Source: an uncultured Verrucomicrobiales bacterium
GTDB lineage: Bacteria > Verrucomicrobiota > Verrucomicrobiia > Verrucomicrobiales > DEV007
Direction: 5' to 3'
Length of the DNA stretch: 64,000 nucleotides
Assembly (NCBI GenBank): GCA_938091905.1
Contig: CALKOM010000006.1
Location: 32,001 to 96,000 of the forward strand
Below are positions 1 to 64,000 of this stretch, in pieces. Within the stretch, counting starts at the first letter, position 1; each line of letters starts with the position of its first letter. The position numbers and the translations under genes were made by a program. The notes under the pieces were generated by a model. That model saw nothing but the letters and a program-made list of their open reading frames with translations, searched no databases and was not told where the DNA came from.

Positions 1-836
1 TGAGAATTGCGGCGATCACGACACTGGAGAACGTGCCTGTCTCTAACAAAATGCGGCTCACTCATCTAACGAATGCCTTAGAAGACGATGAGCGTGTGGT
101 CAGAAAGTGCGCGGCGGGAGCTTTGGGTGACCTTGGCAGTTTGGCCAAAGAAGCCTTACCTGTTTTATTAGCGTCTGTGCAAGGGCCATCTCCTACCGCT
201 GGTTATCGCAATACGGTTATTGAAACGTTTGGTAAGATAGGAAACGATGCCGAATCAGCCGTGCCGTATCTCCGAACTCTTCTCCACGATGAAATGGATG
301 AGGCGACGTGCTTGCAAAGTTTACGGGCGCTTGCCGCCATTGGGGTCAAAGCAGAGAGATCGATCCCAGAAATCCTGGCGCTTTGCGAGCACCAAGCGAT
401 CGATCTTCGTCGCGGTGCCTTGGAGGCGCTTGGTAGTGTTTCCGATCAGGCGGAACAAAAGATCCCTGTTTTTCTCAAGGCTCTCGACGATTCTTCTCCA
501 GACGTGCGTCGGCCAGTGATTGCTGGCCTTGGTCGGCTTCGTGGAGAAGCTGCTCCCGCTGCTGGTCGACTTGTTGATCTGCTAAATTCGGAGGAAGATC
601 GTGAGGCCGCACTCGATGCTCTCAGAGAAATCCGCCCTGAAGATCTCGATCTTTGCCTTCGGCTTTTGAAATCTGAAAACGTCGGTGGGCGTCTCCTTGC
701 CTGTGATCGGTTGGGGCGAATGAAGGACCGCCGCGCGCTCCCTGAGCTTCGTGCAGCCCGCGATGACGATGAGCACCGCTACGTTCGCCGTCGTGCGCGC
801 GAGGCTATCAGCCGGATTGAAAGTGCCAAGAAGTAG
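1..836 (+). CDS. HEAT/PBS-lyase repeat protein, 5' partial (frame open to the window edge)
   Basis: Repeated units such as L..ALEDDERVVRKCAAGALGDLG, LKALDDSSPDVRRPVIAGLGRL and VRRRAREAI; no stop in this frame between base 3 and the GTG at 33. Confidence 0.85.
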   Translation, partial: RIAAITTLENVPVSNKMRLTHLTNALEDDERVVRKCAAGALGDLGSLAKEALPVLLASVQGPSPTAGYRNTVIETFGKIGNDAESAVPYLRTLLHDEMDEATCLQSLRALAAIGVKAERSIPEILALCEHQAIDLRRGALEALGSVSDQAEQKIPVFLKALDDSSPDVRRPVIAGLGRLRGEAAPAAGRLVDLLNSEEDREAALDALREIRPEDLDLCLRLLKSENVGGRLLACDRLGRMKDRRALPELRAARDDDEHRYVRRRAREAISRIESAKK

Positions 837-1326
837 CTTGGGCGAGGGGCAGTCTGAGGAAGGACGGATACTTTTTCGGTCGAACCTGGAGCGTGAAAGT
901 CGTAAAAATACAATTGAAAGCACGATTAGAGCAATCCTTTCGTTCTGATGGTGCATTCAATCGGGCTTTGTACAAAAATGCTCGAATTAAGAAGTTTGCC
1001 GATGAATAGGCATTAAGTCTTCTTGGTCGAAGAGGATCCTGCGGTGGCCGCATTTCTAACGAGTGCCCTGGAACTCATGGGAGTGAAGGTGGACTGCCAC
1101 TGCCTTTCTAGAAAAACCCATCGATTTTAGGATTTTAAAGGCATATCCGAAGTGGTGAAGCCGATCCTGGCCTGCATCGATACGAAGAGCTGCCGGGCAT
1201 TTCTTTAAAGGAAGTCCGCTCTAGATGCTAAAGTTTCTTCTAGGCAGGATTGACCTTGAATCCAGTAACTAAATTGAATCCAGCTTTGGGCTTGAGGAAA
1301 GAACTCGAGGGCAAGAGGATGGAAGT

Positions 1327-2343
1327 ATGAAACATGCCTTCTCTATTCTCTCTGGTGCCGCATTCTTGGCCATGGCTCCTAGTCTACTGGCCCAAGATGC
1401 CTTTCTCGGTCGTTGGGCTTTGACCATTCCAAATGGAGGTGCCGGGTGGCTTGGCGTGGAGAAGAAGGATGGGTATTACGACGCGGGCATTCTTTGGGGT
1501 GGAGGGAGTGTTGTGCCGGTGGCTAGTGTCTATTTCCCTAGCGAAGACACGATGGTGGTGACGCGTGTGAACGACGTGAAGCGGCGGGATGCCAGTGGGA
1601 AGAAGGTTGTCCGGACACATCAGTTCACTGATCTTGTGAAAGCCAAGGTAAATGGTGATGTGTTGAGCCTAACGATATCGCGTCCCAAGCGTGACGGTTC
1701 GGGCGTGACAGAAGAAAGTTTTTCAGGCAAACGCATCGCTCCGCTGCCCCCTAAGCCGGACCTTGCCAAGGTGAAATTTGCCGATTCTCAGGTGCTCTTT
1801 CGATCGGAGTCTGATTTGACCAAGTGGGAACTGATGAATCCTGACAAGAAGGATAATGGCTGGAGCGTCAAGGACGGCGTCCTCATGAACCGCGCCGCGC
1901 AGGAAGAAGGCAAACCTCGCAAGCACTATGGTAACCTGCAAACGAAGGAAAAGTTCGAAGACTTTAACCTGACGCTCGGTGTCCGTGTGCCGAAGAACGG
2001 AAACAGTGGCCTCTATCTTCGTGGCATCTATGAGATTCAAGTAGCCGACACTCATGATAAACCGTTGGATTCGCATCACATGGGCGGCATCTACAGCCGC
2101 GTTGCTCCGAGCGTCATGGCAGAGAAGCCAACTGGGGAGTGGCAAACCTACGATATCACCTTGGTCGACCGTCATGTCACGGTCATCCTCAATGGCAAGA
2201 AGATCCATGACAACGTGCCGTTGGAAGGTTGCACAGGAGGGGCGCTGTGGTCAGACGAGACCCTGCCTGGGCCCCTCTATTTGCAGGGGGACCACACGGA
2301 TGTGGACTACCGGAATGTCGTTATTCGACCGGTCGCGAAATAG
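1327..2343 (+). CDS. Secreted DUF1080 (3-keto-disaccharide hydrolase-like) protein
   Basis: Signal peptide; motifs GNSGLYLRGIYEIQV, GEWQTYDI, GPLYLQGDH, YRNV. Confidence 0.85.
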   Translation: MKHAFSILSGAAFLAMAPSLLAQDAFLGRWALTIPNGGAGWLGVEKKDGYYDAGILWGGGSVVPVASVYFPSEDTMVVTRVNDVKRRDASGKKVVRTHQFTDLVKAKVNGDVLSLTISRPKRDGSGVTEESFSGKRIAPLPPKPDLAKVKFADSQVLFRSESDLTKWELMNPDKKDNGWSVKDGVLMNRAAQEEGKPRKHYGNLQTKEKFEDFNLTLGVRVPKNGNSGLYLRGIYEIQVADTHDKPLDSHHMGGIYSRVAPSVMAEKPTGEWQTYDITLVDRHVTVILNGKKIHDNVPLEGCTGGALWSDETLPGPLYLQGDHTDVDYRNVVIRPVAK

Positions 2344-2422
2344 GTTGTGATCGCTGGCCGATGTTCAGAAGGTCACGGCGGCGACGGAGCACCGCCATCC
2401 GGGATTTGATGGCGATTTAATC

Positions 2423-4120
2423 ATGAGTCGTAAGTTCGCCATCGCTCTCTTTGGCGTGATGGGGGTGTTCTTTGCCCTCTTCTTTGTCTGGCCAATCGCC
2501 ATTACAGTACGCGAGGCGTTCGTCACCAATGATGGGCAGTTTACACTGGCTTACTTGGGTGATGTCTTTCTGAATCCGCTCTACGTCGAGGGACTGATCA
2601 ACTCGCTCAAGATGGGCGTGTTTAGCACGTTGCTGGCCATTCTGCTAGCACTACCGCTTGCGGTGTTGACGGACCGTTACGTCTTTCCCGGAAAGGCGTG
2701 GTTCTCCTCACTTATTCTCTTGCCTTTGATGCTTCCTCCCTTTGTGGGCGCGATCGGTATCAAGCACCTCTTGGGCAAGATGGGCGTGTTGAATACCGGT
2801 TTGATCAATATCGGACTGATGAATCCCGCTCAGCCCGTCGATTGGTTAGGCGAAAGCCAGTTGTTAGGCGTGGTGATCATGAATGCGCTTCATCTCTACC
2901 CGATCATCTATCTAAACGTCTCTGCAGCATTGGCCAACCTTGATCCAGCCATGGAAGAGGCTGCGGAGAATCTAGGGTGTGGTCGTTGGCGTCGCTTCTT
3001 TAAGATCACGCTTCCGCTGACCATGCCTGGACTGTTCGCGGGCGCGACCATCGTTTTTATCTGGGCTTTTACCGAGCTTGGCGTGCCACTGATGTTCGAC
3101 TTCAGACGGGTGACGTCCGTGCAGATCTTCAACGGCCTGAAGGATCTTTCGGGAAATCCGACGCCCTACGCGCTCGTAGTGGTCTTGCTGGCTGCGGCCA
3201 TTCTGATGTTCGCGCTGAGCAAAGGCGTCTTTGGGCGACGTGCTCAAGCCATTGCTGGCAAGGCGTCGATTGGACGGCAACCGCGCCCGTTAGGCACAGC
3301 GAGAGCCCTCGCCTGCACCCTTCTCTTCACGACGGTGACGGTAGTCGCGGTCTTGCCGCATGTGGCTGTCGTGCTGACGTCCCTTTCCAAGGATTGGTAT
3401 GGGACGATCCTACCAGATACTTTTACATTGGCTTCCTATGAAGAGGCGCTTGGCCATCCACTGACATTGCTTTCCATCAAGAATAGCCTCATCTACGCGA
3501 GTTTGGCCACGGTGCTCGATGTCGTTCTCGGTGTGGCCATCGCCTATGTGGTCGTGCGGACTACTTTGCCGGGGCGCTACTTGCTCGATGGCATGGCCAT
3601 GATGCCGCTCGCTGTGCCTGGGCTTGTGTTGGCGTTCGGCTACCTGGCGATGACTCGGGAGGGGCAGTTCTTTGATTTCCTGATGTTGGGAGAGAATCCT
3701 ATTCTTCTCCTTGTCATCGCCTATGCGGTTCGCCGATTGCCTTACGTCGTTCGATCTGCAGCCGCAGGTTTCCAGCAAACCAGCGTTTCGTTAGAAGAGG
3801 CTGCGCAGAATCTTGGAGCAAGTCCGTTCAAAGCCTTGCGCAAGATCACCTTGCCACTGATTTCGGCAAATATCCTTGCCGGAGGCTTGTTAGCATTTGC
3901 TTTTGCCATGCTTGAAGTTTCGGACTCTCTCATTCTGGCGACTAAGCAGGCGTATTTCCCCATCACGACAGCTATGTATGCACTCTTCAATGCCTTGGGA
4001 AACGGAGAAAAACTTGCCTCTGCTCTAGGTGTCTGGGCCATGGCTTTTCTCGCGATTACTATCATTGGGGCGAGCCTCATTCTGGGAAAGAAGATGGGAG
4101 CCCTTTTTCGTATCTCGTGA
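2423..4120 (+). CDS. ABC transporter permease, Fe3+/thiamine (FbpB/ThiP-like) two-domain type
   Basis: Highly hydrophobic; two EAA loops (MEEAAENLG, LEEAAQNLGA). Confidence 0.9.
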   Translation: MSRKFAIALFGVMGVFFALFFVWPIAITVREAFVTNDGQFTLAYLGDVFLNPLYVEGLINSLKMGVFSTLLAILLALPLAVLTDRYVFPGKAWFSSLILLPLMLPPFVGAIGIKHLLGKMGVLNTGLINIGLMNPAQPVDWLGESQLLGVVIMNALHLYPIIYLNVSAALANLDPAMEEAAENLGCGRWRRFFKITLPLTMPGLFAGATIVFIWAFTELGVPLMFDFRRVTSVQIFNGLKDLSGNPTPYALVVVLLAAAILMFALSKGVFGRRAQAIAGKASIGRQPRPLGTARALACTLLFTTVTVVAVLPHVAVVLTSLSKDWYGTILPDTFTLASYEEALGHPLTLLSIKNSLIYASLATVLDVVLGVAIAYVVVRTTLPGRYLLDGMAMMPLAVPGLVLAFGYLAMTREGQFFDFLMLGENPILLLVIAYAVRRLPYVVRSAAAGFQQTSVSLEEAAQNLGASPFKALRKITLPLISANILAGGLLAFAFAMLEVSDSLILATKQAYFPITTAMYALFNALGNGEKLASALGVWAMAFLAITIIGASLILGKKMGALFRIS

Positions 4121-6117
4121 CTTCGTATCCAAGAGTTTTCCTGTGGGTAGCCATGTTCCTTGTGTCGTGGCCACCAAGGATTGTCTCTGCTCAGGAGGAC
4201 GTCGTTGAGCCCATATGGACCCTGTCGCAAGCACCAGGGATCGTGCAGGAGGCATTCGACCTGAGAGCGAACTATAATCTAACGGGAGCGACAGTGCATT
4301 ACACGATTGACGGAAGTGCCCCTTCATTGGATAGCCCGCTGTGGTCTGGCCGATACCGGGCAGAGGCAACGATTATGCTGCGTTGGATAGCGGTCGTAGA
4401 CGAGGTGATTGTGGCGCGAAAGGGCGCTGGCTATCTGTTTGCGGACGCTGGGGTGGCGGACTTCAGTTCAGATTTGCCAATTGTGGTCGTGGATTCTTTC
4501 GGTGTGGATATTGACAGCGAAGGCTTGGCGGATTCACGCGGCCCCAAGCGCCCTGTTTGGTCGGTCTTCTTTGAACGAGACCCATCTACTGGGCGGGCCT
4601 CACCCAGAGGTACTGTGGATTTCTCTGGGCGAGCTGGCATGCGGGTTCGGGGACAATCGTCGACCATGTTTCCGAAGAAGCAGTACACGTTAGAACTGTG
4701 GGATGAGGAGAACGATGACCAGAGTGCGAGCTTGTTAGGTTTTCCAAGAGAATCAGATTGGATTCTTCACGCGCCCTTCTCTGACAAGACCCTCATGCGT
4801 AATGTCCTCGCCTACGCGTGGTTTCGAGAAATGGGGCACTATGCGGTAAAGACCCAGTACGTGGAACTCTTCTATAATCGTGACGGCGACTCCGTCTCTC
4901 TTCAGGACTATGTGGGGGTCTATGTCCTTATGGAGAAGATTAAACGCGATTCCGAAAGGGTGGCGATTACCAAGCTAGACGAGACGGTGAGTGAGCTTCC
5001 CGAATTGAGTGGTGGTTACATCTTCAAGAAAGACAAAGGCACGCAGAATGATGTGAACTTTCGCACGCCAGACGGTCATCGATTTGGCTTTGTCGAGCCA
5101 GATGAGCCAACGGAACTTCAGTTCCACTACTTGGATGGCCACTTAGCAGAGTTCGAGCATGCCCTTTACAGCCGAGATTTTAAAGATCCCGACAAAGGGT
5201 ATGCAGCCTACATCGACGTGGATTCTTTCATCGATGTTCATCTTCACGTGGAGATCTGTCGGAACATTGATGGCATTCGGCTAAGCACCTATTATCACAA
5301 AGACCGCGAGGGGAAGATCAACATGGGACCCGTGTGGGATTACAATCTCTCGTTAGGCAATACCACGATGCGAGAGGGGCAATACCCAGATGGTTGGTAC
5401 CACCACACGATACATGATCGTGAATACACTTACTTTGCGCGTCTCTTTGAAGACCCTGGGTTCGAGCTTCTTTATTGGGATCGCTACTATCAGCTTCGCA
5501 AGACAATGTTCTCTAGAGCTAGGCTTGCTGAACAGATCAAAGAACTAACCAGGGAGCTAAGCGAATCTCAAGAGCGCAATTTCCGAAAATGGCAGATTCT
5601 TGGTATGCCTGTTTGGCAGAATCCTAGAGGCGTGTGGAAACGACAAAGCCATCAAGCCGAAGTTGAGTGGATGAAGCGCTGGCTCTTCCAACGGCTCGAG
5701 TGGATGGACGGGCAATTTATCCCTCCACCTGTGATTAAAGCTAGTGCTACTCCATTGCCGCCTGGCGGGACTGTTTTTCTGAACTTGCCATCATTGGGCC
5801 CAAGGCTTCGAAATCCGCAGCTAGTCTACACAATGGACGGGAGCGATCCACGGGGGGCGGATAATCGGCCGTCTGCGACAGCCGCAAGTGTGGCACCCGG
5901 AACGGCCGTAGAATTGGCCACGACTTCGACCGTTTGTGTGCGTGCCTTGGATAGGTCACGCTGGGGCGCGCTTGAAGAGATTGAAGTCGTGGTGGATGCC
6001 TCGCTGCCTGCCATGGAGCCTAACTCACAGAGATCGTGGAGCTACTGGCTGATGGTATTAATCATTGGAGTTGCTCTTCTCATGGGCATTGGGTGGAAAC
6101 GTGTGCGCTCTTTGTAA
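4117..6117 (+). CDS. CotH kinase family protein with FN3-associated/chitobiase-like domains and a C-terminal TM anchor
   Basis: RVRGQSS..PKKQY, ESDWIL, DKTLMRN, YVGVYVLMEKI, GPVWDYNLSLGN; YTIDGS/YTMDGSDP; hydrophobic tail; GTGA overlap with the permease stop. Confidence 0.85.
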   Translation: MTSYPRVFLWVAMFLVSWPPRIVSAQEDVVEPIWTLSQAPGIVQEAFDLRANYNLTGATVHYTIDGSAPSLDSPLWSGRYRAEATIMLRWIAVVDEVIVARKGAGYLFADAGVADFSSDLPIVVVDSFGVDIDSEGLADSRGPKRPVWSVFFERDPSTGRASPRGTVDFSGRAGMRVRGQSSTMFPKKQYTLELWDEENDDQSASLLGFPRESDWILHAPFSDKTLMRNVLAYAWFREMGHYAVKTQYVELFYNRDGDSVSLQDYVGVYVLMEKIKRDSERVAITKLDETVSELPELSGGYIFKKDKGTQNDVNFRTPDGHRFGFVEPDEPTELQFHYLDGHLAEFEHALYSRDFKDPDKGYAAYIDVDSFIDVHLHVEICRNIDGIRLSTYYHKDREGKINMGPVWDYNLSLGNTTMREGQYPDGWYHHTIHDREYTYFARLFEDPGFELLYWDRYYQLRKTMFSRARLAEQIKELTRELSESQERNFRKWQILGMPVWQNPRGVWKRQSHQAEVEWMKRWLFQRLEWMDGQFIPPPVIKASATPLPPGGTVFLNLPSLGPRLRNPQLVYTMDGSDPRGADNRPSATAASVAPGTAVELATTSTVCVRALDRSRWGALEEIEVVVDASLPAMEPNSQRSWSYWLMVLIIGVALLMGIGWKRVRSL

Positions 6118-6164
6118 AGCAGCCTTATTTGACACTTGGGTCGGTTGCCTCCACCTTTCTCTTT

Positions 6165-7619
6165 ATGAGAAGTGTGCTGTCGATTGCCGTCGTCGCCTTG
6201 GTCACTGGAGTCGGGGGATTCCTCATGGGCTACAGTCCTAGCCAGTCCGATGGGTCCTTGGATTCTGGGCTTACCTTGGAGAAAGGAAGTCTCCTGGGTT
6301 CTAACATTCCTTTGAATGCGCTGTCACCTGCTGAGCGTCGTGAAGCGGGGCATCGGGTGGCGACCATGAGCCAGGGAGGTCAGGATTACACTGACGAGGA
6401 TTTCCAGAATGATTTGCTTCGTCTTGGTAAAAGTGCGAGTCCGATCGGGCGTTTTGATAGTCTGACGCGCATGTTAGAAAACCTGAGCCCAGAGAATTTG
6501 CCCAGGGTGCTCAAGGCGTTTGAGAAACTGCCGCCCACTCCGGAGTACATTAACGAGTATCAAATGCTTCTCCATGCATGGACAAAATTTGACCGGTCTG
6601 GGGCGATCAAGTTTGTCGAGAACTTGGTTGGTGATGGTGCGGGGGGTGAACTGACTCTGAGTCAGGAGGAGCTTCTGAAGCCCGTGCTGTCTTCGTGGGC
6701 GAGTGAGAATCCTCAGAAGGCACTGGAGTGGTTTAAGTATTTGCCGGAAGACCAGCAGACCCACCACATGGAAATGAGTCTCTTGGCAGGATGGGCTGTC
6801 AATGATCCTGGCACTGCTGCGGAATACCTCCAAAGTAAGAAGCCGGGTCAGAAACGTGAGTACTTAATTGGTCAGGTTGTTTCAGAACTGTTCCGTAAGA
6901 GCCCCCAAAGCGCAGTGGAATGGGCGGAGTCCTCGGGTGGAGATTGGAAGTTCAAAGAGCAGGTCTTTGAAGAGCTGGCTGAAGATTGGGTTAGTAACGA
7001 TCCACAGGGTTTGGCAGACATGTTGAAGGGTCATGTGAACGAGCGTTATTCATGGGAGGCGGTAGAAGACTTGGGCCGCGGATGGGTCGCCACGGACTCG
7101 GATGCGGCCACGACATGGTTCGAAGGCCTTGAAGATGGACCGGCCAAACAGAAGGGCATCGAGAAGATGGCTCAAAGCTGGGCTGAGAATGATCTGACAT
7201 CTATGGGGGAATGGCTCAATTCCCTGCCAGATTCCCCAACAACGGACAGAGGTGTGAAAGCGTATTCTGAACGTCTCGCTGAGCAGTCTCCGAGTCTCGC
7301 GCTCGATTCGGCCATGGGCATCCAAGATGACGGCATTCGCAACGGCACCGTCCAAGATATCGCTCAGGACTGGTTTGCCAAAGATGCAGATTCTGCGATC
7401 GACTGGGCGAGTTCGAACAATTATCCTGAGGAGGGCCTTGGGCGGACTTTGGAAACCTATGCCGACATGAACTCCGAGCAGTTGCGTGAAGTCACCAAGC
7501 AGATCAATAGGGACCAATTGCCTCCAGAGCAAATGGTCGAGCTGACGGCAACGAAAGAGATGTTAGAGAGACAAGCGCAGCAGCTGAAGCAGGCGTTGGC
7601 GCCAGCTGAAGGCGGGTAG
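6165..7619 (+). CDS. Hypothetical helical-repeat protein with an N-terminal membrane anchor
   Basis: Repeats of the type W...DP..A..W...L (WASENPQKALEWF, WVATDSDAATTWF, WFAKDADSAIDWA); ATG 6165 precedes the hydrophobic segment (the ORF track start at 6036 overlaps the upstream gene). Confidence 0.75.
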   Translation: MRSVLSIAVVALVTGVGGFLMGYSPSQSDGSLDSGLTLEKGSLLGSNIPLNALSPAERREAGHRVATMSQGGQDYTDEDFQNDLLRLGKSASPIGRFDSLTRMLENLSPENLPRVLKAFEKLPPTPEYINEYQMLLHAWTKFDRSGAIKFVENLVGDGAGGELTLSQEELLKPVLSSWASENPQKALEWFKYLPEDQQTHHMEMSLLAGWAVNDPGTAAEYLQSKKPGQKREYLIGQVVSELFRKSPQSAVEWAESSGGDWKFKEQVFEELAEDWVSNDPQGLADMLKGHVNERYSWEAVEDLGRGWVATDSDAATTWFEGLEDGPAKQKGIEKMAQSWAENDLTSMGEWLNSLPDSPTTDRGVKAYSERLAEQSPSLALDSAMGIQDDGIRNGTVQDIAQDWFAKDADSAIDWASSNNYPEEGLGRTLETYADMNSEQLREVTKQINRDQLPPEQMVELTATKEMLERQAQQLKQALAPAEGG

Positions 7620-7638
7620 AGAGTGCGCTCTGTGACTT

Positions 7639-8886
7639 CTAAAGATCTTCGGGCTTCTGTAGAAGTTCACTGATCCGTGAGAGCAGCCTCCCTGCAGCTC
7701 CACCGTCGAGGACGCGATGGTCAAAGCTCAGTGTAAGTGCAGCACCGGTCACGGGAACGAAGGTATTCTTCTCGTCATCCCAGACGGGCTGCTTACTTCC
7801 ACGGCCGAGTCCTAGAACGAGGTTCTGCTCGGGCAGAGGAATGGGAGTGGCCCAGACGATGCCGAAGGTTCCGAAGTTAGTCACGGTGGCGATTCCAGTT
7901 CCCAGGGCGTCTGGCGGGAGTCGGCGGTCGCGAGCTTGGCCGACGAGGCGATCATAGATCGGGACGAGCTGGCTCAGTGGTTTTTGGTCGACATCGCGGA
8001 TGACTGGCACGAGCACACCGTCCTCGGCTTCTACGGCGAAGCCGATATCGACCGAGCCGGGGTGTACGATCTGGGAGCCGACTAATCGTCCGGCGACGGC
8101 GGTGTTTTCAGCGAGGGCGAGGGCAAGGGCGCGAATCAAGTAGAGGGCCGGACCTGCTTTCTGTTGGGCGGTGCGCCGATGATCTAACAAAGCATCTAGT
8201 ACGATCGGAGAGCCAACTGTAGCCAGGGGGCGAGACCAACTGCGTCTCATCGAATCGGCTACTGCAATCCGCATGGGGGATGCGGGCGTCATCTTATTCT
8301 GTTCGATCTCAGCGACAAAGCTTTCGAAATCTTCCACGGTGACCCGTCCGCCGGAACCGCTTCCCGCGACGCCTGCGAGATCAGACTTATTCAAGCCCAG
8401 CTCGACCATGCGTGCTTTCAGGCGGGGAGAGAGGTAACTGGCACCGGTGGCTTTCGCTGGTACTGGAAGCCCTTCGATCGTAGGCTTCACTGTTGGTTGA
8501 TCATCTTCTTGCTGCAGTTGCTCTGCATCTATCTGAGGCACTGCGTCATCTTCTACTTTGAAATGGACGCCAGCCGTATCGTCACTTTCTGCGGAGACCC
8601 GAGAATCTCCTGGATCACTAAGGCCAAGCTGATTCGCAGCGTCTGTACTGACGGTCAAGTAGCCTAACGTTGCTCCTACGGCATAGCTGACATCTTTCTC
8701 TGCGGTGACCCTGTCAATGACTCCATCGGAAGGAGTGGTCACACTCATGACTGCCTTGTTTGTTTCCACCTCCATGATCTCCTGATCTGCCGCTACGGTA
8801 TCGCCAGGTTGCACCTGGATATCGACCACAATGGCTTCTGCAATGGATTCGCCCAGCTGGGGCATGGTGATCGGGATTTGGGGCAT
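7639..8886 (-). CDS. 2-oxoacid dehydrogenase E2 component (dihydrolipoamide acyltransferase family)
   Basis: Lipoyl domain MPQLGESIAE...EVETNKA; peripheral-subunit-binding GSGSGGRVT; catalytic LSFDHRVLDG. Confidence 0.92.
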   Translation of the reverse strand: MPQIPITMPQLGESIAEAIVVDIQVQPGDTVAADQEIMEVETNKAVMSVTTPSDGVIDRVTAEKDVSYAVGATLGYLTVSTDAANQLGLSDPGDSRVSAESDDTAGVHFKVEDDAVPQIDAEQLQQEDDQPTVKPTIEGLPVPAKATGASYLSPRLKARMVELGLNKSDLAGVAGSGSGGRVTVEDFESFVAEIEQNKMTPASPMRIAVADSMRRSWSRPLATVGSPIVLDALLDHRRTAQQKAGPALYLIRALALALAENTAVAGRLVGSQIVHPGSVDIGFAVEAEDGVLVPVIRDVDQKPLSQLVPIYDRLVGQARDRRLPPDALGTGIATVTNFGTFGIVWATPIPLPEQNLVLGLGRGSKQPVWDDEKNTFVPVTGAALTLSFDHRVLDGGAAGRLLSRISELLQKPEDL

Positions 8887-8991
8887 GATGAGAGGTCTCT
8901 AGCAGCGTCCGAGAATTGGCGGGATGGTCAATCATTAAGTTGCCGGAGCCAAACCATTGCCAGCATGCGCTAGACGTGCCAGCATGGCGGC

Positions 8992-10218
8992 ATGTCGCGA
9001 ATTGCCCTGTTCTCGTTGCTCGTCGTCACCACGGCTGCTCAGGCTGGTCCCGCCGCTGAGTTGCGGATGGCGTTTCTAAATTGGATCAATCAGCCAGTCG
9101 CGGATCGCCCAGCGATTGGGGAGCAAACGTTTGCCAAGGCTGCTCTGACAGAGAGGCAAGCAATTAAGATCCATGAATATCTTTGGACCGATCACGTAGC
9201 CAACACCATGCAAGAACGTGCGACTGAGATGGCCAAGAAGGCGATTACGATTGGCGAACATACCTTGCGTTTTGAGTCCAAGACTTTCGGGACGAAGCCG
9301 GGCGGAGGGCACAGTCTATACATCTCGATGCATGGAGGAGGAAACACACGGGCTAAGGTAAATGACCAGCAGTGGAAGAATCAGATCAGCCTCTACAAAC
9401 CCCAGGAAGGCATTTATCTAGCACCCCGCGCTCCTTCAGATACCTGGAATCTTTGGCATCGTTCTCACATTGATCCGTTCTTTGATCGGTTGATCGAGAA
9501 TCTAGTCCTTCTTGACGACGTCGATCCTAACAAGGTATATTTTATGGGCTACTCTGCTGGTGGAGATGGGGTTTACCAACTGGCTCCTCGCATGGCTGAT
9601 CGCCTGGCGGCCGCAGCGATGATGGCGGGGCATCCTAACGAGACGACACCAGATGGGCTGCGGAATATCGGATTCACGTTGCACATGGGTGCTCAAGATG
9701 GTGCCTACAAACGCAACCAGATTGCCGCTGAGTGGAAAACGAGGCTAAACGAGCTCCATCAAGAAGATCCAGGTGGGTATGTTCATGAGGTGAAGATCCA
9801 CAAGGGGAAGGGCCATTGGATGGAGCGGGAAGATGCGGTCGCGGTGTCTTGGATGTCAAAGTTTTCGCGTGATCCACATCCTAACAAAGTGGTTTGGCTG
9901 CAAGATGATGTCACGCACACGCGTTTTTATTGGCTTTCTCTTGCTCAAGGAGATGTGAAGAAGGGGCAGCGGATTGTCGCCTCGATCAAGGGCCAAACCA
10001 TCACGATTGAGGAAGCCCGTGATTGTCCTCGCCTCACACTGCTCTTAACGGACGCTTTGGTTGACCTCGATCAAGAGGTGAAGGTGACTTACAAAGGGAA
10101 GACCTTATTTCAGGGAAAAGTCAGGCGCACGATTGCGGATCTGGCAACCCGTCTGAGTGAGAGGCTGGACCCAAAGCAGCTCTACTGGGCTGGGCTTCCT
10201 GTTGATTTGGGCGCTTGA
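8992..10218 (+). CDS. Secreted alpha/beta hydrolase (esterase/peptidase-like)
   Basis: Signal peptide; MHGGG oxyanion motif, GYSAGG nucleophile elbow, D in MGAQD, H in KGHW. Confidence 0.8.
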   Translation: MSRIALFSLLVVTTAAQAGPAAELRMAFLNWINQPVADRPAIGEQTFAKAALTERQAIKIHEYLWTDHVANTMQERATEMAKKAITIGEHTLRFESKTFGTKPGGGHSLYISMHGGGNTRAKVNDQQWKNQISLYKPQEGIYLAPRAPSDTWNLWHRSHIDPFFDRLIENLVLLDDVDPNKVYFMGYSAGGDGVYQLAPRMADRLAAAAMMAGHPNETTPDGLRNIGFTLHMGAQDGAYKRNQIAAEWKTRLNELHQEDPGGYVHEVKIHKGKGHWMEREDAVAVSWMSKFSRDPHPNKVVWLQDDVTHTRFYWLSLAQGDVKKGQRIVASIKGQTITIEEARDCPRLTLLLTDALVDLDQEVKVTYKGKTLFQGKVRRTIADLATRLSERLDPKQLYWAGLPVDLGA

Positions 10219-10249
10219 TCTTGCGATTACCGTTCAGCACAGTTTCCCC

Positions 10250-11545
10250 ATGAACCGATTGCTACTCGCACTTCTACTTGTTCCGCTGACGTTGAAAGCA
10301 GACTGGCCGCAATGGCGAGGTCCCGGTGGTCAGGGGCACGCTGATGGTAGGCTGCCGCTCTCGTGGAGTGAAACCAAGAATGTGGATTGGAAGATACCGA
10401 TTCCTGGGCGTGGTTGGTCGTCGCCGGTGGTCTTGGATGGGCAAGTTTGGCTGACCACAGCTTTCGAAGCAGAGAGGGATTCGGAGGAAGAGACGCCAAA
10501 CACTGGTCCTGACGGTAAGATCATCCCTACACCGATTCCCAAAGTAGATCTTCATGCCGTCTGTGTGGACATGGCTTCAGGAAAGGTGCTGCACAATGTG
10601 CAGGTCTTCTCTGTGAAAGAGCCGCAGATGATTCATAAACAGAACAGTTATGCATCACCTTCGCCTGTGATTGAGAAGGGCCGCGTCTACGTTCACTTTG
10701 GGGCCTATGGCACTGCTTGCCTTGATACCGGTACTGGCAAAGTGCTCTGGAAAAACAGCGAGCTTGTTGTTCAGCATGAGAATGGCCCTGGCAGTTGTCC
10801 TACGCTCTCGGGGAACAATCTAATCTTTCACATGGATGGCAGTGACCTACAGTACATTGTGGCGTTGGACAAAGTAACGGGAAAGATTGCCTGGAAGACT
10901 GACAGAACGGGTGAGTTGAATGACAACTATCAGCTCAAAAAGGCCTATGGCACGCCGTTGAGTGTGACGTTGGGTGGGCATGAGCAGTTGCTTTCTAATG
11001 CGGCCGATTGGCTCTATAGTTATGAGCTGGGAACGGGTAAGGAGCTTTGGAAGATGCCCTATGGTCGGCTGGGTTTTTCTAATGTGGCTCGGTTAGTTGT
11101 GGGACATGGCCTCATCTTCATGCCGACAGGGTTTTCCAAGTCGCAGATGTTTGCCGTTCGTGCAGATGGGAAAGGCGAGGCTGAGATCGAATGGACCTAC
11201 AAACGTAATGTGCCTACCGGTCCGTCCCCAATCTTGGTGGGCGATGAGTTGTACTTTGTGAGTGATCAGGGAGGGCTTGTCTCCTGTCTCGATGCGAAGA
11301 GTGGAGAGCTTGTGTGGAAAGGTCGCCTTGCGGGTGGCAACTACTGGGCCTCGCCAATCTTTGGAGATGGCAAGCTCTACTTCTTCTCCGAACAGGGAGT
11401 GACCTCAGTGCTTAAGCCAGGAAAGGCCTTCGAGAAGCTGGCCGAGAATCAGCTAGACGGCCTTATCATGGGCTCAGCGGCTGTTGCTGGCAATGCTTTC
11501 ATCATCCGGACAGACGAAGCCCTTTATCGGATCGGCGAGCGGTAA
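10250..11545 (+). CDS. PQQ-binding-like beta-propeller protein (BamB-like, PVC type)
   Basis: Signal peptide then DWPQWRGP; GWSSPVV, ASPSP, repeated ALDK.TGK..W; ATG 10250 chosen over the track start 10157. Confidence 0.85.
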   Translation: MNRLLLALLLVPLTLKADWPQWRGPGGQGHADGRLPLSWSETKNVDWKIPIPGRGWSSPVVLDGQVWLTTAFEAERDSEEETPNTGPDGKIIPTPIPKVDLHAVCVDMASGKVLHNVQVFSVKEPQMIHKQNSYASPSPVIEKGRVYVHFGAYGTACLDTGTGKVLWKNSELVVQHENGPGSCPTLSGNNLIFHMDGSDLQYIVALDKVTGKIAWKTDRTGELNDNYQLKKAYGTPLSVTLGGHEQLLSNAADWLYSYELGTGKELWKMPYGRLGFSNVARLVVGHGLIFMPTGFSKSQMFAVRADGKGEAEIEWTYKRNVPTGPSPILVGDELYFVSDQGGLVSCLDAKSGELVWKGRLAGGNYWASPIFGDGKLYFFSEQGVTSVLKPGKAFEKLAENQLDGLIMGSAAVAGNAFIIRTDEALYRIGER

Positions 11546-11570
11546 GTTGCGATCGCGTTCAGGAGGAAGG

Positions 11571-12734
11571 TTAGCCCTCATTCCAATAGATGATCACGTT
11601 TTTCGTAGCTCGACCGGAGGCAATCAGATCGAGCTTGCCGTCGCCGTTAAGATCGGAGGCTTTGATGTCTTCGCAGGCCATGGTGTTATCGTCAATGGTG
11701 TGCGTGGTCCAGCCATCGTTCTCCCAGTGGTACATTCGAATGCCGACCTTATCTTGAGCGTTCTTGTCACGCCAGCCAGCGACGACCTGTTGACGAGACC
11801 CGGGTAGGAACTGACCGCAAACGAGACCGTGTCCTTGTTTTAGGGTGGTATCGAGCACGACGCGTGTCTTGTTAGGTTCGTAAATGACGACTTCGTTTCC
11901 ATGCAGTGGTTCGATCGCCGCGAAGGTTCGATGATCTTCAGAACCGTGGTGATTGGGATAAGGGCCCCAACGGATTTCACCAATCCCGCCAGAAGGAAGG
12001 GCTTTGCCAGGCTCGCCGATCCAGTGTTCTGTCTTCGTTGAGTTCGTGGTGTGGAGGATCTTGAGGCCTTCGGTCCCGCCCACGGCAAGTTCCGGTCCGA
12101 AGGGATCAAAGTTGTGTGTCTTGTGTAGGGACTCATCAAGCAAGGTGAGATTCCAATTGGTCGCATTCTTGATCTCGCTTTGAGGCATTCTGTAAGAAAA
12201 GATCCGCACACCATTGTCACCTTCGCCACCCTTGTTGCCGCTACCATGCAGGGGCAAGACGACTAGTTCTGGTTGACCTGTCTTTGGTAGAATCCAGTGC
12301 ATGCGGTGCACAGTGGGTTCGTTAGGAAGCCTCACGACTTTCCAGCGTTGCGTGCGATCTTCTGGCGCGATCAAGTAATGGACGGATCCGGATTCACGAC
12401 GGGAAATGGTATTGCCAGGATTCCAGTTGGCACCGACAGCGATCTCGACTTTACCGTCACCGTCCAGATCACGGGCGGCAATGCAGACGTTGTCTTTGAG
12501 CGTGAGTTTGCTTGCAATGACATGCTTGGCCCATGTGGGATTCTCGTACCAGACGATGTCGAACTGATCTGCCATAAGGATGTCGACTCTGCCATCGCCA
12601 TCCACATCTCCAATGGTGAGACCGTATCCGATCTTGATATCAGGGTCGATCGTCTCTGCACGAAATTGGGGAATTGCTGCGGAGCTCATCCCGAGTGAAC
12701 CTATGATTGTGGCAAGAAAGGGCGTCCATTTCAT
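11571..12734 (-). CDS. Secreted FG-GAP/VCBS beta-propeller protein (aldos-2-ulose dehydratase propeller-like)
   Basis: DVDGDGRVDI, DLDGDGKVEI, DLNGDGKLDL repeats; His-rich motifs PTVHRMHW, PLHG, EPLHGN, QGHG. Confidence 0.8.
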   Translation of the reverse strand: MKWTPFLATIIGSLGMSSAAIPQFRAETIDPDIKIGYGLTIGDVDGDGRVDILMADQFDIVWYENPTWAKHVIASKLTLKDNVCIAARDLDGDGKVEIAVGANWNPGNTISRRESGSVHYLIAPEDRTQRWKVVRLPNEPTVHRMHWILPKTGQPELVVLPLHGSGNKGGEGDNGVRIFSYRMPQSEIKNATNWNLTLLDESLHKTHNFDPFGPELAVGGTEGLKILHTTNSTKTEHWIGEPGKALPSGGIGEIRWGPYPNHHGSEDHRTFAAIEPLHGNEVVIYEPNKTRVVLDTTLKQGHGLVCGQFLPGSRQQVVAGWRDKNAQDKVGIRMYHWENDGWTTHTIDDNTMACEDIKASDLNGDGKLDLIASGRATKNVIIYWNEG

Positions 12735-12796
12735 GCCACCAGGCTAACTCCGTGTCCGTGATAGCCGCAAGCAGGGTGTGGGCGAAAGTGATGTTC

Positions 12797-13441
12797 CTAG
12801 GCCGAATTTTCGGAAATATCGCCGATGAGCATTCTCTCCAGGTACCTCTTGAGGTGGGCCAAGCGTGTGTGAAGGCAAGCAGTCTCGAGGAGCAGGTGGC
12901 GCTCCTCCGGCCTGTCTATGAAATGGTAGCCGATCAAATCTCCGAGCATTTCCGGATCTTCCAGCCCACAGACCTGCTCCTGAATGGGCCGGGAGGCCTC
13001 CTTGTTGTCCAAGGCCATCAGTTCCATGGCCTGTGAACGCACGTCTTCGACAAGATTGGAGATCTCGCCTGGGTCACCATTGACGGTTGTGATTGGGGTG
13101 ACGGCGGCTGTTGTGTAGGGGCGATCGGTCTGGAAATCGGTCAGGCGGATCCGCTGAAGGCCTTGAAGGAGGAGATTGGAACAACCATCTGGTTGAGCCA
13201 CGCAGGCCCGGATGAAGCCCGCCGTGGAGGCTGGATGGATCCAATCAGTGGGATCGCCTGGATCTTTAGCGTTGTTCAGCGTGCCTATGCAAAACATGCG
13301 TTCCCCTTGGAGGGCCTCTTCGAGCATCATCCGGTAACATGGCTCGAAGATGTGAAGGGGAAGCAGTCCGTGTGGAAGCAGATTGCAGCCCGATAGAGTC
13401 ATGACGGGTAGGCGTTTGGGTATGGGCGGGCGATGGAGCAT
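12797..13441 (-). CDS. Stand-alone LON peptidase substrate-binding (LON N-terminal) domain protein
   Basis: LPVMTL...LLPHGLLPLHIFEPCYRMM; DG.SNLLLQGLQRIRL; ERHLLLE; no AAA or protease domain. Confidence 0.85.
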   Translation of the reverse strand: MLHRPPIPKRLPVMTLSGCNLLPHGLLPLHIFEPCYRMMLEEALQGERMFCIGTLNNAKDPGDPTDWIHPASTAGFIRACVAQPDGCSNLLLQGLQRIRLTDFQTDRPYTTAAVTPITTVNGDPGEISNLVEDVRSQAMELMALDNKEASRPIQEQVCGLEDPEMLGDLIGYHFIDRPEERHLLLETACLHTRLAHLKRYLERMLIGDISENSA

Positions 13442-13593
13442 GAGAGTTTTTTTTTATTAACGTTTCTCACGCTCTTTGGGACGAATCTGGGATGTCGAGC
13501 TTTTCAGGTTGCTAGGTGGGCAGAATATGATTGTATTCTCCGCCCCGGACCTAGGGTTTTTCCAAGTTTCGGTAGGACTATTTAGGCAAATAA

Positions 13594-13851
13594 ATGAGTG
13601 AATTAAGTATTAACCTTTCAGACTTCAAGGTCCACGAGACGGACACTGGGAGTTCCAGCGTGCAAATCGCCCGTCTAACGGAGCGCATCAACCACCTGAC
13701 CGATCATCTGTCCATCCACAAGAAGGACGTTTCTTCTCGGCGTGGTCTCCTCATGCTCGTGGCTCAGCGTCGTAAGTTGCTCGATTACACCAAGCGCACG
13801 GACGAGGAACGCTATAATGGCCTCCTGAAATCTTTAGAGCTCCGTCGCTAA
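13594..13851 (+). CDS. rpsO: 30S ribosomal protein S15
   Basis: [47 protein letters not shown]; lies upstream of pnp. Confidence 0.98.
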
Positions 13852-13852
13852 T

Positions 13853-14088
13853 TTGCGGTAACGCCCAGCTCCTCATACCGTCAATGCCTACCGCAACCCT
13901 GTCTTTTGACACCATGCGAGTAGGGTCCACGGCACCCTTTTTAGACTCAGCCCTGGGCCTCTCTGGTCTGGAGCTGAGTTTTCCTATTCCCAGAGGCGTA
14001 CCGATGTCTACTGGCAGGTAAACTCCGATTTCTGAGGGTGCAGACCCTAGGGAGATCGAAGTTTGCAGGCCGGTGGAGGTCGTTCGGT
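13853..14088 (+). promoter_or_regulatory. Structured rpsO-pnp intergenic region / pnp 5' leader
   Basis: Stems TTGCGGTA/TACCGCAA and ACTCAGC/GCTGAGT, plus a ~90 nt hairpin at 14000-14088 capped by AGGGT-GCAG-ACCCT. Confidence 0.6.
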
Positions 14089-14131
14089 GACGGGAAATCA
14101 TCAACCACCCCAACTCAACGACTACCAACCT

Positions 14132-16297
14132 ATGAGTATTGAAAGCGTATCGGGCCAGATCGGCTCGGGCACCATTAAGATAGAGACCGGCAAGATGGCC
14201 AGACAGGCTGACGGCGCGGTCACCGTGCAACTCGGCGACACCATCGTCATCGTCACTGCTGTTTCTCAAACGAAGACTCGAGAGGGCCAAGACTGGTTCC
14301 CACTCAGTGTGGAATACAAGGAGAAGGCTTCTGCTGCAGGCCGTTTCCCTGGTGGCTACTTCAAGCGTGAAGGCCGCCCCACCGAGAAAGAGATTCTCAC
14401 CTGCCGGATGACGGATCGCCCACTGCGTCCGCTTTTCCCAAAGGGCTACCTATATGACACGCAGATCGTGTCTCTCCTCCTCAGTGCGGATGGCGAGAAC
14501 GATGCGGACATTCTGGGAATGAACGGGGCATCCGCTGCCCTTTGTGTGTCGGACATCCCCTTCGCTGGACCTATCGGCGCTGTCCGTGTCGGTCATGTCG
14601 ATGGCAAATTTATCGCCAACCCGACCCACGCTGAGCGTGAAGAGAGCGATCTCGATCTCGTCTATGTGGGAAATAAGACCGACGTCATCATGATCGAAGG
14701 TGCGGCAAATGAGCTCGACGAAGCTGAGTTCATCAAGGCGTTGCACTTTGCTCAAGAGAACGTCACGAAACTTGTCGTGATGCAGGAAGAGCTCGTTGCC
14801 AAGGCTGGTAAAGAGAAGCGCGAAGTCGAACTCTCGGTCGCTAAGCAAGAATTGTTAGACATCGCCTATGAAGTGGCTGGCGATCGTATCGAAGAAGCGA
14901 TCTACACCAAGGGCAAGGTTCCTCGCGGCAAAGCGGTTGAAGCGCTGCGCAAAGAAGTGACGGAAGCGATCACGGCCAAGTTCGAAGACGCCGGTGATTT
15001 CGAGATCAACCAAGCCTTTGATTTCCTTCAGAAGAAAGCGTTCCGCGTGTCCATTATGGGCACTGGTAAGCGTTGCGATGGTCGTGGCACCAACGACCTG
15101 CGTCCTCTCTCTGCTGAGGCTGACCTTATCCCACGCACGCACGGTTCAGCCTTGTTCGCTCGCGGTGAAACGCAGGCTCTCGGTTTGTGCACCTTGGCCA
15201 CGATGGATGACCAGCAGTACTACGATAACTACACCGGTGGTGTGGATTCGAAGCGCTTCTTGCTCCATTACAACTTCCCTCCATTTAGTGTCGGTGAAAC
15301 TGGCCGCATGGGTGGCATCAATCGCCGTGAGATCGGTCACGGCGCCCTCGCAGAGCGCTCTATCGAGCCTGCGCTGCCTGATCCCGAGGATTTCCCTTAC
15401 GCTATTCGTATCTCAAGCGAAGTGATGGAGTCGAACGGTTCCACCTCCATGGCCACGGTTTGTTCCGGCTCCATGGCCTTGTATGACGCGGGTGTCCCTC
15501 TCAAACGTCCTGTTGCTGGTATCTCTGTCGGACTCGTTTCGGAGAACGACGATGATGGGAACATGGTCAAGTACCACACGTTGCTCGACATCATTGGCTC
15601 CGAAGACTTCTTCGGTGACATGGACTTCAAACTTTGTGGCACGGAGAACGGTGTCACCGGTTACCAGTTGGACCTCAAGCTTCCTGGCTTGCCCATGAAC
15701 ATCCTTGAAGAGGCGATCCACCAAGCGAAAGAAGCTCGCGGCAAAGTTCTCGATGTCATGAATGAAGCGATCAGTGGCCCAGCTGAGTTGAGCCAATTCG
15801 CACCGCGCATTGAGTCGATCAAGGTGCCTCAAGATCGTATCGGTGAACTCATCGGGCCTGGCGGTAAGGTCATCCGTGGCATCCAAGCCGAAAGTGGTGC
15901 CGAGATTAACATCGAAGATGATGGGACAGTGCACATCTACGCGATCAAGCTAGAAGGCCTAGAGCGCGCTACGAAGATGATTAAGAACATCTTTGCTGAG
16001 ATCGAAGTGGGTGCCCTCTACGAAGGAAAGATTGTTTCCACGACCAAATTTGGAGCGTTCATGGCCGTCTTGCCTGGCAAGGACGGCATGATTCACATTT
16101 CTGAACTTGCGGACTTCCGCGTAAAGTCGGTGGAAGACGTGGTCAAGGTCGGCGATATGGTCACTGCCAAGTGCATCGGCGTAGACGAGAAAGGTCGCGT
16201 CAAGATGAGCCGCAAAGCCGCCATGAAAGACAAGGCGAGCGAGAGCGGCGGCGACGAACCGCCCGAAGTGGCGGACGCCGAAGAAGTCGAAGCCTAA
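14132..16297 (+). CDS. pnp: Polyribonucleotide nucleotidyltransferase (PNPase)
   Basis: ETGKMARQADGAV, FPGGYFKREGRP, RREIGHGALAER, ESNGSTSMA, GDMDFK, KH (IGPGGK) and S1 domains; ATG 14132. Confidence 0.98.
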   Translation: MSIESVSGQIGSGTIKIETGKMARQADGAVTVQLGDTIVIVTAVSQTKTREGQDWFPLSVEYKEKASAAGRFPGGYFKREGRPTEKEILTCRMTDRPLRPLFPKGYLYDTQIVSLLLSADGENDADILGMNGASAALCVSDIPFAGPIGAVRVGHVDGKFIANPTHAEREESDLDLVYVGNKTDVIMIEGAANELDEAEFIKALHFAQENVTKLVVMQEELVAKAGKEKREVELSVAKQELLDIAYEVAGDRIEEAIYTKGKVPRGKAVEALRKEVTEAITAKFEDAGDFEINQAFDFLQKKAFRVSIMGTGKRCDGRGTNDLRPLSAEADLIPRTHGSALFARGETQALGLCTLATMDDQQYYDNYTGGVDSKRFLLHYNFPPFSVGETGRMGGINRREIGHGALAERSIEPALPDPEDFPYAIRISSEVMESNGSTSMATVCSGSMALYDAGVPLKRPVAGISVGLVSENDDDGNMVKYHTLLDIIGSEDFFGDMDFKLCGTENGVTGYQLDLKLPGLPMNILEEAIHQAKEARGKVLDVMNEAISGPAELSQFAPRIESIKVPQDRIGELIGPGGKVIRGIQAESGAEINIEDDGTVHIYAIKLEGLERATKMIKNIFAEIEVGALYEGKIVSTTKFGAFMAVLPGKDGMIHISELADFRVKSVEDVVKVGDMVTAKCIGVDEKGRVKMSRKAAMKDKASESGGDEPPEVADAEEVEA

Positions 16298-16347
16298 TCT
16301 GGTCTATAGCGGGACTCACCAGAGCCGTTTCGGCCCAAAAGGTCATC

Positions 16348-16383
16348 GTAGGCTCCTCAGCAATGGGGAGCCTACTTCCGTTT
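16348..16383 (+). terminator. Probable intrinsic terminator after pnp
   Basis: GTAGGCTCCTCA-GCAA-TGGGGAGCCTAC 12 bp stem with a GNRA loop, followed by TTCCGTTT. Confidence 0.65.
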
Positions 16384-16449
16384 CCAGGGGTTCAAACTTG
16401 AAGCTCTTTCGGATCTCCGATAAATCCTCCCCATCCCAACCTTCCAATC

Positions 16450-17628
16450 ATGAAATTATCCAAACGGCTCGCCTGTTTCTCAACGCTACCTTTCCTGCTT
16501 ACTCCTGTTATAGCGGACGGCCCCTTTTACGGTGACCCGCCCGATGCAAATCATCCCTGGGGAGTCCACGATCACAATCGGCCTCAGCCGAAGATTGTCA
16601 CCCCTGGCACATGCAGTTCCCAGGAAGTACCGGGTAAGCCGCCCAGTGATGCGGTGGTGCTCTTCGATGGCACCGAAGCGACCATGAAGAATTGGGTGCC
16701 TGCTGGAAAGCCTAAGAACGATAAGCGCTGGACCCTAACGAACGGAGCCTTACAATGTACCCCGGGTGCTGGCACTGTAAAGACCACTGCGGAGTTCGGC
16801 GACTGTCAGCTACACATCGAGTGGACCGCACCCACCGAGATCAAAGGCAAGAGCCAAGGTCGGGGAAATAGTGGCGTCTTCTTTCTCGGTGGAGCCATTG
16901 AGGTTCAAGTGTTAGATAATTATAATAACCCATCCTATGCTGACGGCATGGCAGGTTCTGTCTATGGAGTGGCCCCGCCCATGGCCAACCCTCTGCGCAA
17001 GCCCGGCGAATGGCAGGCGTATGACATCATCTTTCGCCGTCCCGTTTACAAAGACGGCATGGAAGTCGATCCTGGCCGCGTCACCGTGCTAATCAATGGC
17101 GTTGTCGTGCAGGACAGTACCCCTCTTGAAGGTGGTGGCGGTCATCGCGGTCGTTCCAAATCTAGGCCATTCCCTGAGTCGGGCCCGCTTATGTTACAAG
17201 ACCACGGAAACACCACCGCTTTCCGCAACATTTGGTATCGCCCCTTGCCACCACGTGCCGTTGAAGGCGGCACCGATGGCCGTCTCACGAAAGAGGCAGC
17301 TATGGTCAAGCGTCAGGAAATTGCTGCCGATATTCGCAAAGATGCGGGAACGAAGACTGGCAAAGACCAAATGTATCGTCTATTTGAGTCTCTCTGTTAC
17401 GCGCCGCACGACGAAACCCTCGCTGCAGCAACGGCCATGAGTGCTACCTATGTGGCGGAATTGAAAAGCGCTGATAAAGATGCTTTGGAGAAGCGCAAGG
17501 GTGAGGTCATGCAAGCTCGTCAAGCCTTCAATTACCTTGTGAAACACGAGTTTGTTCCCACCAGCTTCACTGGCAAAGATGCTGTCGAAGCCATCATCGA
17601 AGCCCAAGGCTGGAACAAGAAGAAGTAG
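16450..17628 (+). CDS. Secreted DUF1080 protein with a helical C-terminal extension
   Basis: PPSDAVVLFDG, FGDCQLHIEW, GRGNSGVF, EVQVLD, GEWQAYDI, LQDHG, FRNIW. Confidence 0.87.
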   Translation: MKLSKRLACFSTLPFLLTPVIADGPFYGDPPDANHPWGVHDHNRPQPKIVTPGTCSSQEVPGKPPSDAVVLFDGTEATMKNWVPAGKPKNDKRWTLTNGALQCTPGAGTVKTTAEFGDCQLHIEWTAPTEIKGKSQGRGNSGVFFLGGAIEVQVLDNYNNPSYADGMAGSVYGVAPPMANPLRKPGEWQAYDIIFRRPVYKDGMEVDPGRVTVLINGVVVQDSTPLEGGGGHRGRSKSRPFPESGPLMLQDHGNTTAFRNIWYRPLPPRAVEGGTDGRLTKEAAMVKRQEIAADIRKDAGTKTGKDQMYRLFESLCYAPHDETLAAATAMSATYVAELKSADKDALEKRKGEVMQARQAFNYLVKHEFVPTSFTGKDAVEAIIEAQGWNKKK

Positions 17629-17630
17629 TC

Positions 17631-18893
17631 GTGGATCACTCCGTGATCCCGCGCTCCATCAGTTTGGCAACGCTTCAGCTGTTAGCTGGAGCGTTTCTAG
17701 GCCACACCAACGTTCACGCCGATTGGCCCCAGTTTATGGGGCCAAATCGGAATGGGGTGAGCGCGGATTCGATTGCTCTAGCAGATGCGCTGCCCGAGGA
17801 TGGGCTCGCGAAGGGGTGGTCCCACAAGCTTGGTGCTGGCTTTGCGGGGCCGATTGTAACCGGAGAACGTTGTCTGATCTTTCACCGTGAGGGCACTACG
17901 GCTCGTCTAGAATCCCTGCATGCGAAGACGGGGAAGGCCGAGTGGTCTTTCGACTATCAAACAGGCTATGTAGACCAGTTCGGATTTGATCCTGGTCCGA
18001 GGTCGACGCCGACTGTGGTAGACGATCGGGTTTTCATTCATGGAGTTGAAGGCACGCTTCATGCCGTCGATCTCAAGACAGGCAAGGCCCTCTGGAAACA
18101 TGACCTTGCGAAGGACTTCAATTCGCCCCCGGGATTCTTTGGGCGGTCGTCTTCGCCACTTGTTGTGGGGGATAAGGTGATGGTCGACATTGGGGGCCGC
18201 TACAGAGGCAAGCCGGCAACTCTCGTCGCTTTCGATGTCAAGACTGGTAAGGTTACTTGGACGGCGGGTGAAGGCGAAGCAGATTACGGAGCACCGATGC
18301 TTCTGCAGGTGCCAAGTGATTCCCCGACTGCTCTGTTCTTTGTCAGGAATGGGTTCCTTGGTGTTGATCCGGCCAACGGAATGGTTCGTTTTCAGGAGCC
18401 TTTCCGGTCACGTATCAACGCGTCTGTCAATGCGGCGAGTCCGGTCGTGGTGGGAGAGCGATTCTTCCTCTCTTCCTGCTATGACGTGGGGGCGGGCGTT
18501 TGGGAATGGGACGAAGGGAAATTGCGTTCTGTTTACAAAAAGCAGGGGGTGCTAGACTGTCACTTTAACACTCCTGTTTATTTCGAAGGGCATCTTTACG
18601 GCTTTCATGGCCGTCAGGAAACGGGCCAGGAACTTCGTTGTCTGGAATTGAACACAGGTGAGGTGAAATGGAAGGCACCGTTGCCCGCAGGCTCCGTCAC
18701 TATCGCCGATGGCAAACTTCTTGTCCTGACTGAGCGCGGTGAGTTGCTCGTGGGAAAGGCATCGCCTAGTGCTTGGCAGATACACTACCGAGCCCAGGTT
18801 GGCGGCGCCGAAACGCGGGCGCTTCCAGCCATCGCCGGCAAGTATTTCTATGTCAGAGACAAACGCCAGCTCAGTTGTGTCCAGTTACCTTAG
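17631..18893 (+). CDS. PQQ-binding-like beta-propeller protein
   Basis: DWPQFMGPNRNG, GPRSTPTV, SSSPLVVG, repeated D.KTGK..W. Confidence 0.85.
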   Translation: MDHSVIPRSISLATLQLLAGAFLGHTNVHADWPQFMGPNRNGVSADSIALADALPEDGLAKGWSHKLGAGFAGPIVTGERCLIFHREGTTARLESLHAKTGKAEWSFDYQTGYVDQFGFDPGPRSTPTVVDDRVFIHGVEGTLHAVDLKTGKALWKHDLAKDFNSPPGFFGRSSSPLVVGDKVMVDIGGRYRGKPATLVAFDVKTGKVTWTAGEGEADYGAPMLLQVPSDSPTALFFVRNGFLGVDPANGMVRFQEPFRSRINASVNAASPVVVGERFFLSSCYDVGAGVWEWDEGKLRSVYKKQGVLDCHFNTPVYFEGHLYGFHGRQETGQELRCLELNTGEVKWKAPLPAGSVTIADGKLLVLTERGELLVGKASPSAWQIHYRAQVGGAETRALPAIAGKYFYVRDKRQLSCVQLP

Positions 18894-19671
18894 AAGACGA
18901 AGCTTCTGGGTTGTTCTCTTCACGTTATGCTGCAGTATTCGCGTGCTTGGCGGCGCTGAAGAGATTCCACCGCTAAATAAGCTCGTGCTATGGGCTATCA
19001 GCACAATGCCTTCAGGTGTTGGTTATGATGCGAGTCAGCAGGCTGTCGATCGCTTGGCTGCGAGTGTGACCGTCAGCAAAGATGGGAAGACCATTGAACA
19101 AGACCTCTCCGTAGCCAAAGCCAATTTCTGTTCCGGTGCGACCTATTTGGTGTTCCTGCGCGTCATTGAGGAGTTGCGTAGTAGAGATAGCCTAAAGCTT
19201 TTGCCAAAAGTCCTCGCGCGTTATGCCCATCTCGGCGTGGCCGATGGCGAGGAGATCTTTGGGCGCTGGAATGCGAACGGCCCCGGGACAGCCAAGCTCT
19301 TTGCTGAACTACGTTGCGGCACCAATTTCACCTCTTACGAAAAGGCAAGGCCGGGCGACTTCATGAAGATGTGGTGGAGTAATGAGATTGGATCGAAGGA
19401 GAGAGGGCATCTCGTGGTCTATCTTGGCAAGACGATACTCAAGGGCAAAGAGGCTGTCCGTTTCTGGTCATCGAATAACCCAGACGGCTATGGCGTGAAG
19501 ACTGTTCCCAAGACGAGGATCAAACGGGTTCTCTTCAGTCGCTTAGACAAGTACAGGCGCCTCAAGGACGCCGGGAAGCTTTCGCTGAAGAACGTCTTTC
19601 TGGCTGACATGCTGAGAAAACCCTTCACCTGGGATCAGGTGGTGAGGGAATGCCGCGTTTCCGAGAAGTAA
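18850..19671 (+). CDS. Secreted hypothetical protein with an NlpC/P60-like Cys-His signature (start uncertain)
   Basis: RRR plus hydrophobic signal; FCSG...RPGDF...GHLVVYLG; the track start 18739 lies deep inside the upstream gene. Confidence 0.6.
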   Translation: MSETNASSVVSSYLRRRSFWVVLFTLCCSIRVLGGAEEIPPLNKLVLWAISTMPSGVGYDASQQAVDRLAASVTVSKDGKTIEQDLSVAKANFCSGATYLVFLRVIEELRSRDSLKLLPKVLARYAHLGVADGEEIFGRWNANGPGTAKLFAELRCGTNFTSYEKARPGDFMKMWWSNEIGSKERGHLVVYLGKTILKGKEAVRFWSSNNPDGYGVKTVPKTRIKRVLFSRLDKYRRLKDAGKLSLKNVFLADMLRKPFTWDQVVRECRVSEK

Positions 19672-19723
19672 GGCATCACTGGGGACGTTGACACCCTCGT
19701 CCATTGTGGCCTACAACGGCACC

Positions 19724-21091
19724 ATGATGAAACGACGTGACTTCCTCCAAACCGGCGGGGCTGCTGGCCTTGCACTTTCCGCATCGAAATGGTCCGCCTA
19801 TGCTCAGGGTGAACTAGATGCCAAACCCAAGCGGGTTGGCCTTATCGGATCGGGATGGTATGGAAAGGTCGATCTTCTACGCCTGATCCAAGTTTCCCCA
19901 GTGGAGGTCGTTTCTCTTTGCGATGTCGATAGCAAGATGCTCAAGGAGGCCGGCGAGATCGTCGCGTCGCGGCAGAAATCTGGTAAGACACCGCGCCTCT
20001 ATCATGACTACCGCAAGATGCTGGCGGAGAAGGATCTCGATATTGTACTGATCGCCACACCAGATCATTGGCATGCCTTGCCGATGATCGAGGCAGTGGA
20101 AGCTGGAGCTGATGTCTACGTGCAGAAGCCCACTGGTGTGGATGTCGTCGAGAGCCAGGCCATGCTCGCGGCCGCGCGGAAACATGGGAGCGTGGTGCAA
20201 GTTGGCACGCAGCGACGCAGCACGCCGCATTTGATCGAAGCCATGAACGAAGTCGTCAAGGCTGGAAAGTTGGGCAACATTGCGCATGCGGAGATTTGTT
20301 GTTACTATCACATGCGCAACCGGAGTAACCATCCGGATACTACCCCTCCGGAGCACTTAGATTTCGACATGTGGACAGGCCCCGCGCCCATGCGTCCCTT
20401 CAATCAGATCATGCACCCACGTGGATGGCGTGCCTTCATGGAGTATTCCAATGGGATTGTCGGTGACATGTGCGTCCACATGCTCGACGCCGTGCGCTGG
20501 ATGCTCGATCTTGGTTGGCCAACGCATATCAGCAGCACCGGTGGCATCCTCGTGCAGAAAGATGCCAAGGCAAATACCACAGACACGCAATCTGCTAGTT
20601 TCGACTTCGGTGATATTACGGTGGATTGGAATCACCGTTCCTGGGGAGCGGCACCGGACCCGGAATACCCATGGGCCTTCTTTATTTACGGCGACAAGGG
20701 CACGCTGAAAGCCAGCGTGAACAAGTATGAGTTCATTCCTCGTGGAAAAGGTGCCAAGCCGATGAGTGGCAAAGCGCTCATCGAGTTCGATAAGTATCCT
20801 GAGGACGAGAATGAGAAGGATCTCGAAACCCACGTTGCTTCTGCCGTGCGAGGACACATGACGGATTTTCTGGCACGCGTTGCCGACCGTGGGCGCCCCG
20901 TGGCTGACATTGAGCAAGGGCACATCTCTTCCGCTTCCTCAATCCTTGCTAACATTGCCTTGGATCTGGGGCGGACGTTAGAATGGGACCCCGTTGCCGG
21001 GCGAGTGATCGGCGATCCAGAGGCGAACAGACGCCTGGCACGCCCTTATCGCGCTCCATGGGAACATCCCGATCCAAAGAGCTATTCGTAG
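19724..21091 (+). CDS. Tat-exported Gfo/Idh/MocA family oxidoreductase
   Basis: KRRDFL Tat motif; GLIGSGWYG Rossmann fold; IATPDHWH; YVQKP; QVGTQRRS. Confidence 0.92.
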   Translation: MMKRRDFLQTGGAAGLALSASKWSAYAQGELDAKPKRVGLIGSGWYGKVDLLRLIQVSPVEVVSLCDVDSKMLKEAGEIVASRQKSGKTPRLYHDYRKMLAEKDLDIVLIATPDHWHALPMIEAVEAGADVYVQKPTGVDVVESQAMLAAARKHGSVVQVGTQRRSTPHLIEAMNEVVKAGKLGNIAHAEICCYYHMRNRSNHPDTTPPEHLDFDMWTGPAPMRPFNQIMHPRGWRAFMEYSNGIVGDMCVHMLDAVRWMLDLGWPTHISSTGGILVQKDAKANTTDTQSASFDFGDITVDWNHRSWGAAPDPEYPWAFFIYGDKGTLKASVNKYEFIPRGKGAKPMSGKALIEFDKYPEDENEKDLETHVASAVRGHMTDFLARVADRGRPVADIEQGHISSASSILANIALDLGRTLEWDPVAGRVIGDPEANRRLARPYRAPWEHPDPKSYS

Positions 21092-21160
21092 GCTGAGGCG
21101 AGAACCACCGTTTCTATCCTGTCCGCTTGTTGGGAGATTGATCACTCAAGCGTCGAGGCG

Positions 21161-22063
21161 CTAGGCTAACCCAAACACGTGATCCATATTGGCGGATACT
21201 TCCTTTAGTCTAGCGATATCTCCTCCACCAACTTCTGCGGCACACCAGCCGTGAAAATTAATCTCTGTTAGCGCTTTGCAGACATCGGTGAAATCGAGAT
21301 CGCCTTCACCGATTTTAGTAAACTTGTTGGCTTTGCGGGAGAACCCTTTGACGTCGAGTTTGATGACGCGTTTGCCAAGCGCGCGAATCCAGTCACCCAT
21401 GGATCCGTATTTCCAGTGATTACCAATATCAAACTGCATCCCGACCCAGGGTGAATTGAATTCGTCGACATAGCGGACAAACTTCTCGGCATTCTGACCG
21501 GCAACACCTTCGTGATCGTAACAAAAGTGATTCCAGACATTCTCTATGGCGATCGCGACACCCAACTCGGCTGCCAAGGGAATGGCTTTGGCAATGTTCT
21601 CAATCGAGCGCGGCCATATCTCCTTCTCTGGTCCATCCTTCCCGTGGCCGACCACTAACAACAGCGTGTGACCGCCTACCGCCTTGGTCTGGCGAAGCCC
21701 TTCCTTCAATGCTTCTAGCGCTTTTGCGCGAACAGCAACGTCTGGATCGGTGTGTCGGACGTTCCAGTGCCCGGAATTGACCGAGCCATCAACAGGCAGG
21801 CCGGATTCCACGATAGCTCTCTTGGTTTCTTCGATATTAATACCAGGCGCATTCATTTCAATGCCATCGAACCCCGCATCTTTGGCGACTTTGAACTTCT
21901 CGGTCAATGATCCTGGCGCTTTCACCATGCCAATCTTCAGTGTCTTGAGCAGGCGTCCTTTTAACGGGAAAGAAGACTCAGCGCCAAAGGCGTAGAAGGG
22001 AGTTGCTGCCAAGGCTGTAGTGGTGTGAAGGAATCGGCGACGATTGTAGCGATCTGTTCTCAT
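21161..22063 (-). CDS. Tat-exported sugar phosphate isomerase/epimerase (xylose isomerase-like TIM barrel)
   Basis: NRRRFL Tat motif; AGFDGIE, IAIENVWN, FDIGNH, GEGDLDF. Confidence 0.88.
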   Translation of the reverse strand: MRTDRYNRRRFLHTTTALAATPFYAFGAESSFPLKGRLLKTLKIGMVKAPGSLTEKFKVAKDAGFDGIEMNAPGINIEETKRAIVESGLPVDGSVNSGHWNVRHTDPDVAVRAKALEALKEGLRQTKAVGGHTLLLVVGHGKDGPEKEIWPRSIENIAKAIPLAAELGVAIAIENVWNHFCYDHEGVAGQNAEKFVRYVDEFNSPWVGMQFDIGNHWKYGSMGDWIRALGKRVIKLDVKGFSRKANKFTKIGEGDLDFTDVCKALTEINFHGWCAAEVGGGDIARLKEVSANMDHVFGLA

Positions 22064-22120
22064 GAGATCTAAGCTCCCTGATGGTGTGTCATCAAGTCAA
22101 GGTCCAACCGAAAGAGCCTG

Positions 22121-23545
22121 CTAGGCGAGGATATCGTGCACGACCTTGCCGTGGACATCAGTGAGGCGGAAATCCCTTCCCTGGAATCGGAAGGTGAGTT
22201 GTTCATGATCGATGCCTAACTGATGCAGAATGGTGGCTTGGAGATCATGGACATGAACGGGATTCTCGATCGCTCCGAAGCCTAACTCATCTGTTTGGCC
22301 GTAGGAGATGCCTGGCTTGAAACCGCCACCGGCGACCCACATGGTGTACGCGCTGACGTGGTGATCGCGCCCTGTGGGTTTGCGCAGTTCGCCCACTGGC
22401 GTCCGGCCAAACTCGCCGCCCCACACCACGATGGTGTTCTCTAACAAACCTCGTTGCTTGAGATCTTTAACCAAAGCTGCTGAAGCTTGGTCTACCTGCT
22501 TGGCTCGCAAGGGAAGTTCCTTTTCGAGAGATTCGCCGCCGCCATGCTGGTCCCAGCTTGTGTGATAGAGCTGAACGAAACGTGTGCCGCGTTCAACCAG
22601 TCGTCGGGCCAGGAGGCAGTTGTTGGCAAAGGAGGCTTCGCCGGGCTTGGCTCCGTACATGGCCAACGTGGACTTGGATTCCGATTGAACATCCATGAGT
22701 TCTGGGGCGCTGCTCTGCATGCGATAAGCCATCTCGTAGGCCGCAATGCGGGTGGCGATCTCCGGATCCCCAACCAGATCGAGACGCTGCTGATTGAGAT
22801 CTGCTAACGCATTGACGAAATCTCCCTGGCGCCGGTGATCGATACCCGGAGGGTTCGTGAGATTCAAGATCGGATCGCCACTGCCCCGAAACGGTACTCC
22901 CTGGTAAGTGGACGGAAGAAACCCGCTCGACCAGAGCGTGCCGCCTGCTCTGGGGCCGCGTGGCCCAGACTGCAATACGACAAAGCCTGGGAGGTTGTTA
23001 GACTCGCTACCGAGCCCGTAGGTGACCCAGCTCCCCATGGAGGGGCGACCGGGCTGCGGAGAGCCCGTGTTGACGAAGAGTTTCGCCGGACCGTGATTAA
23101 ACACGTCGGTCGACATGCCTTTGATGAAACACACGTCATCTACGATGGAGCGGTGATGGGGTAGAAGTTCGCTCAGCGTCGCGCCGCTTTGCCCATAGGT
23201 TCCAAATTCACGCTGAGGTCCTAGCAAACGTTCGTTCCCTTTGAGAAAGGCGAAGCGCTTCCCCTTCATCGCTTCCTCAGGCGGTTTCTGGCCGGAGTAC
23301 TTGGCGAGTAGAGGTTTGTGATCAAAGAGTTCCAACTGGCTCGGACCGCCGGCCATGAAGAGGTAGATGACATTCTTGGCTTTTCCCGTTTCCGGAGACG
23401 CCTTTGGCTCCATGGGATTGAGTGCTGCCGAGGCCTTTGGGCCAAGCAAAGAAGCCAGGGCCACGGAGCCCAGCCCCACCCGGCAATCTTCGAAGAAATG
23501 CCGTCGGGTTAGCGTTCTTAGATGGTTTTGATAAGCAAGGTTCAT
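22121..23545 (-). CDS. DUF1501 domain protein
   Basis: TRRHFF; AKNVIYLFMAGGPSQLELFD; CLLARRLVERG; GEFGRTP; GRDHH; HDLQATIL. Confidence 0.92.
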   Translation of the reverse strand: MNLAYQNHLRTLTRRHFFEDCRVGLGSVALASLLGPKASAALNPMEPKASPETGKAKNVIYLFMAGGPSQLELFDHKPLLAKYSGQKPPEEAMKGKRFAFLKGNERLLGPQREFGTYGQSGATLSELLPHHRSIVDDVCFIKGMSTDVFNHGPAKLFVNTGSPQPGRPSMGSWVTYGLGSESNNLPGFVVLQSGPRGPRAGGTLWSSGFLPSTYQGVPFRGSGDPILNLTNPPGIDHRRQGDFVNALADLNQQRLDLVGDPEIATRIAAYEMAYRMQSSAPELMDVQSESKSTLAMYGAKPGEASFANNCLLARRLVERGTRFVQLYHTSWDQHGGGESLEKELPLRAKQVDQASAALVKDLKQRGLLENTIVVWGGEFGRTPVGELRKPTGRDHHVSAYTMWVAGGGFKPGISYGQTDELGFGAIENPVHVHDLQATILHQLGIDHEQLTFRFQGRDFRLTDVHGKVVHDILA

Positions 23546-23555
23546 AACAGAGCAA

Positions 23556-25784
23556 TCAATCTCGGGTCACAAATTCATCCAGGTTCACCACGACGCGGGC
23601 GATGGCGATCCACCCATCGTTGGTGTTGTCATGGGTCTTGAAGTACTGAAGTAGACGATCGGTTTCTGCTTGCGAAGGAGGGCGACAAAGGCAGAGGCGG
23701 AAACACTGCTCGATCCGTTGAGCCTCAGTTAGACTGACATCTCTCTGGAGGCGCTTGGCCAGCGCGCGGACGAGTTCCATTTGAGCAGGGTCGTTGGCCA
23801 AGGTCAGTGATTGTAGTGGTGTGTTCGAACGTTCCCTCTGAGTGCACGTGGTATTGAAGTCCGGCGTATCGAAAGTACTCAGCATGGGGTGAGGCGCACT
23901 TCGATAGAAGAACGTGTACATTCCGCGTCGATAGCGATCTGCTCCCTTGGCTGTCTTCCAAGACTTTTTATTCTGGGTGAAAGCATAGACACCATCTGGC
24001 TGCGGTGGGTAGACGCTCGGCCCGCCAATCCGTTTTGATAACAGGCCACTCGCGGACAAGGTGAGATCACGAACGACTTCGGCTTCAACACGAAATCGTG
24101 CCTGTCTACCCAGGAGGCGATTCCGAGGATCGGCTTGCATGAGATCGGCACGGTGATGAGAGCGCTGACGATAAGTGGCGCTGGTGAGGATGGTGCGATG
24201 CAGCGCCTTGAGCGACCACCCCTTGTCGATTAGTTCTGAGGCCAACCAATCGAGTAGTGCCGGGTGAGTTGGCGGCGTGCCTTGCATGCCGAAGTCGTTC
24301 TCCGTCTCGACCAAGCCACGTCCAAAGAATCGGATCCAAAGGCGATTGACCAGGACCCGTGACGTCAGCGGATGTTCGGGGCGAACTAACCATTCTGCGA
24401 GATCGAGCCGATTCCTTTGCTCGTCTGATTTCGCCAGTGGTGGCAGGCAGGCCGGGACATCCGGTTTTACCGCGTCGCCTTTGCGCAAAAAGTCGCCGCG
24501 AACATGAACGTGGGTGGGGCGCGCTTTCTCAAGTTCGCGCATGATCATGGTTTGTGGGTAACGTTTATCCCAATCGCGGAGAGCTTGTTCTGCCGTTTTT
24601 AGATCTGCCTTCAGTGTCTTATCGTTCTTGTTCTTCTTGAGAGCTTCTTTCCTGTCTTTTACGCGCTTGTCGAGCTGCTCCCGTTTGTTGAGCGCGGTTT
24701 TGGGAGCGAGGCGTAGCTGGGGGTTTCGGCTGTTCCTGTCTTCGCTGGAGTTGAAGAAGGCGAACATCTGAAAGTATTCCGCGTGGGTGATTGGATCATA
24801 CTTGTGGGTGTGGCATTGGGCGCACCCAACTGACAGGCCTAACCAGACTTGTCCCGTGGTATTGGTTCGGTCGACGGCGGATTCATTTCGAAACTGTTCT
24901 GGATCAGAGCCGCCCTCGGTATTGATCAACGTGTTGCGATGGAAACCTGTGGCAACAAGCTGGGCCTGTGTTGGTTTGGGCAAGAGATCGCCTGCCAGTT
25001 GCTCGATGGTGAAACTATCGAAAGGTTTGTCGGCGTTGAGAGCACCAATGACCCAATCTCGGTAAGGCCACATGATGCGGGCTCCATCAGGCGCATAACC
25101 ATCAGAGTCGGCGTAGCGTGCCTGGTCTAACCAATGTCGCCCCCATCGCTCTCCATAGTGAGGACCTGCTAGTAACCGATCCAAATAGCGTTCCTCTGCA
25201 TTTGGGTGGTCATCGCGTTCAAAGTCATCCACCGCATCTGGGCTGGGCAAGATTCCCGTGAGGTCCAGATGCAGGCGTCTTGCTAGAGTTGAGCGAGAGG
25301 CTTCCTCAGAAGGGCTGAGACGTTCAGATTCTAGTTGTCGGAGAATGAAAGGGTCGAGTTGGTGCCGTGTCCATTCTGAGTCTTTCACTTGAGGAGGAGG
25401 CTCACGTTGTATTGGGAGAAAAGCCCAGTGCGGTTCATAGGGTGCTCCTTCTGCTATCCACCGTTCTAACAAAGCAATTTGAGGCTCCGTCAGCGGCTTC
25501 TTCGTCTCTGGCGGAGGCATGAGATCTTCGAGATCGTGTGTGCGAAGACGAGTTACTAAAGGGCTCTCTGCTGGTTTGCCGGGAACAATGACGTCAGCGA
25601 TTGCAGTCTCTCGAAGATCCAGACGCAGGTCTGCCTTCCGCGACTTCTCATCGGGTCCGTGGCAAGTGAAGCAGTGATTGGAAAGCAGTCCCCGAATCTC
25701 GCGATTGAAACTGACTGGCTCCTCCTGAGCCGTGATGATACGAGGCAAGAAGATCAGAACGATGAGCCACCGGAGGAATCGCAT
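23556..25784 (-). CDS. Planctomycete cytochrome c + DUF1549 + DUF1553 (PSD1) protein
   Basis: CFTCHGPD and CAQCHTHKYDP heme motifs; YGERWGRHWLD.ARYADS; RVLVNRLW; PTHPALLDWLA; SNTPLQSL; ATG 25784 precedes a signal peptide. Confidence 0.9.
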   Translation of the reverse strand: MRFLRWLIVLIFLPRIITAQEEPVSFNREIRGLLSNHCFTCHGPDEKSRKADLRLDLRETAIADVIVPGKPAESPLVTRLRTHDLEDLMPPPETKKPLTEPQIALLERWIAEGAPYEPHWAFLPIQREPPPQVKDSEWTRHQLDPFILRQLESERLSPSEEASRSTLARRLHLDLTGILPSPDAVDDFERDDHPNAEERYLDRLLAGPHYGERWGRHWLDQARYADSDGYAPDGARIMWPYRDWVIGALNADKPFDSFTIEQLAGDLLPKPTQAQLVATGFHRNTLINTEGGSDPEQFRNESAVDRTNTTGQVWLGLSVGCAQCHTHKYDPITHAEYFQMFAFFNSSEDRNSRNPQLRLAPKTALNKREQLDKRVKDRKEALKKNKNDKTLKADLKTAEQALRDWDKRYPQTMIMRELEKARPTHVHVRGDFLRKGDAVKPDVPACLPPLAKSDEQRNRLDLAEWLVRPEHPLTSRVLVNRLWIRFFGRGLVETENDFGMQGTPPTHPALLDWLASELIDKGWSLKALHRTILTSATYRQRSHHRADLMQADPRNRLLGRQARFRVEAEVVRDLTLSASGLLSKRIGGPSVYPPQPDGVYAFTQNKKSWKTAKGADRYRRGMYTFFYRSAPHPMLSTFDTPDFNTTCTQRERSNTPLQSLTLANDPAQMELVRALAKRLQRDVSLTEAQRIEQCFRLCLCRPPSQAETDRLLQYFKTHDNTNDGWIAIARVVVNLDEFVTRD

Positions 25785-26098
25785 AGGGGTAGATTGGCGC
25801 CGTTTCCCACCGGGGTCGAGCGGGGAATCTAAAGGTACACCGTTCTCCCGAAAGGAGTGCCCGTCGTCAGGGGTGAGATCACGGCATCCACCGCGAGGAC
25901 GCATCAGGGCACAGGACAAACGTGCTGAACCAAGTTGGGACGTTGGCTTTACTTTGTGTGTGATCTCTTCAGGCTCATTCTCGGTGATCAGCTCCTCGAG
26001 CTGAACGACTGCCGTGGTGAAGAAAGGCGGCTTACTTATTCGAAACATGACTCCCGGCTCGGGTACCGCTACGACTGAACGGGCTGCCCTTTCTACAA

Positions 26099-27883
26099 AT
26101 GAAACTTTTATCCATCACGATCACTGGGATTGTATTTGCGGCATGCATCGTATCCTCACATGCCGCGGAAGTAACCCTGCCCGAAATCTACGCGGATCAC
26201 ATGGTGATCCAGACGGATGAACCAATCATTGTTTCAGGCACGGTTTCTCCGACTTCCGCAGAACTCGAGATCAAACTAGCTGGGCAAACCGTGTCCGTGA
26301 CGCCGCGGTTGTTTGGAGGCTGGACGGCGACCCTGGACCCTGTCAGTGAAGTTGGTGGCTCTCACACCCTCACCATTTCGGCGGAGGGTGAGGTGGCGCA
26401 TACTATCGAGGACATCACCTTTGGGGATGTGTGGCTGTGCGGAGGGCAGTCGAACATGGCTTGGGATATGACTACGATCAATGACAGCGCCGCCGAGATC
26501 GCGAGTGCTGACTTTCCTGACATCCGCCTCATGGAGGTGAGTCTGCGAACGAGTAGTAAGCCTCTTGCTGAGGTGAAAGAGATCGATCAAGATTGGACGC
26601 GATGTTCTCCAACGGCAGTGCGCCGATTCTCTGCAGTGGGTTATCTGTTTGGTCGCGAGTTGCACCAGAAGACGGGACGTCCCATTGGCTTGATTCAAAG
26701 TGCTTGGGGCGGCTCCAGGATTGAAACGTGGATACCTGACACTGCGCTTCAGGGCAGCCCCTACACCGACAACATCGCTGGTCGCAATTTCGGCCAGCAA
26801 CAACACAAGCCTTCTATCTGTTACAATGCTATGATTCACGGCCTGGCGCCGTTGGCCCTGAAGGGTGTCATTTGGTATCAAGGTGAGAACAATCAGACGC
26901 ATCCGGAAGAGTATCGCAGTCTCATGGAGACGTGGATTGATTCGTGGCGGGATCTTTGGCAGGCGCCGGAACTGCCCTTTTATTACGTTCAGTTGGCGAA
27001 CTATGCGCCAGGCCAGGATTGGGAACTCTTGCGCGAAGCGCAGACTCAGACACTCGCTATTTCGAACACGGGCATGGCGGTGACGATCGATATCGGTGCT
27101 TCGAATGACATCCATCCGCGCAACAAGCAAGGTACAGCGACGCGTTTGGCCGCCATCGCCCTAGCCAAGACCTACGGCCAAGATCGCGTTTACTCGGGGC
27201 CACTGCTCAAAGCCGCAGAGTCTGATGGGCACAACATCACCCTTCGTTTCGATCATGTCGGTTCCGGCCTTGCAAGCGCTGAAGGTCTTGCAGGCTTTCA
27301 GGTGCTGACCGCCGAAGGCCGGTGGTCGAAGGGAAATGCAAAGATAGTCGGCGACACGGTCGAGATTCCAGGTACCCTGTTTCGCACCAATCCTCAAGGT
27401 GTCCGCTACGGATGGGATAGTGATCCCGTCATTAGCTTGTCTAACAAGGAAGGCTTTCCTGCCGTGCCCTTTCGTTTCGAATCACTCGATCAGGTTTATG
27501 CGAGTTGGCGAGATCAGTTGGTCGGTGCCGAGCGTCGACCTAACGAAGACGCCGATGGTGATAGCGTAAGCAATTTGATGCAGTACGCCACTGCTCATAG
27601 AGATCCTCGCATGGTCACTTCGAGCAATGGTAGTGCTGAACTTTCTTTCCATCGTCGTGCCAATGCCTTGGATGTTACTATCGCCGTGGAGCAGTCAGGT
27701 GATCTCGAGACATGGACCGAAATCTGGTCCTCAGGGCAGCCGGACAGCAGTGGATTCGCTTGGAGCCAAGAGCGTGCTTGGGGTGCATCGATGACGGATC
27801 GTTATGCCATCACCTTGCCCACGGATGCGAAAACGAGCATGCTTTATCGGATTCGCTATGGTCTGAGCGAGGATGATCTCTAG
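26099..27883 (+). CDS. Secreted sialate O-acetylesterase (SGNH/SASA family) with a C-terminal extension domain
   Basis: GDVWLCGGQSNM, FSAVGY.FG, WGGSRIETW, GVIWYQGENN, PFYYVQLA, DIHPRNK. Confidence 0.9.
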   Translation: MKLLSITITGIVFAACIVSSHAAEVTLPEIYADHMVIQTDEPIIVSGTVSPTSAELEIKLAGQTVSVTPRLFGGWTATLDPVSEVGGSHTLTISAEGEVAHTIEDITFGDVWLCGGQSNMAWDMTTINDSAAEIASADFPDIRLMEVSLRTSSKPLAEVKEIDQDWTRCSPTAVRRFSAVGYLFGRELHQKTGRPIGLIQSAWGGSRIETWIPDTALQGSPYTDNIAGRNFGQQQHKPSICYNAMIHGLAPLALKGVIWYQGENNQTHPEEYRSLMETWIDSWRDLWQAPELPFYYVQLANYAPGQDWELLREAQTQTLAISNTGMAVTIDIGASNDIHPRNKQGTATRLAAIALAKTYGQDRVYSGPLLKAAESDGHNITLRFDHVGSGLASAEGLAGFQVLTAEGRWSKGNAKIVGDTVEIPGTLFRTNPQGVRYGWDSDPVISLSNKEGFPAVPFRFESLDQVYASWRDQLVGAERRPNEDADGDSVSNLMQYATAHRDPRMVTSSNGSAELSFHRRANALDVTIAVEQSGDLETWTEIWSSGQPDSSGFAWSQERAWGASMTDRYAITLPTDAKTSMLYRIRYGLSEDDL

Positions 27884-28065
27884 GCTATTTCACCAGGCCG
27901 CTATCGGGCGTTATGGCAGCTTTTAGTAGCCAAAGTCTAGGACTAGGCAGCCAGCCAGTGACCAAGAACATCCACTATTGTTACCCAGCAAATTCGTGAG
28001 ATTTGCTAGCCTAGGGCTTGGATTCTACAAATTGCACTGATAAGGTGACGGTCAGCCCTTTGCCT

Positions 28066-31000
28066 ATGAAAAGACGATTTCTCTTCCCTTTGCTCCTTTT
28101 AGCGGCCCTTGGCCTTGTTGGCTCGGCTTCGGCGGAGGTCACGATCACTGAGTTGGCAGCCGTTAATCTAGACGGTCCAGAGGACAAGGATGAGGACTTT
28201 TCACCGTGGATTGAGGTCTACAACGATTCAGAAGAAGAGACCAACCTCAAAGGGTGGTATCTCACAAACGATCCTGAAAATCCTACGAAATGGGAGATTC
28301 CAAATCTGAAAGTGCCAGCAAGCGGCTACTCGCTCATTTATATGTCAGGGAAAGACTACGGCTCTCTCTTTAGTCAGGAAGTGCACGCCAGTTTTAAGCT
28401 TTCTACCGGCACAGATTATCTGGCTCTGGTTCAAGCTGATGGCCAGACGATTGGCCAAGCTTACGAAGACATTCCAAAACAACGCGCTGGATTCTCTTAT
28501 GGGCTTGATGAGAATGGAGAATACACCTTCTTTCAGATAGAAACGCCATTGGCGGCTAACAGGACTCCTGTTGCGGGCTTTGTAAGTGACACAAAGTTTT
28601 CTCTTGATCGTGGGTTCTATGATGAACCGATTCAGGTAGAGATCACGACAGACACGCCTGACGCGATCATCTACTATTCGACGAACGGTCGGGAACCTTC
28701 TAAAGGATCGCTCTTCAGTGGCCCGATTGAACACATTTATGAGGGGCCCATCACCATTGATCAGACTACCGTTCTGCGAGCGGCAGCTTTCAAAAAAGGG
28801 CTGGGGCAGAGCAATGTCGATACGCAGACTTACCTCTTTACGAGCGATGTGGCAGAGCAGCCGGACATGGACATGAGTTATGTCAGTGATTGGGCTTCTC
28901 AAATGGATGCCGCGCTGAAGGCAGTACCAACGATTTCGATTGCCATCGATGATGACGAGCATTTGATCAAGCGAGGTCAAGGGCAGACACGATTTGAGGG
29001 CACGACGCTCAACGATTATGAGTCCAAAGTCTCCGTGGAGTGGCTTAATAGCGACGGAGCGGAGGGCTTTCAGACGGATGCCGGCGTTTCTCGTTTCGGG
29101 GGGTACTACACCGATCATGGCAAGTATTCTTACCGCTTTCAGTTTCGGAAAGAGTATGGAACCGCGAAGCTGAAGTATCCTGTATTCCGCAACCACGAGA
29201 ACGGTCGTGCACCGGCGGAGGAGTTTGATTCACTTAATCTGCGGTCTGGATCTCATGACATGCAGGCGCGGGGCGCCTATATGTCAAACCGCTTTGTGGA
29301 TGATAGCATGCTAGAAATGGGTGGCATCGCGCCGCACGGGCGTTTCGTCCATGTCTATATCAATGGCAGTTATAACGGGCAGTATCATTTGCGTGAACGT
29401 TGGAATGCGGCCATGCACGCCAGCTACTTTGGTGGGGATGAATCGGATTACGATGCGATCAATCGAAACGACAATTTCCAGCAGGATGCCAAGGCGTTTG
29501 ATGGGAATCAAGACTACTGGAAAGAGGTTGAGCAGCTAGCTCGGGAGCCGTCGCCATGGGAGGCCTTGCAAGGGAACGTCGATATCAAGGACTTCTACGA
29601 GTTCATGATGGTTTGGTCGTCCGGCAATTCAGAAAGCGAGATGCAAGCGGTGGGCTCGAAGGCTCTAGGCGTCCCCTTCACCTTCTACATGAAGGATGCG
29701 GACGGGTGGTTGATCAAAAGCTCGCACCGCGGCGGCCGTGGACGTTTCACCACGCGTGGTCCTGGGGCGTTCAACACGGAGCTGCTAGCAGAGAGGCATC
29801 CTGATCATCAGATGTTCCTCGCTGATCTTGTTCACAAACACTTTACCAATGGAGGAGCCATGACTCCGGAACAGACTATTCCACGATTGCAGCGCCGCGT
29901 GGATGAGATTGAAACTTCGTTTATTGCTGAGTCTGCCCGTTGGCGGAAGTACAAGCCGCACGCCTGGTATAAATATCAGCAAGATATCATGGACCGCCAC
30001 TTCTCGACCTTGGCAGATAACATGCTAGACATGTTCAAGGGTATCAACGTCTACCCAGATGACATCCAAGCACCAAAGCCCAATCGGCGTGGCGGTAGGA
30101 TCGAGCCTGGATTTGCTTTCAAAATGGCGGCGGGTTCTCTGTTCAGTCCTGAGAGAGGTGAGTTCTGGTATACGCTGGATGGTTCTGATCCCAGGCTTCC
30201 TGGTGGCGTTCGATCTGACACTGCCATTCAATATGATAGAGAAGGGCCTGGATTAGAACTCAATGAAACGGTGACAGTGAAGGCGCGGACCTTTAAGTCT
30301 AGCCTCTTTAGCAATGGGATCTGGAGCCCGTTGATGGAAACCACCTTCCATATCGGTAAGAAGCCTGAGGCGGGTGATTTGGTGATTTCGGAGATTCATT
30401 ACCGTCCTGCATCCCCCAACGATGAGGAAATTGCTGCAGGGTTTACGAAGAGGAGTGTATTCGAGTTTATCGAGCTTTACAATAGGACGGACACTGTGGT
30501 GAGTCTTCTGGATATTGCCCTAACAAATGGCGTGCGCTTCGAATTTGCTGACGCCGAGGTCATGGATCTGGCGCCTGGCAAAGCGGCTGTGGTCGTTGCC
30601 AACCGCGAAGCCTTTGAGCATCGGTATGGAACTGGCTTGCCGGTGGCGGGCGAGTTTGCGGGGTTTAAACTCAGTGATAGTGGTGAGAGACTTCGTCTAA
30701 GCTTGCTCGATGGGCAGGTGTTGCAGGACATGCGATACAACGACAAAGAGCCGTGGCCAGAGGAGCCGGATGGAACAGGTCCAAGCCTCACCTTGAAGGA
30801 CCCCCGGGTGATGGATGGCTATTCCCCAGCCGATTGGTATGCAAGTGAGACCGCTGGTGGGTCTCCAGGGACATTGGAGTCAAGCGATCCCGACGATGTC
30901 GATCAGGATGGGGATGGCCTTACGGCTTTGATAGAAGAAGCCCTTGGTTCGAGCGATACGGATGCCGCCTCTGGCCCTGCCAATATGGCGATTGAGCATC

Positions 31001-31254
31001 GGGCCTTCGAAATTGATGGAAACACCGATAGCTATTGGGCTTTTGAAACCACGAGCAACGCTGTCGCAGAAACATTTGTTTACGAAATGGAAGTTTCCCC
31101 GGATCTCAAGGTTTGGGAGTCGTCTAATGCTACTTTTGAGCAAGTCAGTTCTCCCCAAGCTCCTGCAGAGAGACTGACTTGGCGGAGTAAAGCACCGATT
31201 CAAGAATTGGACGGCACGGTTTTATTCGTTCGTCTGCGTGTGACGCGGCAGTAG
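28066..31254 (+). CDS. Secreted lamin-tail-domain / FN3-associated / CotH-like protein
   Basis: Signal peptide; LTD motifs (VTITE..A.N, WIEVYN; LVISEIHYRP, EFIELYN); DTKFSLDRGFYD; divergent CotH core (FVHVYING.Y.GQYHLRER). Confidence 0.85.
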   Translation: MKRRFLFPLLLLAALGLVGSASAEVTITELAAVNLDGPEDKDEDFSPWIEVYNDSEEETNLKGWYLTNDPENPTKWEIPNLKVPASGYSLIYMSGKDYGSLFSQEVHASFKLSTGTDYLALVQADGQTIGQAYEDIPKQRAGFSYGLDENGEYTFFQIETPLAANRTPVAGFVSDTKFSLDRGFYDEPIQVEITTDTPDAIIYYSTNGREPSKGSLFSGPIEHIYEGPITIDQTTVLRAAAFKKGLGQSNVDTQTYLFTSDVAEQPDMDMSYVSDWASQMDAALKAVPTISIAIDDDEHLIKRGQGQTRFEGTTLNDYESKVSVEWLNSDGAEGFQTDAGVSRFGGYYTDHGKYSYRFQFRKEYGTAKLKYPVFRNHENGRAPAEEFDSLNLRSGSHDMQARGAYMSNRFVDDSMLEMGGIAPHGRFVHVYINGSYNGQYHLRERWNAAMHASYFGGDESDYDAINRNDNFQQDAKAFDGNQDYWKEVEQLAREPSPWEALQGNVDIKDFYEFMMVWSSGNSESEMQAVGSKALGVPFTFYMKDADGWLIKSSHRGGRGRFTTRGPGAFNTELLAERHPDHQMFLADLVHKHFTNGGAMTPEQTIPRLQRRVDEIETSFIAESARWRKYKPHAWYKYQQDIMDRHFSTLADNMLDMFKGINVYPDDIQAPKPNRRGGRIEPGFAFKMAAGSLFSPERGEFWYTLDGSDPRLPGGVRSDTAIQYDREGPGLELNETVTVKARTFKSSLFSNGIWSPLMETTFHIGKKPEAGDLVISEIHYRPASPNDEEIAAGFTKRSVFEFIELYNRTDTVVSLLDIALTNGVRFEFADAEVMDLAPGKAAVVVANREAFEHRYGTGLPVAGEFAGFKLSDSGERLRLSLLDGQVLQDMRYNDKEPWPEEPDGTGPSLTLKDPRVMDGYSPADWYASETAGGSPGTLESSDPDDVDQDGDGLTALIEEALGSSDTDAASGPANMAIEHRAFEIDGNTDSYWAFETTSNAVAETFVYEMEVSPDLKVWESSNATFEQVSSPQAPAERLTWRSKAPIQELDGTVLFVRLRVTRQ

Positions 31255-31266
31255 GCTGTTTACGAA

Positions 31267-32388
31267 GTGTACATCTCGATTGAGGAGTTCGACCGTGTTT
31301 GCAAGCAAGTCGTCTCTCTCGACGACTATCCTTGTGCGGTAGCGATCGAGCACAACGTTGTCATTTACTCTGGCGATCAACTTCGCGAGAGGATGGGGGA
31401 CGGCGCGAGCGAGATCAAAGCCGAGTTCGCTGCCTGTCTCAAAGATGGTCCTGGTGTCTTTGCGATTAGCGGCGCCTATGCGGACACTTCTGTCATTGCT
31501 AAAACTACGGACTTGTTTCTGAGTATCATTGGCGATGAGCGAGCCGCTGGTGTCGGCAAGGGTGATCATTTCGGCGCCAACGAACGCATTTGGAATTCAA
31601 AACAGAAAGCCTGTGAACGTGATCCTGAACTGTTCATCGATTACTACAGCAACCCGTTGCTAGCGCTTGCTTGTCAGGCCTGGCTTGGGCCGTTCTATCA
31701 AGTGACGGCGCAAGTCAACAATGTGAAACCGGGGAGCCAAGCGCAGTCGGTTCATCGAGATTACCATTTGGGTTTTCAAAGTGCGGACGATGTCGGGAGA
31801 TTCCCTGCGCATGCACAGGTCATGTCCCAGTATCTCACCCTCCAAGGCGCCATTGCCCATGGCGACATGCCCCTTGAGTCAGGCCCAACGCATCTCCTGC
31901 CATTTTCACAACGATACGAGCCTGGTTACTTAGCTTATCGTCGTCCTGAATTTGCGGCTTACTTTGACCGGCACAAAGTTCAGGTGCCGCTTAAGAATGG
32001 AGATATGCTCTTCTTCAATCCGGCGTTGTTCCACGGTGCTGGCACCAATGCTGGAGATTGTGACCGCCTGGCAAACTTGCTCCAGATTTCTTCCGCGTTC
32101 GGTCGCTCCATGGAATCACTTGATACGCATGCGATGATCTCTGCGGTCTATTCTACGCTGAAGGACCGTCAGGCAGAGGGCACGGTGACACCAGACGACG
32201 TTGATAATATCATCGCCGCAGTTGCCGACGGATATGCCTTTCCGACCAACCTCGATTCCGATCCTCCTATCGGTGGCAATGCGCCAGAAACAGATCAGCA
32301 ACTGATGCGGCAAGCGCTCGGTGCCGAGTGGTCGCTAGATCGGCTCATGGATGCCTTGGCCGCGCGTGCTGAGCGGCGGCGGCCATAG
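31267..32388 (+). CDS. Phytanoyl-CoA dioxygenase (PhyH) family Fe(II)/2-oxoglutarate oxygenase
   Basis: HxD in AQSVHRDYH, SGPTHLLPFS, distal His in GDMLFFNPALFHGAG. Confidence 0.88.
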   Translation: MYISIEEFDRVCKQVVSLDDYPCAVAIEHNVVIYSGDQLRERMGDGASEIKAEFAACLKDGPGVFAISGAYADTSVIAKTTDLFLSIIGDERAAGVGKGDHFGANERIWNSKQKACERDPELFIDYYSNPLLALACQAWLGPFYQVTAQVNNVKPGSQAQSVHRDYHLGFQSADDVGRFPAHAQVMSQYLTLQGAIAHGDMPLESGPTHLLPFSQRYEPGYLAYRRPEFAAYFDRHKVQVPLKNGDMLFFNPALFHGAGTNAGDCDRLANLLQISSAFGRSMESLDTHAMISAVYSTLKDRQAEGTVTPDDVDNIIAAVADGYAFPTNLDSDPPIGGNAPETDQQLMRQALGAEWSLDRLMDALAARAERRRP

Positions 32389-32418
32389 GTGGAAAGGCTA
32401 TGAAATAGGGCTAGATTT

Positions 32419-32537
32419 GGAGTGCTGTGACCTGGCACAGCTTTGGATTATCTGCGGCAGTTGACGCAGCAAACGCCTCCAACTTCCATCGTAATACTCC
32501 CGCCCCAATCCAAAGGGCTGCCAGATGAGCGCACTCC
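32419..32537. repeat. Degenerate REP/REPIN-like inverted repeat pair
   Basis: GGAGTGC...CTTTGGATT (32419-32449) and AATCCAAAG...GCACTCC (32507-32537) have complementary ends; the left copy has an internal palindrome GCTGTG-N6-CACAGC. Confidence 0.55.
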
Positions 32538-32662
32538 GTGAGCTCATCGAACAACGAGCTAGCGTTCATCTCGAGTGCGCCTATTTCCGTGCCATTCGGT
32601 CATAAGCGCGATGTTCCAGCGGTCAGTCTAGACCATGGGCCATCTGGGGCTAAGGTGTAGTG

Positions 32663-35356
32663 ATGAACCTTTGTCGTCTCGCCTCTCTGCTCTTGCTGAT
32701 AAGCTTGAGTTGCCTTCAAGGACAAGACGCCGTCGGAACGATTGCCCCTGTAGAGTTTTCTTTGCGCGATCAGACGTTCGCGGAGTCGATGGTGTTAGAG
32801 TTGAGCTGTAGCACAGAGGGGGCAGTGATCCGATATTCTACGGATGGAAATCCGCTGACCTTGTTCAACTCAGCTGTGTATACGAAGCCACTCACCATCA
32901 ATGGGACTACTTGGATTCGTGCGCAGGCATCCGTTTCCAAAGAGTCTAGCGTGATCACGAGTGGTCATTACATTCATTTGGCGGAGGATGTGAGGGACTT
33001 CGAATCGCCATTGCCAATTCTGGTGCTGGAGAACTTTGGTCAAGGTCGCGTTCCTTCCAAGGATTGGAATCAAACCGGTGCGGGTGTTCAGCAAGTGGCG
33101 AGACAGCGTGCCCAATGGTTTCTCTTTGATCGCGATGATGAAGATGGCATCAGTCGGTTGCAACGCGAGCCTAACCAATCCGCGAGACTCGGGGTGCGAG
33201 TGCGGGGGGCCTTCTCGTCTTCCTTTCCCCGAAAGCCATTCTCTGTCGAAGCGTGGGACGAAGAGGATCAGGAAACAGCGATCAAGCCTCTTGGAATGCC
33301 AAAGGAATCGGATTGGGTCCTCTATCCGCCGAATGCCGTGCAGGATCGGACGCTACTCTACAACACATGGTTGTATGACTTAAGTCGTTCGATTGGTGGC
33401 AATGCGATGCGTTTCCGGTTTACCGAAGCCTTTGTCCATACAGATGGCGGGTCCTTGTCGATGGATGACCATGCGGGAGTGTATGTCATCCTGGAGAAAG
33501 TGAAACGCGACGGCAACCGTCTCGATTTCCCCCAACTCTCTGAGGACGGTAAGGAGGGAGGGTGGCTTCTGAGCATCAATCGCATGGATCCGATCCCGGT
33601 TGGCGGCTATCCGACAGCCAATGGAGCCACGGAGCCGCAGTTCTTTCATACGGCTGGACCAAACCGGAATTTGCAAACCTCACCCAATCAAGCGGGACGC
33701 GGTGATGATATTCCTCGTCAGGGAAACGCTTTTATCAATTTCGAATCGCCTAACGGGTATGCGATCAATGAGGCGCAGCGTGATGCGATCGAGGGTTGGT
33801 TTGAGACGTTTGAAGACGTGCTCTACAGCAATCATTTCCGCGATCCCGTGAATGGCTATCGGCGCTATTTGAATGTCGATAGCTTTGTCGACTACTTCAT
33901 TCTGCACGACATCACGCGGAACACCGATGGTCTTCTCATTAGCATGTGGGTTTACAAGGAAGGTCCTGAGGCCAAACTCAAAATGGGGCCGGTATGGGAT
34001 TACGATCTGGCCTACAAAAGCACGGCAACTTCTAGCCTAGCAATAAATCGTGATCGCCTCTGGTATGCGCGTCTCTGGCAAGATCCAGATTTCGAGCAAC
34101 GCTATAGCGATCGCTGGCAGGAGTTGCGGGCTGGGCCCCTGTCGGACGAAGCGATTCATGCTCGAATTGATAGTCAGGCAGCTGAGATCACCGAGGAGGT
34201 GGCCAGTAGGCATGGCGTTAGCAGTTGGGGATCGCGCCTCACGATTTGGAAGAATTGGATCACTGATAGAGCGGCGGCGATTGACAAGAAATTTGAACCT
34301 CGGCCCAAGATTGTTCAGCCGAGTGGTAAGATTCACATCGGTGCTCGGGTATCCCTCAAAGCGGGCACCATTTTCTCTGCGCGTGATATTTATGTTACTA
34401 CGGATGGTACAGATCCGAGAGCGCCGGGCGGAGCTGTGGCGGATCAAGCGTCCTTGCTGGATTCTAGCGTTTCGCTTGAGAAGTCGACCCAGATACGCGG
34501 CCGCGTCTTGCATAAGGACACCTGGAGCGGGCTTGTCGAGGCGTGGTATTTCGTTGAAGAGGAACCTGTATCGATAGTGAATCTTGGAATCTCCAAGATT
34601 CACTATCATCCTTCGGACCCCACGGCTGAAGAGATTGCTGCAGGATTTGACAACGACGATGACTTTGAGTTTCTCGAATTTAGGAACCTCTCGGAGCAGA
34701 CGTTGCATCTTGGAGGAGCACAGTTCTCGGACGGTATCGACTTCACCTTTGGTGCCGAGACGATTTCTCCGCAGGATAGGGTGCTGCTTGTTCGGAATAG
34801 GGAGGCTTTTGAGCGGCGCTATGGAAATGCGCTTCCCGTGGTGGGGGAGTACGAGGGGAGCCTTCGGAACTCTGGGGAATCTTTACGATTGTTAGATTTC
34901 GGCGGGAATTTGATTGAAGAGATTGAATTCAATGATCGTGGTTCCTGGCCAAGGTCTGCTGATGGGGACGGTCCCAGCCTCGTGCGGATGGAGTCCTCAT
35001 CGAATGGCCCGTTCGCATGGCGTCCAAGTGTTTCTGATCAAGGGGCTCCTGGCATAGATGATCAGCTTAAATTCGACGGTGTTTCCAATCTGATTGAGTT
35101 CGCTTTGGGATCTCGAACTCCGGTGAACGTCTCCCGAGAGGAAGACACCGACCGTGCTGTCTTCTCTTATCAACGCAATCTAGCAGCCCACTCGGCTATC
35201 TTCGTAGAGACGTCTTCAGATCTCTTGGACTGGACAGTTTTAGATGCAGTCCAAATTGACCGCCAGTATCTAACGCTGGGAACTGCTGAAGAGCGGTTGT
35301 CTGTGCCAAAGGAACATGCTGGCGCCTTCTATCGTCTTCGTATTGAGTCCCCCTAG
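32663..35356 (+). CDS. Secreted CotH kinase + lamin tail domain protein
   Basis: RVRGAFSS..PRK, ESDWVL, GVYVILEKVKR, RNTDG, GPVWDYDLA; LTD motifs ISKIHYHP and FEFLEFRN. Confidence 0.88.
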   Translation: MNLCRLASLLLLISLSCLQGQDAVGTIAPVEFSLRDQTFAESMVLELSCSTEGAVIRYSTDGNPLTLFNSAVYTKPLTINGTTWIRAQASVSKESSVITSGHYIHLAEDVRDFESPLPILVLENFGQGRVPSKDWNQTGAGVQQVARQRAQWFLFDRDDEDGISRLQREPNQSARLGVRVRGAFSSSFPRKPFSVEAWDEEDQETAIKPLGMPKESDWVLYPPNAVQDRTLLYNTWLYDLSRSIGGNAMRFRFTEAFVHTDGGSLSMDDHAGVYVILEKVKRDGNRLDFPQLSEDGKEGGWLLSINRMDPIPVGGYPTANGATEPQFFHTAGPNRNLQTSPNQAGRGDDIPRQGNAFINFESPNGYAINEAQRDAIEGWFETFEDVLYSNHFRDPVNGYRRYLNVDSFVDYFILHDITRNTDGLLISMWVYKEGPEAKLKMGPVWDYDLAYKSTATSSLAINRDRLWYARLWQDPDFEQRYSDRWQELRAGPLSDEAIHARIDSQAAEITEEVASRHGVSSWGSRLTIWKNWITDRAAAIDKKFEPRPKIVQPSGKIHIGARVSLKAGTIFSARDIYVTTDGTDPRAPGGAVADQASLLDSSVSLEKSTQIRGRVLHKDTWSGLVEAWYFVEEEPVSIVNLGISKIHYHPSDPTAEEIAAGFDNDDDFEFLEFRNLSEQTLHLGGAQFSDGIDFTFGAETISPQDRVLLVRNREAFERRYGNALPVVGEYEGSLRNSGESLRLLDFGGNLIEEIEFNDRGSWPRSADGDGPSLVRMESSSNGPFAWRPSVSDQGAPGIDDQLKFDGVSNLIEFALGSRTPVNVSREEDTDRAVFSYQRNLAAHSAIFVETSSDLLDWTVLDAVQIDRQYLTLGTAEERLSVPKEHAGAFYRLRIESP

Positions 35357-35372
35357 CCCAACTCCCTGCACC

Positions 35373-38300
35373 ATGCGTCTTGCTTCTCTTCCTCATTGCT
35401 TAGTGATTGTTATGTTTCTTTCCGAAGTGTCTGCGGAGGTGATCATCTCAGAGTTCTTAGCTCGAAATGAGACTGGCCTGAAGGATGAGGATGGCCAATT
35501 GGCTGACTGGATTGAAATTGAGAATACCGGATCCGAGGCGGTCAGTCTTGAAGGATGGACCCTCACAGATAACCTGAATCGCCCGCGCAAATGGGATTTC
35601 CCGGCCGTGAGTCTGCCTGCAGGCGAGCGCCGAACGATTTTTGCCACGCGGAAAGATCGGAGTGGGCCGGAGGGTGAATGGCACACGAACTTCCGGCTAT
35701 CGGCTCCAGGAGAAACGCTGGCCATCTTTATGCCTGATGGAGAAACCGCCGCCGATCAGATCGAAGCCGCGCCGCAGTTTGATGATATCAGTTTTGGGCG
35801 AGACGGCGTGACTGGGCACGTTGGCTATTTGGATAGGGTGACACCAGATGAAACGAACGGAAGTCTGGTCTATTCGGGTCCTGTGATCTCAGACGTCTCC
35901 TACGCGCCGGTTCCGTTGATGCCGGGTGACGATGTGGTGATCACGGCACGTGTGACGGCGCGGGAATCGGATATTCAAGAGGTGAAACTGCTATCAGTGG
36001 TTGCTTTTGGCTCGGTCGGCAATGGCATCACGATACGTGATGACGGCGAAGGCGATGATGCCGAAGCTGGAGATGGACTTTACACGGGCGTCATTTCTGG
36101 AAGAACGCTCTTTGGGCCGAAGGTCAAGGCGGGTGAAATGGTGCGCTGGGCAGTGACAGCGACAGATGCGAATAACGGTAGTTCGCGGCTGCCGACCTTT
36201 CTCGATCAGGAGGGTGTCGAGCAATCGCCAGAGTTCTTTGGTACGGTCGCTGCGGCGACGATCGATACGGAGCTGCCGGTATTTGAGTGGTACACGGGCG
36301 ACGAACGCAACTCAGGCACTCGAACTGGGGCACGGGCCTCGGTGAGCTACAATGGGAATTTCTATGACAACATCTTTGTGAGAGCCCGGGGCGGAGCTAC
36401 CAATGGGCAGTCGCAGAAATTTAACTTCAACAACGCTTTTCCGTGCTTCGTCGATGAAGATCTTCCCGCCGTGGGGGAGTTGAACCTCAATGCCCAGGGA
36501 GGAGATTCCACGCATTTAAGGCAACCGCTAGCTTTTGAGAGCTATACCTGGATTGGCAATGCAGCTTGCAAGTCATTCCTCACAGTGATGCGGTTGAATG
36601 GGAAAGAGGACCGCACGGGCGTTCTGATTGAGCAAGTCGATGAAGATTTCCTCGAACGTCATGGTTTCGATCCGCTAGGCGATCTCTACAAGATGGTGCA
36701 GAGATCGAACTTGGATCCTGTCTTTGCTGATACGACCACGGGTATTGAGAAGAAGACGGGCGATCTGTCCGACCTAAGTACGTTCGCATCACTTGTTGAG
36801 GGGCTCGATAAGGAAGACCAAGAGTTGAAGGCCTACATGTTTGATTCACTGAATTTGCCTCAAGTGTTCAATTACCTTGCTATGCGCTCCATTACGCAAG
36901 ATGCGGACGATGTGAGGAAGAATTTCTACGTCTACAATGATGTCTTAGATACTGGAGAATGGTCCATCTTTCCTTGGGACAAAGACTGGACTTTCGGCAT
37001 CACGGGAGATGGAGGCCAGCATTTGAAGCACCCTTTCTTTGCTGATCAAGCGCATCGCAAGGACAATGCCAACCAGTGGAACAAGCTCTATGAAGCCATC
37101 TTCAACGATGCGACGACTCGGCAAATGTATTTGAGGCGTCTGCGCTCGGCGATGGATGCGACTCTCCAGCCTAGCGACACCCCAGAAGCGGAACTGCGCT
37201 TTGAGAGTCGTGTCGATGAACTCTTTGCCCAAGCGGAGGGCGATGTGCCGAGTAGTGGGCCAAGAACGGTGAAGCGCTTCTTTCCAGAGCGTCGTGGCGA
37301 TCTCTACGAAACGTATTCTGGACTGATTCCGAGTGCCCAAGAGGCGATGCCGGCGATCCAGATTGGTGACGTCGAGTTCCAGCCTGCTTCAGGGAGGCAA
37401 GACGAGGAATTTATTCAGTTGGTTAATAAGGCCCGAACCGCAGTGGATGTGTCAGGGTGGGAATTGGATGGAGCGGTGAAATTCACGTTTGCTGAGGGAA
37501 CTGTCTTGGCAGCTCGCAGCTTGTTTGATCCGAGCATCTCGACGTCGCTCTACGTTTCCCCAAATGTGAATGCCTTTCGTGCGCGTTCGGAAAGTCCCAC
37601 AGGAGGCGAGGCCCACTTTGTCCAGGGGCCGTATCGCGGTCATCTCTCCAATCGCGGCGAGACCATTGTCTTAAAGGATAGCGAGGGGAACATCATCGCA
37701 GAGAAGACTTATGAAGGAAATCCTACGGATGTGGAGCGTTACCTTCTTCTGTCAGAAATCATGTACCAGCCTGCAGATCCTAACGGTGAGGCGGAGTTCA
37801 TCGAACTCTACAATGCAAGCGATTCGGTGGAACTCGATCTCACGGGGTTGCGGTTCACGGATGGAATCGACTTCGCCTTTATGGAGGGAACGACGCTTGC
37901 GCCCAATGGGTACTTACTGATTGTCAGGAACCGAGCAGCTTTTGAAAGCGTCTATGGGGGCACGGTGCCGATCGCCGGGGAGTTTGCCAATCAATCACGT
38001 CTCAACAACGCCGGCGAGCGGATCAAATTGGATAACGCCCTCAATAGTACGATCTTTGAAGTACGCTACAACGATAAGGAGCCATGGCCGACCGAGGCGG
38101 CTGGTATGGGATTGTCTCTCACTCTCGTGGAACCCGTCGCGGGCAGCGACTTCGAAGAAGTCGAGTCATGGCGGGCCAGCGCAGGCACTCCCGGGCAGCC
38201 TGCGGGCCCAGGTGGTGGCAATGATCTCCAAGATGTCGACAATGACGGAATAGTAGCTCTGCTAGAAGAGGCTTTCGGAACGAGCGACAATGATCCTGGC

Positions 38301-38549
38301 GCAGGGGCAGGTGCCGTTCGTGTCACTATTGAAAGCGACCGCCTGGTGGTGCGCGCCTCATTGGGGAACAGTGAGGGCATTGACCTGGCCTTGCAGACGT
38401 CTTCGGAGCTGACGGGTTGGGAAGACGGTGGCGATCGCTTTGCTCGGAGCGATGCGAACGGCTTGGCCATATGGACGAGCACGGTTGCGATTGGTGAAGC
38501 GGCGTTCCAAGCCATTCGTCTCGCGGCCACTCGACTTTTGGCTCCGTAA
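35373..38549 (+). CDS. Secreted multi-LTD + CotH kinase protein
   Basis: VIISEFLARN..DWIEIEN; DDG..DD.EAGDGLYT; RARGGAT, KNFYVY, PWDKDWTFG; two further LTDs; ATG 35373. Confidence 0.88.
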   Translation: MRLASLPHCLVIVMFLSEVSAEVIISEFLARNETGLKDEDGQLADWIEIENTGSEAVSLEGWTLTDNLNRPRKWDFPAVSLPAGERRTIFATRKDRSGPEGEWHTNFRLSAPGETLAIFMPDGETAADQIEAAPQFDDISFGRDGVTGHVGYLDRVTPDETNGSLVYSGPVISDVSYAPVPLMPGDDVVITARVTARESDIQEVKLLSVVAFGSVGNGITIRDDGEGDDAEAGDGLYTGVISGRTLFGPKVKAGEMVRWAVTATDANNGSSRLPTFLDQEGVEQSPEFFGTVAAATIDTELPVFEWYTGDERNSGTRTGARASVSYNGNFYDNIFVRARGGATNGQSQKFNFNNAFPCFVDEDLPAVGELNLNAQGGDSTHLRQPLAFESYTWIGNAACKSFLTVMRLNGKEDRTGVLIEQVDEDFLERHGFDPLGDLYKMVQRSNLDPVFADTTTGIEKKTGDLSDLSTFASLVEGLDKEDQELKAYMFDSLNLPQVFNYLAMRSITQDADDVRKNFYVYNDVLDTGEWSIFPWDKDWTFGITGDGGQHLKHPFFADQAHRKDNANQWNKLYEAIFNDATTRQMYLRRLRSAMDATLQPSDTPEAELRFESRVDELFAQAEGDVPSSGPRTVKRFFPERRGDLYETYSGLIPSAQEAMPAIQIGDVEFQPASGRQDEEFIQLVNKARTAVDVSGWELDGAVKFTFAEGTVLAARSLFDPSISTSLYVSPNVNAFRARSESPTGGEAHFVQGPYRGHLSNRGETIVLKDSEGNIIAEKTYEGNPTDVERYLLLSEIMYQPADPNGEAEFIELYNASDSVELDLTGLRFTDGIDFAFMEGTTLAPNGYLLIVRNRAAFESVYGGTVPIAGEFANQSRLNNAGERIKLDNALNSTIFEVRYNDKEPWPTEAAGMGLSLTLVEPVAGSDFEEVESWRASAGTPGQPAGPGGGNDLQDVDNDGIVALLEEAFGTSDNDPGAGAGAVRVTIESDRLVVRASLGNSEGIDLALQTSSELTGWEDGGDRFARSDANGLAIWTSTVAIGEAAFQAIRLAATRLLAP

Positions 38550-38611
38550 AACGATGTTCAAGAGGCTTCGTGGTTATTCTGGTGGACGATTCTTCTCTAG
38601 ACCAGGATCAG

Positions 38612-38774
38612 GAAGTTATTGAGGTCTTATTCCAGCCTTAAGACCAACGATAGAACCGTTAGCACGGTTGAAACGCGATGGCGTGATCGTTGTTCCAACG
38701 TTGCCCCTGACGGAACGGCAAAACCTATGATGGAATTGTTTAGTTAACTTCGCGCAACGCGGTCCTGTAACTTC
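38612..38774. ncRNA. Candidate structured intergenic RNA, family not recognised
   Basis: Several perfect stems including a three-way junction, inside a GAAGTTA/TAACTTC closing stem. Confidence 0.3.
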
Positions 38775-38777
38775 GAC

Positions 38778-38814
38778 AAAGAGAAAGGGGCACTCTCTGC
38801 AGAGAATGCCCCTT
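38778..38814 (-). terminator. Intrinsic terminator of the large LamG gene
   Basis: AAGGGGCA-C-TCTCT-GC-AGAGA-A-TGCCCCTT hairpin followed on the - strand by TCTCTTT, about 30 nt after the stop. Confidence 0.7.
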
Positions 38815-38843
38815 GTAGTCGATTGATTTGTACTGAACCGATC

Positions 38844-41800
38844 TTACTGCTCAACGCCTCGGTAGTAGCCGGCAGCTCTTCCTAGGCGTGCGGCATCACT
38901 ATCCTCGAAGTTGATCTCGCCTTGCAATCCGGGCTCGACTACCTCCCAGGTCTGCAAGTCTTGCGAGTACTCGATGTTGTAGGTCGTGTTTGCCGCGCCT
39001 GTGAAGGAGACGCCGATGCTGCCAGGGCCTGAGACAATGGCAATAACCGGTGCTTCTCCAGCTGGTGGCGGTTTGACTGGGCCCAATGTCAGGATCTGAT
39101 TTAACGATGCGCCAGAGGTGGCGAGCGTCACCACTTCGTCATTGGTCAGTGGGCGTGTCCAGAAGGCGATATCATCGATGAGGCCATTCCAGGTCCGGTC
39201 TGCGGTGTCTGGGTTCTGACCGATCATCATGGGCATTACATTATCCTCGAGAGTCGGCGCCAAGCCTTCCTCAACGAGCTCACCATCCACAAAGAGACGC
39301 ACGGCGACATCGGGCTCACTTACGAGGGCGATATGATGCAGCTCACCATCATTCACATCGGGACCTTCTCTGGCAATGTCACCAGCGCCCCCATTGCCAA
39401 CCAGGCGGTTTGTGTCGCCGCCCTGACGGTGGATGCGCCATTGATTCTGTTCCCCCTTCGCTGCCAAGGCTTGCCAGCCTTTATCAAATCCATCGACCCG
39501 AAACCAGGCCGATACGGTGAACCCTGTCGGATTGTCAGGGGCTCCAAAGTCGAACAGATCTTCATTCGCAAGCGGTGTTTCGATGTATTGACCGGCGCCA
39601 TCGAGATCGACGCCTTGGCCAAAGGCACCTTCGGTGAAGGTGAGGTCTGCGGCGGGATGATCGGCGAGTAACTCGGGCATGTCTTGTTTGTCGCCGCCTT
39701 CCCAGACTTTGCCGACGCCATGGCTGTTGCCGGCTGTGTCCTGCAAGTCGCCGTCGAGCGGGTAATAGGCCACCAAGCCTTCCGCCAGCGAGCTGTTACC
39801 ACTGCTTGGGAGGGCGCTCACTATGACGTTGTCGAACTGGATGGTTTCCGTGGCACCACCCGTGCGCGCACCAAAGGCGATCCGCATGGCAGGTGTCGCT
39901 TGGAAATCGTCGAGCGCCAACTTGTCGTAGATGGTCTCGCCATCGACAACCACGGTCACGCCGACACCCGGCTGATAAGTGATGCTAATCGGGTGAAATT
40001 CACCATCGAAGTTGTAGAAACGACTGTCTTTGATGTCTTCCCCATCTTCAAGACGCTGGATCTCAACGTCGTTGCCGTCGAGACTGACATCGATGCCAAT
40101 GCCCGTGGCAGCGCCTTCACCACCATTGTTCCAGGTATCAAACTCCACTGCCAAGCCACTACTATGGCCTTCTTCACCAGCTGTGGCACCGTCATCGATT
40201 TCACCATAGTTGAAGGAGAACCCATCCGCAGGCTGACCTTCAGCTGCGAGTAGCAGATCCGCCTCAAAGACAAAGCCATCGGCGAGATCGGCAATAACCG
40301 GTAGTTTATAGCTAGCGCTTTCACTTCCAACGCCATCTTCAGTGAGTTGCAAGGCTTGATCGACGATCTTCGTGGAGCCTTGATTACTGGAGAGAACAGA
40401 GCCATCTCTCAGATCGGTCTCATCATTCGCGTAGGCATCGAAGTTGTTCTCATAATGAATCGGCACGATCCCACCAGCATCGATCGATTGGATGAACTGC
40501 AAGGATACACCACTGAGAATAGCATTACCGTCAGCGAAGCCAGCATCCGTGCCGTTCAAGTCGATGACGACATCGCCGGCTTCGGTCTGATTGAATTCGT
40601 AAATGAGGTAGGCAGCAGAAGCACCACTATAGTCGCTTTCTTGGAACGCGTTCGGGCTGAAGGATTCAACGATATCTTCTCCATCCACTTTGACGAAGAA
40701 GCCGCGGTCGCAACACTTCTCACCAAAGATCATTTGTAAGCGATAGGCGCCGCGGTCCACATCCTTGAGCGTCACGACGACACCTGAGGGTTGGCCCGAC
40801 CAGCGAATACCACTGGCGACCTTGGCCAGACCAATGCCTTCAGGCGAATCACCGAAGTTATTGGCTGCGGCCCAATCTTCGATGTGATTCGTTGCTTCGA
40901 TTACAATATTGTCAGGAGCTGGGGTGTCGGCGAGGAAGAGGATATCACCCACCTGCACGTCTTCTTCGGTCTCGGCCACATTGACCGCGTGGGTGAATGA
41001 ACCGGTGATGGTCAGATCACCGAGGGTGTCTTCGGCAAGTTTCCCCACGAGCACTTGCTCATGGATAGGCCCACCTTCCTGATTTCCAGGACTGTTAGGA
41101 TCGAGAGGGTCGAAGCCGTTGGCCACTTCAAAAGAGTCGCTGAATTTGTCGCCATCGGTGTCACGATTGGTGGGACTCGTTCCAAATTCGGCTTCGCGGC
41201 CGTTGGTTAAGCCATCACGGTCATTGTCACCGTCTGAGAAATCGTTAGGGTCATTCCCGCTGGCAAGTTCAGCCGCATCTTCAAAGCCGTCATCATCGGA
41301 ATCTACAGAGAGCGGGTTGGTCTCATGGATGTTCACTTCCGCTCCGTCTTCGAGACCATCGCCATCGGTATCGACCAACAAGGGATCCGTTCCAAGCTCA
41401 GCCTCCAGGTTATCGGCCAAGCCATCGCCATCGCTATCGATGGGCGCATTGTCGCCCACTGGCAGCGACAAGCCTGGGGAGTCTTTCAATTGACCGACTT
41501 CATCCGCCGTGATGATTCGATTGTAGATCTGCACATTATCAAAGGTGCCGTCCAGGGGCAGGCCCCCATTGTAAGAGCTGAACTGAAACGCGAAGGATCT
41601 GTTGTCCGTCAATACCAATGGATCTGGCAAGCTGTTAGCCACGCCATCGACATAGATAGTGGCGCTTCGAGCTTCCGGCGTGTTGTCATAAACGAGCACA
41701 ATGTGATGCGCTTGCCCTGCGACTAAAACGTTCTCTGCTACGAACTCTGGATTCTCCCCGGCAGATTCTGGGAGCCACGCTAACGAGCTGTCTATGGCTA

Positions 41801-43190
41801 GAAGCGCGAAGGCTGGTGTGCCAATGTTACCTCGAGCGAAGACAGTCCCGACGTTGGCACTCAGGGCGTCTAGTTGCATCCATAACGAAACACTAAAGTT
41901 GTCCAGTGCTTCGATGCCTTCCACCACGAGTTCGCCGCCGCCGGAAGTCTTCAATGCGGTGCCTCCTGAGAGGCCCTCAGCACCAAGCTCAGCCGTGCCA
42001 GCTGGTATGAGCAAAGTTCCGTTGTTTCCATTACCAGAAATATCGGCCACCTCGAGATTACCAATGGCCTCATCGAGCTGCAAATGGGTGAGTGGGCCAA
42101 GACGATTGATCACACTGGCGGTCAAGGGAACCGTGATGGCGGTTTCGGTTTGGTCATTGCTAGTAATCTCCATCGTAGCATTGAACGCGCCCGTTCTGCC
42201 AGCCGGATCAAAGCTCACCTCAAGCTCCGCTTTGGGTTCTGGTGCACCATCCACGCCAGTGTCGGCAGGCACCGTGACCGGCAATGCCGTCAGTACTGTG
42301 AAATGGGAGGCATCCGGGCCGGTGATCGCAATGCTAGAAACCTCCAAATCTGTGGTGGGTCCGGTATTGCGTATTCGAAACGTATTGACTGTCGCAGGTG
42401 TGGAGGACACCTGCCCGAACTTGAGTGCCGAGCCGGACAGCAAATTGGGGTCATCATCGCTGGTATTTAGCGTGTGCACCACCAAACCTTGAAGAATGGG
42501 ATTGTTGTCCCCACCCAACTGATCTTGGCCACCAATGTGTTGTTGCATGATGATATTAAGTTCGCCATCACCTGAGGCTTCGAATTCTCCCACATACACA
42601 AAGGTGTTCTCAGGAGACCAGGCATCAGGATCTTCGTTGGTGCCTTCAGAAGTGAAATCGTCCACTGTTAAGACATCATTGACCGAGATGTCCCAGTGCC
42701 GATCACGATCGGCACCTTCATTGACTAAGATTTGGACTTCGTAGAGGCCGCCACCATCGAGACCGGACACATCCATGGTTAAAGGGCTAGGTGCTGCTGA
42801 CCAACGGATGTCCTCCATGATGGCAGACAGATTGTCCGCCGAATCGCCATCACCACCGCTGAAGCCTGGTGCTGCGGCCCAGCCATCGATAAAGTGTGTG
42901 GATGTCAAGTCGACCCGCACGCTTTCGCGTTCTACCAAGCCGATGGTATTGTCATCCGTCTTATCAGTTTGAAAGAGGACGCCGTTGACTTCGCGATCTT
43001 CATCCCCAAAGACATCCACAGCGACCACGACAGTGTCAGGGTCGAGATGCAATTCATCGGGGCTGGTGATTTGGAGGATCCTGCCGTTGCCATCGTCTTC
43101 ATTGAGAACGATGGTCTCGGCAGCTAGCGGTGTTGTGTGAACGATAAGAAATGTCGTCAACATCACCTTGAGTGAGAGGTGTAGTTTCAT
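38844..43190 (-). CDS. Large acidic secreted protein with LamG/concanavalin-like domains, an Ig-like domain and Ca-binding DxDxDG repeats
   Basis: Signal peptide; LamG ends GTFDNVQIYNR and GLIDDIAFWTRPL; DSDGDGL/DTDGDGL repeats; legume-lectin-like ADGFSF..LAVEFDTW; IRNTGP...ITSND. Confidence 0.85.
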   Translation of the reverse strand: MKLHLSLKVMLTTFLIVHTTPLAAETIVLNEDDGNGRILQITSPDELHLDPDTVVVAVDVFGDEDREVNGVLFQTDKTDDNTIGLVERESVRVDLTSTHFIDGWAAAPGFSGGDGDSADNLSAIMEDIRWSAAPSPLTMDVSGLDGGGLYEVQILVNEGADRDRHWDISVNDVLTVDDFTSEGTNEDPDAWSPENTFVYVGEFEASGDGELNIIMQQHIGGQDQLGGDNNPILQGLVVHTLNTSDDDPNLLSGSALKFGQVSSTPATVNTFRIRNTGPTTDLEVSSIAITGPDASHFTVLTALPVTVPADTGVDGAPEPKAELEVSFDPAGRTGAFNATMEITSNDQTETAITVPLTASVINRLGPLTHLQLDEAIGNLEVADISGNGNNGTLLIPAGTAELGAEGLSGGTALKTSGGGELVVEGIEALDNFSVSLWMQLDALSANVGTVFARGNIGTPAFALLAIDSSLAWLPESAGENPEFVAENVLVAGQAHHIVLVYDNTPEARSATIYVDGVANSLPDPLVLTDNRSFAFQFSSYNGGLPLDGTFDNVQIYNRIITADEVGQLKDSPGLSLPVGDNAPIDSDGDGLADNLEAELGTDPLLVDTDGDGLEDGAEVNIHETNPLSVDSDDDGFEDAAELASGNDPNDFSDGDNDRDGLTNGREAEFGTSPTNRDTDGDKFSDSFEVANGFDPLDPNSPGNQEGGPIHEQVLVGKLAEDTLGDLTITGSFTHAVNVAETEEDVQVGDILFLADTPAPDNIVIEATNHIEDWAAANNFGDSPEGIGLAKVASGIRWSGQPSGVVVTLKDVDRGAYRLQMIFGEKCCDRGFFVKVDGEDIVESFSPNAFQESDYSGASAAYLIYEFNQTEAGDVVIDLNGTDAGFADGNAILSGVSLQFIQSIDAGGIVPIHYENNFDAYANDETDLRDGSVLSSNQGSTKIVDQALQLTEDGVGSESASYKLPVIADLADGFVFEADLLLAAEGQPADGFSFNYGEIDDGATAGEEGHSSGLAVEFDTWNNGGEGAATGIGIDVSLDGNDVEIQRLEDGEDIKDSRFYNFDGEFHPISITYQPGVGVTVVVDGETIYDKLALDDFQATPAMRIAFGARTGGATETIQFDNVIVSALPSSGNSSLAEGLVAYYPLDGDLQDTAGNSHGVGKVWEGGDKQDMPELLADHPAADLTFTEGAFGQGVDLDGAGQYIETPLANEDLFDFGAPDNPTGFTVSAWFRVDGFDKGWQALAAKGEQNQWRIHRQGGDTNRLVGNGGAGDIAREGPDVNDGELHHIALVSEPDVAVRLFVDGELVEEGLAPTLEDNVMPMMIGQNPDTADRTWNGLIDDIAFWTRPLTNDEVVTLATSGASLNQILTLGPVKPPPAGEAPVIAIVSGPGSIGVSFTGAANTTYNIEYSQDLQTWEVVEPGLQGEINFEDSDAARLGRAAGYYRGVEQ

Positions 43191-43242
43191 GAGGTTTTAA
43201 GGGTGTAGCAATGGCCATTCCACTCAACAAATGGCCAACTTG

Positions 43243-45156
43243 TCAATCATCAACGACTTGCGGCTCTACAATATGTAACTTTTGCGTATTCGGTGTGCCC
43301 ACTTGTTGCCGCACGCCGCTAGGCCACAGGACTTCCACTTGTGTTGCCTTTGTGTCACCAAGCCCGAAGTAGAGAGGTAACACCCCGTGCGAGAGGTAAC
43401 CCGTGACGCCATCGTGCACTTTGGTGTAGGTCTTCGAATTCGTCGTATGCACCTTCACGATCGCCCCGAGGCCATCACGATTGGATTGCGAGCCTTGTAA
43501 GGTGATCCTGAGTGACTGCACCGTGTGCTTCGCCGTCAGATTGCTGACCAAAACCATGGGCCCGTCGCCAAATTCATTGGTGACAATGTCTAGATCGCCG
43601 TCGTTCTCCAAATCAAAGATGGCCGAACTACGCGACCCTAACGCTGCCCATACTTCGACCGGCTTCGTGAGGCTGTGATCTTTCACCAAGCCGTGGTCTT
43701 TGTCATCACCAGTGGGATCAAGCGTGAACCAAGGCTTCGCAGTGCGCTCGTCCCGACGAGGTTCCACGCCGAGGATGAATTCGGTGTCTAAGAAGGACTG
43801 GCCTTGATTGTTTAGCAACACACTGTTCACGCCATAGCGGAAAGGGAAATTCATGCTCGCGGTGATGAAGACATCGTTCCAGCCATCCGCATTGAGATCT
43901 CCGACTGAGAGCCCCCAAGGCCAGTAGTTTTCAGTGCCGAGTCTATCAGAGATCTCATCGAAAGCTCCGTCAGCTCGGCCTTGGAAGAAGGTGTTGCCAA
44001 AGACGCTAGCGGCTTTCTCGCCAACCATGGATTCCGGCCAGCGCATCATCGACTTCAGTTTCTCCTGGTTCGGGCCTTGGGCTTCGCTCATGTCTGAATG
44101 CATGTCCGTCACAAAGAGGTCCATGAGGCCATCATTGTTGTAGTCCAAGGATTTGATGCCCATGGCACCCCAGGAGGTCTTTGGGAAGCGTTCCGCCGTG
44201 CGGCGCTCGAAGCGTTTGCCGTTCACGTTCTCGTAGAACTCGTCTGGCCCTTGCATGTTCGTTACGTAGAGATCTGGCCAGCTATCGCCATTCGGATCGA
44301 TCGGGCTGGCATCGCCGGTCCAACTCACGTCGTTTAGCTCCATGGCGGCGGACACTTCCTTGAATCGGTTGCCGCCAAGATTGTGATAGAGAAGGCTGCG
44401 CTCATTGCGTTCCTCCGGTTTCAAATGACCGGCAAAGGCGTCATCCACACCGAGGTGGTAGCCACCTTCTCCGCGCTGATCCGGCTTGGTGTAAACGCCC
44501 ACGTTGCAGACAAAGAGATCGAGCAGTCCGTCTCTATCGTAGTCAAAGAACACGCCCGCAGAAGAATGTCCCTTGTGGCCAAGTCCGGCTTGTTTGGTGC
44601 GATCAGTGAAACGCCCTTGGCCATCGTTTTCGAAGAAATGATTCCCATCCCGTACGGTGCTGACGAAGAGATCGGGATCGCCATCGTTGTCGGTGTCTGC
44701 AAACGAAGCTGCGACACAAACTTTATTTCCAAGGGCGATGTTAGGCGTGGTGATGTCTTTGAACTTTCCGCCACCGACATTCTTCCAGAGGCCATTGGAG
44801 CCGATTTGGTTGGTGAAGAAGAGATCGATCAAGCCATCGCCATCCACATCAGATGGGGCAATGCCATTTCCGTGATCGTAGTGCACCGGTTTGTGCAGTT
44901 TGGCTGAATCAGCCACGATCTGGTTCACGAAGGTGATCCCACTTGCGGCTACTTCATCGCTGAACTTAAAGTCATGGTAGACAGCGAACGAAGGGGTGCT
45001 GGCTAGCTGTAGCTGCTTCCGCGCTTCCATCCAATTCGGCTTCATCACGTCTGGAGGATAGGGAAACGGCTCCATTCCCCGAGCGACCGGGACCAGGAAA
45101 CATGCCAATGCGAGCCAGGACTCTAGACTTGGAAAGGGAGAGGTGGCTTGTTTCAA
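43243..45156 (-). CDS. CRTAC1-family protein (FG-GAP repeats + ASPIC/UnbV); start uncertain
   Basis: About seven DxDxDGxxDL blades, then NRDGLGAIV...GYLSHG..PLYFGLG...VLWPSG. Confidence 0.9.
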   Translation of the reverse strand: MKQATSPFPSLESWLALACFLVPVARGMEPFPYPPDVMKPNWMEARKQLQLASTPSFAVYHDFKFSDEVAASGITFVNQIVADSAKLHKPVHYDHGNGIAPSDVDGDGLIDLFFTNQIGSNGLWKNVGGGKFKDITTPNIALGNKVCVAASFADTDNDGDPDLFVSTVRDGNHFFENDGQGRFTDRTKQAGLGHKGHSSAGVFFDYDRDGLLDLFVCNVGVYTKPDQRGEGGYHLGVDDAFAGHLKPEERNERSLLYHNLGGNRFKEVSAAMELNDVSWTGDASPIDPNGDSWPDLYVTNMQGPDEFYENVNGKRFERRTAERFPKTSWGAMGIKSLDYNNDGLMDLFVTDMHSDMSEAQGPNQEKLKSMMRWPESMVGEKAASVFGNTFFQGRADGAFDEISDRLGTENYWPWGLSVGDLNADGWNDVFITASMNFPFRYGVNSVLLNNQGQSFLDTEFILGVEPRRDERTAKPWFTLDPTGDDKDHGLVKDHSLTKPVEVWAALGSRSSAIFDLENDGDLDIVTNEFGDGPMVLVSNLTAKHTVQSLRITLQGSQSNRDGLGAIVKVHTTNSKTYTKVHDGVTGYLSHGVLPLYFGLGDTKATQVEVLWPSGVRQQVGTPNTQKLHIVEPQVVDD

Positions 45157-46950
45157 TGGGGGATCAGAATAGAACTAACAGTCGCATGCAGTTTCGTCAT
45201 CCTAGCTCTCCTTGCGGCGTGTGGCGATGGTGAAAAGGCTGTTTCTGGATCCAAGCGCCGTGATTCGCCAGCTCCTCGCAAGGCAGAGATCACTTTCGGG
45301 GAAATGGGCATTCAAGGGCCGAGCGATAGCCGCGATTGGCCAACAGAAAGCTTCACGGAGCAAGCGAACAAGCAGCTATTTCGACTGAAGGCCTACTTCA
45401 AAGGACAGGCGGATTGGCCAGCCGACATGGTTTCAAAGGCGGTTGCTGACACGGTGTTGCGCCCATCCGCTCTGCAGACAGTTCTCGAAGATGACCACTT
45501 CTACATTCAGCGGGGAACGGGCGGAGATGGCGATACTCTGAGGGATCTTGCCGCTCCCTATCAATCAGAATCTCGGCACGCCAAGTTCAAGATATTTGAT
45601 GTCCGGCAGGAATCCAGGAGGGTTCAGACGAAGATCGCTGCGAGTTTGTCAGGGAAGACGGATCGTGGTTCGCAACAAGAGACCTCGACTTGGGAGGTAG
45701 CGTGGTCACTCGATTCTGACCCGCAGATACTGATCATCGAGCTTCAAGAGTATGAGGTGAGCCTAACGAAACGCTCGCAAACAGGAAGCGCGTTTCAGGA
45801 TGCGACTGAGGCGGTGTTTAAAGACGTGGCCGCTTATGGCGATCAGTTAGCCTATGGGGTCGATCACTGGGCGACGCGAATCGAAGCCGCTTTCGGCATT
45901 GGTGTGTCCGGTTGGGAAGGTCTCGCCTTGGGTGATGCGAATGGCGACGGCCTCGACGATCTCTACGTGTGTCAACCCGGCGGATTGCCAAACCGCCTCT
46001 TTATAAGGAAGCCGGACGGCACGGTGTTTGATGCTTCATCCTTCGCTGGCGTCGATTGGCGTCTGCAGACGCAGTCCGCTCTCTTTGTGGATTTGGACAA
46101 CGATCATGACCAAGACCTTGTTCTCGGCACGACTTTGGGCTTGATCCTCATGGCGAACGACGGTCGCGGCACGTTCACGGTGAAAGCTAGCCAGTTGATT
46201 CCGGAAGGTGCAGCCATGAGTTTATCGAGTGCTGACTTCGATCTCGATGGGGATTTGGATATCTACGTTACCAGTTATTCTCGCCGCCGCAGCATGAGTG
46301 GCGGGACAACGTTGTTAGGGCGTCCAATGCCTTATCACGATGCCAACAACGGCAGTCGCAACGTTCTCTTTCGCAATGATCGGGAGTGGAAATTTAACAA
46401 TGCGACAGTGGAGCTCGGGTTGGATGAGAACAACAGGCGGTTCAGTTTCGCAGCCTCCTGGGAGGACTACGACAACGATGGCGACCCTGATCTCTATGTG
46501 GCGAATGACTACGGTCGCAACAATCTCTATCGCAATGACAGGGATGAAGAAGGGTGTCATCAATTCGTCGATGTGGCCGCGCAAGCCGGCGTCGAAGATA
46601 TCTCCGCAGGCATGTCCGTCTCTTGGGGTGACTATGATGCGGATGGTTGGATGGATCTGTATGTAAGCAACATGTGGTCTTCAGCGGGAAACCGCGTGGC
46701 CTATCAGAGGCAGTTTCAATCGGGAGCTGACGCAGAAACATTGGTGGCGATGCAGCGGCATGCGCGAGGCAATTCCCTCTTCAGAAACTTGGGTGATGGA
46801 ACCTTTCAGGATGTGAGTGTGCATCAAGGTGTCACTCTGGGTCGTTGGGCATGGGGTTCGCGCTTCGTGGATCTGAACAGTGACGGCTGGGAAGATTTGT
46901 TCGTCGCGAACGGTTTCATCACCCAGCCGGATGACTCCGGTGACTTGTGA
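45148..46950 (+). CDS. FG-GAP repeat lipoprotein; N-terminal part of a CRTAC1-like protein ending at an in-frame UGA
   Basis: Purine-rich SD before TTG; LAAC lipobox-like motif; six DxDxDG blades; the frame continues past TGA as SFYWRQVVAQSP into the next ORF. Confidence 0.85.
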   Translation: MFQWGIRIELTVACSFVILALLAACGDGEKAVSGSKRRDSPAPRKAEITFGEMGIQGPSDSRDWPTESFTEQANKQLFRLKAYFKGQADWPADMVSKAVADTVLRPSALQTVLEDDHFYIQRGTGGDGDTLRDLAAPYQSESRHAKFKIFDVRQESRRVQTKIAASLSGKTDRGSQQETSTWEVAWSLDSDPQILIIELQEYEVSLTKRSQTGSAFQDATEAVFKDVAAYGDQLAYGVDHWATRIEAAFGIGVSGWEGLALGDANGDGLDDLYVCQPGGLPNRLFIRKPDGTVFDASSFAGVDWRLQTQSALFVDLDNDHDQDLVLGTTLGLILMANDGRGTFTVKASQLIPEGAAMSLSSADFDLDGDLDIYVTSYSRRRSMSGGTTLLGRPMPYHDANNGSRNVLFRNDREWKFNNATVELGLDENNRRFSFAASWEDYDNDGDPDLYVANDYGRNNLYRNDRDEEGCHQFVDVAAQAGVEDISAGMSVSWGDYDADGWMDLYVSNMWSSAGNRVAYQRQFQSGADAETLVAMQRHARGNSLFRNLGDGTFQDVSVHQGVTLGRWAWGSRFVDLNSDGWEDLFVANGFITQPDDSGDL

Positions 46951-46978
46951 AGCTTCTACTGGCGCCAGGTCGTGGCGC
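46948..46978 (+). promoter_or_regulatory. In-frame UGA plus a SECIS-like hairpin (candidate recoding signal)
   Basis: TGA, 11 nt spacer, then GCGCCA-GGTCG-TGGCGC; the apical loop starts with GG, 17 nt after the UGA. Confidence 0.55.
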
Positions 46979-48954
46979 AATCGCCGGTCGACGAAGTTCG
47001 CCCGGAAGAGGCTAAGGACTACCTGGGGAATTGGGACGCTCTCAGTACGATGATCACGCGAGGGCGCTCCTTCAGTGGTCGCGAACGTCACTGCGCCTTT
47101 CTCAATACGCGAGGCCAATCGTTCGCAAATGTGTCAGGTGGAACGGGGCTCGATCTCATCGATGATGGCCGTGGCCTAGCTGTGTGCGATTGGGACAACG
47201 ATGGTGATCTCGATCTTTGGATAACCCAGCGCAATGGGCCCCGAGTCCGTTTCTTGCGCAATGAGCTTTCTGAGAATGTGAATGCGTTGTCTGTTCGTTT
47301 AGAAGGCGCTACTTGCAACCGCGATGCCATTGGTGCTCGGGTTCTTGCGGAGACATCGAGTGGCCGGAAGCTTGTACGCACGTTGCGAGCAGGCGATAGC
47401 TTTCTTAGTCAATCTAGCAAACTCCTACACTTTGGGCTGGCCTCAAGCGAAACGGTTCTCTCACTCGCGGTGAGCTGGCCAGGGGAAACCCAACCCGAAA
47501 CCTTTCCTATAGATGGCATGAGCGCCTGTCTCCTCGTGCAAGGGGCGGGAGTTTCTAAACCCGAAGACCGCAAACGATCTCCAGAGCCGCTGGCGAGTTC
47601 GGTTCCAAAGGCACCTGATTCTCCGGACAGTTGGCGCTTGGTGCTCTTGCATCGGAAAGAGTTGCCCGAGATCAAGTATGTAGATTTCGAAGGCGATCTG
47701 AGGGCGCTCGAACCCAATGGTCCAACGTTGGTCACCCTATGGGCGAGTTGGTGCGCTCCATGTCTGAAAGAGTTAACAGCTCTTGCCGAAGCTGAAGAGA
47801 CGTTTGGGGCGAAGAACCTCAGGATCGTCGCACTCTGTACGGATGCGCTGGTGGACGGCGATGCCAGAGCAGATTTCGGTCCAGCCAAGGCTTTGGTGGC
47901 CAAATCTGGCTATCCGTTTGACCTTGGATTGGTCGATGCCGGTGGGGCTCAAGCGCTGTCAGGGATCCACTACCGCACGCTCGCGGTGCAACGGCCTTTA
48001 TCCCTGCCCTCAAGTTTCCTAACGGACGCGTCAGGTCGAATTGGCGTTCTCTATCAGGGACCAGTCAGCGTGGATCAATTGCTTGCGGACATTGATCTGC
48101 TAGGATCATCTGGAAACGTAATTGAAGCCGCCGCCTTTCCATTTCCAGGTCGCAACGGCGTCGAGCACTTCACGTTGACACCGTTGACCTTTGCCCAAGC
48201 GTACCACACCAGTGGGGACAGTGATGCCGCTCGTGCCTATCTCAGCGAACAATTGGCTGAACGCGAAGGAACGCTGAAAGAACTCTACTTCCTCGGCACC
48301 TTAGAACAGTCACAAGGCCACTGGGAAGCCGCTGTGGTTGCTTATGGGAAAGTGCTTAAACGTTCCCCTCAGCATCCTGCGATCCGTGTCCCTCTGGGCG
48401 TGGCCCTTTGGAAGACTGGTCGCTTATCCGAAGCCAAGGAGCACTTCAATGTGGCCGAGGCTCTCGGTCCCGAAAGACCAGCTGTCTGGGCGGAGCTCGG
48501 TCGTGCCCATCTTCAGATAGGTTTGCCCGCAGACGCGGTGACCTATTTCAACAAAGGCGGTCATCGCCAATTCGCTGCCAAAGCCTTGTTGGCGGCTGGT
48601 CAAGGGAAGCGGGCTGTAGCGATTTATGAAACGCTGTTGAAAGAGAATCCACAAGCTCACCAAGTGAAGAATGATCTCGCCTGGATCCTGGCAACACATC
48701 CAGAGATTTCGGTTAGAAATGCAAAGCGTGCACTCGACTTGGCAAATCAGTTAGCAAAGCTCTCGGGATTTCGAGATTTGTATGTCCTTGATACCCTGAG
48801 CGCTGCTCAAGCGAATACGGGAAATTTTGAAGAAGCGATCAAGCAGGCGACGACGGCCCGTCGGCTGGCACGGGCCGTCGGCCTCACCAAGCTGGCGGAA
48901 GAGATGAGCGACCGGCTTCGAGCCTATCGAAGCAAACAGCCTTTCCGGAAGTAA
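46972..48954 (+). CDS. Last FG-GAP blade + ASPIC/UnbV + TlpA-like redoxin + TPR; C-terminal part of the same frame
   Basis: DWDNDGDLDLW; NRDAIGARV...SFLSQSS..LHFGL; WASWCAPC; TPR helices and NDLAWILAT...LDTLSAA; in frame with 45148..46950. Confidence 0.85.
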   Translation: MAQSPVDEVRPEEAKDYLGNWDALSTMITRGRSFSGRERHCAFLNTRGQSFANVSGGTGLDLIDDGRGLAVCDWDNDGDLDLWITQRNGPRVRFLRNELSENVNALSVRLEGATCNRDAIGARVLAETSSGRKLVRTLRAGDSFLSQSSKLLHFGLASSETVLSLAVSWPGETQPETFPIDGMSACLLVQGAGVSKPEDRKRSPEPLASSVPKAPDSPDSWRLVLLHRKELPEIKYVDFEGDLRALEPNGPTLVTLWASWCAPCLKELTALAEAEETFGAKNLRIVALCTDALVDGDARADFGPAKALVAKSGYPFDLGLVDAGGAQALSGIHYRTLAVQRPLSLPSSFLTDASGRIGVLYQGPVSVDQLLADIDLLGSSGNVIEAAAFPFPGRNGVEHFTLTPLTFAQAYHTSGDSDAARAYLSEQLAEREGTLKELYFLGTLEQSQGHWEAAVVAYGKVLKRSPQHPAIRVPLGVALWKTGRLSEAKEHFNVAEALGPERPAVWAELGRAHLQIGLPADAVTYFNKGGHRQFAAKALLAAGQGKRAVAIYETLLKENPQAHQVKNDLAWILATHPEISVRNAKRALDLANQLAKLSGFRDLYVLDTLSAAQANTGNFEEAIKQATTARRLARAVGLTKLAEEMSDRLRAYRSKQPFRK

Positions 48955-49292
48955 AACGCCGAGGTCAGCTCGATTTGATGAGCTCGTTATAGCTGAAAAT
49001 AGTTCTTTGATTGAGCAATGGTAAGTACGGCAATGGTCGAGAAGGTTCTTACGTGGTTCCATGGCCCCAGCTGGCGACGTAGGGCTGCGACTTTGGGAAG
49101 TTCTCGGGGAGTTCAAGGTCGAGCGCTGCGAGTTTGTTATGGAGCGGCACATTGATCGATAGCATAGCCGCGCTGCTTTGGTTGGAGTTTGCATGAATAC
49201 AATGATTCGCTCTTAAAGCGTAACAGGCCGTTCTCTTGAGCGCCACGGCTCTTCGTAAGATTGCTGACGTTTGGAATACATATTGGTTGAAA

Positions 49293-49312
49293 ATGCCGAC
49301 ATTTGTCAGCAT
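49293..49312. promoter_or_regulatory. Putative BlaI/CopY-type operator
   Basis: ATGCCGACA-TT-TGTCAGCAT near-palindrome with an ACAnnTGT core, 11 nt before the repressor ATG. Confidence 0.65.
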
Positions 49313-49323
49313 GAGTCTTTCCT

Positions 49324-49731
49324 ATGACGAAACGGCAACCGTTGTCAGATGGCGAAACCGAGCTGATGAAGTCCGTGTGGACGCTTGTAGAAGCTACTGT
49401 TCCGAATCTTGTGTTGGCGCTCAATAAGCGGCGGCAGGAAGATCCCATCACTCGTGGGACAATTCAGGTCTTGCTGAATCGGATTGAAGCGAAAGGATGG
49501 CTCAACCGAAAGAAGGTAGGCCGCGGCTACGTCTATGAGGCTAGTGTATCCGAAGCGGATGGACTTGCTGAACTAGCATCACAGTTTCGAGCTAAAGTTT
49601 TTGATGGGTCTTTCCTCCGCTTAGTGCAATCGCTAGTAAATGCGAATGGCCTGAAGAAAGAGGACATCGCTCATCTGCGTGCGCTTCTTGATCGAACAGA
49701 AGCCTCTCTCAAAGAAAGGAAAGGCAAATGA
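49324..49731 (+). CDS. BlaI/MecI/CopY family transcriptional repressor
   Basis: LSDGETELMKSVW, TIQVLLNRIEAKGWL, GRGYVY, FDGS..LVQSLV. Confidence 0.9.
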   Translation: MTKRQPLSDGETELMKSVWTLVEATVPNLVLALNKRRQEDPITRGTIQVLLNRIEAKGWLNRKKVGRGYVYEASVSEADGLAELASQFRAKVFDGSFLRLVQSLVNANGLKKEDIAHLRALLDRTEASLKERKGK

Positions 49732-50390
49732 TCGACTCAATATTCTAGCGGTTTTCAGAGCACAGCGTGGCGCTTGCGCTCGGACCCTTTCTTCTCGTGG
49801 CGGTAGCCGCGCCTGCGCTGCGATATGCGAACAGGCCTTCAATAGCGGCCAGGGCTCTTGTGCCTATTCTTCTAGCGGCTCCATTGTTGCTCTTGTTAGT
49901 TGATTCTGTAGCTCCGCCTGATTCGGCACTTTTCATGGCAGCAGTAGATACGGTCGCTCTTGGTGAAGCTGAGACTTCAAAACTATCAGCAAATGGAGTC
50001 GTAAATCGAATCGTGATCGGAGCTGCACCAAAGCTGATCGATTGGCTGGGCATGATGCTCGTGACCTGGTCCGTAGGTAGTTTATTGGGGCTGATCTGCT
50101 TGGGACGAGATCTCTTTCGTCTACACCAGCATTTCAAAGGGCTGCAGGAACTTCCTGATAGTGACGCTGCGAAGCTAACAGTCGACGTCGCCACCCATCT
50201 TCTTTATTGTATGTCTGTTATTAATACTTGCTCGTTCTGTTTTTGTAAACGTCTCCCCACTGTGCCGTGCAATCTGATTGCGGAAACGCCGTCTGCTCAG
50301 CTCGATTGTATCGTGTGGCATGAAGAGAGTCCTCTCTGTCCCCGATACGTGCAGTTCATGGACTGGAGATATGGATCGGAGATCGCGTGA
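49728..50390 (+). pseudogene. Decayed BlaR1/M56 peptidase-like sensor
   Basis: ATGA overlap with the repressor stop; in-frame TAG at 49746-49748; TM segments; QLDCIVWHEESP where an HExxH motif is expected. Confidence 0.6.
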
Positions 50391-50399
50391 CGAAGGCGG

Positions 50400-51360
50400 T
50401 GATTCAGAAGCGTGTCGAAGTGCGGGTGACGAAGTGCATGTGACCTTGCGTTACACGGCGTATTTGCATCCGGTGGACGGCACCTATGAGTATGTTTACC
50501 CGACTGTTGTCGGGCCTCGCTATGTGAGTGATCGGGGGGCTGATGATCAGTTGCAGGAAGGTTGGGTGTCGAATCCTTAACTCCAGGAGAGCGAGCGTTC
50601 TCTGACCACGGTGGCTCTGAAGGTAACGTTGAACGCGGGTATGTCGTTGCAACAAGTGGCGTCCACAAGCCATGACGTGAAGGTGGGCTACAAGAACAAG
50701 ACCTCTACCGTGGTGACAGTGGATGGTGAAGCGACGGAAGTTGGCAATCGAGACTTTATCCTGCGCTAGCAGTTGAGTGGGAGAGAGATTGCTCCTGGTT
50801 TGCTAGTGCACGAAGCCGAGAAGGGGGGATGCCTTGGGCGAGAACTTCTTCTTGCTAACCGTACAACCACCGAAACGTGTCAAGCCAGAGCAGATCGTGC
50901 CTCGGTATGATGTTGGTGTCAGGAATTGCTCCGGCTCGATGCGGAGATTCTTTCTTGATGTGAGCAAAGCCCTTCTCACGCGTTTGCTGGGAAGTATAAA
51001 ACGCCATGAGACCTTCAATGTGCTGCTCTTTGCTAGGAGTTCGCAGGCTTTCGTAGAGATTTCTGTAGCTGCGAATGCTAAGAACATCATCCGTGCCCTG
51101 AAGTTCATTGACCGGCAAGGCCGTGGCGGCACCGAGTTGCTGTCTGCCTTGGATGATGCTTTTTGTCTGCCTGGTGCGGAAGGGCATGCGTGGTCTGTCG
51201 TGGTCGTCGCGGATGGCTTTGTCACGGTGGAGCGATAGGCCTTTGCCTATGTGGACTGTGCTCTCGCTCAGGGAAACCTCTTCGCCTTTGGAATTGGCTC
51301 AAGCGTGAAGCGGCATTTGATAGAAGGACTCGTTCACGCCGGGTGAGGAGAGCCTTTCAC
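50400..51360 (+). pseudogene. Decayed VIT + von Willebrand A domain gene
   Basis: YVYPTVVGPRY, NRDFILR, GENFFLL, FNVLLFA, GGTEL, DGFV, FAFGIGSSV; stops at 50578, 50767, 51236 and 51344; frameshift near 50830; truncated after GEPF. Confidence 0.8.
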
Positions 51361-51585
51361 CATGACGAGCAGGAATCCTTTTTCCTCAGTGACTTCGCGC
51401 ATGAGCCGGATGCTTGGGTGGCCGTTCGTGCCGTGGTAGTAGATGATGGCGGGCCATTTCTCGGATGATGGGGCGTCGGGTTTCCAGAGGGGTAACTCGG
51501 TTTCCTGGTCTGGCCAAGGAAGGATGAGCAGTTCCGCCGATACGCTATAGATCGAAAGCCAAAGGAGCACCAGGCAGAAATGCAT
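51334..51585 (-). pseudogene. 5' fragment of a secreted alpha/beta hydrolase-like gene
   Basis: Signal peptide, then KWPAIIYYHGTNG; runs into the antisense of the vWA remnant after about 75 codons. Confidence 0.6.
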
Positions 51586-51631
51586 ACGGCGACTGTAGCG
51601 TTCTCTACCGAGGGTGGCAAATGCAGGGGTG

Positions 51632-52582
51632 CTACTCTTCGATGAAGAGTTGCTTCTGACGTCGCCGAAGGTGGCGGTCTTTGGGGAGGTTGACCTTGGC
51701 GGTCTCTGTGTCAGGGAGGATAAGCGTGCGAGCGCGTTCGATGAGATCGAAATCAACATTGCTCACCTTCTGACCTTTCATCCAGAGGAAGAGTAGGCGT
51801 CTTTGTAAGGCGAGCGGTAGTCTACGGAGGTTGGGGACGGAGAGTGTGGTTTGCTCTGCATCGGCTTGAACGAGGCTGTCCAAGTAATCGCTCTCTGCGG
51901 ACGTTTGCTCGGCGAGCCTGGCGACGGCCGTGCGAACATCGCGTTTAAAGGTATCCGCGAGTTGAGGAATCAACTCGTGCCTGACACGGTTGCGAAGAAA
52001 GGTGCGGTCGTCGTTGGAAGCGTCCTCACGGAACGGCCATTTCTCTTGGGAGGCTTGCTCAAGGATTTCGCTGCGCCAGATGCCTAGCAAGGGGCGATAG
52101 ATTTCCAGGCGCTTCTTGCCGATGGTTTGGGTGGAGGCTTCGCGCATGCCTCCGAGACCGCTGGATCCTGCGCCGCGGAAGAGGCTCATGAGGACGCTCT
52201 CGACCTGATCGTCGGCATGGTGAGCGAGAAAGAGGCGAGGACAGCGATGCTCCCGCGCTACTTGGGTAAAGAACGCGTAGCGGGCAGTTCTAGCAGCGGT
52301 TTCGATCGATTGCTTGCTGGCTTTGGCAAGTTTGGTGACGTTCTCGCGGGCGATGACGGCTGTGTAGTCCAACCGCTCTGCGAGTTTCCTGACAAACGTG
52401 GCATCTGCGGTGGATGCCCGGCCGCGCAGGCCATGGTTGAGATGGGCGACGACGAGCTTGCGATAGCCCAACTCATGAAGCAGGCGCAGGAGGACAACTG
52501 AATCGGCACCGCCAGAGACTCCGATGAGGTAGCGGCGAGTGACCGCATGCTGTTCAGGGAGTTGGCGCAGCGCCTCAATCAC
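51632..52582 (-). CDS. tilS: tRNA(Ile)-lysidine synthetase (start approximate)
   Basis: PP-loop VSGGADS, AHLNHGLRG, ARTARY, AHHADDQVE, RPLL, EDASN, RNRVRH. Confidence 0.95.
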   Translation of the reverse strand: MIEALRQLPEQHAVTRRYLIGVSGGADSVVLLRLLHELGYRKLVVAHLNHGLRGRASTADATFVRKLAERLDYTAVIARENVTKLAKASKQSIETAARTARYAFFTQVAREHRCPRLFLAHHADDQVESVLMSLFRGAGSSGLGGMREASTQTIGKKRLEIYRPLLGIWRSEILEQASQEKWPFREDASNDDRTFLRNRVRHELIPQLADTFKRDVRTAVARLAEQTSAESDYLDSLVQADAEQTTLSVPNLRRLPLALQRRLLFLWMKGQKVSNVDFDLIERARTLILPDTETAKVNLPKDRHLRRRQKQLFIEE

Positions 52583-52590
52583 GAGCCAAA

Positions 52591-53868
52591 CTAACGGATC
52601 TCCGTAGCCCCCCGAAGGTAAGGTTGGAGTGGCTCTGGGATCTTGATAGAGCCGTCTGGCTGTTGCCACGTCTCGACGAGCGCGACGTATAAACGTGGAA
52701 GCGCGAGGCCGGAACCGTTTAAGGTGTGGCAGAAGCGATTTTTCTTCGTCTCGGCGTCCTTGAAGCGCAGGTTCATGCGGCGCGCTTGGTAGTCGTAGAA
52801 ATTGCTACAGCTGGAAACTTCAAGGTAACCGTTGTGGCCGGGAGCCCAGACTTCGAGATCGTAGGTCTTGGCGGCAGAGAAACCGAGATCACCCGTGCAG
52901 AGCTCGATCACGCGATAATGAAGCCCTAACAGTTGCAGGGCTTTCTCGGCATGACCGGTGAGGTCCTCGAGTGCTTGAGTGGAGTTGTCAGGGTGGGTCA
53001 TTTGCACGAGCTCCACCTTGTCAAACTGGTGCATGCGGATGAGACCCTTGCTTTCACGGCCGGCAGAACCTGCTTCGCGGCGGAAGCAAGGGGTGTGGGC
53101 TGTGTATTTGATGGGAAGGTCCGCTTCGGGAACTATTTCTTCACGGCGTAGGTTGGTCACGGGGACCTCTGCCGTGGGCGCGAGAAAGAAGGCGCCGCCT
53201 TCGAGATCGTACATGTCGTCCTCGAATTTAGGGAGCTGACCGGTGCCGAACATGCATTCGCGACGCACGAGGTAGGGCGGGCTGATTTCGGTATAGCCGT
53301 GCTCTTCGGTTTGCAGGTCGAGGAGAAACTGAATGAGCGCACGCTGCAGGCGAGCGCCTTTGCCTGTGAAGACGACATAGCCCGAGCCGGAGAGGGTGGC
53401 TCCTGCTTCGAAATCAAACAGGCCCAACTCACTGCCTAGGGTGACGTGATCTTTGAGATCTTCCGTGTGTGGCTTGGCATCGCCCCAGGTGCGTGTTTCT
53501 GGATTGGCCGTTTCGTCTTGGCCGACCGGGCAATCCGCATGAGGCATGTTCGGAATGCTCAGGAGGACATCGCGTTGTTGGGTCTCTGATTCTAGCACTT
53601 GCTCGTCGAGTGCTTTGATCGATTCGCCAATCGTCCTGACATTGGCTTCGATTTCAGAGGTGTCCTGACCATCCTTACGCAACTTGCCGATTTCCTTGCT
53701 CGTTTGATTGCGTTCTTGCTGCAATTCTTGGCGCTTGGTCTCAGCCTGACGGCGTGTTTGGTCGAAGGCGAGGACTTCATCGACAAGGCCAGGATAGTCT
53801 CCGCCACGTGTTTTCACACGGGCTTTCACCTCCTCTGGTTGGTCGCGGAGTAGTCGGATATCGAGCAT
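52591..53868 (-). CDS. serS: Serine--tRNA ligase
   Basis: MLDIRLLR N-terminus, GTGQLPKF, PTAEVP, FRREAGS.G, R.HQFDKVE, EVSSCSN, HTLNGSGLA; start at 53868, not 54288. Confidence 0.97.
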   Translation of the reverse strand: MLDIRLLRDQPEEVKARVKTRGGDYPGLVDEVLAFDQTRRQAETKRQELQQERNQTSKEIGKLRKDGQDTSEIEANVRTIGESIKALDEQVLESETQQRDVLLSIPNMPHADCPVGQDETANPETRTWGDAKPHTEDLKDHVTLGSELGLFDFEAGATLSGSGYVVFTGKGARLQRALIQFLLDLQTEEHGYTEISPPYLVRRECMFGTGQLPKFEDDMYDLEGGAFFLAPTAEVPVTNLRREEIVPEADLPIKYTAHTPCFRREAGSAGRESKGLIRMHQFDKVELVQMTHPDNSTQALEDLTGHAEKALQLLGLHYRVIELCTGDLGFSAAKTYDLEVWAPGHNGYLEVSSCSNFYDYQARRMNLRFKDAETKKNRFCHTLNGSGLALPRLYVALVETWQQPDGSIKIPEPLQPYLRGATEIR

Positions 53869-53949
53869 GCGCGACCGTAGCTTATGGCCTTCAAAAGGAA
53901 AGCCGTTTTCCGGCGAGACCCTAGGCAGGACATGCGCTAGACTGGGCCC

Positions 53950-54876
53950 ATGCCGGAGTTTCGCCCTCACCTTTCTGACTGGGAACCATGTCCCTATCTG
54001 CCAGTGCCGCACGAGCCGCTCACGCACCTTGTCATGGCACCCTTTGGCAAAGGCCGTGGCGAGGACTTTTATGAAACGGCGCTGACCTATGCGGGGTCGC
54101 TGTGGTTGCAGGGCTTGCCAGCTCGTAGTCTGCTGTTGATCAATCGGGCGCTCGGTGCGGATCTCACGGGCGATGAATCCATCCTTGAGACGTGGCCACT
54201 GCCTTATGCGGCCGTGCGTTGGATCTTGGAAAATCGCGTCGACGACGAGGCTCATTTCATTGGTAATCCGCGACGTCACTATCAGCATCTAGCCACACGC
54301 ATGGTGCCTCCACGCAAAACACAACGCAGTTGGCGTGCGTGGGCGTGTTGGTATCTCTCGGTGCAAGTGCTCCCGTCCGAAGATTATCCGGCCGACGAAC
54401 TCCAGATTCGCAATGAGGGTGTTGTCGAACCGACACCGGCACAGATTGGTGAGGCGTTGGAGTCTCATGGCATTTCGGGAGAACGAGTACTTTGGGAACG
54501 TGTCTCTAACAAGACCGAAACCGTGGTTGTGCTTGGTGCGAGTGATCGGCCGGAGCGCTATGCGCACAAGGCGATCCTTCAGCTGATGGATCATGGGCTC
54601 CAGGTTATTCCCGTACATCCGCGATTGAAAGAAGTGGCGGGTTTGTCGGTAATGGCAACGCTAGACACCGTGGAAGCTCCGGTGGACACGGTGACGTTGT
54701 ATGTAAATCCGAAGATCTCGGAGCCGATGGCGAATGCCCTTGTCGCGCTCAAACCACGGCGCGTGATCTTCAATCCTGGGACCGAGTCAGCTGAGCTCTC
54801 TGCGCGATTGCAACAAGCTGGCATCGCGACCGAGGATGCGTGCACCTTGGTCCTGCTAGCAACGGGCCAGTATTAG
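53950..54876 (+). CDS. Uncharacterised N-terminal domain fused to a CoA-binding (YccU-like) domain
   Basis: C-terminal VVVLGASDRPERYA, PVHP, VDTVTLYV, RVIFNPGTE, ACTLVLL.TGQY. Confidence 0.8.
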   Translation: MPEFRPHLSDWEPCPYLPVPHEPLTHLVMAPFGKGRGEDFYETALTYAGSLWLQGLPARSLLLINRALGADLTGDESILETWPLPYAAVRWILENRVDDEAHFIGNPRRHYQHLATRMVPPRKTQRSWRAWACWYLSVQVLPSEDYPADELQIRNEGVVEPTPAQIGEALESHGISGERVLWERVSNKTETVVVLGASDRPERYAHKAILQLMDHGLQVIPVHPRLKEVAGLSVMATLDTVEAPVDTVTLYVNPKISEPMANALVALKPRRVIFNPGTESAELSARLQQAGIATEDACTLVLLATGQY

Positions 54877-54930
54877 TAGCCGCGATCTTCATAGACGCAC
54901 CCGCAGAAGATTGGCAGGGTTGGATGGACC

Positions 54931-57597
54931 ATGCCAAGTGTTTTCAGACGCACTCTTCTTTGTCTTTGCTGGTGGCCCCTCCTTGCATCAGCGCAGGACG
55001 CCTTTCCTGACCGAGAGAGCTTTGTCGCGCATCCGCGCAAAGTGGAGCAGGTGCCGATGGACGCCTTTATGTTTGGCGAGGAGTTTGCCGATGACTTGAA
55101 GATGGAGGTGTGGGCGCAATCGCCCATGATTTATTCACCCGTGGCCATGGACGTGGATGCCCAGGGGCGACTTTGGGTGACAGAAGGAATTGACTACAAT
55201 GTTAATAAGCGCATCGCGACAGGACAATCGATCATGGTGCTGAGCGATACGGATCACGATGGCAAGGCGGATGAATCGCATATCTTCGTGACGGACCAGG
55301 ATGTCAGACATGCGCCCCTCGGCATTGCGGTGTTTGATAACAGGATCGTCCTGTCATCGACACCAGACCTGATTATTTACACAGATGTGGATCGGAATGC
55401 TGTCTTTGATCCGAATGTCGACAAACGAGAAGTCTTTCTAACGGGTTTCAAGAACACCCGCCATGATCACACACTCCATGCCGTGGTGGGTTCGCCGACC
55501 GGGGAATGGTACTTCAGCTATGGGAACTGCGGTGCGGATATTCATACAAGAGATGGGCGCCAATTCCTCTCAGGCTGCTACTACGGATTCCCTGAAGCTA
55601 TTGGTAAGCCGAGTTCAGATGGGCATGTCTATGTGGGTGGCGTGGCCATGCGCATCCAGCCGGACGGAACAGGCCTTCATCCGGTGGGGCACAACCTGCG
55701 TAACACGCACGATATGTTTGTAACATCGCTAGGCGATGTGTTGCAGAGCGACAATGACGACCCTGCCCATTGTCGGTCTACGTGGTTGATGGAGCATGGC
55801 AATATGGGCTATGCGGACCTGCGAGACGGGAGCCGTTCTTGGGAAGAAGTTTCCAAGAGCTGGGACGAGCCCCAGGGCTGGCATCGTGATCTACGATTCT
55901 CTCGCTCGCACTGGCGGGAGAATTATCCTGGTGCGTTGCCTCCGGGCTCCGTATACGGGGCGGGTTCACCTACGGGAAATGTGTTCATCGAAGGAGATGA
56001 GTTGGGAAAGAACAATCGAGGTGTCTATCTTGTCTGCGACATGATGCGCAAGGAAGTCATGGCTTGTCGGCCTACAGCGAAGGACGCCCAGATCGAGATG
56101 GGCAAGCATCGTCCGTTTCTCACTCTGAAGTCGGACTCGAAAGGTGAGAACTTTCTCCCCACAGATGTGGTGATAGGGCCAGACGGCGCGCTTTATGTGA
56201 GTGATTTCTTTAACGATACCAGTCGGCGGACCAATCAGTTGTCTGGCACGATTTATCGAATCACTCACCGGGACTCGAAAGCGAGTAAGCCGCCAGTCAT
56301 CGATTTCGAATCCAATGAGGGACTGTTAACGGCGCTGAAGAATCCTGCTGTGAATGTACGTGCGGAAGCGGTAAGGCGTTTGATGAAATCTGGAGGGGTG
56401 AACTTGGCTAAGCTGAAGGCCTTCTTTGAGAACGAGCAGAATCCGTATCTACGCATGCGTTCCCTGTGGATCTTGGCCCATTTGAACCAAGCTTATGTAA
56501 GGCAGTCGCTAGAGTCCGAGGATGAATCGGAGCGGCTGGTCGCTTTCCGCGCTTTGCGAAGAGCAGATCCAAGATGCGTCCTCGGGATGGTAAATACGCT
56601 TCACCGTGACCCGGCTCCGAGCATTCGCCGAGAAGTTGCTATTGCCCTTCGTGATTATCCATTGGAGTCGTGTGAGGCCGTACTGCCCGATCTGATCAAG
56701 GGCTATGATGGGAAGAATCGTTGGTATCTCGAGGCGCTTGGTATCGCGGCGACAAAGAAAGAAGGACCGATCTACAAGAAATGGGTTCGCCCGGGTTTAA
56801 ATGAAGTTCCCTATGGGGACTGGGACATGCGAGCGAAGAACCTGGCTTGGCGGTTCCACACACCGGAGGCGATTGAGGATATTTTTGCAGTGATCCTAGC
56901 ACAGAAGCCAAGTCTTGAGGAGTTTCGCCATTTGGCGATGGCCTTTGCCAGTTTCCGCAGTGATGCGGAACGTCGCGATCGTGCAGCCAAGCTGAGTGAA
57001 CTCTCCACCTTGAAAGGCTTTGCTGACGAGGGCTATCAAATCACGATCGATGAGATTCTGAGACGCGATCTGAATGACCTGAAAGGGGAGTATGTGAGGA
57101 GTAGCATCATCGTGCCCACTTCTTTCGGAATTGAAACGACTTTGTCAGACATCGAGGTCATTGCAACTCTGGAAGGCGATGCGGTGCGCGGTAAGGTGAA
57201 GACACAGGCCTGCCTTGCCTGTCACAAAGTTCAGGGGGTGGGTGTGGTGTTTGGTCCTGACTTGTCGCATTGGGGCTCTACCCGGACCATTCCAGAGATT
57301 CTTAAAGAGATCATTGACCCCTCAGCTAAGCTTGCGCACGGCTACGACAAGCCGGTGCGGCTGATCAAAGGTGAACATGTGATGGAAGGCCAGCTTTCGA
57401 ATTTCAGTTGGCATGCCGGTTCGTTGAAATTGAAAGTATACGGTGGTCAAACGAAGAAGATCCTCTTTCGCAAGTCGGGTGCGAAGGTCGAGCGCCTGGA
57501 GAATCACTCGTGGATGCCACCTGCATCCTCTATGGGGTTAACGGATCAAGACGTGCGTGACGTGGCCGAGTATTTGAAGACACTAGGGGGATCATGA
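54931..57597 (+). CDS. PVC-type membrane-bound dehydrogenase-like protein (propeller + HEAT + cytochrome c)
   Basis: SPVAMDVD.QGRLWV, DTDHDGKAD, HNLRN, SDNDD, PTDV.IGPDGALYVSD; HEAT repeats; CLACH and GPDL. Confidence 0.88.
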   Translation: MPSVFRRTLLCLCWWPLLASAQDAFPDRESFVAHPRKVEQVPMDAFMFGEEFADDLKMEVWAQSPMIYSPVAMDVDAQGRLWVTEGIDYNVNKRIATGQSIMVLSDTDHDGKADESHIFVTDQDVRHAPLGIAVFDNRIVLSSTPDLIIYTDVDRNAVFDPNVDKREVFLTGFKNTRHDHTLHAVVGSPTGEWYFSYGNCGADIHTRDGRQFLSGCYYGFPEAIGKPSSDGHVYVGGVAMRIQPDGTGLHPVGHNLRNTHDMFVTSLGDVLQSDNDDPAHCRSTWLMEHGNMGYADLRDGSRSWEEVSKSWDEPQGWHRDLRFSRSHWRENYPGALPPGSVYGAGSPTGNVFIEGDELGKNNRGVYLVCDMMRKEVMACRPTAKDAQIEMGKHRPFLTLKSDSKGENFLPTDVVIGPDGALYVSDFFNDTSRRTNQLSGTIYRITHRDSKASKPPVIDFESNEGLLTALKNPAVNVRAEAVRRLMKSGGVNLAKLKAFFENEQNPYLRMRSLWILAHLNQAYVRQSLESEDESERLVAFRALRRADPRCVLGMVNTLHRDPAPSIRREVAIALRDYPLESCEAVLPDLIKGYDGKNRWYLEALGIAATKKEGPIYKKWVRPGLNEVPYGDWDMRAKNLAWRFHTPEAIEDIFAVILAQKPSLEEFRHLAMAFASFRSDAERRDRAAKLSELSTLKGFADEGYQITIDEILRRDLNDLKGEYVRSSIIVPTSFGIETTLSDIEVIATLEGDAVRGKVKTQACLACHKVQGVGVVFGPDLSHWGSTRTIPEILKEIIDPSAKLAHGYDKPVRLIKGEHVMEGQLSNFSWHAGSLKLKVYGGQTKKILFRKSGAKVERLENHSWMPPASSMGLTDQDVRDVAEYLKTLGGS

Positions 57598-58454
57598 GCC
57601 TGGAGGTGGTTGAGCTAAAATTGGAATTGCTGCGGTCCTGGTATCGCAGTCGCCCCAGCGATGCCTACAAGAATCAAGCGGGTCATGTGGCCATATTCGC
57701 CGGTTCGTTAGGCTTCACTGGCGCCGCAGAACTGACAGCCGAGGCGGCATTGAGTGGCGGTGCTGGGCTGGTCTCATTGTATGTAGAGTCTAGCATCCAT
57801 ACGATTGTTGCGATGCGATGTCCTCCCGAGATCATGGTCCATCCGTTGCCACCGACTATGACAGCGGAAACCCTGTCTGATCTGAGTGCGGATGTCTTTG
57901 CTTTTGGCCCTGGGATCGGAAATTCCCCAGACGAGGCATTCTTGGATTGGTTACAGAGTGAGACCCGACCCATCGTTGTGGATGCTGATGGCCTCAATCT
58001 GATGGCCCGTCACTTGGATAAGCGATTGTCCATCGCCCAAGCAGGGCCACGTGTATTGACTCCGCATCCCGGTGAGTTTGCCAGGCTCTTTCCAAAGGAA
58101 ACGACGTTGCCCACGCGACGTGAGCGTGCGGAAGCAGTCGCCCAGGCGTTTCCCCTAACGCTGCTTTACAAGGGAGAGAAGACACTGATTGCTCAGCAAG
58201 GGGGGGCTGTGTATCGAAACACGACGGGAAACCCTGGCATGGCCACAGGAGGGATGGGAGATGTGCTTACGGGCATCATCGTGGCCTTGGTGGCGCAGGG
58301 TTATGCGTCGGAGCACGCGGCTTGCCTGGGCGCCTGGCTGGCTGGGCGTGCGGCTGATCACGCCATTGAATCTGGTGTGGCGACCCATGAGACCCTTCGT
58401 CCCACGACGGTGATACTGCATCTTGCCGGTGCATTCCGGGAGATTAACGGCTGA
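57594..58454 (+). CDS. nnrD: ADP-dependent NAD(P)H-hydrate dehydratase
   Basis: GAGLV, GPGIG, VVDADGL, LTPHPGEF.RL, GNPGMATGGMGDVLTG. Confidence 0.92.
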   Translation: MSLEVVELKLELLRSWYRSRPSDAYKNQAGHVAIFAGSLGFTGAAELTAEAALSGGAGLVSLYVESSIHTIVAMRCPPEIMVHPLPPTMTAETLSDLSADVFAFGPGIGNSPDEAFLDWLQSETRPIVVDADGLNLMARHLDKRLSIAQAGPRVLTPHPGEFARLFPKETTLPTRRERAEAVAQAFPLTLLYKGEKTLIAQQGGAVYRNTTGNPGMATGGMGDVLTGIIVALVAQGYASEHAACLGAWLAGRAADHAIESGVATHETLRPTTVILHLAGAFREING

Positions 58455-58578
58455 AGAGAATTCGATATTACTTTGTTAAGCCGCCATTTTCGCGAGCGAA
58501 AGGATTGTCTCGGACAGAATTGCAGAATTTGTAAAATTAACAGAAGATAAAGAATGATCAATGAATCTATCATTAGAG

Positions 58579-58989
58579 CTATTTCAGTTTCTGGCCAACA
58601 AAGTATTTAGGTGTTGTGATGGGGTTGTCTTGAAAACTTACCGGCTCAGTGGCCGGTTTCGCCGGAGGCGGTTGAATCGGTGGATCAGCTTGGGAATAGC
58701 GAGCCACCATCCAGAGTACGACGAGTGCGAACACAAGGTATGCCAATGGAAGAATGCCAGTGAAGAAGAGACCCTTGCTGGGTTCGTTCCGAAATCAGAT
58801 GGCCGCTACGAGTGCATAGAGGCCAACGAGCAATGCTAGAATTGCACAGAGCAAGAAGAATCCCAACGCTGCAATGCCTGCATCGATTCTTGTCTTGTCT
58901 TTCGCGGCCCAACGAGGTCCGACCACTCCTGCGGTTGTGAATACTCCGGACAGCGTGACGGAAAACAGAATGTGAAGTCGTCGATTCAT
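58579..58989 (-). pseudogene. Small three-TM membrane protein gene interrupted by an in-frame TGA
   Basis: The 64 aa ORF continues past TGA (58795-58797) as FRNEPSKGLFFTGILPLAYLVFALVVLWMVARY... to a TAG at 58579. Confidence 0.5.
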
Positions 58990-59043
58990 TGCATTTAGGG
59001 AAGTGTGGTGTTAGCCTGGGCCTGCCACATTTGCCCAAGAAAC

Positions 59044-59742
59044 TTATGAGGTCTCTTCCAACGGCTCATAGCGGTAGCCTTTGCCGCGCACATTCTGGAT
59101 GAGTTGAGCGTAGTTCCCTAATTTCTCTCGCAAACGCATCAAGTGCGTGTCGAGCGTCCGGCTGGTGGCGTTGCCTTTACCCCAGACTTTCTCAAACAGA
59201 GTCTCACGAGCGACCATATCGCCAGCTTGCTCGATGAGGAGAGCGAGGAGTTTGAATTCGGTTGAGGTGAGATTGACGAGTTCGCCGTCCAAGTAGCAGC
59301 GCAGCGCACTGCGGTCCAAGAAGAAGTCGCCGGATTCCAAAGTCGTTTCGATGCCAGTCTCTGGTAGCCACTTGAGTAAAGCTTGCACGCGAAGGACAAG
59401 TTCCTTGGGGCTGAAGGGCTTGGTGACGTAGTCATCTACACCTGCTTTGAGACCAGCGATGCGGTCACTCACTTCCGCTTTCGCTGTGACCATGATGACC
59501 GGAATTTCTTTTGTCCGAGAGTCTTGTTTAAGGCCATCAAACACTTGGAATCCGTGCATGCCAGGTAGCATGAGGTCGAGAACGATTGCGCTGGGGCGAT
59601 CATGCTGAGCGAGCTTCAGACCATCCCTGCCGTTATACGCTTTGAGTGTACGAAGTCCTGCCTTTTCAAGATTAAAACAGACAAGGTCTACCACGTCGAT
59701 CTCGTCGTCGATTACTAAGACGGTATGTTGAGCAGTATCCAT
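59044..59742 (-). CDS. OmpR/PhoB family response regulator
   Basis: VLVIDDE, LDLMLPG, VIMVTAK, DDYVTKPFSPKEL, LTSTEFKLL, RTLDTH..RLREKL, VRGKGY. Confidence 0.93.
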   Translation of the reverse strand: MDTAQHTVLVIDDEIDVVDLVCFNLEKAGLRTLKAYNGRDGLKLAQHDRPSAIVLDLMLPGMHGFQVFDGLKQDSRTKEIPVIMVTAKAEVSDRIAGLKAGVDDYVTKPFSPKELVLRVQALLKWLPETGIETTLESGDFFLDRSALRCYLDGELVNLTSTEFKLLALLIEQAGDMVARETLFEKVWGKGNATSRTLDTHLMRLREKLGNYAQLIQNVRGKGYRYEPLEETS

Positions 59743-59784
59743 TGGGAGTGGCGCGGGCAATCTCGCTTAAAATGGTGCGTAAAT

Positions 59785-60552
59785 TCAACGAACAAGGCGA
59801 GTGCCATTTGGGCGGAATCGCTGAAAGAGAGGGCGAAATCTTGATGAGCGACGGAGGAAACCGTCTTGGAGGCAGAGCTCGTGCATGGAACTCGGTGCGA
59901 TGAGGTGCCGATCCTTTCCTGAGTCCATTCGTTTCTTGTAGTAGTGTGCAAACTTGTCGGTGTCGACCGTGAGGCGTCCTGTTGCATCGAAGCGCAATTC
60001 ACTGATGCGTTGTGATGGGGCAACGGCGGTTTGCATGAGCCAGAAATGAGTTGGTGCAATGACGGGGCGGCCTAGCGTGTTTGCTAAATCAGCAGCTAAG
60101 TTGTCGTCGCCTTCTCCTGTCAGACAGCTGTAAAGAATCACGGGTGCGCCTGGCTGGAGTGCCTTTCCAATGCCCTCACAGACAGACGAAACGTTCCGCT
60201 GGTGAAGATTGGGCCCGCTTCCGAGGTGGAGTTTGTTAGGCTTCCCATGGAAGGCGAGGATGAGGCCGGCTAGCGGTCCAGTGGTACGTTTCGTGTCCTG
60301 AACGGTGTTTCGTAGTTCAGCGAGATCAGTGATCCGATGGTAGCTTGCTTGGATTCCAGGAAGCTGAGCGAAGTTATTGGCGAGGGTCGTCTCAAGGCTG
60401 TCGAAACTACCCATTGGGTCGTGCTGGGCGATAAGGATGAGGACACTCTGAGTCCCTCCTCGGATGGTTGTGGTGGGGGTGTGTTGGCACCCACTAGCCA
60501 AACACAGGCTGAGCATTCCTAAGAAGAGATACGTGCGAAGCCGGGAGGTCAT
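59785..60552 (-). CDS. Hypothetical lipoprotein with a DUF4347/caspase-fold-like His-Gly and Ser-Cys signature
   Basis: Lipobox-like LASGC; ILAFHG...VILYSCLTG...LA..L...VIAPT. Confidence 0.6.
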   Translation of the reverse strand: MTSRLRTYLFLGMLSLCLASGCQHTPTTTIRGGTQSVLILIAQHDPMGSFDSLETTLANNFAQLPGIQASYHRITDLAELRNTVQDTKRTTGPLAGLILAFHGKPNKLHLGSGPNLHQRNVSSVCEGIGKALQPGAPVILYSCLTGEGDDNLAADLANTLGRPVIAPTHFWLMQTAVAPSQRISELRFDATGRLTVDTDKFAHYYKKRMDSGKDRHLIAPSSMHELCLQDGFLRRSSRFRPLFQRFRPNGTRLVR

Positions 60553-60623
60553 GCCAGAAACACAACGGGCGCAGCATCTCTGCTGCGCCCGTCGATTCAC
60601 TTAATCAGGATGGAATAATAATC

Positions 60624-61916
60624 TTAGAACTCGAGGCGGATGGCACCGAATCCGGTGACGGTGTCGATGCTGTCGCGACTACCGCTGATGTCGTCGAGCT
60701 CAGCATACTCGACGCCAAACATAAACTTGAGGCTCTTATTGATGTAGTAGTTCACGCCACCATAGAGAGCCCAGTAGTCTTCACCCCGAGTGCTTCCTGC
60801 CGAGCTAACACCAGGATCCGAGGCAACGACGCGACGTGCGTAGCGGCTTTGGTGCCGGACTGATCCTCCGCCATCGGCTTCCATGTTCTCGTACCGGAGC
60901 ACGGCCTCAAGCTTGTCCGTCAGCATCACGCTCGGCATGAGGTAGAATCCGTCGATCTCGCCACCATTGAAGAGCTCGGCGTGAACATACTCAGCCAAGA
61001 AGCTGAAACGACCGGTTGCTAGAGAGACGCTGGCTGCCCATGCGCTCTCCGGGCCAAACTTCTGGTCGATCCCGTCATCGTCAGCATTGTCAATGTAGTC
61101 TAGACGGAACGCCAACTGATCGAGGCCAACTTGCTCTGAGAAATCAAGGCCAACACTAGCATTTAGTAGATACTCGGGAACGCCTTCGTTTCCACGATTG
61201 GTAAGCTCTGAGCTGCGTTGGTCCCCACTCTCACCGTTGTAGGCACCGAGTTGGTAATCGAAGATGCCATAATCACCTGCGAAACTGATACCCGTGATCT
61301 TACCCGGATCAAAGGAGTTCGAAATATTCGAACGTTCGACCGTCTTGATCTTAGAAGACGACGTGTTGAGCTCTGCTCCGAAGCGAGGGCGAAGGTGCTC
61401 GAAGGTGATCGTAGTCCAATCGAGCCCGTTGTAACGCAAATAAGCGTCCTCCAGAAGGGTGGAGGAATCGGTCGTCTGGATGTTTCCAACGAGTTCGAAG
61501 CTCCAATCGTCAAGAATCTTGCCGGAAACGCCAAGACGCAAGCGGCGCCACTCTTGCGTTGAGAAGTCAGAGTATTCGTCAGCAGATGCATAGCCGAATT
61601 GGTAATGCATGCGGCCACGCACCTTCAGCTCGGTCACCGCCGATTGCTTTGGGGTCACGAAGACCTCGTCGCGATCCACAGGATCTGCCATGGGCTCTGG
61701 CTCAGGCACATACTCACCAGCCACGAAGTCGGTCGGGCGTTGTGCTCTGTTTGCCTTCTCGGCGCTCAGTTCTTGACGGAGAATCGAGAGTTCGTGTTCG
61801 AGCGCACGAAGGCGTGCGTCTGTCGCTGGCTCGTTGGCTTGCAACGAAAGAGCGGTTCCTAGCGTCAGGCAAACTGCCGACGCGCTGAGTAGGTGCTTCT
61901 TTGAAGTCAGGTTCAT
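60624..61916 (-). CDS. Phosphate-selective porin (OprO/OprP-like)
   Basis: Signal peptide and coiled coil; RRLRLGVSG, DAYL, TSSSKI..VERS, GVNYY, C-terminal F. Confidence 0.8.
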   Translation of the reverse strand: MNLTSKKHLLSASAVCLTLGTALSLQANEPATDARLRALEHELSILRQELSAEKANRAQRPTDFVAGEYVPEPEPMADPVDRDEVFVTPKQSAVTELKVRGRMHYQFGYASADEYSDFSTQEWRRLRLGVSGKILDDWSFELVGNIQTTDSSTLLEDAYLRYNGLDWTTITFEHLRPRFGAELNTSSSKIKTVERSNISNSFDPGKITGISFAGDYGIFDYQLGAYNGESGDQRSSELTNRGNEGVPEYLLNASVGLDFSEQVGLDQLAFRLDYIDNADDDGIDQKFGPESAWAASVSLATGRFSFLAEYVHAELFNGGEIDGFYLMPSVMLTDKLEAVLRYENMEADGGGSVRHQSRYARRVVASDPGVSSAGSTRGEDYWALYGGVNYYINKSLKFMFGVEYAELDDISGSRDSIDTVTGFGAIRLEF

Positions 61917-61990
61917 AGGTTATCTTACGGATTGATCAGATAAGGGAGCGATTAAGAAGGGGTAACGTGACGATGTCGACATGTTTCTAT

Positions 61991-62008
61991 GTGACATTTC
62001 CGTGATAC
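61991..62008 (-). promoter_or_regulatory. Pho-box-like tandem repeat upstream of the porin
   Basis: - strand GTATCAC-GGAA-ATGTCAC with an 11 bp period, resembling CTGTCAT-N4-CTGTCAC. Confidence 0.4.
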
Positions 62009-62227
62009 AACTGACCTAAAACTGTTAGAGTCAATGCGTTGAGGCAGATCCGTCGGCGTGGTAGAGCTCTCATGCGGGGGCCGTCGGTGCAGGGGGTGGT
62101 GAATTTGGTCGTGCTGACAGCATGATGGCTCGCTGCGGGAGGCGCCAGCGTAGAGTCTTATGTGACAAGATCTTTGCCGAAGGCGCGTTTCTCATAGTTG
62201 CCGCCAAACGCATACGTTGGGGATTCT

Positions 62228-64000
62228 ATGACCGGGAACCCCTTTCACCTGCGCCGCTACCTTTTACTGGTCCTCCTTGTGAGCTTCTCGGGGCTTTTCG
62301 CGCAGGAGGAAATTGAGCCCGTTGCTGCGGTTGCGGACGAGGTGGATCTCTATGCGGAGCAACTGGCCAAGCCCATCGAGTCGACAAAGGGTCGCTTTGT
62401 CGGCAAGGCCTACGATGCGAAGTCGGGCAAGCCGCTTGTAGGGGTGGGCATTCAGATTGAAGACACGGGGGCCTTCACCATCACGGACGACAAGGGGCGG
62501 TTCATTATCGATGCCGTCGAGCCTGGCACCTACACCATTGTCATTAGTCAAGGCGGTTACGAGCCCGTGCGGGCCGAAGAGGTACTGATCAAGTCTGGTC
62601 AGGTGAGCAACTTGGCCAGTGCCACGGGTGCGCTTGAGCGGGCACCTATTGAGACCAGTGACGAGATCTATGAGATGGAAGAGATCGAAGTCGTTTCGGA
62701 GCTGGTGGAGGAAGGTGCCGAAAGTCTCCTCTTTGATCGGAAAGAGTTAGAACAACTCATCACGTCGATGGGAAAAGAAGAGTTCTCGAAGGTTGGGGCG
62801 GGCGACGTGATCTCTGCGGTGGGGCGCATGGCGGGAGCTAATGTGCTCGATGGGAAATACGCAGTCATTCGTGGTCTCGCTGATCGCTATTCGCAGACGA
62901 CTTTGAACGGAGCGCTCATTCCAAGTGGTGACCCTTCCAAGAAGGCTGTCCAATTGGACTTGATTGCTACGTATTTGTTAGAAGAATTGCGGACCTACAA
63001 GACAGCGTCTCCTGATCTCACAGGCGAGTTTGCCGGTGGACTCGTCGATATTCGTACACTGAAGTTTCCTGAAGAATTGCTGCTAAGTTTCAGTGTGAGT
63101 ACAGAGTTTGATTCAGAAGCGACGAAGGAAGAGTTCTTCAAGAACCCGGATAGAAAGATGGATTTTCTCGGCAGAGTAAGTGATAGTCTTCCCGAAGTCA
63201 GTGGCATTCTCGATTTTCCCCGGGGTGTGACGCGAAGCCGGACGCCGCCAAGCGCGGCGCAGTTGAAGGCCCAGACAGAGTGGAGGGCCATCCACAATTC
63301 GGGTTCACTCTTGCCGGACTCGAGCCATGCTGCACCGAACACGAGCTTTAGCTTTGGAGTGGGCAATAGCATTGAATTGAGCAACGGGACGCTTGGGGTC
63401 GTCCTCGCTTTCGACCAAGGTCACAGTTACAGCACCAAGATTGCCCGTGAAGTGAATCGCGGTTCGTTCAGTACGGGTCAGTTTGGTCCGAGGCAGAGTC
63501 AGCTTCAGAATGTCTTTGATGAGAATATTGATTGGGGTGGGCTAGGAACGTTGGCCTATCAGAGCAAGGACGAGAACCACTTCATGGGGCTCACTTTAAT
63601 GACCAATAATTCCGCGACTGACAATGTTACGCAAGGGCGGCGGGTGCTTGACCAAGAGGACGGTCAGTTTGTCGATTCAAACGGCAATGATATCTTGCGT
63701 ATTGGTGACTATCTTGGGGCTGATGGTCAGATTTATCGTGCCTATGATGAGATCGGCTACATGCAGCGCTCTCTCGATGTGGCCCAGCTTTCAGGGAACC
63801 ACAAGTTCACCGAACTCAAGGATCTTGAGATGAACTATATCCTCAGCCTAGCAAATGCTGAGGAGGACCGTCCGGACCAGCGCTTCTACCGTAGTTATCA
63901 GATTGACTATCTTGATCCGTCTTTGGGGACGCTCTTCACGCAAACGAATCTGATTCCTGAGGTGAATGAGAAGAGTTCTTACCGTACTTATGCCAATACG
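62228..64000 (+). CDS. TonB-dependent receptor with an N-terminal carboxypeptidase-regulatory-like domain, 3' partial (absent from the ORF track)
   Basis: My translation: MTGNPFHLRRYLLLVLLVSFSGLFAQ signal; GKPLVGV..TDDKGRF..VEPGTYT; plug IRGLADRYSQTTLNG...LDLI...YKTASPD..GEFAGG.VDI. Confidence 0.9.
   Translation, partial: MTGNPFHLRRYLLLVLLVSFSGLFAQEEIEPVAAVADEVDLYAEQLAKPIESTKGRFVGKAYDAKSGKPLVGVGIQIEDTGAFTITDDKGRFIIDAVEPGTYTIVISQGGYEPVRAEEVLIKSGQVSNLASATGALERAPIETSDEIYEMEEIEVVSELVEEGAESLLFDRKELEQLITSMGKEEFSKVGAGDVISAVGRMAGANVLDGKYAVIRGLADRYSQTTLNGALIPSGDPSKKAVQLDLIATYLLEELRTYKTASPDLTGEFAGGLVDIRTLKFPEELLLSFSVSTEFDSEATKEEFFKNPDRKMDFLGRVSDSLPEVSGILDFPRGVTRSRTPPSAAQLKAQTEWRAIHNSGSLLPDSSHAAPNTSFSFGVGNSIELSNGTLGVVLAFDQGHSYSTKIAREVNRGSFSTGQFGPRQSQLQNVFDENIDWGGLGTLAYQSKDENHFMGLTLMTNNSATDNVTQGRRVLDQEDGQFVDSNGNDILRIGDYLGADGQIYRAYDEIGYMQRSLDVAQLSGNHKFTELKDLEMNYILSLANAEEDRPDQRFYRSYQIDYLDPSLGTLFTQTNLIPEVNEKSSYRTYANT

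Follow-up and report, generated by a model that had tools for sequence, protein, structure and literature searches.

The locus raises the question of whether two adjacent open reading frames on the plus strand, 45148..46950 and 46972..48954, encode two proteins or a single protein whose gene contains one in-frame UGA codon. Both lie in a 64,000-nucleotide stretch of DNA from an uncultured Verrucomicrobiales bacterium, here called the window, and a sequence-only reading had proposed that they form a CRTAC1-like redoxin-TPR protein with a candidate selenocysteine (Sec) UGA and a SECIS element. A conserved TGA, homologs with cysteine at the same position, and a covarying hairpin support this proposal, and we consider it very probable that 45148..48954 is one selenoprotein gene for a protein of about 1,268 residues, neither two genes nor a pseudogene. 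As the earlier reading had stated, the two open reading frames share a frame and are linked by a single TGA at 46948..46950 (junction translation ...NGFITQPDDSGDL-TGA-SFYWRQVVAQSP), which would be read as Sec at residue 601. The claim that the 3.8 kb carry no other lesion also holds: translation of the window frame revealed no second stop within the gene, and the 667 codons downstream of the TGA are intact. Counting the Sec codon, the whole candidate gene has 1,268 codons and then a TAA stop.

The gene begins with a TTG codon, the same start codon as that used for a database protein with 99% identity (P0123), and its first 75 nucleotides (45148..45222) encode a hydrophobic N-terminal signal ending in the lipobox-like motif LAAC (Cys25), which suggests a lipoprotein. 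Pfam recovered the domains named in the sequence-only reading: FG-GAP repeats upstream of the TGA, and UnbV_ASPIC, AhpC-TSA/Redoxin (WCAPC), and TPR downstream of it. Specifically, blades 1 to 6 of an FG-GAP β-propeller (45910..46947) are covered by FG-GAP_3 (E = 2.3e-34), contain six DxDxDG motifs, and were modeled by AlphaFold2 with a pLDDT of 91. Seven DxDxDG-type blade motifs are present in total, starting at residues 263, 315, 363, 440, 495, 575, and 681, which puts the TGA (codon 601) between the sixth and the last blade, as had been claimed. Blade 7 and the ASPIC/UnbV domain follow at 47095..47517 (UnbV_ASPIC, PF07593, at 47326..47493; E = 5.6e-13, 49 bits versus a cut-off of 23.4), and then a TlpA/ResA-like thioredoxin-fold domain at 47710..48069, with the CxxC of its WCAPC motif encoded by 47752..47763, and TPR repeats at 48190..48654 (TPR_19, TPR_16, TPR_2, and others). 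The Pfam scores of the thioredoxin-fold domain are borderline (AhpC-TSA, 26.9 bits with a cut-off of 26; Redoxin, 26.6 bits with a cut-off of 26.6); among PDB structures, TlpA 1jfu matches this domain with an E value of 2e-7, and TlpA 1jfu and 4txo and ResA 4nmu match residues 836 to 963. The NCBIfam selenoprotein models gave no match above their curated cut-offs; the N-terminal half matched no NCBIfam family, and the C-terminal half gave TPR and TlpA matches only, all of them sub-threshold.

By far the best fold match found by Foldseek is the crystal structure of murine CRTAC1 (9etn_A; E = 1.3e-24, TM-scores of 0.65/0.70), and the sequence match to CRTAC1 has an E value of 1.7e-9 at approximately 15% identity. 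Both proteins have an FG-GAP β-propeller followed by an ASPIC/UnbV domain, and the fold and sequence matches are limited to these parts, none reaching the redoxin or TPR region. Vertebrate CRTAC1 carries a C-terminal EGF-like domain; no EGF domain was among the Pfam matches of the window protein, in which redoxin and TPR domains follow ASPIC instead. We know of no Sec, no redoxin or TPR domain, and no enzymatic activity in CRTAC1. The neighboring gene at 43243..45156 was correctly described as an unbroken paralog with FG-GAP and ASPIC domains (637 residues), but it is encoded on the minus strand, is only 26% identical, and is no selenoprotein.

The TGA is shared far beyond the window. Among the 120 closest short database homologs (61 to 99% identical), 119 terminate exactly at the same "...DL", and of 80 species-level genome loci fetched from Verrucomicrobiota, Planctomycetota, and Acidobacteriota, 79 have TGA as the junction codon; the sole exception (L078) carries TCG. 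With extra copies and the window gene counted, all 88 family genes have TGA at this position, never TAA or TAG, and 80 of them run on for 400 or more stop-free codons beyond it. Of the other eight, three end at a contig edge, one runs into masked bases, and four, which are shorter forms or cut loci, have 198 to 380 open codons. The read-through relatives complete at both ends measure 737 to 1510 residues (median, 1295), and the full-length uninterrupted homologs found are all at most 59% identical to the window protein. A private nonsense mutation, a pseudogene, or a sequencing error in one genome, for which it could be said that a single base change separates TGA from TGC and TGT, the Cys codons expected in the nearest uninterrupted homologs, is refuted by this shared TGA and shared truncation, to which the 667 intact downstream codons add, and we give it next to no probability. 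A sense codon in close homologs, another finding that would have spoken for a mutation, is likewise excluded.

Nor does the organism appear to read UGA as sense throughout. For that reading nothing can be cited beyond the one codon, and its probability is vanishingly small: UGA acts as an ordinary stop elsewhere in the window, where TGA closes 8 of 35 other tallied open reading frames, including one in an ATGA overlap at 57594, and only one TGA in the window sits between two long, truly coding open stretches. Of the family genes, 75 are complete at both ends; they terminate with TGA in 32 cases, TAG in 28, and TAA in 15. Taken as sequence comparisons, these data support codon 601 as a conserved recoding site.

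Downstream of the TGA, the earlier reading had described an 11-nucleotide spacer and a stem-loop, and both are present as given. The spacer (46951..46961) is gap-free in 83 aligned sequences, and the hairpin (46962..46978), lying within the codons for W-R-Q-V-V-A, has a 6-bp GCGCCA/TGGCGC stem and a GGUCG loop. Considered without its relatives, this element carries little evidential weight. Of all window positions, 0.04% are followed by a perfect 6-bp stem with the same spacer and loop lengths, a share that rises to about 1% once spacer and loop are relaxed; the single-sequence fold is thermodynamically ordinary (z = 0.65). It is because of the comparison with relatives, and only because of it, that the hairpin stands far beyond chance. 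In the alignment, 98.0% of stem cells are paired, compared with 13 to 66% when the partner columns are slid, and three of the six stem pairs show double changes; pair 27-37, for instance, occurs as AU (32), GU (32), GC (10), CG (5), and UG (1), and pair 29-35 as AU (76) and GC (5). The stem covaries with a score that none of 500 shuffles reached, and RNAalifold independently predicted the identical helix. Synonymous codons hardly vary within the hairpin (Gln CAG 75/77, Val GTC 80/87, Val GTG 78/79, and Ser TCG 64/65), while a Val that is invariant but lies elsewhere in these genes is encoded by GTC (30), GTG (30), GTT (13), or GTA (4). These alignments, in which the apical loop bases are 90 to 100% conserved, indicate that the hairpin is under selection at the RNA level. 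A search of Rfam, which may lack a model suited to bacterial elements this short, gave no match for the hairpin at the gathering score or at E values up to 10.

The same region bears on the view that the gene is split by design, in which the UGA would end a 600-residue six-blade protein, a second protein would re-initiate at or near GTG 46972, and the role of the hairpin would be to couple translation or to stabilize the mRNA. Databases and gene callers do report two proteins ("VCBS repeat-containing protein" and "FG-GAP repeat domain-containing protein"), and a GTG is present 21 nucleotides past the stop. However, the start codon of the downstream frame is not conserved among relatives: several loci have ACG, GCG, CTG, TTG, or GTA in place of GTG, with stem pairing kept each time. 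The seven codons from the TGA to the GTG encode S-F-[FY]-W-R-Q-V, a motif that is translated in uninterrupted homologs; the internal stop is TGA in every family gene, yet the true terminators of the same genes use all three stops; and the cut would fall inside one seven-blade propeller that is modeled confidently as a single domain. A conserved split gene is therefore highly improbable, and we retain the single selenoprotein gene.

Cysteine is the usual counterpart of Sec in homologs, and it aligns with the TGA in five uninterrupted homologs (P0024, P0025, P0033, P0046, and P0077), of which the first three are the nearest uninterrupted homologs of all. More distant homologs have Asn (36), Glu (14), Ser (13), Gly (7), or other residues in the Sec column. 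Over the family at large the position is thus no conserved Cys, and a Sec at such a site is atypical for a catalytic one.

In E. coli fdhF, the SECIS is the binding site of SelB loaded with Sec-tRNA(Sec). This gene shares with the window gene an in-frame TGA, an 11-nucleotide spacer, and a hairpin inside the coding sequence, the short stem of which has a 5′ arm ending in CA, a 3′ arm starting with UG, and a loop starting with GGUC (fdhF, TGA + 11 nt + GGTTGCA/GGTC/TGCACC; window, TGA + 11 nt + GCGCCA/GGTCG/TGGCGC). Unlike the fdhF element, the window hairpin has a perfect 6-bp stem and a 5-nucleotide loop without a bulged U, and its binding by SelB would be by analogy; the host proteins are unrelated, formate dehydrogenase H being a cytoplasmic molybdoenzyme and the window protein an exported propeller protein. 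As in bacterial Sec-UGA/SECIS recoding, the stem of the window family is kept paired, here by covariation. From the conserved UGA and a covarying hairpin with the fdhF SECIS layout it therefore follows, in our model, that Sec is inserted and translation continues, into blade 7, the ASPIC domain, the TlpA-like CxxC domain, and the TPR repeats. Part of the ribosomes probably stop at the UGA and release a 600-residue fragment, and the full protein would be exported and lipid-anchored.

Related candidates have been listed before. Table S9 of a 2016 study contains four rows of ASPIC/FG-GAP selenoprotein candidates from two planctomycetes (P1 and P2), each annotated as two adjacent genes, with bSECISearch positive for three of the four; their nearest NCBI match has Gly at the aligned residue (PMC4807772), a residue also seen in the window Sec column. 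Both genomes are reported to have selA, selB, selC, and selD; the candidates are confined to the supplementary table, the passages covered of the main text and S2 Text contain no discussion of them, and no analysis of their conservation, covariation, or distribution is given there (PMC4807772). The planctomycete candidates share the domain description of the window protein and, compared by description, presumably the Sec position. A 2026 inventory of 119 selenoprotein families leaves them out.

These observations also bear on programmed UGA readthrough without Sec, in which the hairpin would help to insert a standard residue (such as Trp, Cys, or Gly) and short and long isoforms would result. 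It would fit with the diverse residues in distant homologs and with the failure to find tRNA-Sec, selA, selB, or selD in the 64-kb window or in 1.2 Mb of window plus flanks, which is less than the whole genome and so uninformative. Against it, the hairpin has the spacer length and the apical GGUC of fdhF, whose element SelB binds; its loop bases are conserved; the nearest sense-codon homologs have Cys; and planctomycetes P1 and P2 are reported to have the full Sec machinery. We regard such readthrough as quite improbable. Nothing calls for leaky readthrough, which the sequence-only reading had offered as an alternative to Sec.

What Sec601 might do is suggested by the AlphaFold2 model (pLDDT of 91, pTM of 0.93), where Sec is model residue 372, at the start of the helix formed by residues 371 to 380. 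The model thus would place Sec601 at the N-terminal end of an α-helix that belongs to an insert of two helices separating blade 6 from blade 7; a helix N-terminus is the usual place of a reactive thiol or selenol. A candidate resolving cysteine, Cys649 (in RERHC; 47092..47094), is present in 59 of 69 Sec-type proteins, and so missing in 10, in 4/4 nested Cys-type, 8/22 nested non-Cys, and 2/64 outer homologs, and the CxxC is kept in all 74 aligned C-terminal halves of relatives. The co-occurrence of Cys649 and an intact CxxC with Sec suggests a redox relay, in which Sec601 probably forms a selenenylsulfide with Cys649 in each cycle, and the WCAPC domain of the same protein would, to go by co-occurrence, re-reduce the Sec site. 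At least one Sec-type paralog (L021 2788) has no redoxin domain, and such a relay therefore cannot be universal. MsrB1 and some GPx are enzymes with Sec plus a resolving Cys; the window protein would resemble them in having Sec at a helix N-terminus, a distant co-occurring Cys, and a thioredoxin-type reductant, whereas its fold is unrelated and its Sec/Cys pairing is proposed from co-occurrence. With TlpA/ResA it shares the thioredoxin-fold domain with W-C-x-x-C, but its Sec lies in the propeller, approximately 270 residues upstream of that motif, and both cysteines of the redoxin domain are ordinary ones. The proposed relay would yield an extracytoplasmic reductase or peroxidase on a CRTAC1-type propeller. 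That Sec601 and Cys649 form the catalytic center of a new class of extracytoplasmic selenoenzymes, built on a CRTAC1-type β-propeller instead of a thioredoxin fold and recycled by its own TlpA-like CxxC domain, is a tentative proposal that we hold to be somewhat doubtful.

This gene is entered as two ("VCBS/FG-GAP repeat protein" and "TPR protein") in no fewer than 79 species-level genomes and in database clusters numbering in the hundreds, and a single annotation rule, a TGA after ...GDL followed by the hairpin, would repair these entries. The bacterial selenoproteome gains a large, multi-copy, presumably exported family from phyla in which, to our knowledge, selenium use has rarely been a topic; with its roughly 1,300 residues, the protein would rank as a very large bacterial selenoprotein. 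Sec marks reactive sites, and here the spot so marked, where a helix begins between blades 6 and 7, is the probable working site of a family without known activity; the co-occurring Cys649 and CxxC make this directly testable by mutation. According to a 2026 review, most characterized selenoproteins have a thioredoxin-like fold, whereas the Sec of the window protein lies in a β-propeller. If the catalytic-center reading were true, Sec would be ancestral to a superclade of Verrucomicrobiota, Planctomycetes, and Acidobacteriota, with repeated loss to Cys and inert residues. In that case redox enzymes would be among the ancestors or the members of the whole CRTAC1/ASPIC family, for which we know of no biochemical function, animals included.

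The TGA at 46948-46950 is the sole in-frame interruption between ORFs 45148..46950 and 46972..48954 (+), which confirms from the window sequence that the two ORFs lie in one frame and are joined by one UGA. Read through this codon, the gene (45148..48954) comprises 1,268 codons. Its translation begins with a hydrophobic N terminus ending in LAAC and contains seven FG-GAP blade motifs of the DxDxDG type (motif scan; starts at residues 263, 315, 363, 440, 495, 575, and 681); after the propeller, Pfam assigns UnbV_ASPIC, a thioredoxin-fold domain with WCAPC, and TPR repeats, in this order. The TGA is codon 601 and, by the seven mapped motifs, falls after blade 6 and before blade 7, as the sequence-only reading had it, and the perfect hairpin described there, GCGCCA-GGTCG-TGGCGC, is indeed found at 46962-46978 (+), 11 bases 3′ of the TGA. 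The same reading had pointed to a neighboring paralog encoding these blades without a break. No break interrupts the FG-GAP and ASPIC protein at 43243-45156 (637 aa), but it is divergently encoded on the minus strand, is just 26% identical, and is devoid of the Sec motif; its listed TTG start overlaps the TTG start of the candidate selenoprotein gene by 9 nt. A scan of the window for other candidates revealed no second TGA with long open frames on both sides.

Relatives were collected by a profile scan of 185,579 species-level genomes, using an alignment of the N-terminal halves as the query. Of the 611 stretches matched, 603 code for a relative; the 80 best of these were analyzed as loci, numbered with the prefix L (38 from Verrucomicrobiota, 31 from Planctomycetota, and 10 from Acidobacteriota, to which "Candidatus Multivorans" was assigned). 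At the junction, 79 of these best 80 loci carry TGA. The only sense-codon relative among the 80, at position 11195 of L078 from a Polarisedimenticolia MAG, carries TCG (Ser); by eye, this single control shows stem mismatches and a GGTGG rather than a GGTCG loop. Six further non-TGA matches of the regular expression were discarded as spurious peptides elsewhere in the loci, not family junctions. When extra copies in the flanks and the window gene are included, TGA occupies the site in 88/88 genes of the TGA type, and TAA or TAG never does; the true terminators of the same genes are TGA (32), TAG (28), and TAA (15). Downstream of the TGA, 80 of the 88 genes have at least 400 open codons; of the remaining eight, three are cut at a contig end, masked bases interrupt one, and four are either shorter forms or cut loci, in which 198 to 380 codons are open. 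Products of the 75 genes with both ends present range from 737 to 1510 residues (median, 1295). A pseudogene or sequencing error was rejected as the origin of the split frame, as was a split gene with re-initiation. A genome-wide code change was likewise rejected: TGA closes 8 of the 35 other ORFs tallied in the window, so the genetic code is standard. Across 36 window ORFs, TAG is the commonest stop (17), followed by TAA (10) and TGA (9).

At the protein level, a full-length homolog search (scored region, residues 440 to 800; lengths, 697 to 2219 aa) returned thousands of uninterrupted proteins sharing the architecture, all of them at most 59% identical. The flanks of the column aligned with the TGA, DL-x-SFFWRQVV, are nearly invariant in these homologs. 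The column itself holds Asn (36), Lys (19), Glu (14), Ser (13), Gly (7), Asp (6), Cys (5), His (5), Ala (4), and others, the Lys residues belonging to a separate 1,700-residue subfamily that is poorly aligned there. Tabulation of the aligned residue, which had been suggested as a check, yields Cys in the three nearest uninterrupted homologs (database proteins P0024, P0025, and P0033), and also in P0046 and P0077. When the first ORF was searched by itself (lengths, 330 to 1050 aa), the best 120 matches were 61 to 99% identical, with FG-GAP as the only domains, and 119 of them terminate exactly at "...DL" and the remaining one a few residues earlier; hence, every close relative appears "truncated" at the same residue.

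The hairpin alone, without relatives, proves little, because a relaxed version of its geometry follows about 1% of window positions (the exact geometry, 0.04%) and shuffled sequences fold as well locally as it does (z = 0.65). Covariation was a check proposed in the sequence-only reading, and it was borne out. The junction alignment comprised 83 sequences of 60 nt each from the first regular-expression scan, with five later-found copies left out, and aligned without gaps. Pairing of the 6-bp helix holds in 98.0% of cells but in only 13 to 66% once the 3′ partners are shifted by one to three columns, and three of the six stem pairs show changes on both sides, e.g., pair 27-37 (AU 32, GU 32, GC 10, CG 5, UG 1) and pair 29-35 (AU 76, GC 5). 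None of 500 shuffles reached the covariation score, and RNAalifold, unprompted, predicts the same helix. The protein sequence is altered by several of the compensatory changes: Pro replaces Ser where CGG is combined with CCG, Ala results from CGC with GCG, and the change from CAG/GTG to CGG/ACG yields Arg and Thr, so that RNA pairing outranks the amino acid. Codon choice inside the hairpin is narrow (Gln CAG 75/77, Val GTC 80/87, Val GTG 78/79, and Ser TCG 64/65); at synonymous sites elsewhere in the same genes, which served as the internal control, an invariant Val is encoded by GTC (30), GTG (30), GTT (13), and GTA (4), and six different codons occur for an invariant Arg. The arrangement resembles that of Escherichia coli fdhF, in which TGA and 11 nt precede GGTTGCA-GGTC-TGCACC, as TGA and 11 nt precede GCGCCA-GGTCG-TGGCGC in the window. 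No Rfam match was obtained with the whole window or with 46800-47150. A pattern scan of the window and all loci (TGA, 9 to 14 nt, stem, GGTC loop) detected five more family copies; two matches outside the family, at L062 14906 (-) and window position 30319 (-), have short 5-bp stems and no family context. By eye, the hairpin of one paralog, L021 8106, which counts as unpaired in the main register, seems to form only after a register shift that leaves a 4-nt GGUC loop like that of E. coli fdhF. On this evidence, the codon is very probably a Sec-UGA served by a SECIS element in a selenoprotein gene.

Neither tRNA-Sec nor selA, selB, or selD was found in the window itself or across the 1.2 Mb that it and the flanks make up, which, at about 20 kb per genome, is uninformative. 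Specifically, tRNA scans of the window and the 80 loci detected no tRNA-Sec, and when E. coli SelA, SelB, and SelD served as tblastn queries against the window and loci, the sole match was an EF-Tu-like sequence in L020. The window does carry a seryl-tRNA synthetase ORF at 52591-54288 (-). This enzyme also charges tRNA-Sec, and since it is a housekeeping gene, nothing about Sec was deduced from its presence. About 140 residues precede its Seryl_tRNA_N domain and the ORF overlaps one on the opposite strand (53950..54876); its start is probably over-called. Giant secreted proteins with Lamin-tail (LTD) plus CotH-kinase or LamG/TSP3 domains adjoin the candidate gene (32660..43190), and a similar giant secreted neighbor, with LTD plus CotH-kinase or LamG/TSP3/DUF1573 domains, occurs in 21 of 81 loci, including L004, L015, L022, L057, L062, L064, and L075. 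A PVC-type heme-binding CxxCH protein (TIGR02604/TIGR02603) at 54931-57597 (+) marks the window as belonging to the Planctomycetes-Verrucomicrobia-Chlamydiae group.

The gene is multicopy, with two to four copies in several loci and MAGs: two or three TGA-type genes lie in tandem or nearby in some of L002, L021, L034, L037, L070, and L074, and MAG UBA7890 has family copies on four contigs (L001, L046, L062, and L063). A tree was computed with FastTree (LG+gamma, 159 rows, all of them retained, 530 columns after removal of the Sec column, midpoint root). Its rows included 69 Sec-type proteins, i.e., those of the 88 genes that exceed 1,100 residues and are complete at both ends, and 90 uninterrupted homologs, i.e., those of P0024 to P0122 matching the junction motif (9 without it were dropped, and P0003 to P0023 were unused). 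All 69 Sec-type rows fall within a clade of 95 tips (support, 0.64), the smallest that contains them. The 26 uninterrupted homologs nested inside it carry Ser (7), His (5), Cys (4), Ala (3), Tyr (2), Asp (2), Glu (1), Gly (1), and Gln (1) at the Sec column; the 64 outer homologs carry mostly Asn. This distribution would tentatively fit an old Sec with repeated loss, on a tree in which several nodes are weak (support, <0.5) and the root is arbitrary.

AlphaFold2 was used to model residues 230 to 830 with Cys in place of Sec, based on a 96-row alignment, and the model is confident (mean pLDDT, 91.0; pTM, 0.93). Among solved structures, murine CRTAC1 matches it best (9etn_A; E, 1.3e-24; TM, 0.65/0.70), the runner-up having an E value of 3e-10. 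Two helices are inserted between blades 6 and 7; Sec601 (model residue 372) is the second residue of the first one, helix 371-380, and Cys649 (model residue 420), a candidate resolving cysteine, is the first residue of strand 420-424, which is taken to open blade 7 in the model. The redoxin domain matches TlpA (1jfu, 4txo) and ResA (4nmu), and its CxxC motif is present in 74/74 aligned C-terminal halves. In a comparison of the same 69 Sec-type proteins and 90 homologs, Cys649 and an intact CxxC occur in 59/69 and 69/69 Sec-type proteins, in 4/4 and 3/4 nested homologs with Cys at position 601, in 8/22 and 16/22 nested homologs with another residue there, and in 2/64 and 12/64 outer homologs, respectively. 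From this co-occurrence and the position of Sec601 at the helix N terminus, a relay of Sec601, Cys649, and CxxC is proposed. Against a universal relay, however, Cys649 is missing in ten Sec-type proteins, and the short paralog L021 2788 (807 residues), which carries U-S-C at the Sec site, has Sec without redoxin or TPR domains. This specific redox-relay function may apply, but it is somewhat less probable than not. No second Sec codon was found in the shorter paralogs.

In print, the closest counterparts are four ASPIC/FG-GAP candidates of the planctomycetes P1 and P2, each split into two genes (Kim et al. 2016, PMC4807772, Table S9), which resemble the window family in their table description. 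That table reports a positive bSECISearch result for three of the four and Gly at the aligned residue of the nearest match; neither the main text nor S2 Text mentions them. The same paper reports that P1, P2, Gemmata obscuriglobus, and Isosphaera pallida each have the complete set of Sec-insertion genes. The family is missing from the 2026 inventory of 119 families (PMC13188914, complete Table 1), and no FG-GAP, ASPIC, VCBS, or CRTAC1 family appears in the accessible part of that review's main text, in deep-Sep (main text and supplements), in the accessible parts of BSepDB (main text and one supplement), or in the accessible supplements of the GOS paper, whose main text was checked for phylum names. 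Full-text searches gave no other record of FG-GAP/ASPIC/VCBS selenoproteins, mentions in other supplements or papers being possible, and no NCBIfam model matches. Peng 2016 and Zhang 2006 contain nothing on Sec use in Verrucomicrobia, and the latter lists Planctomycetes solely among phyla with one or two sequenced genomes. Overall, the observation made in the sequence-only reading is confirmed, and the conserved TGA and covarying hairpin support its selenoprotein interpretation; recoding follows the mechanism already known from bacteria, in a protein family that is barely in print as a selenoprotein.
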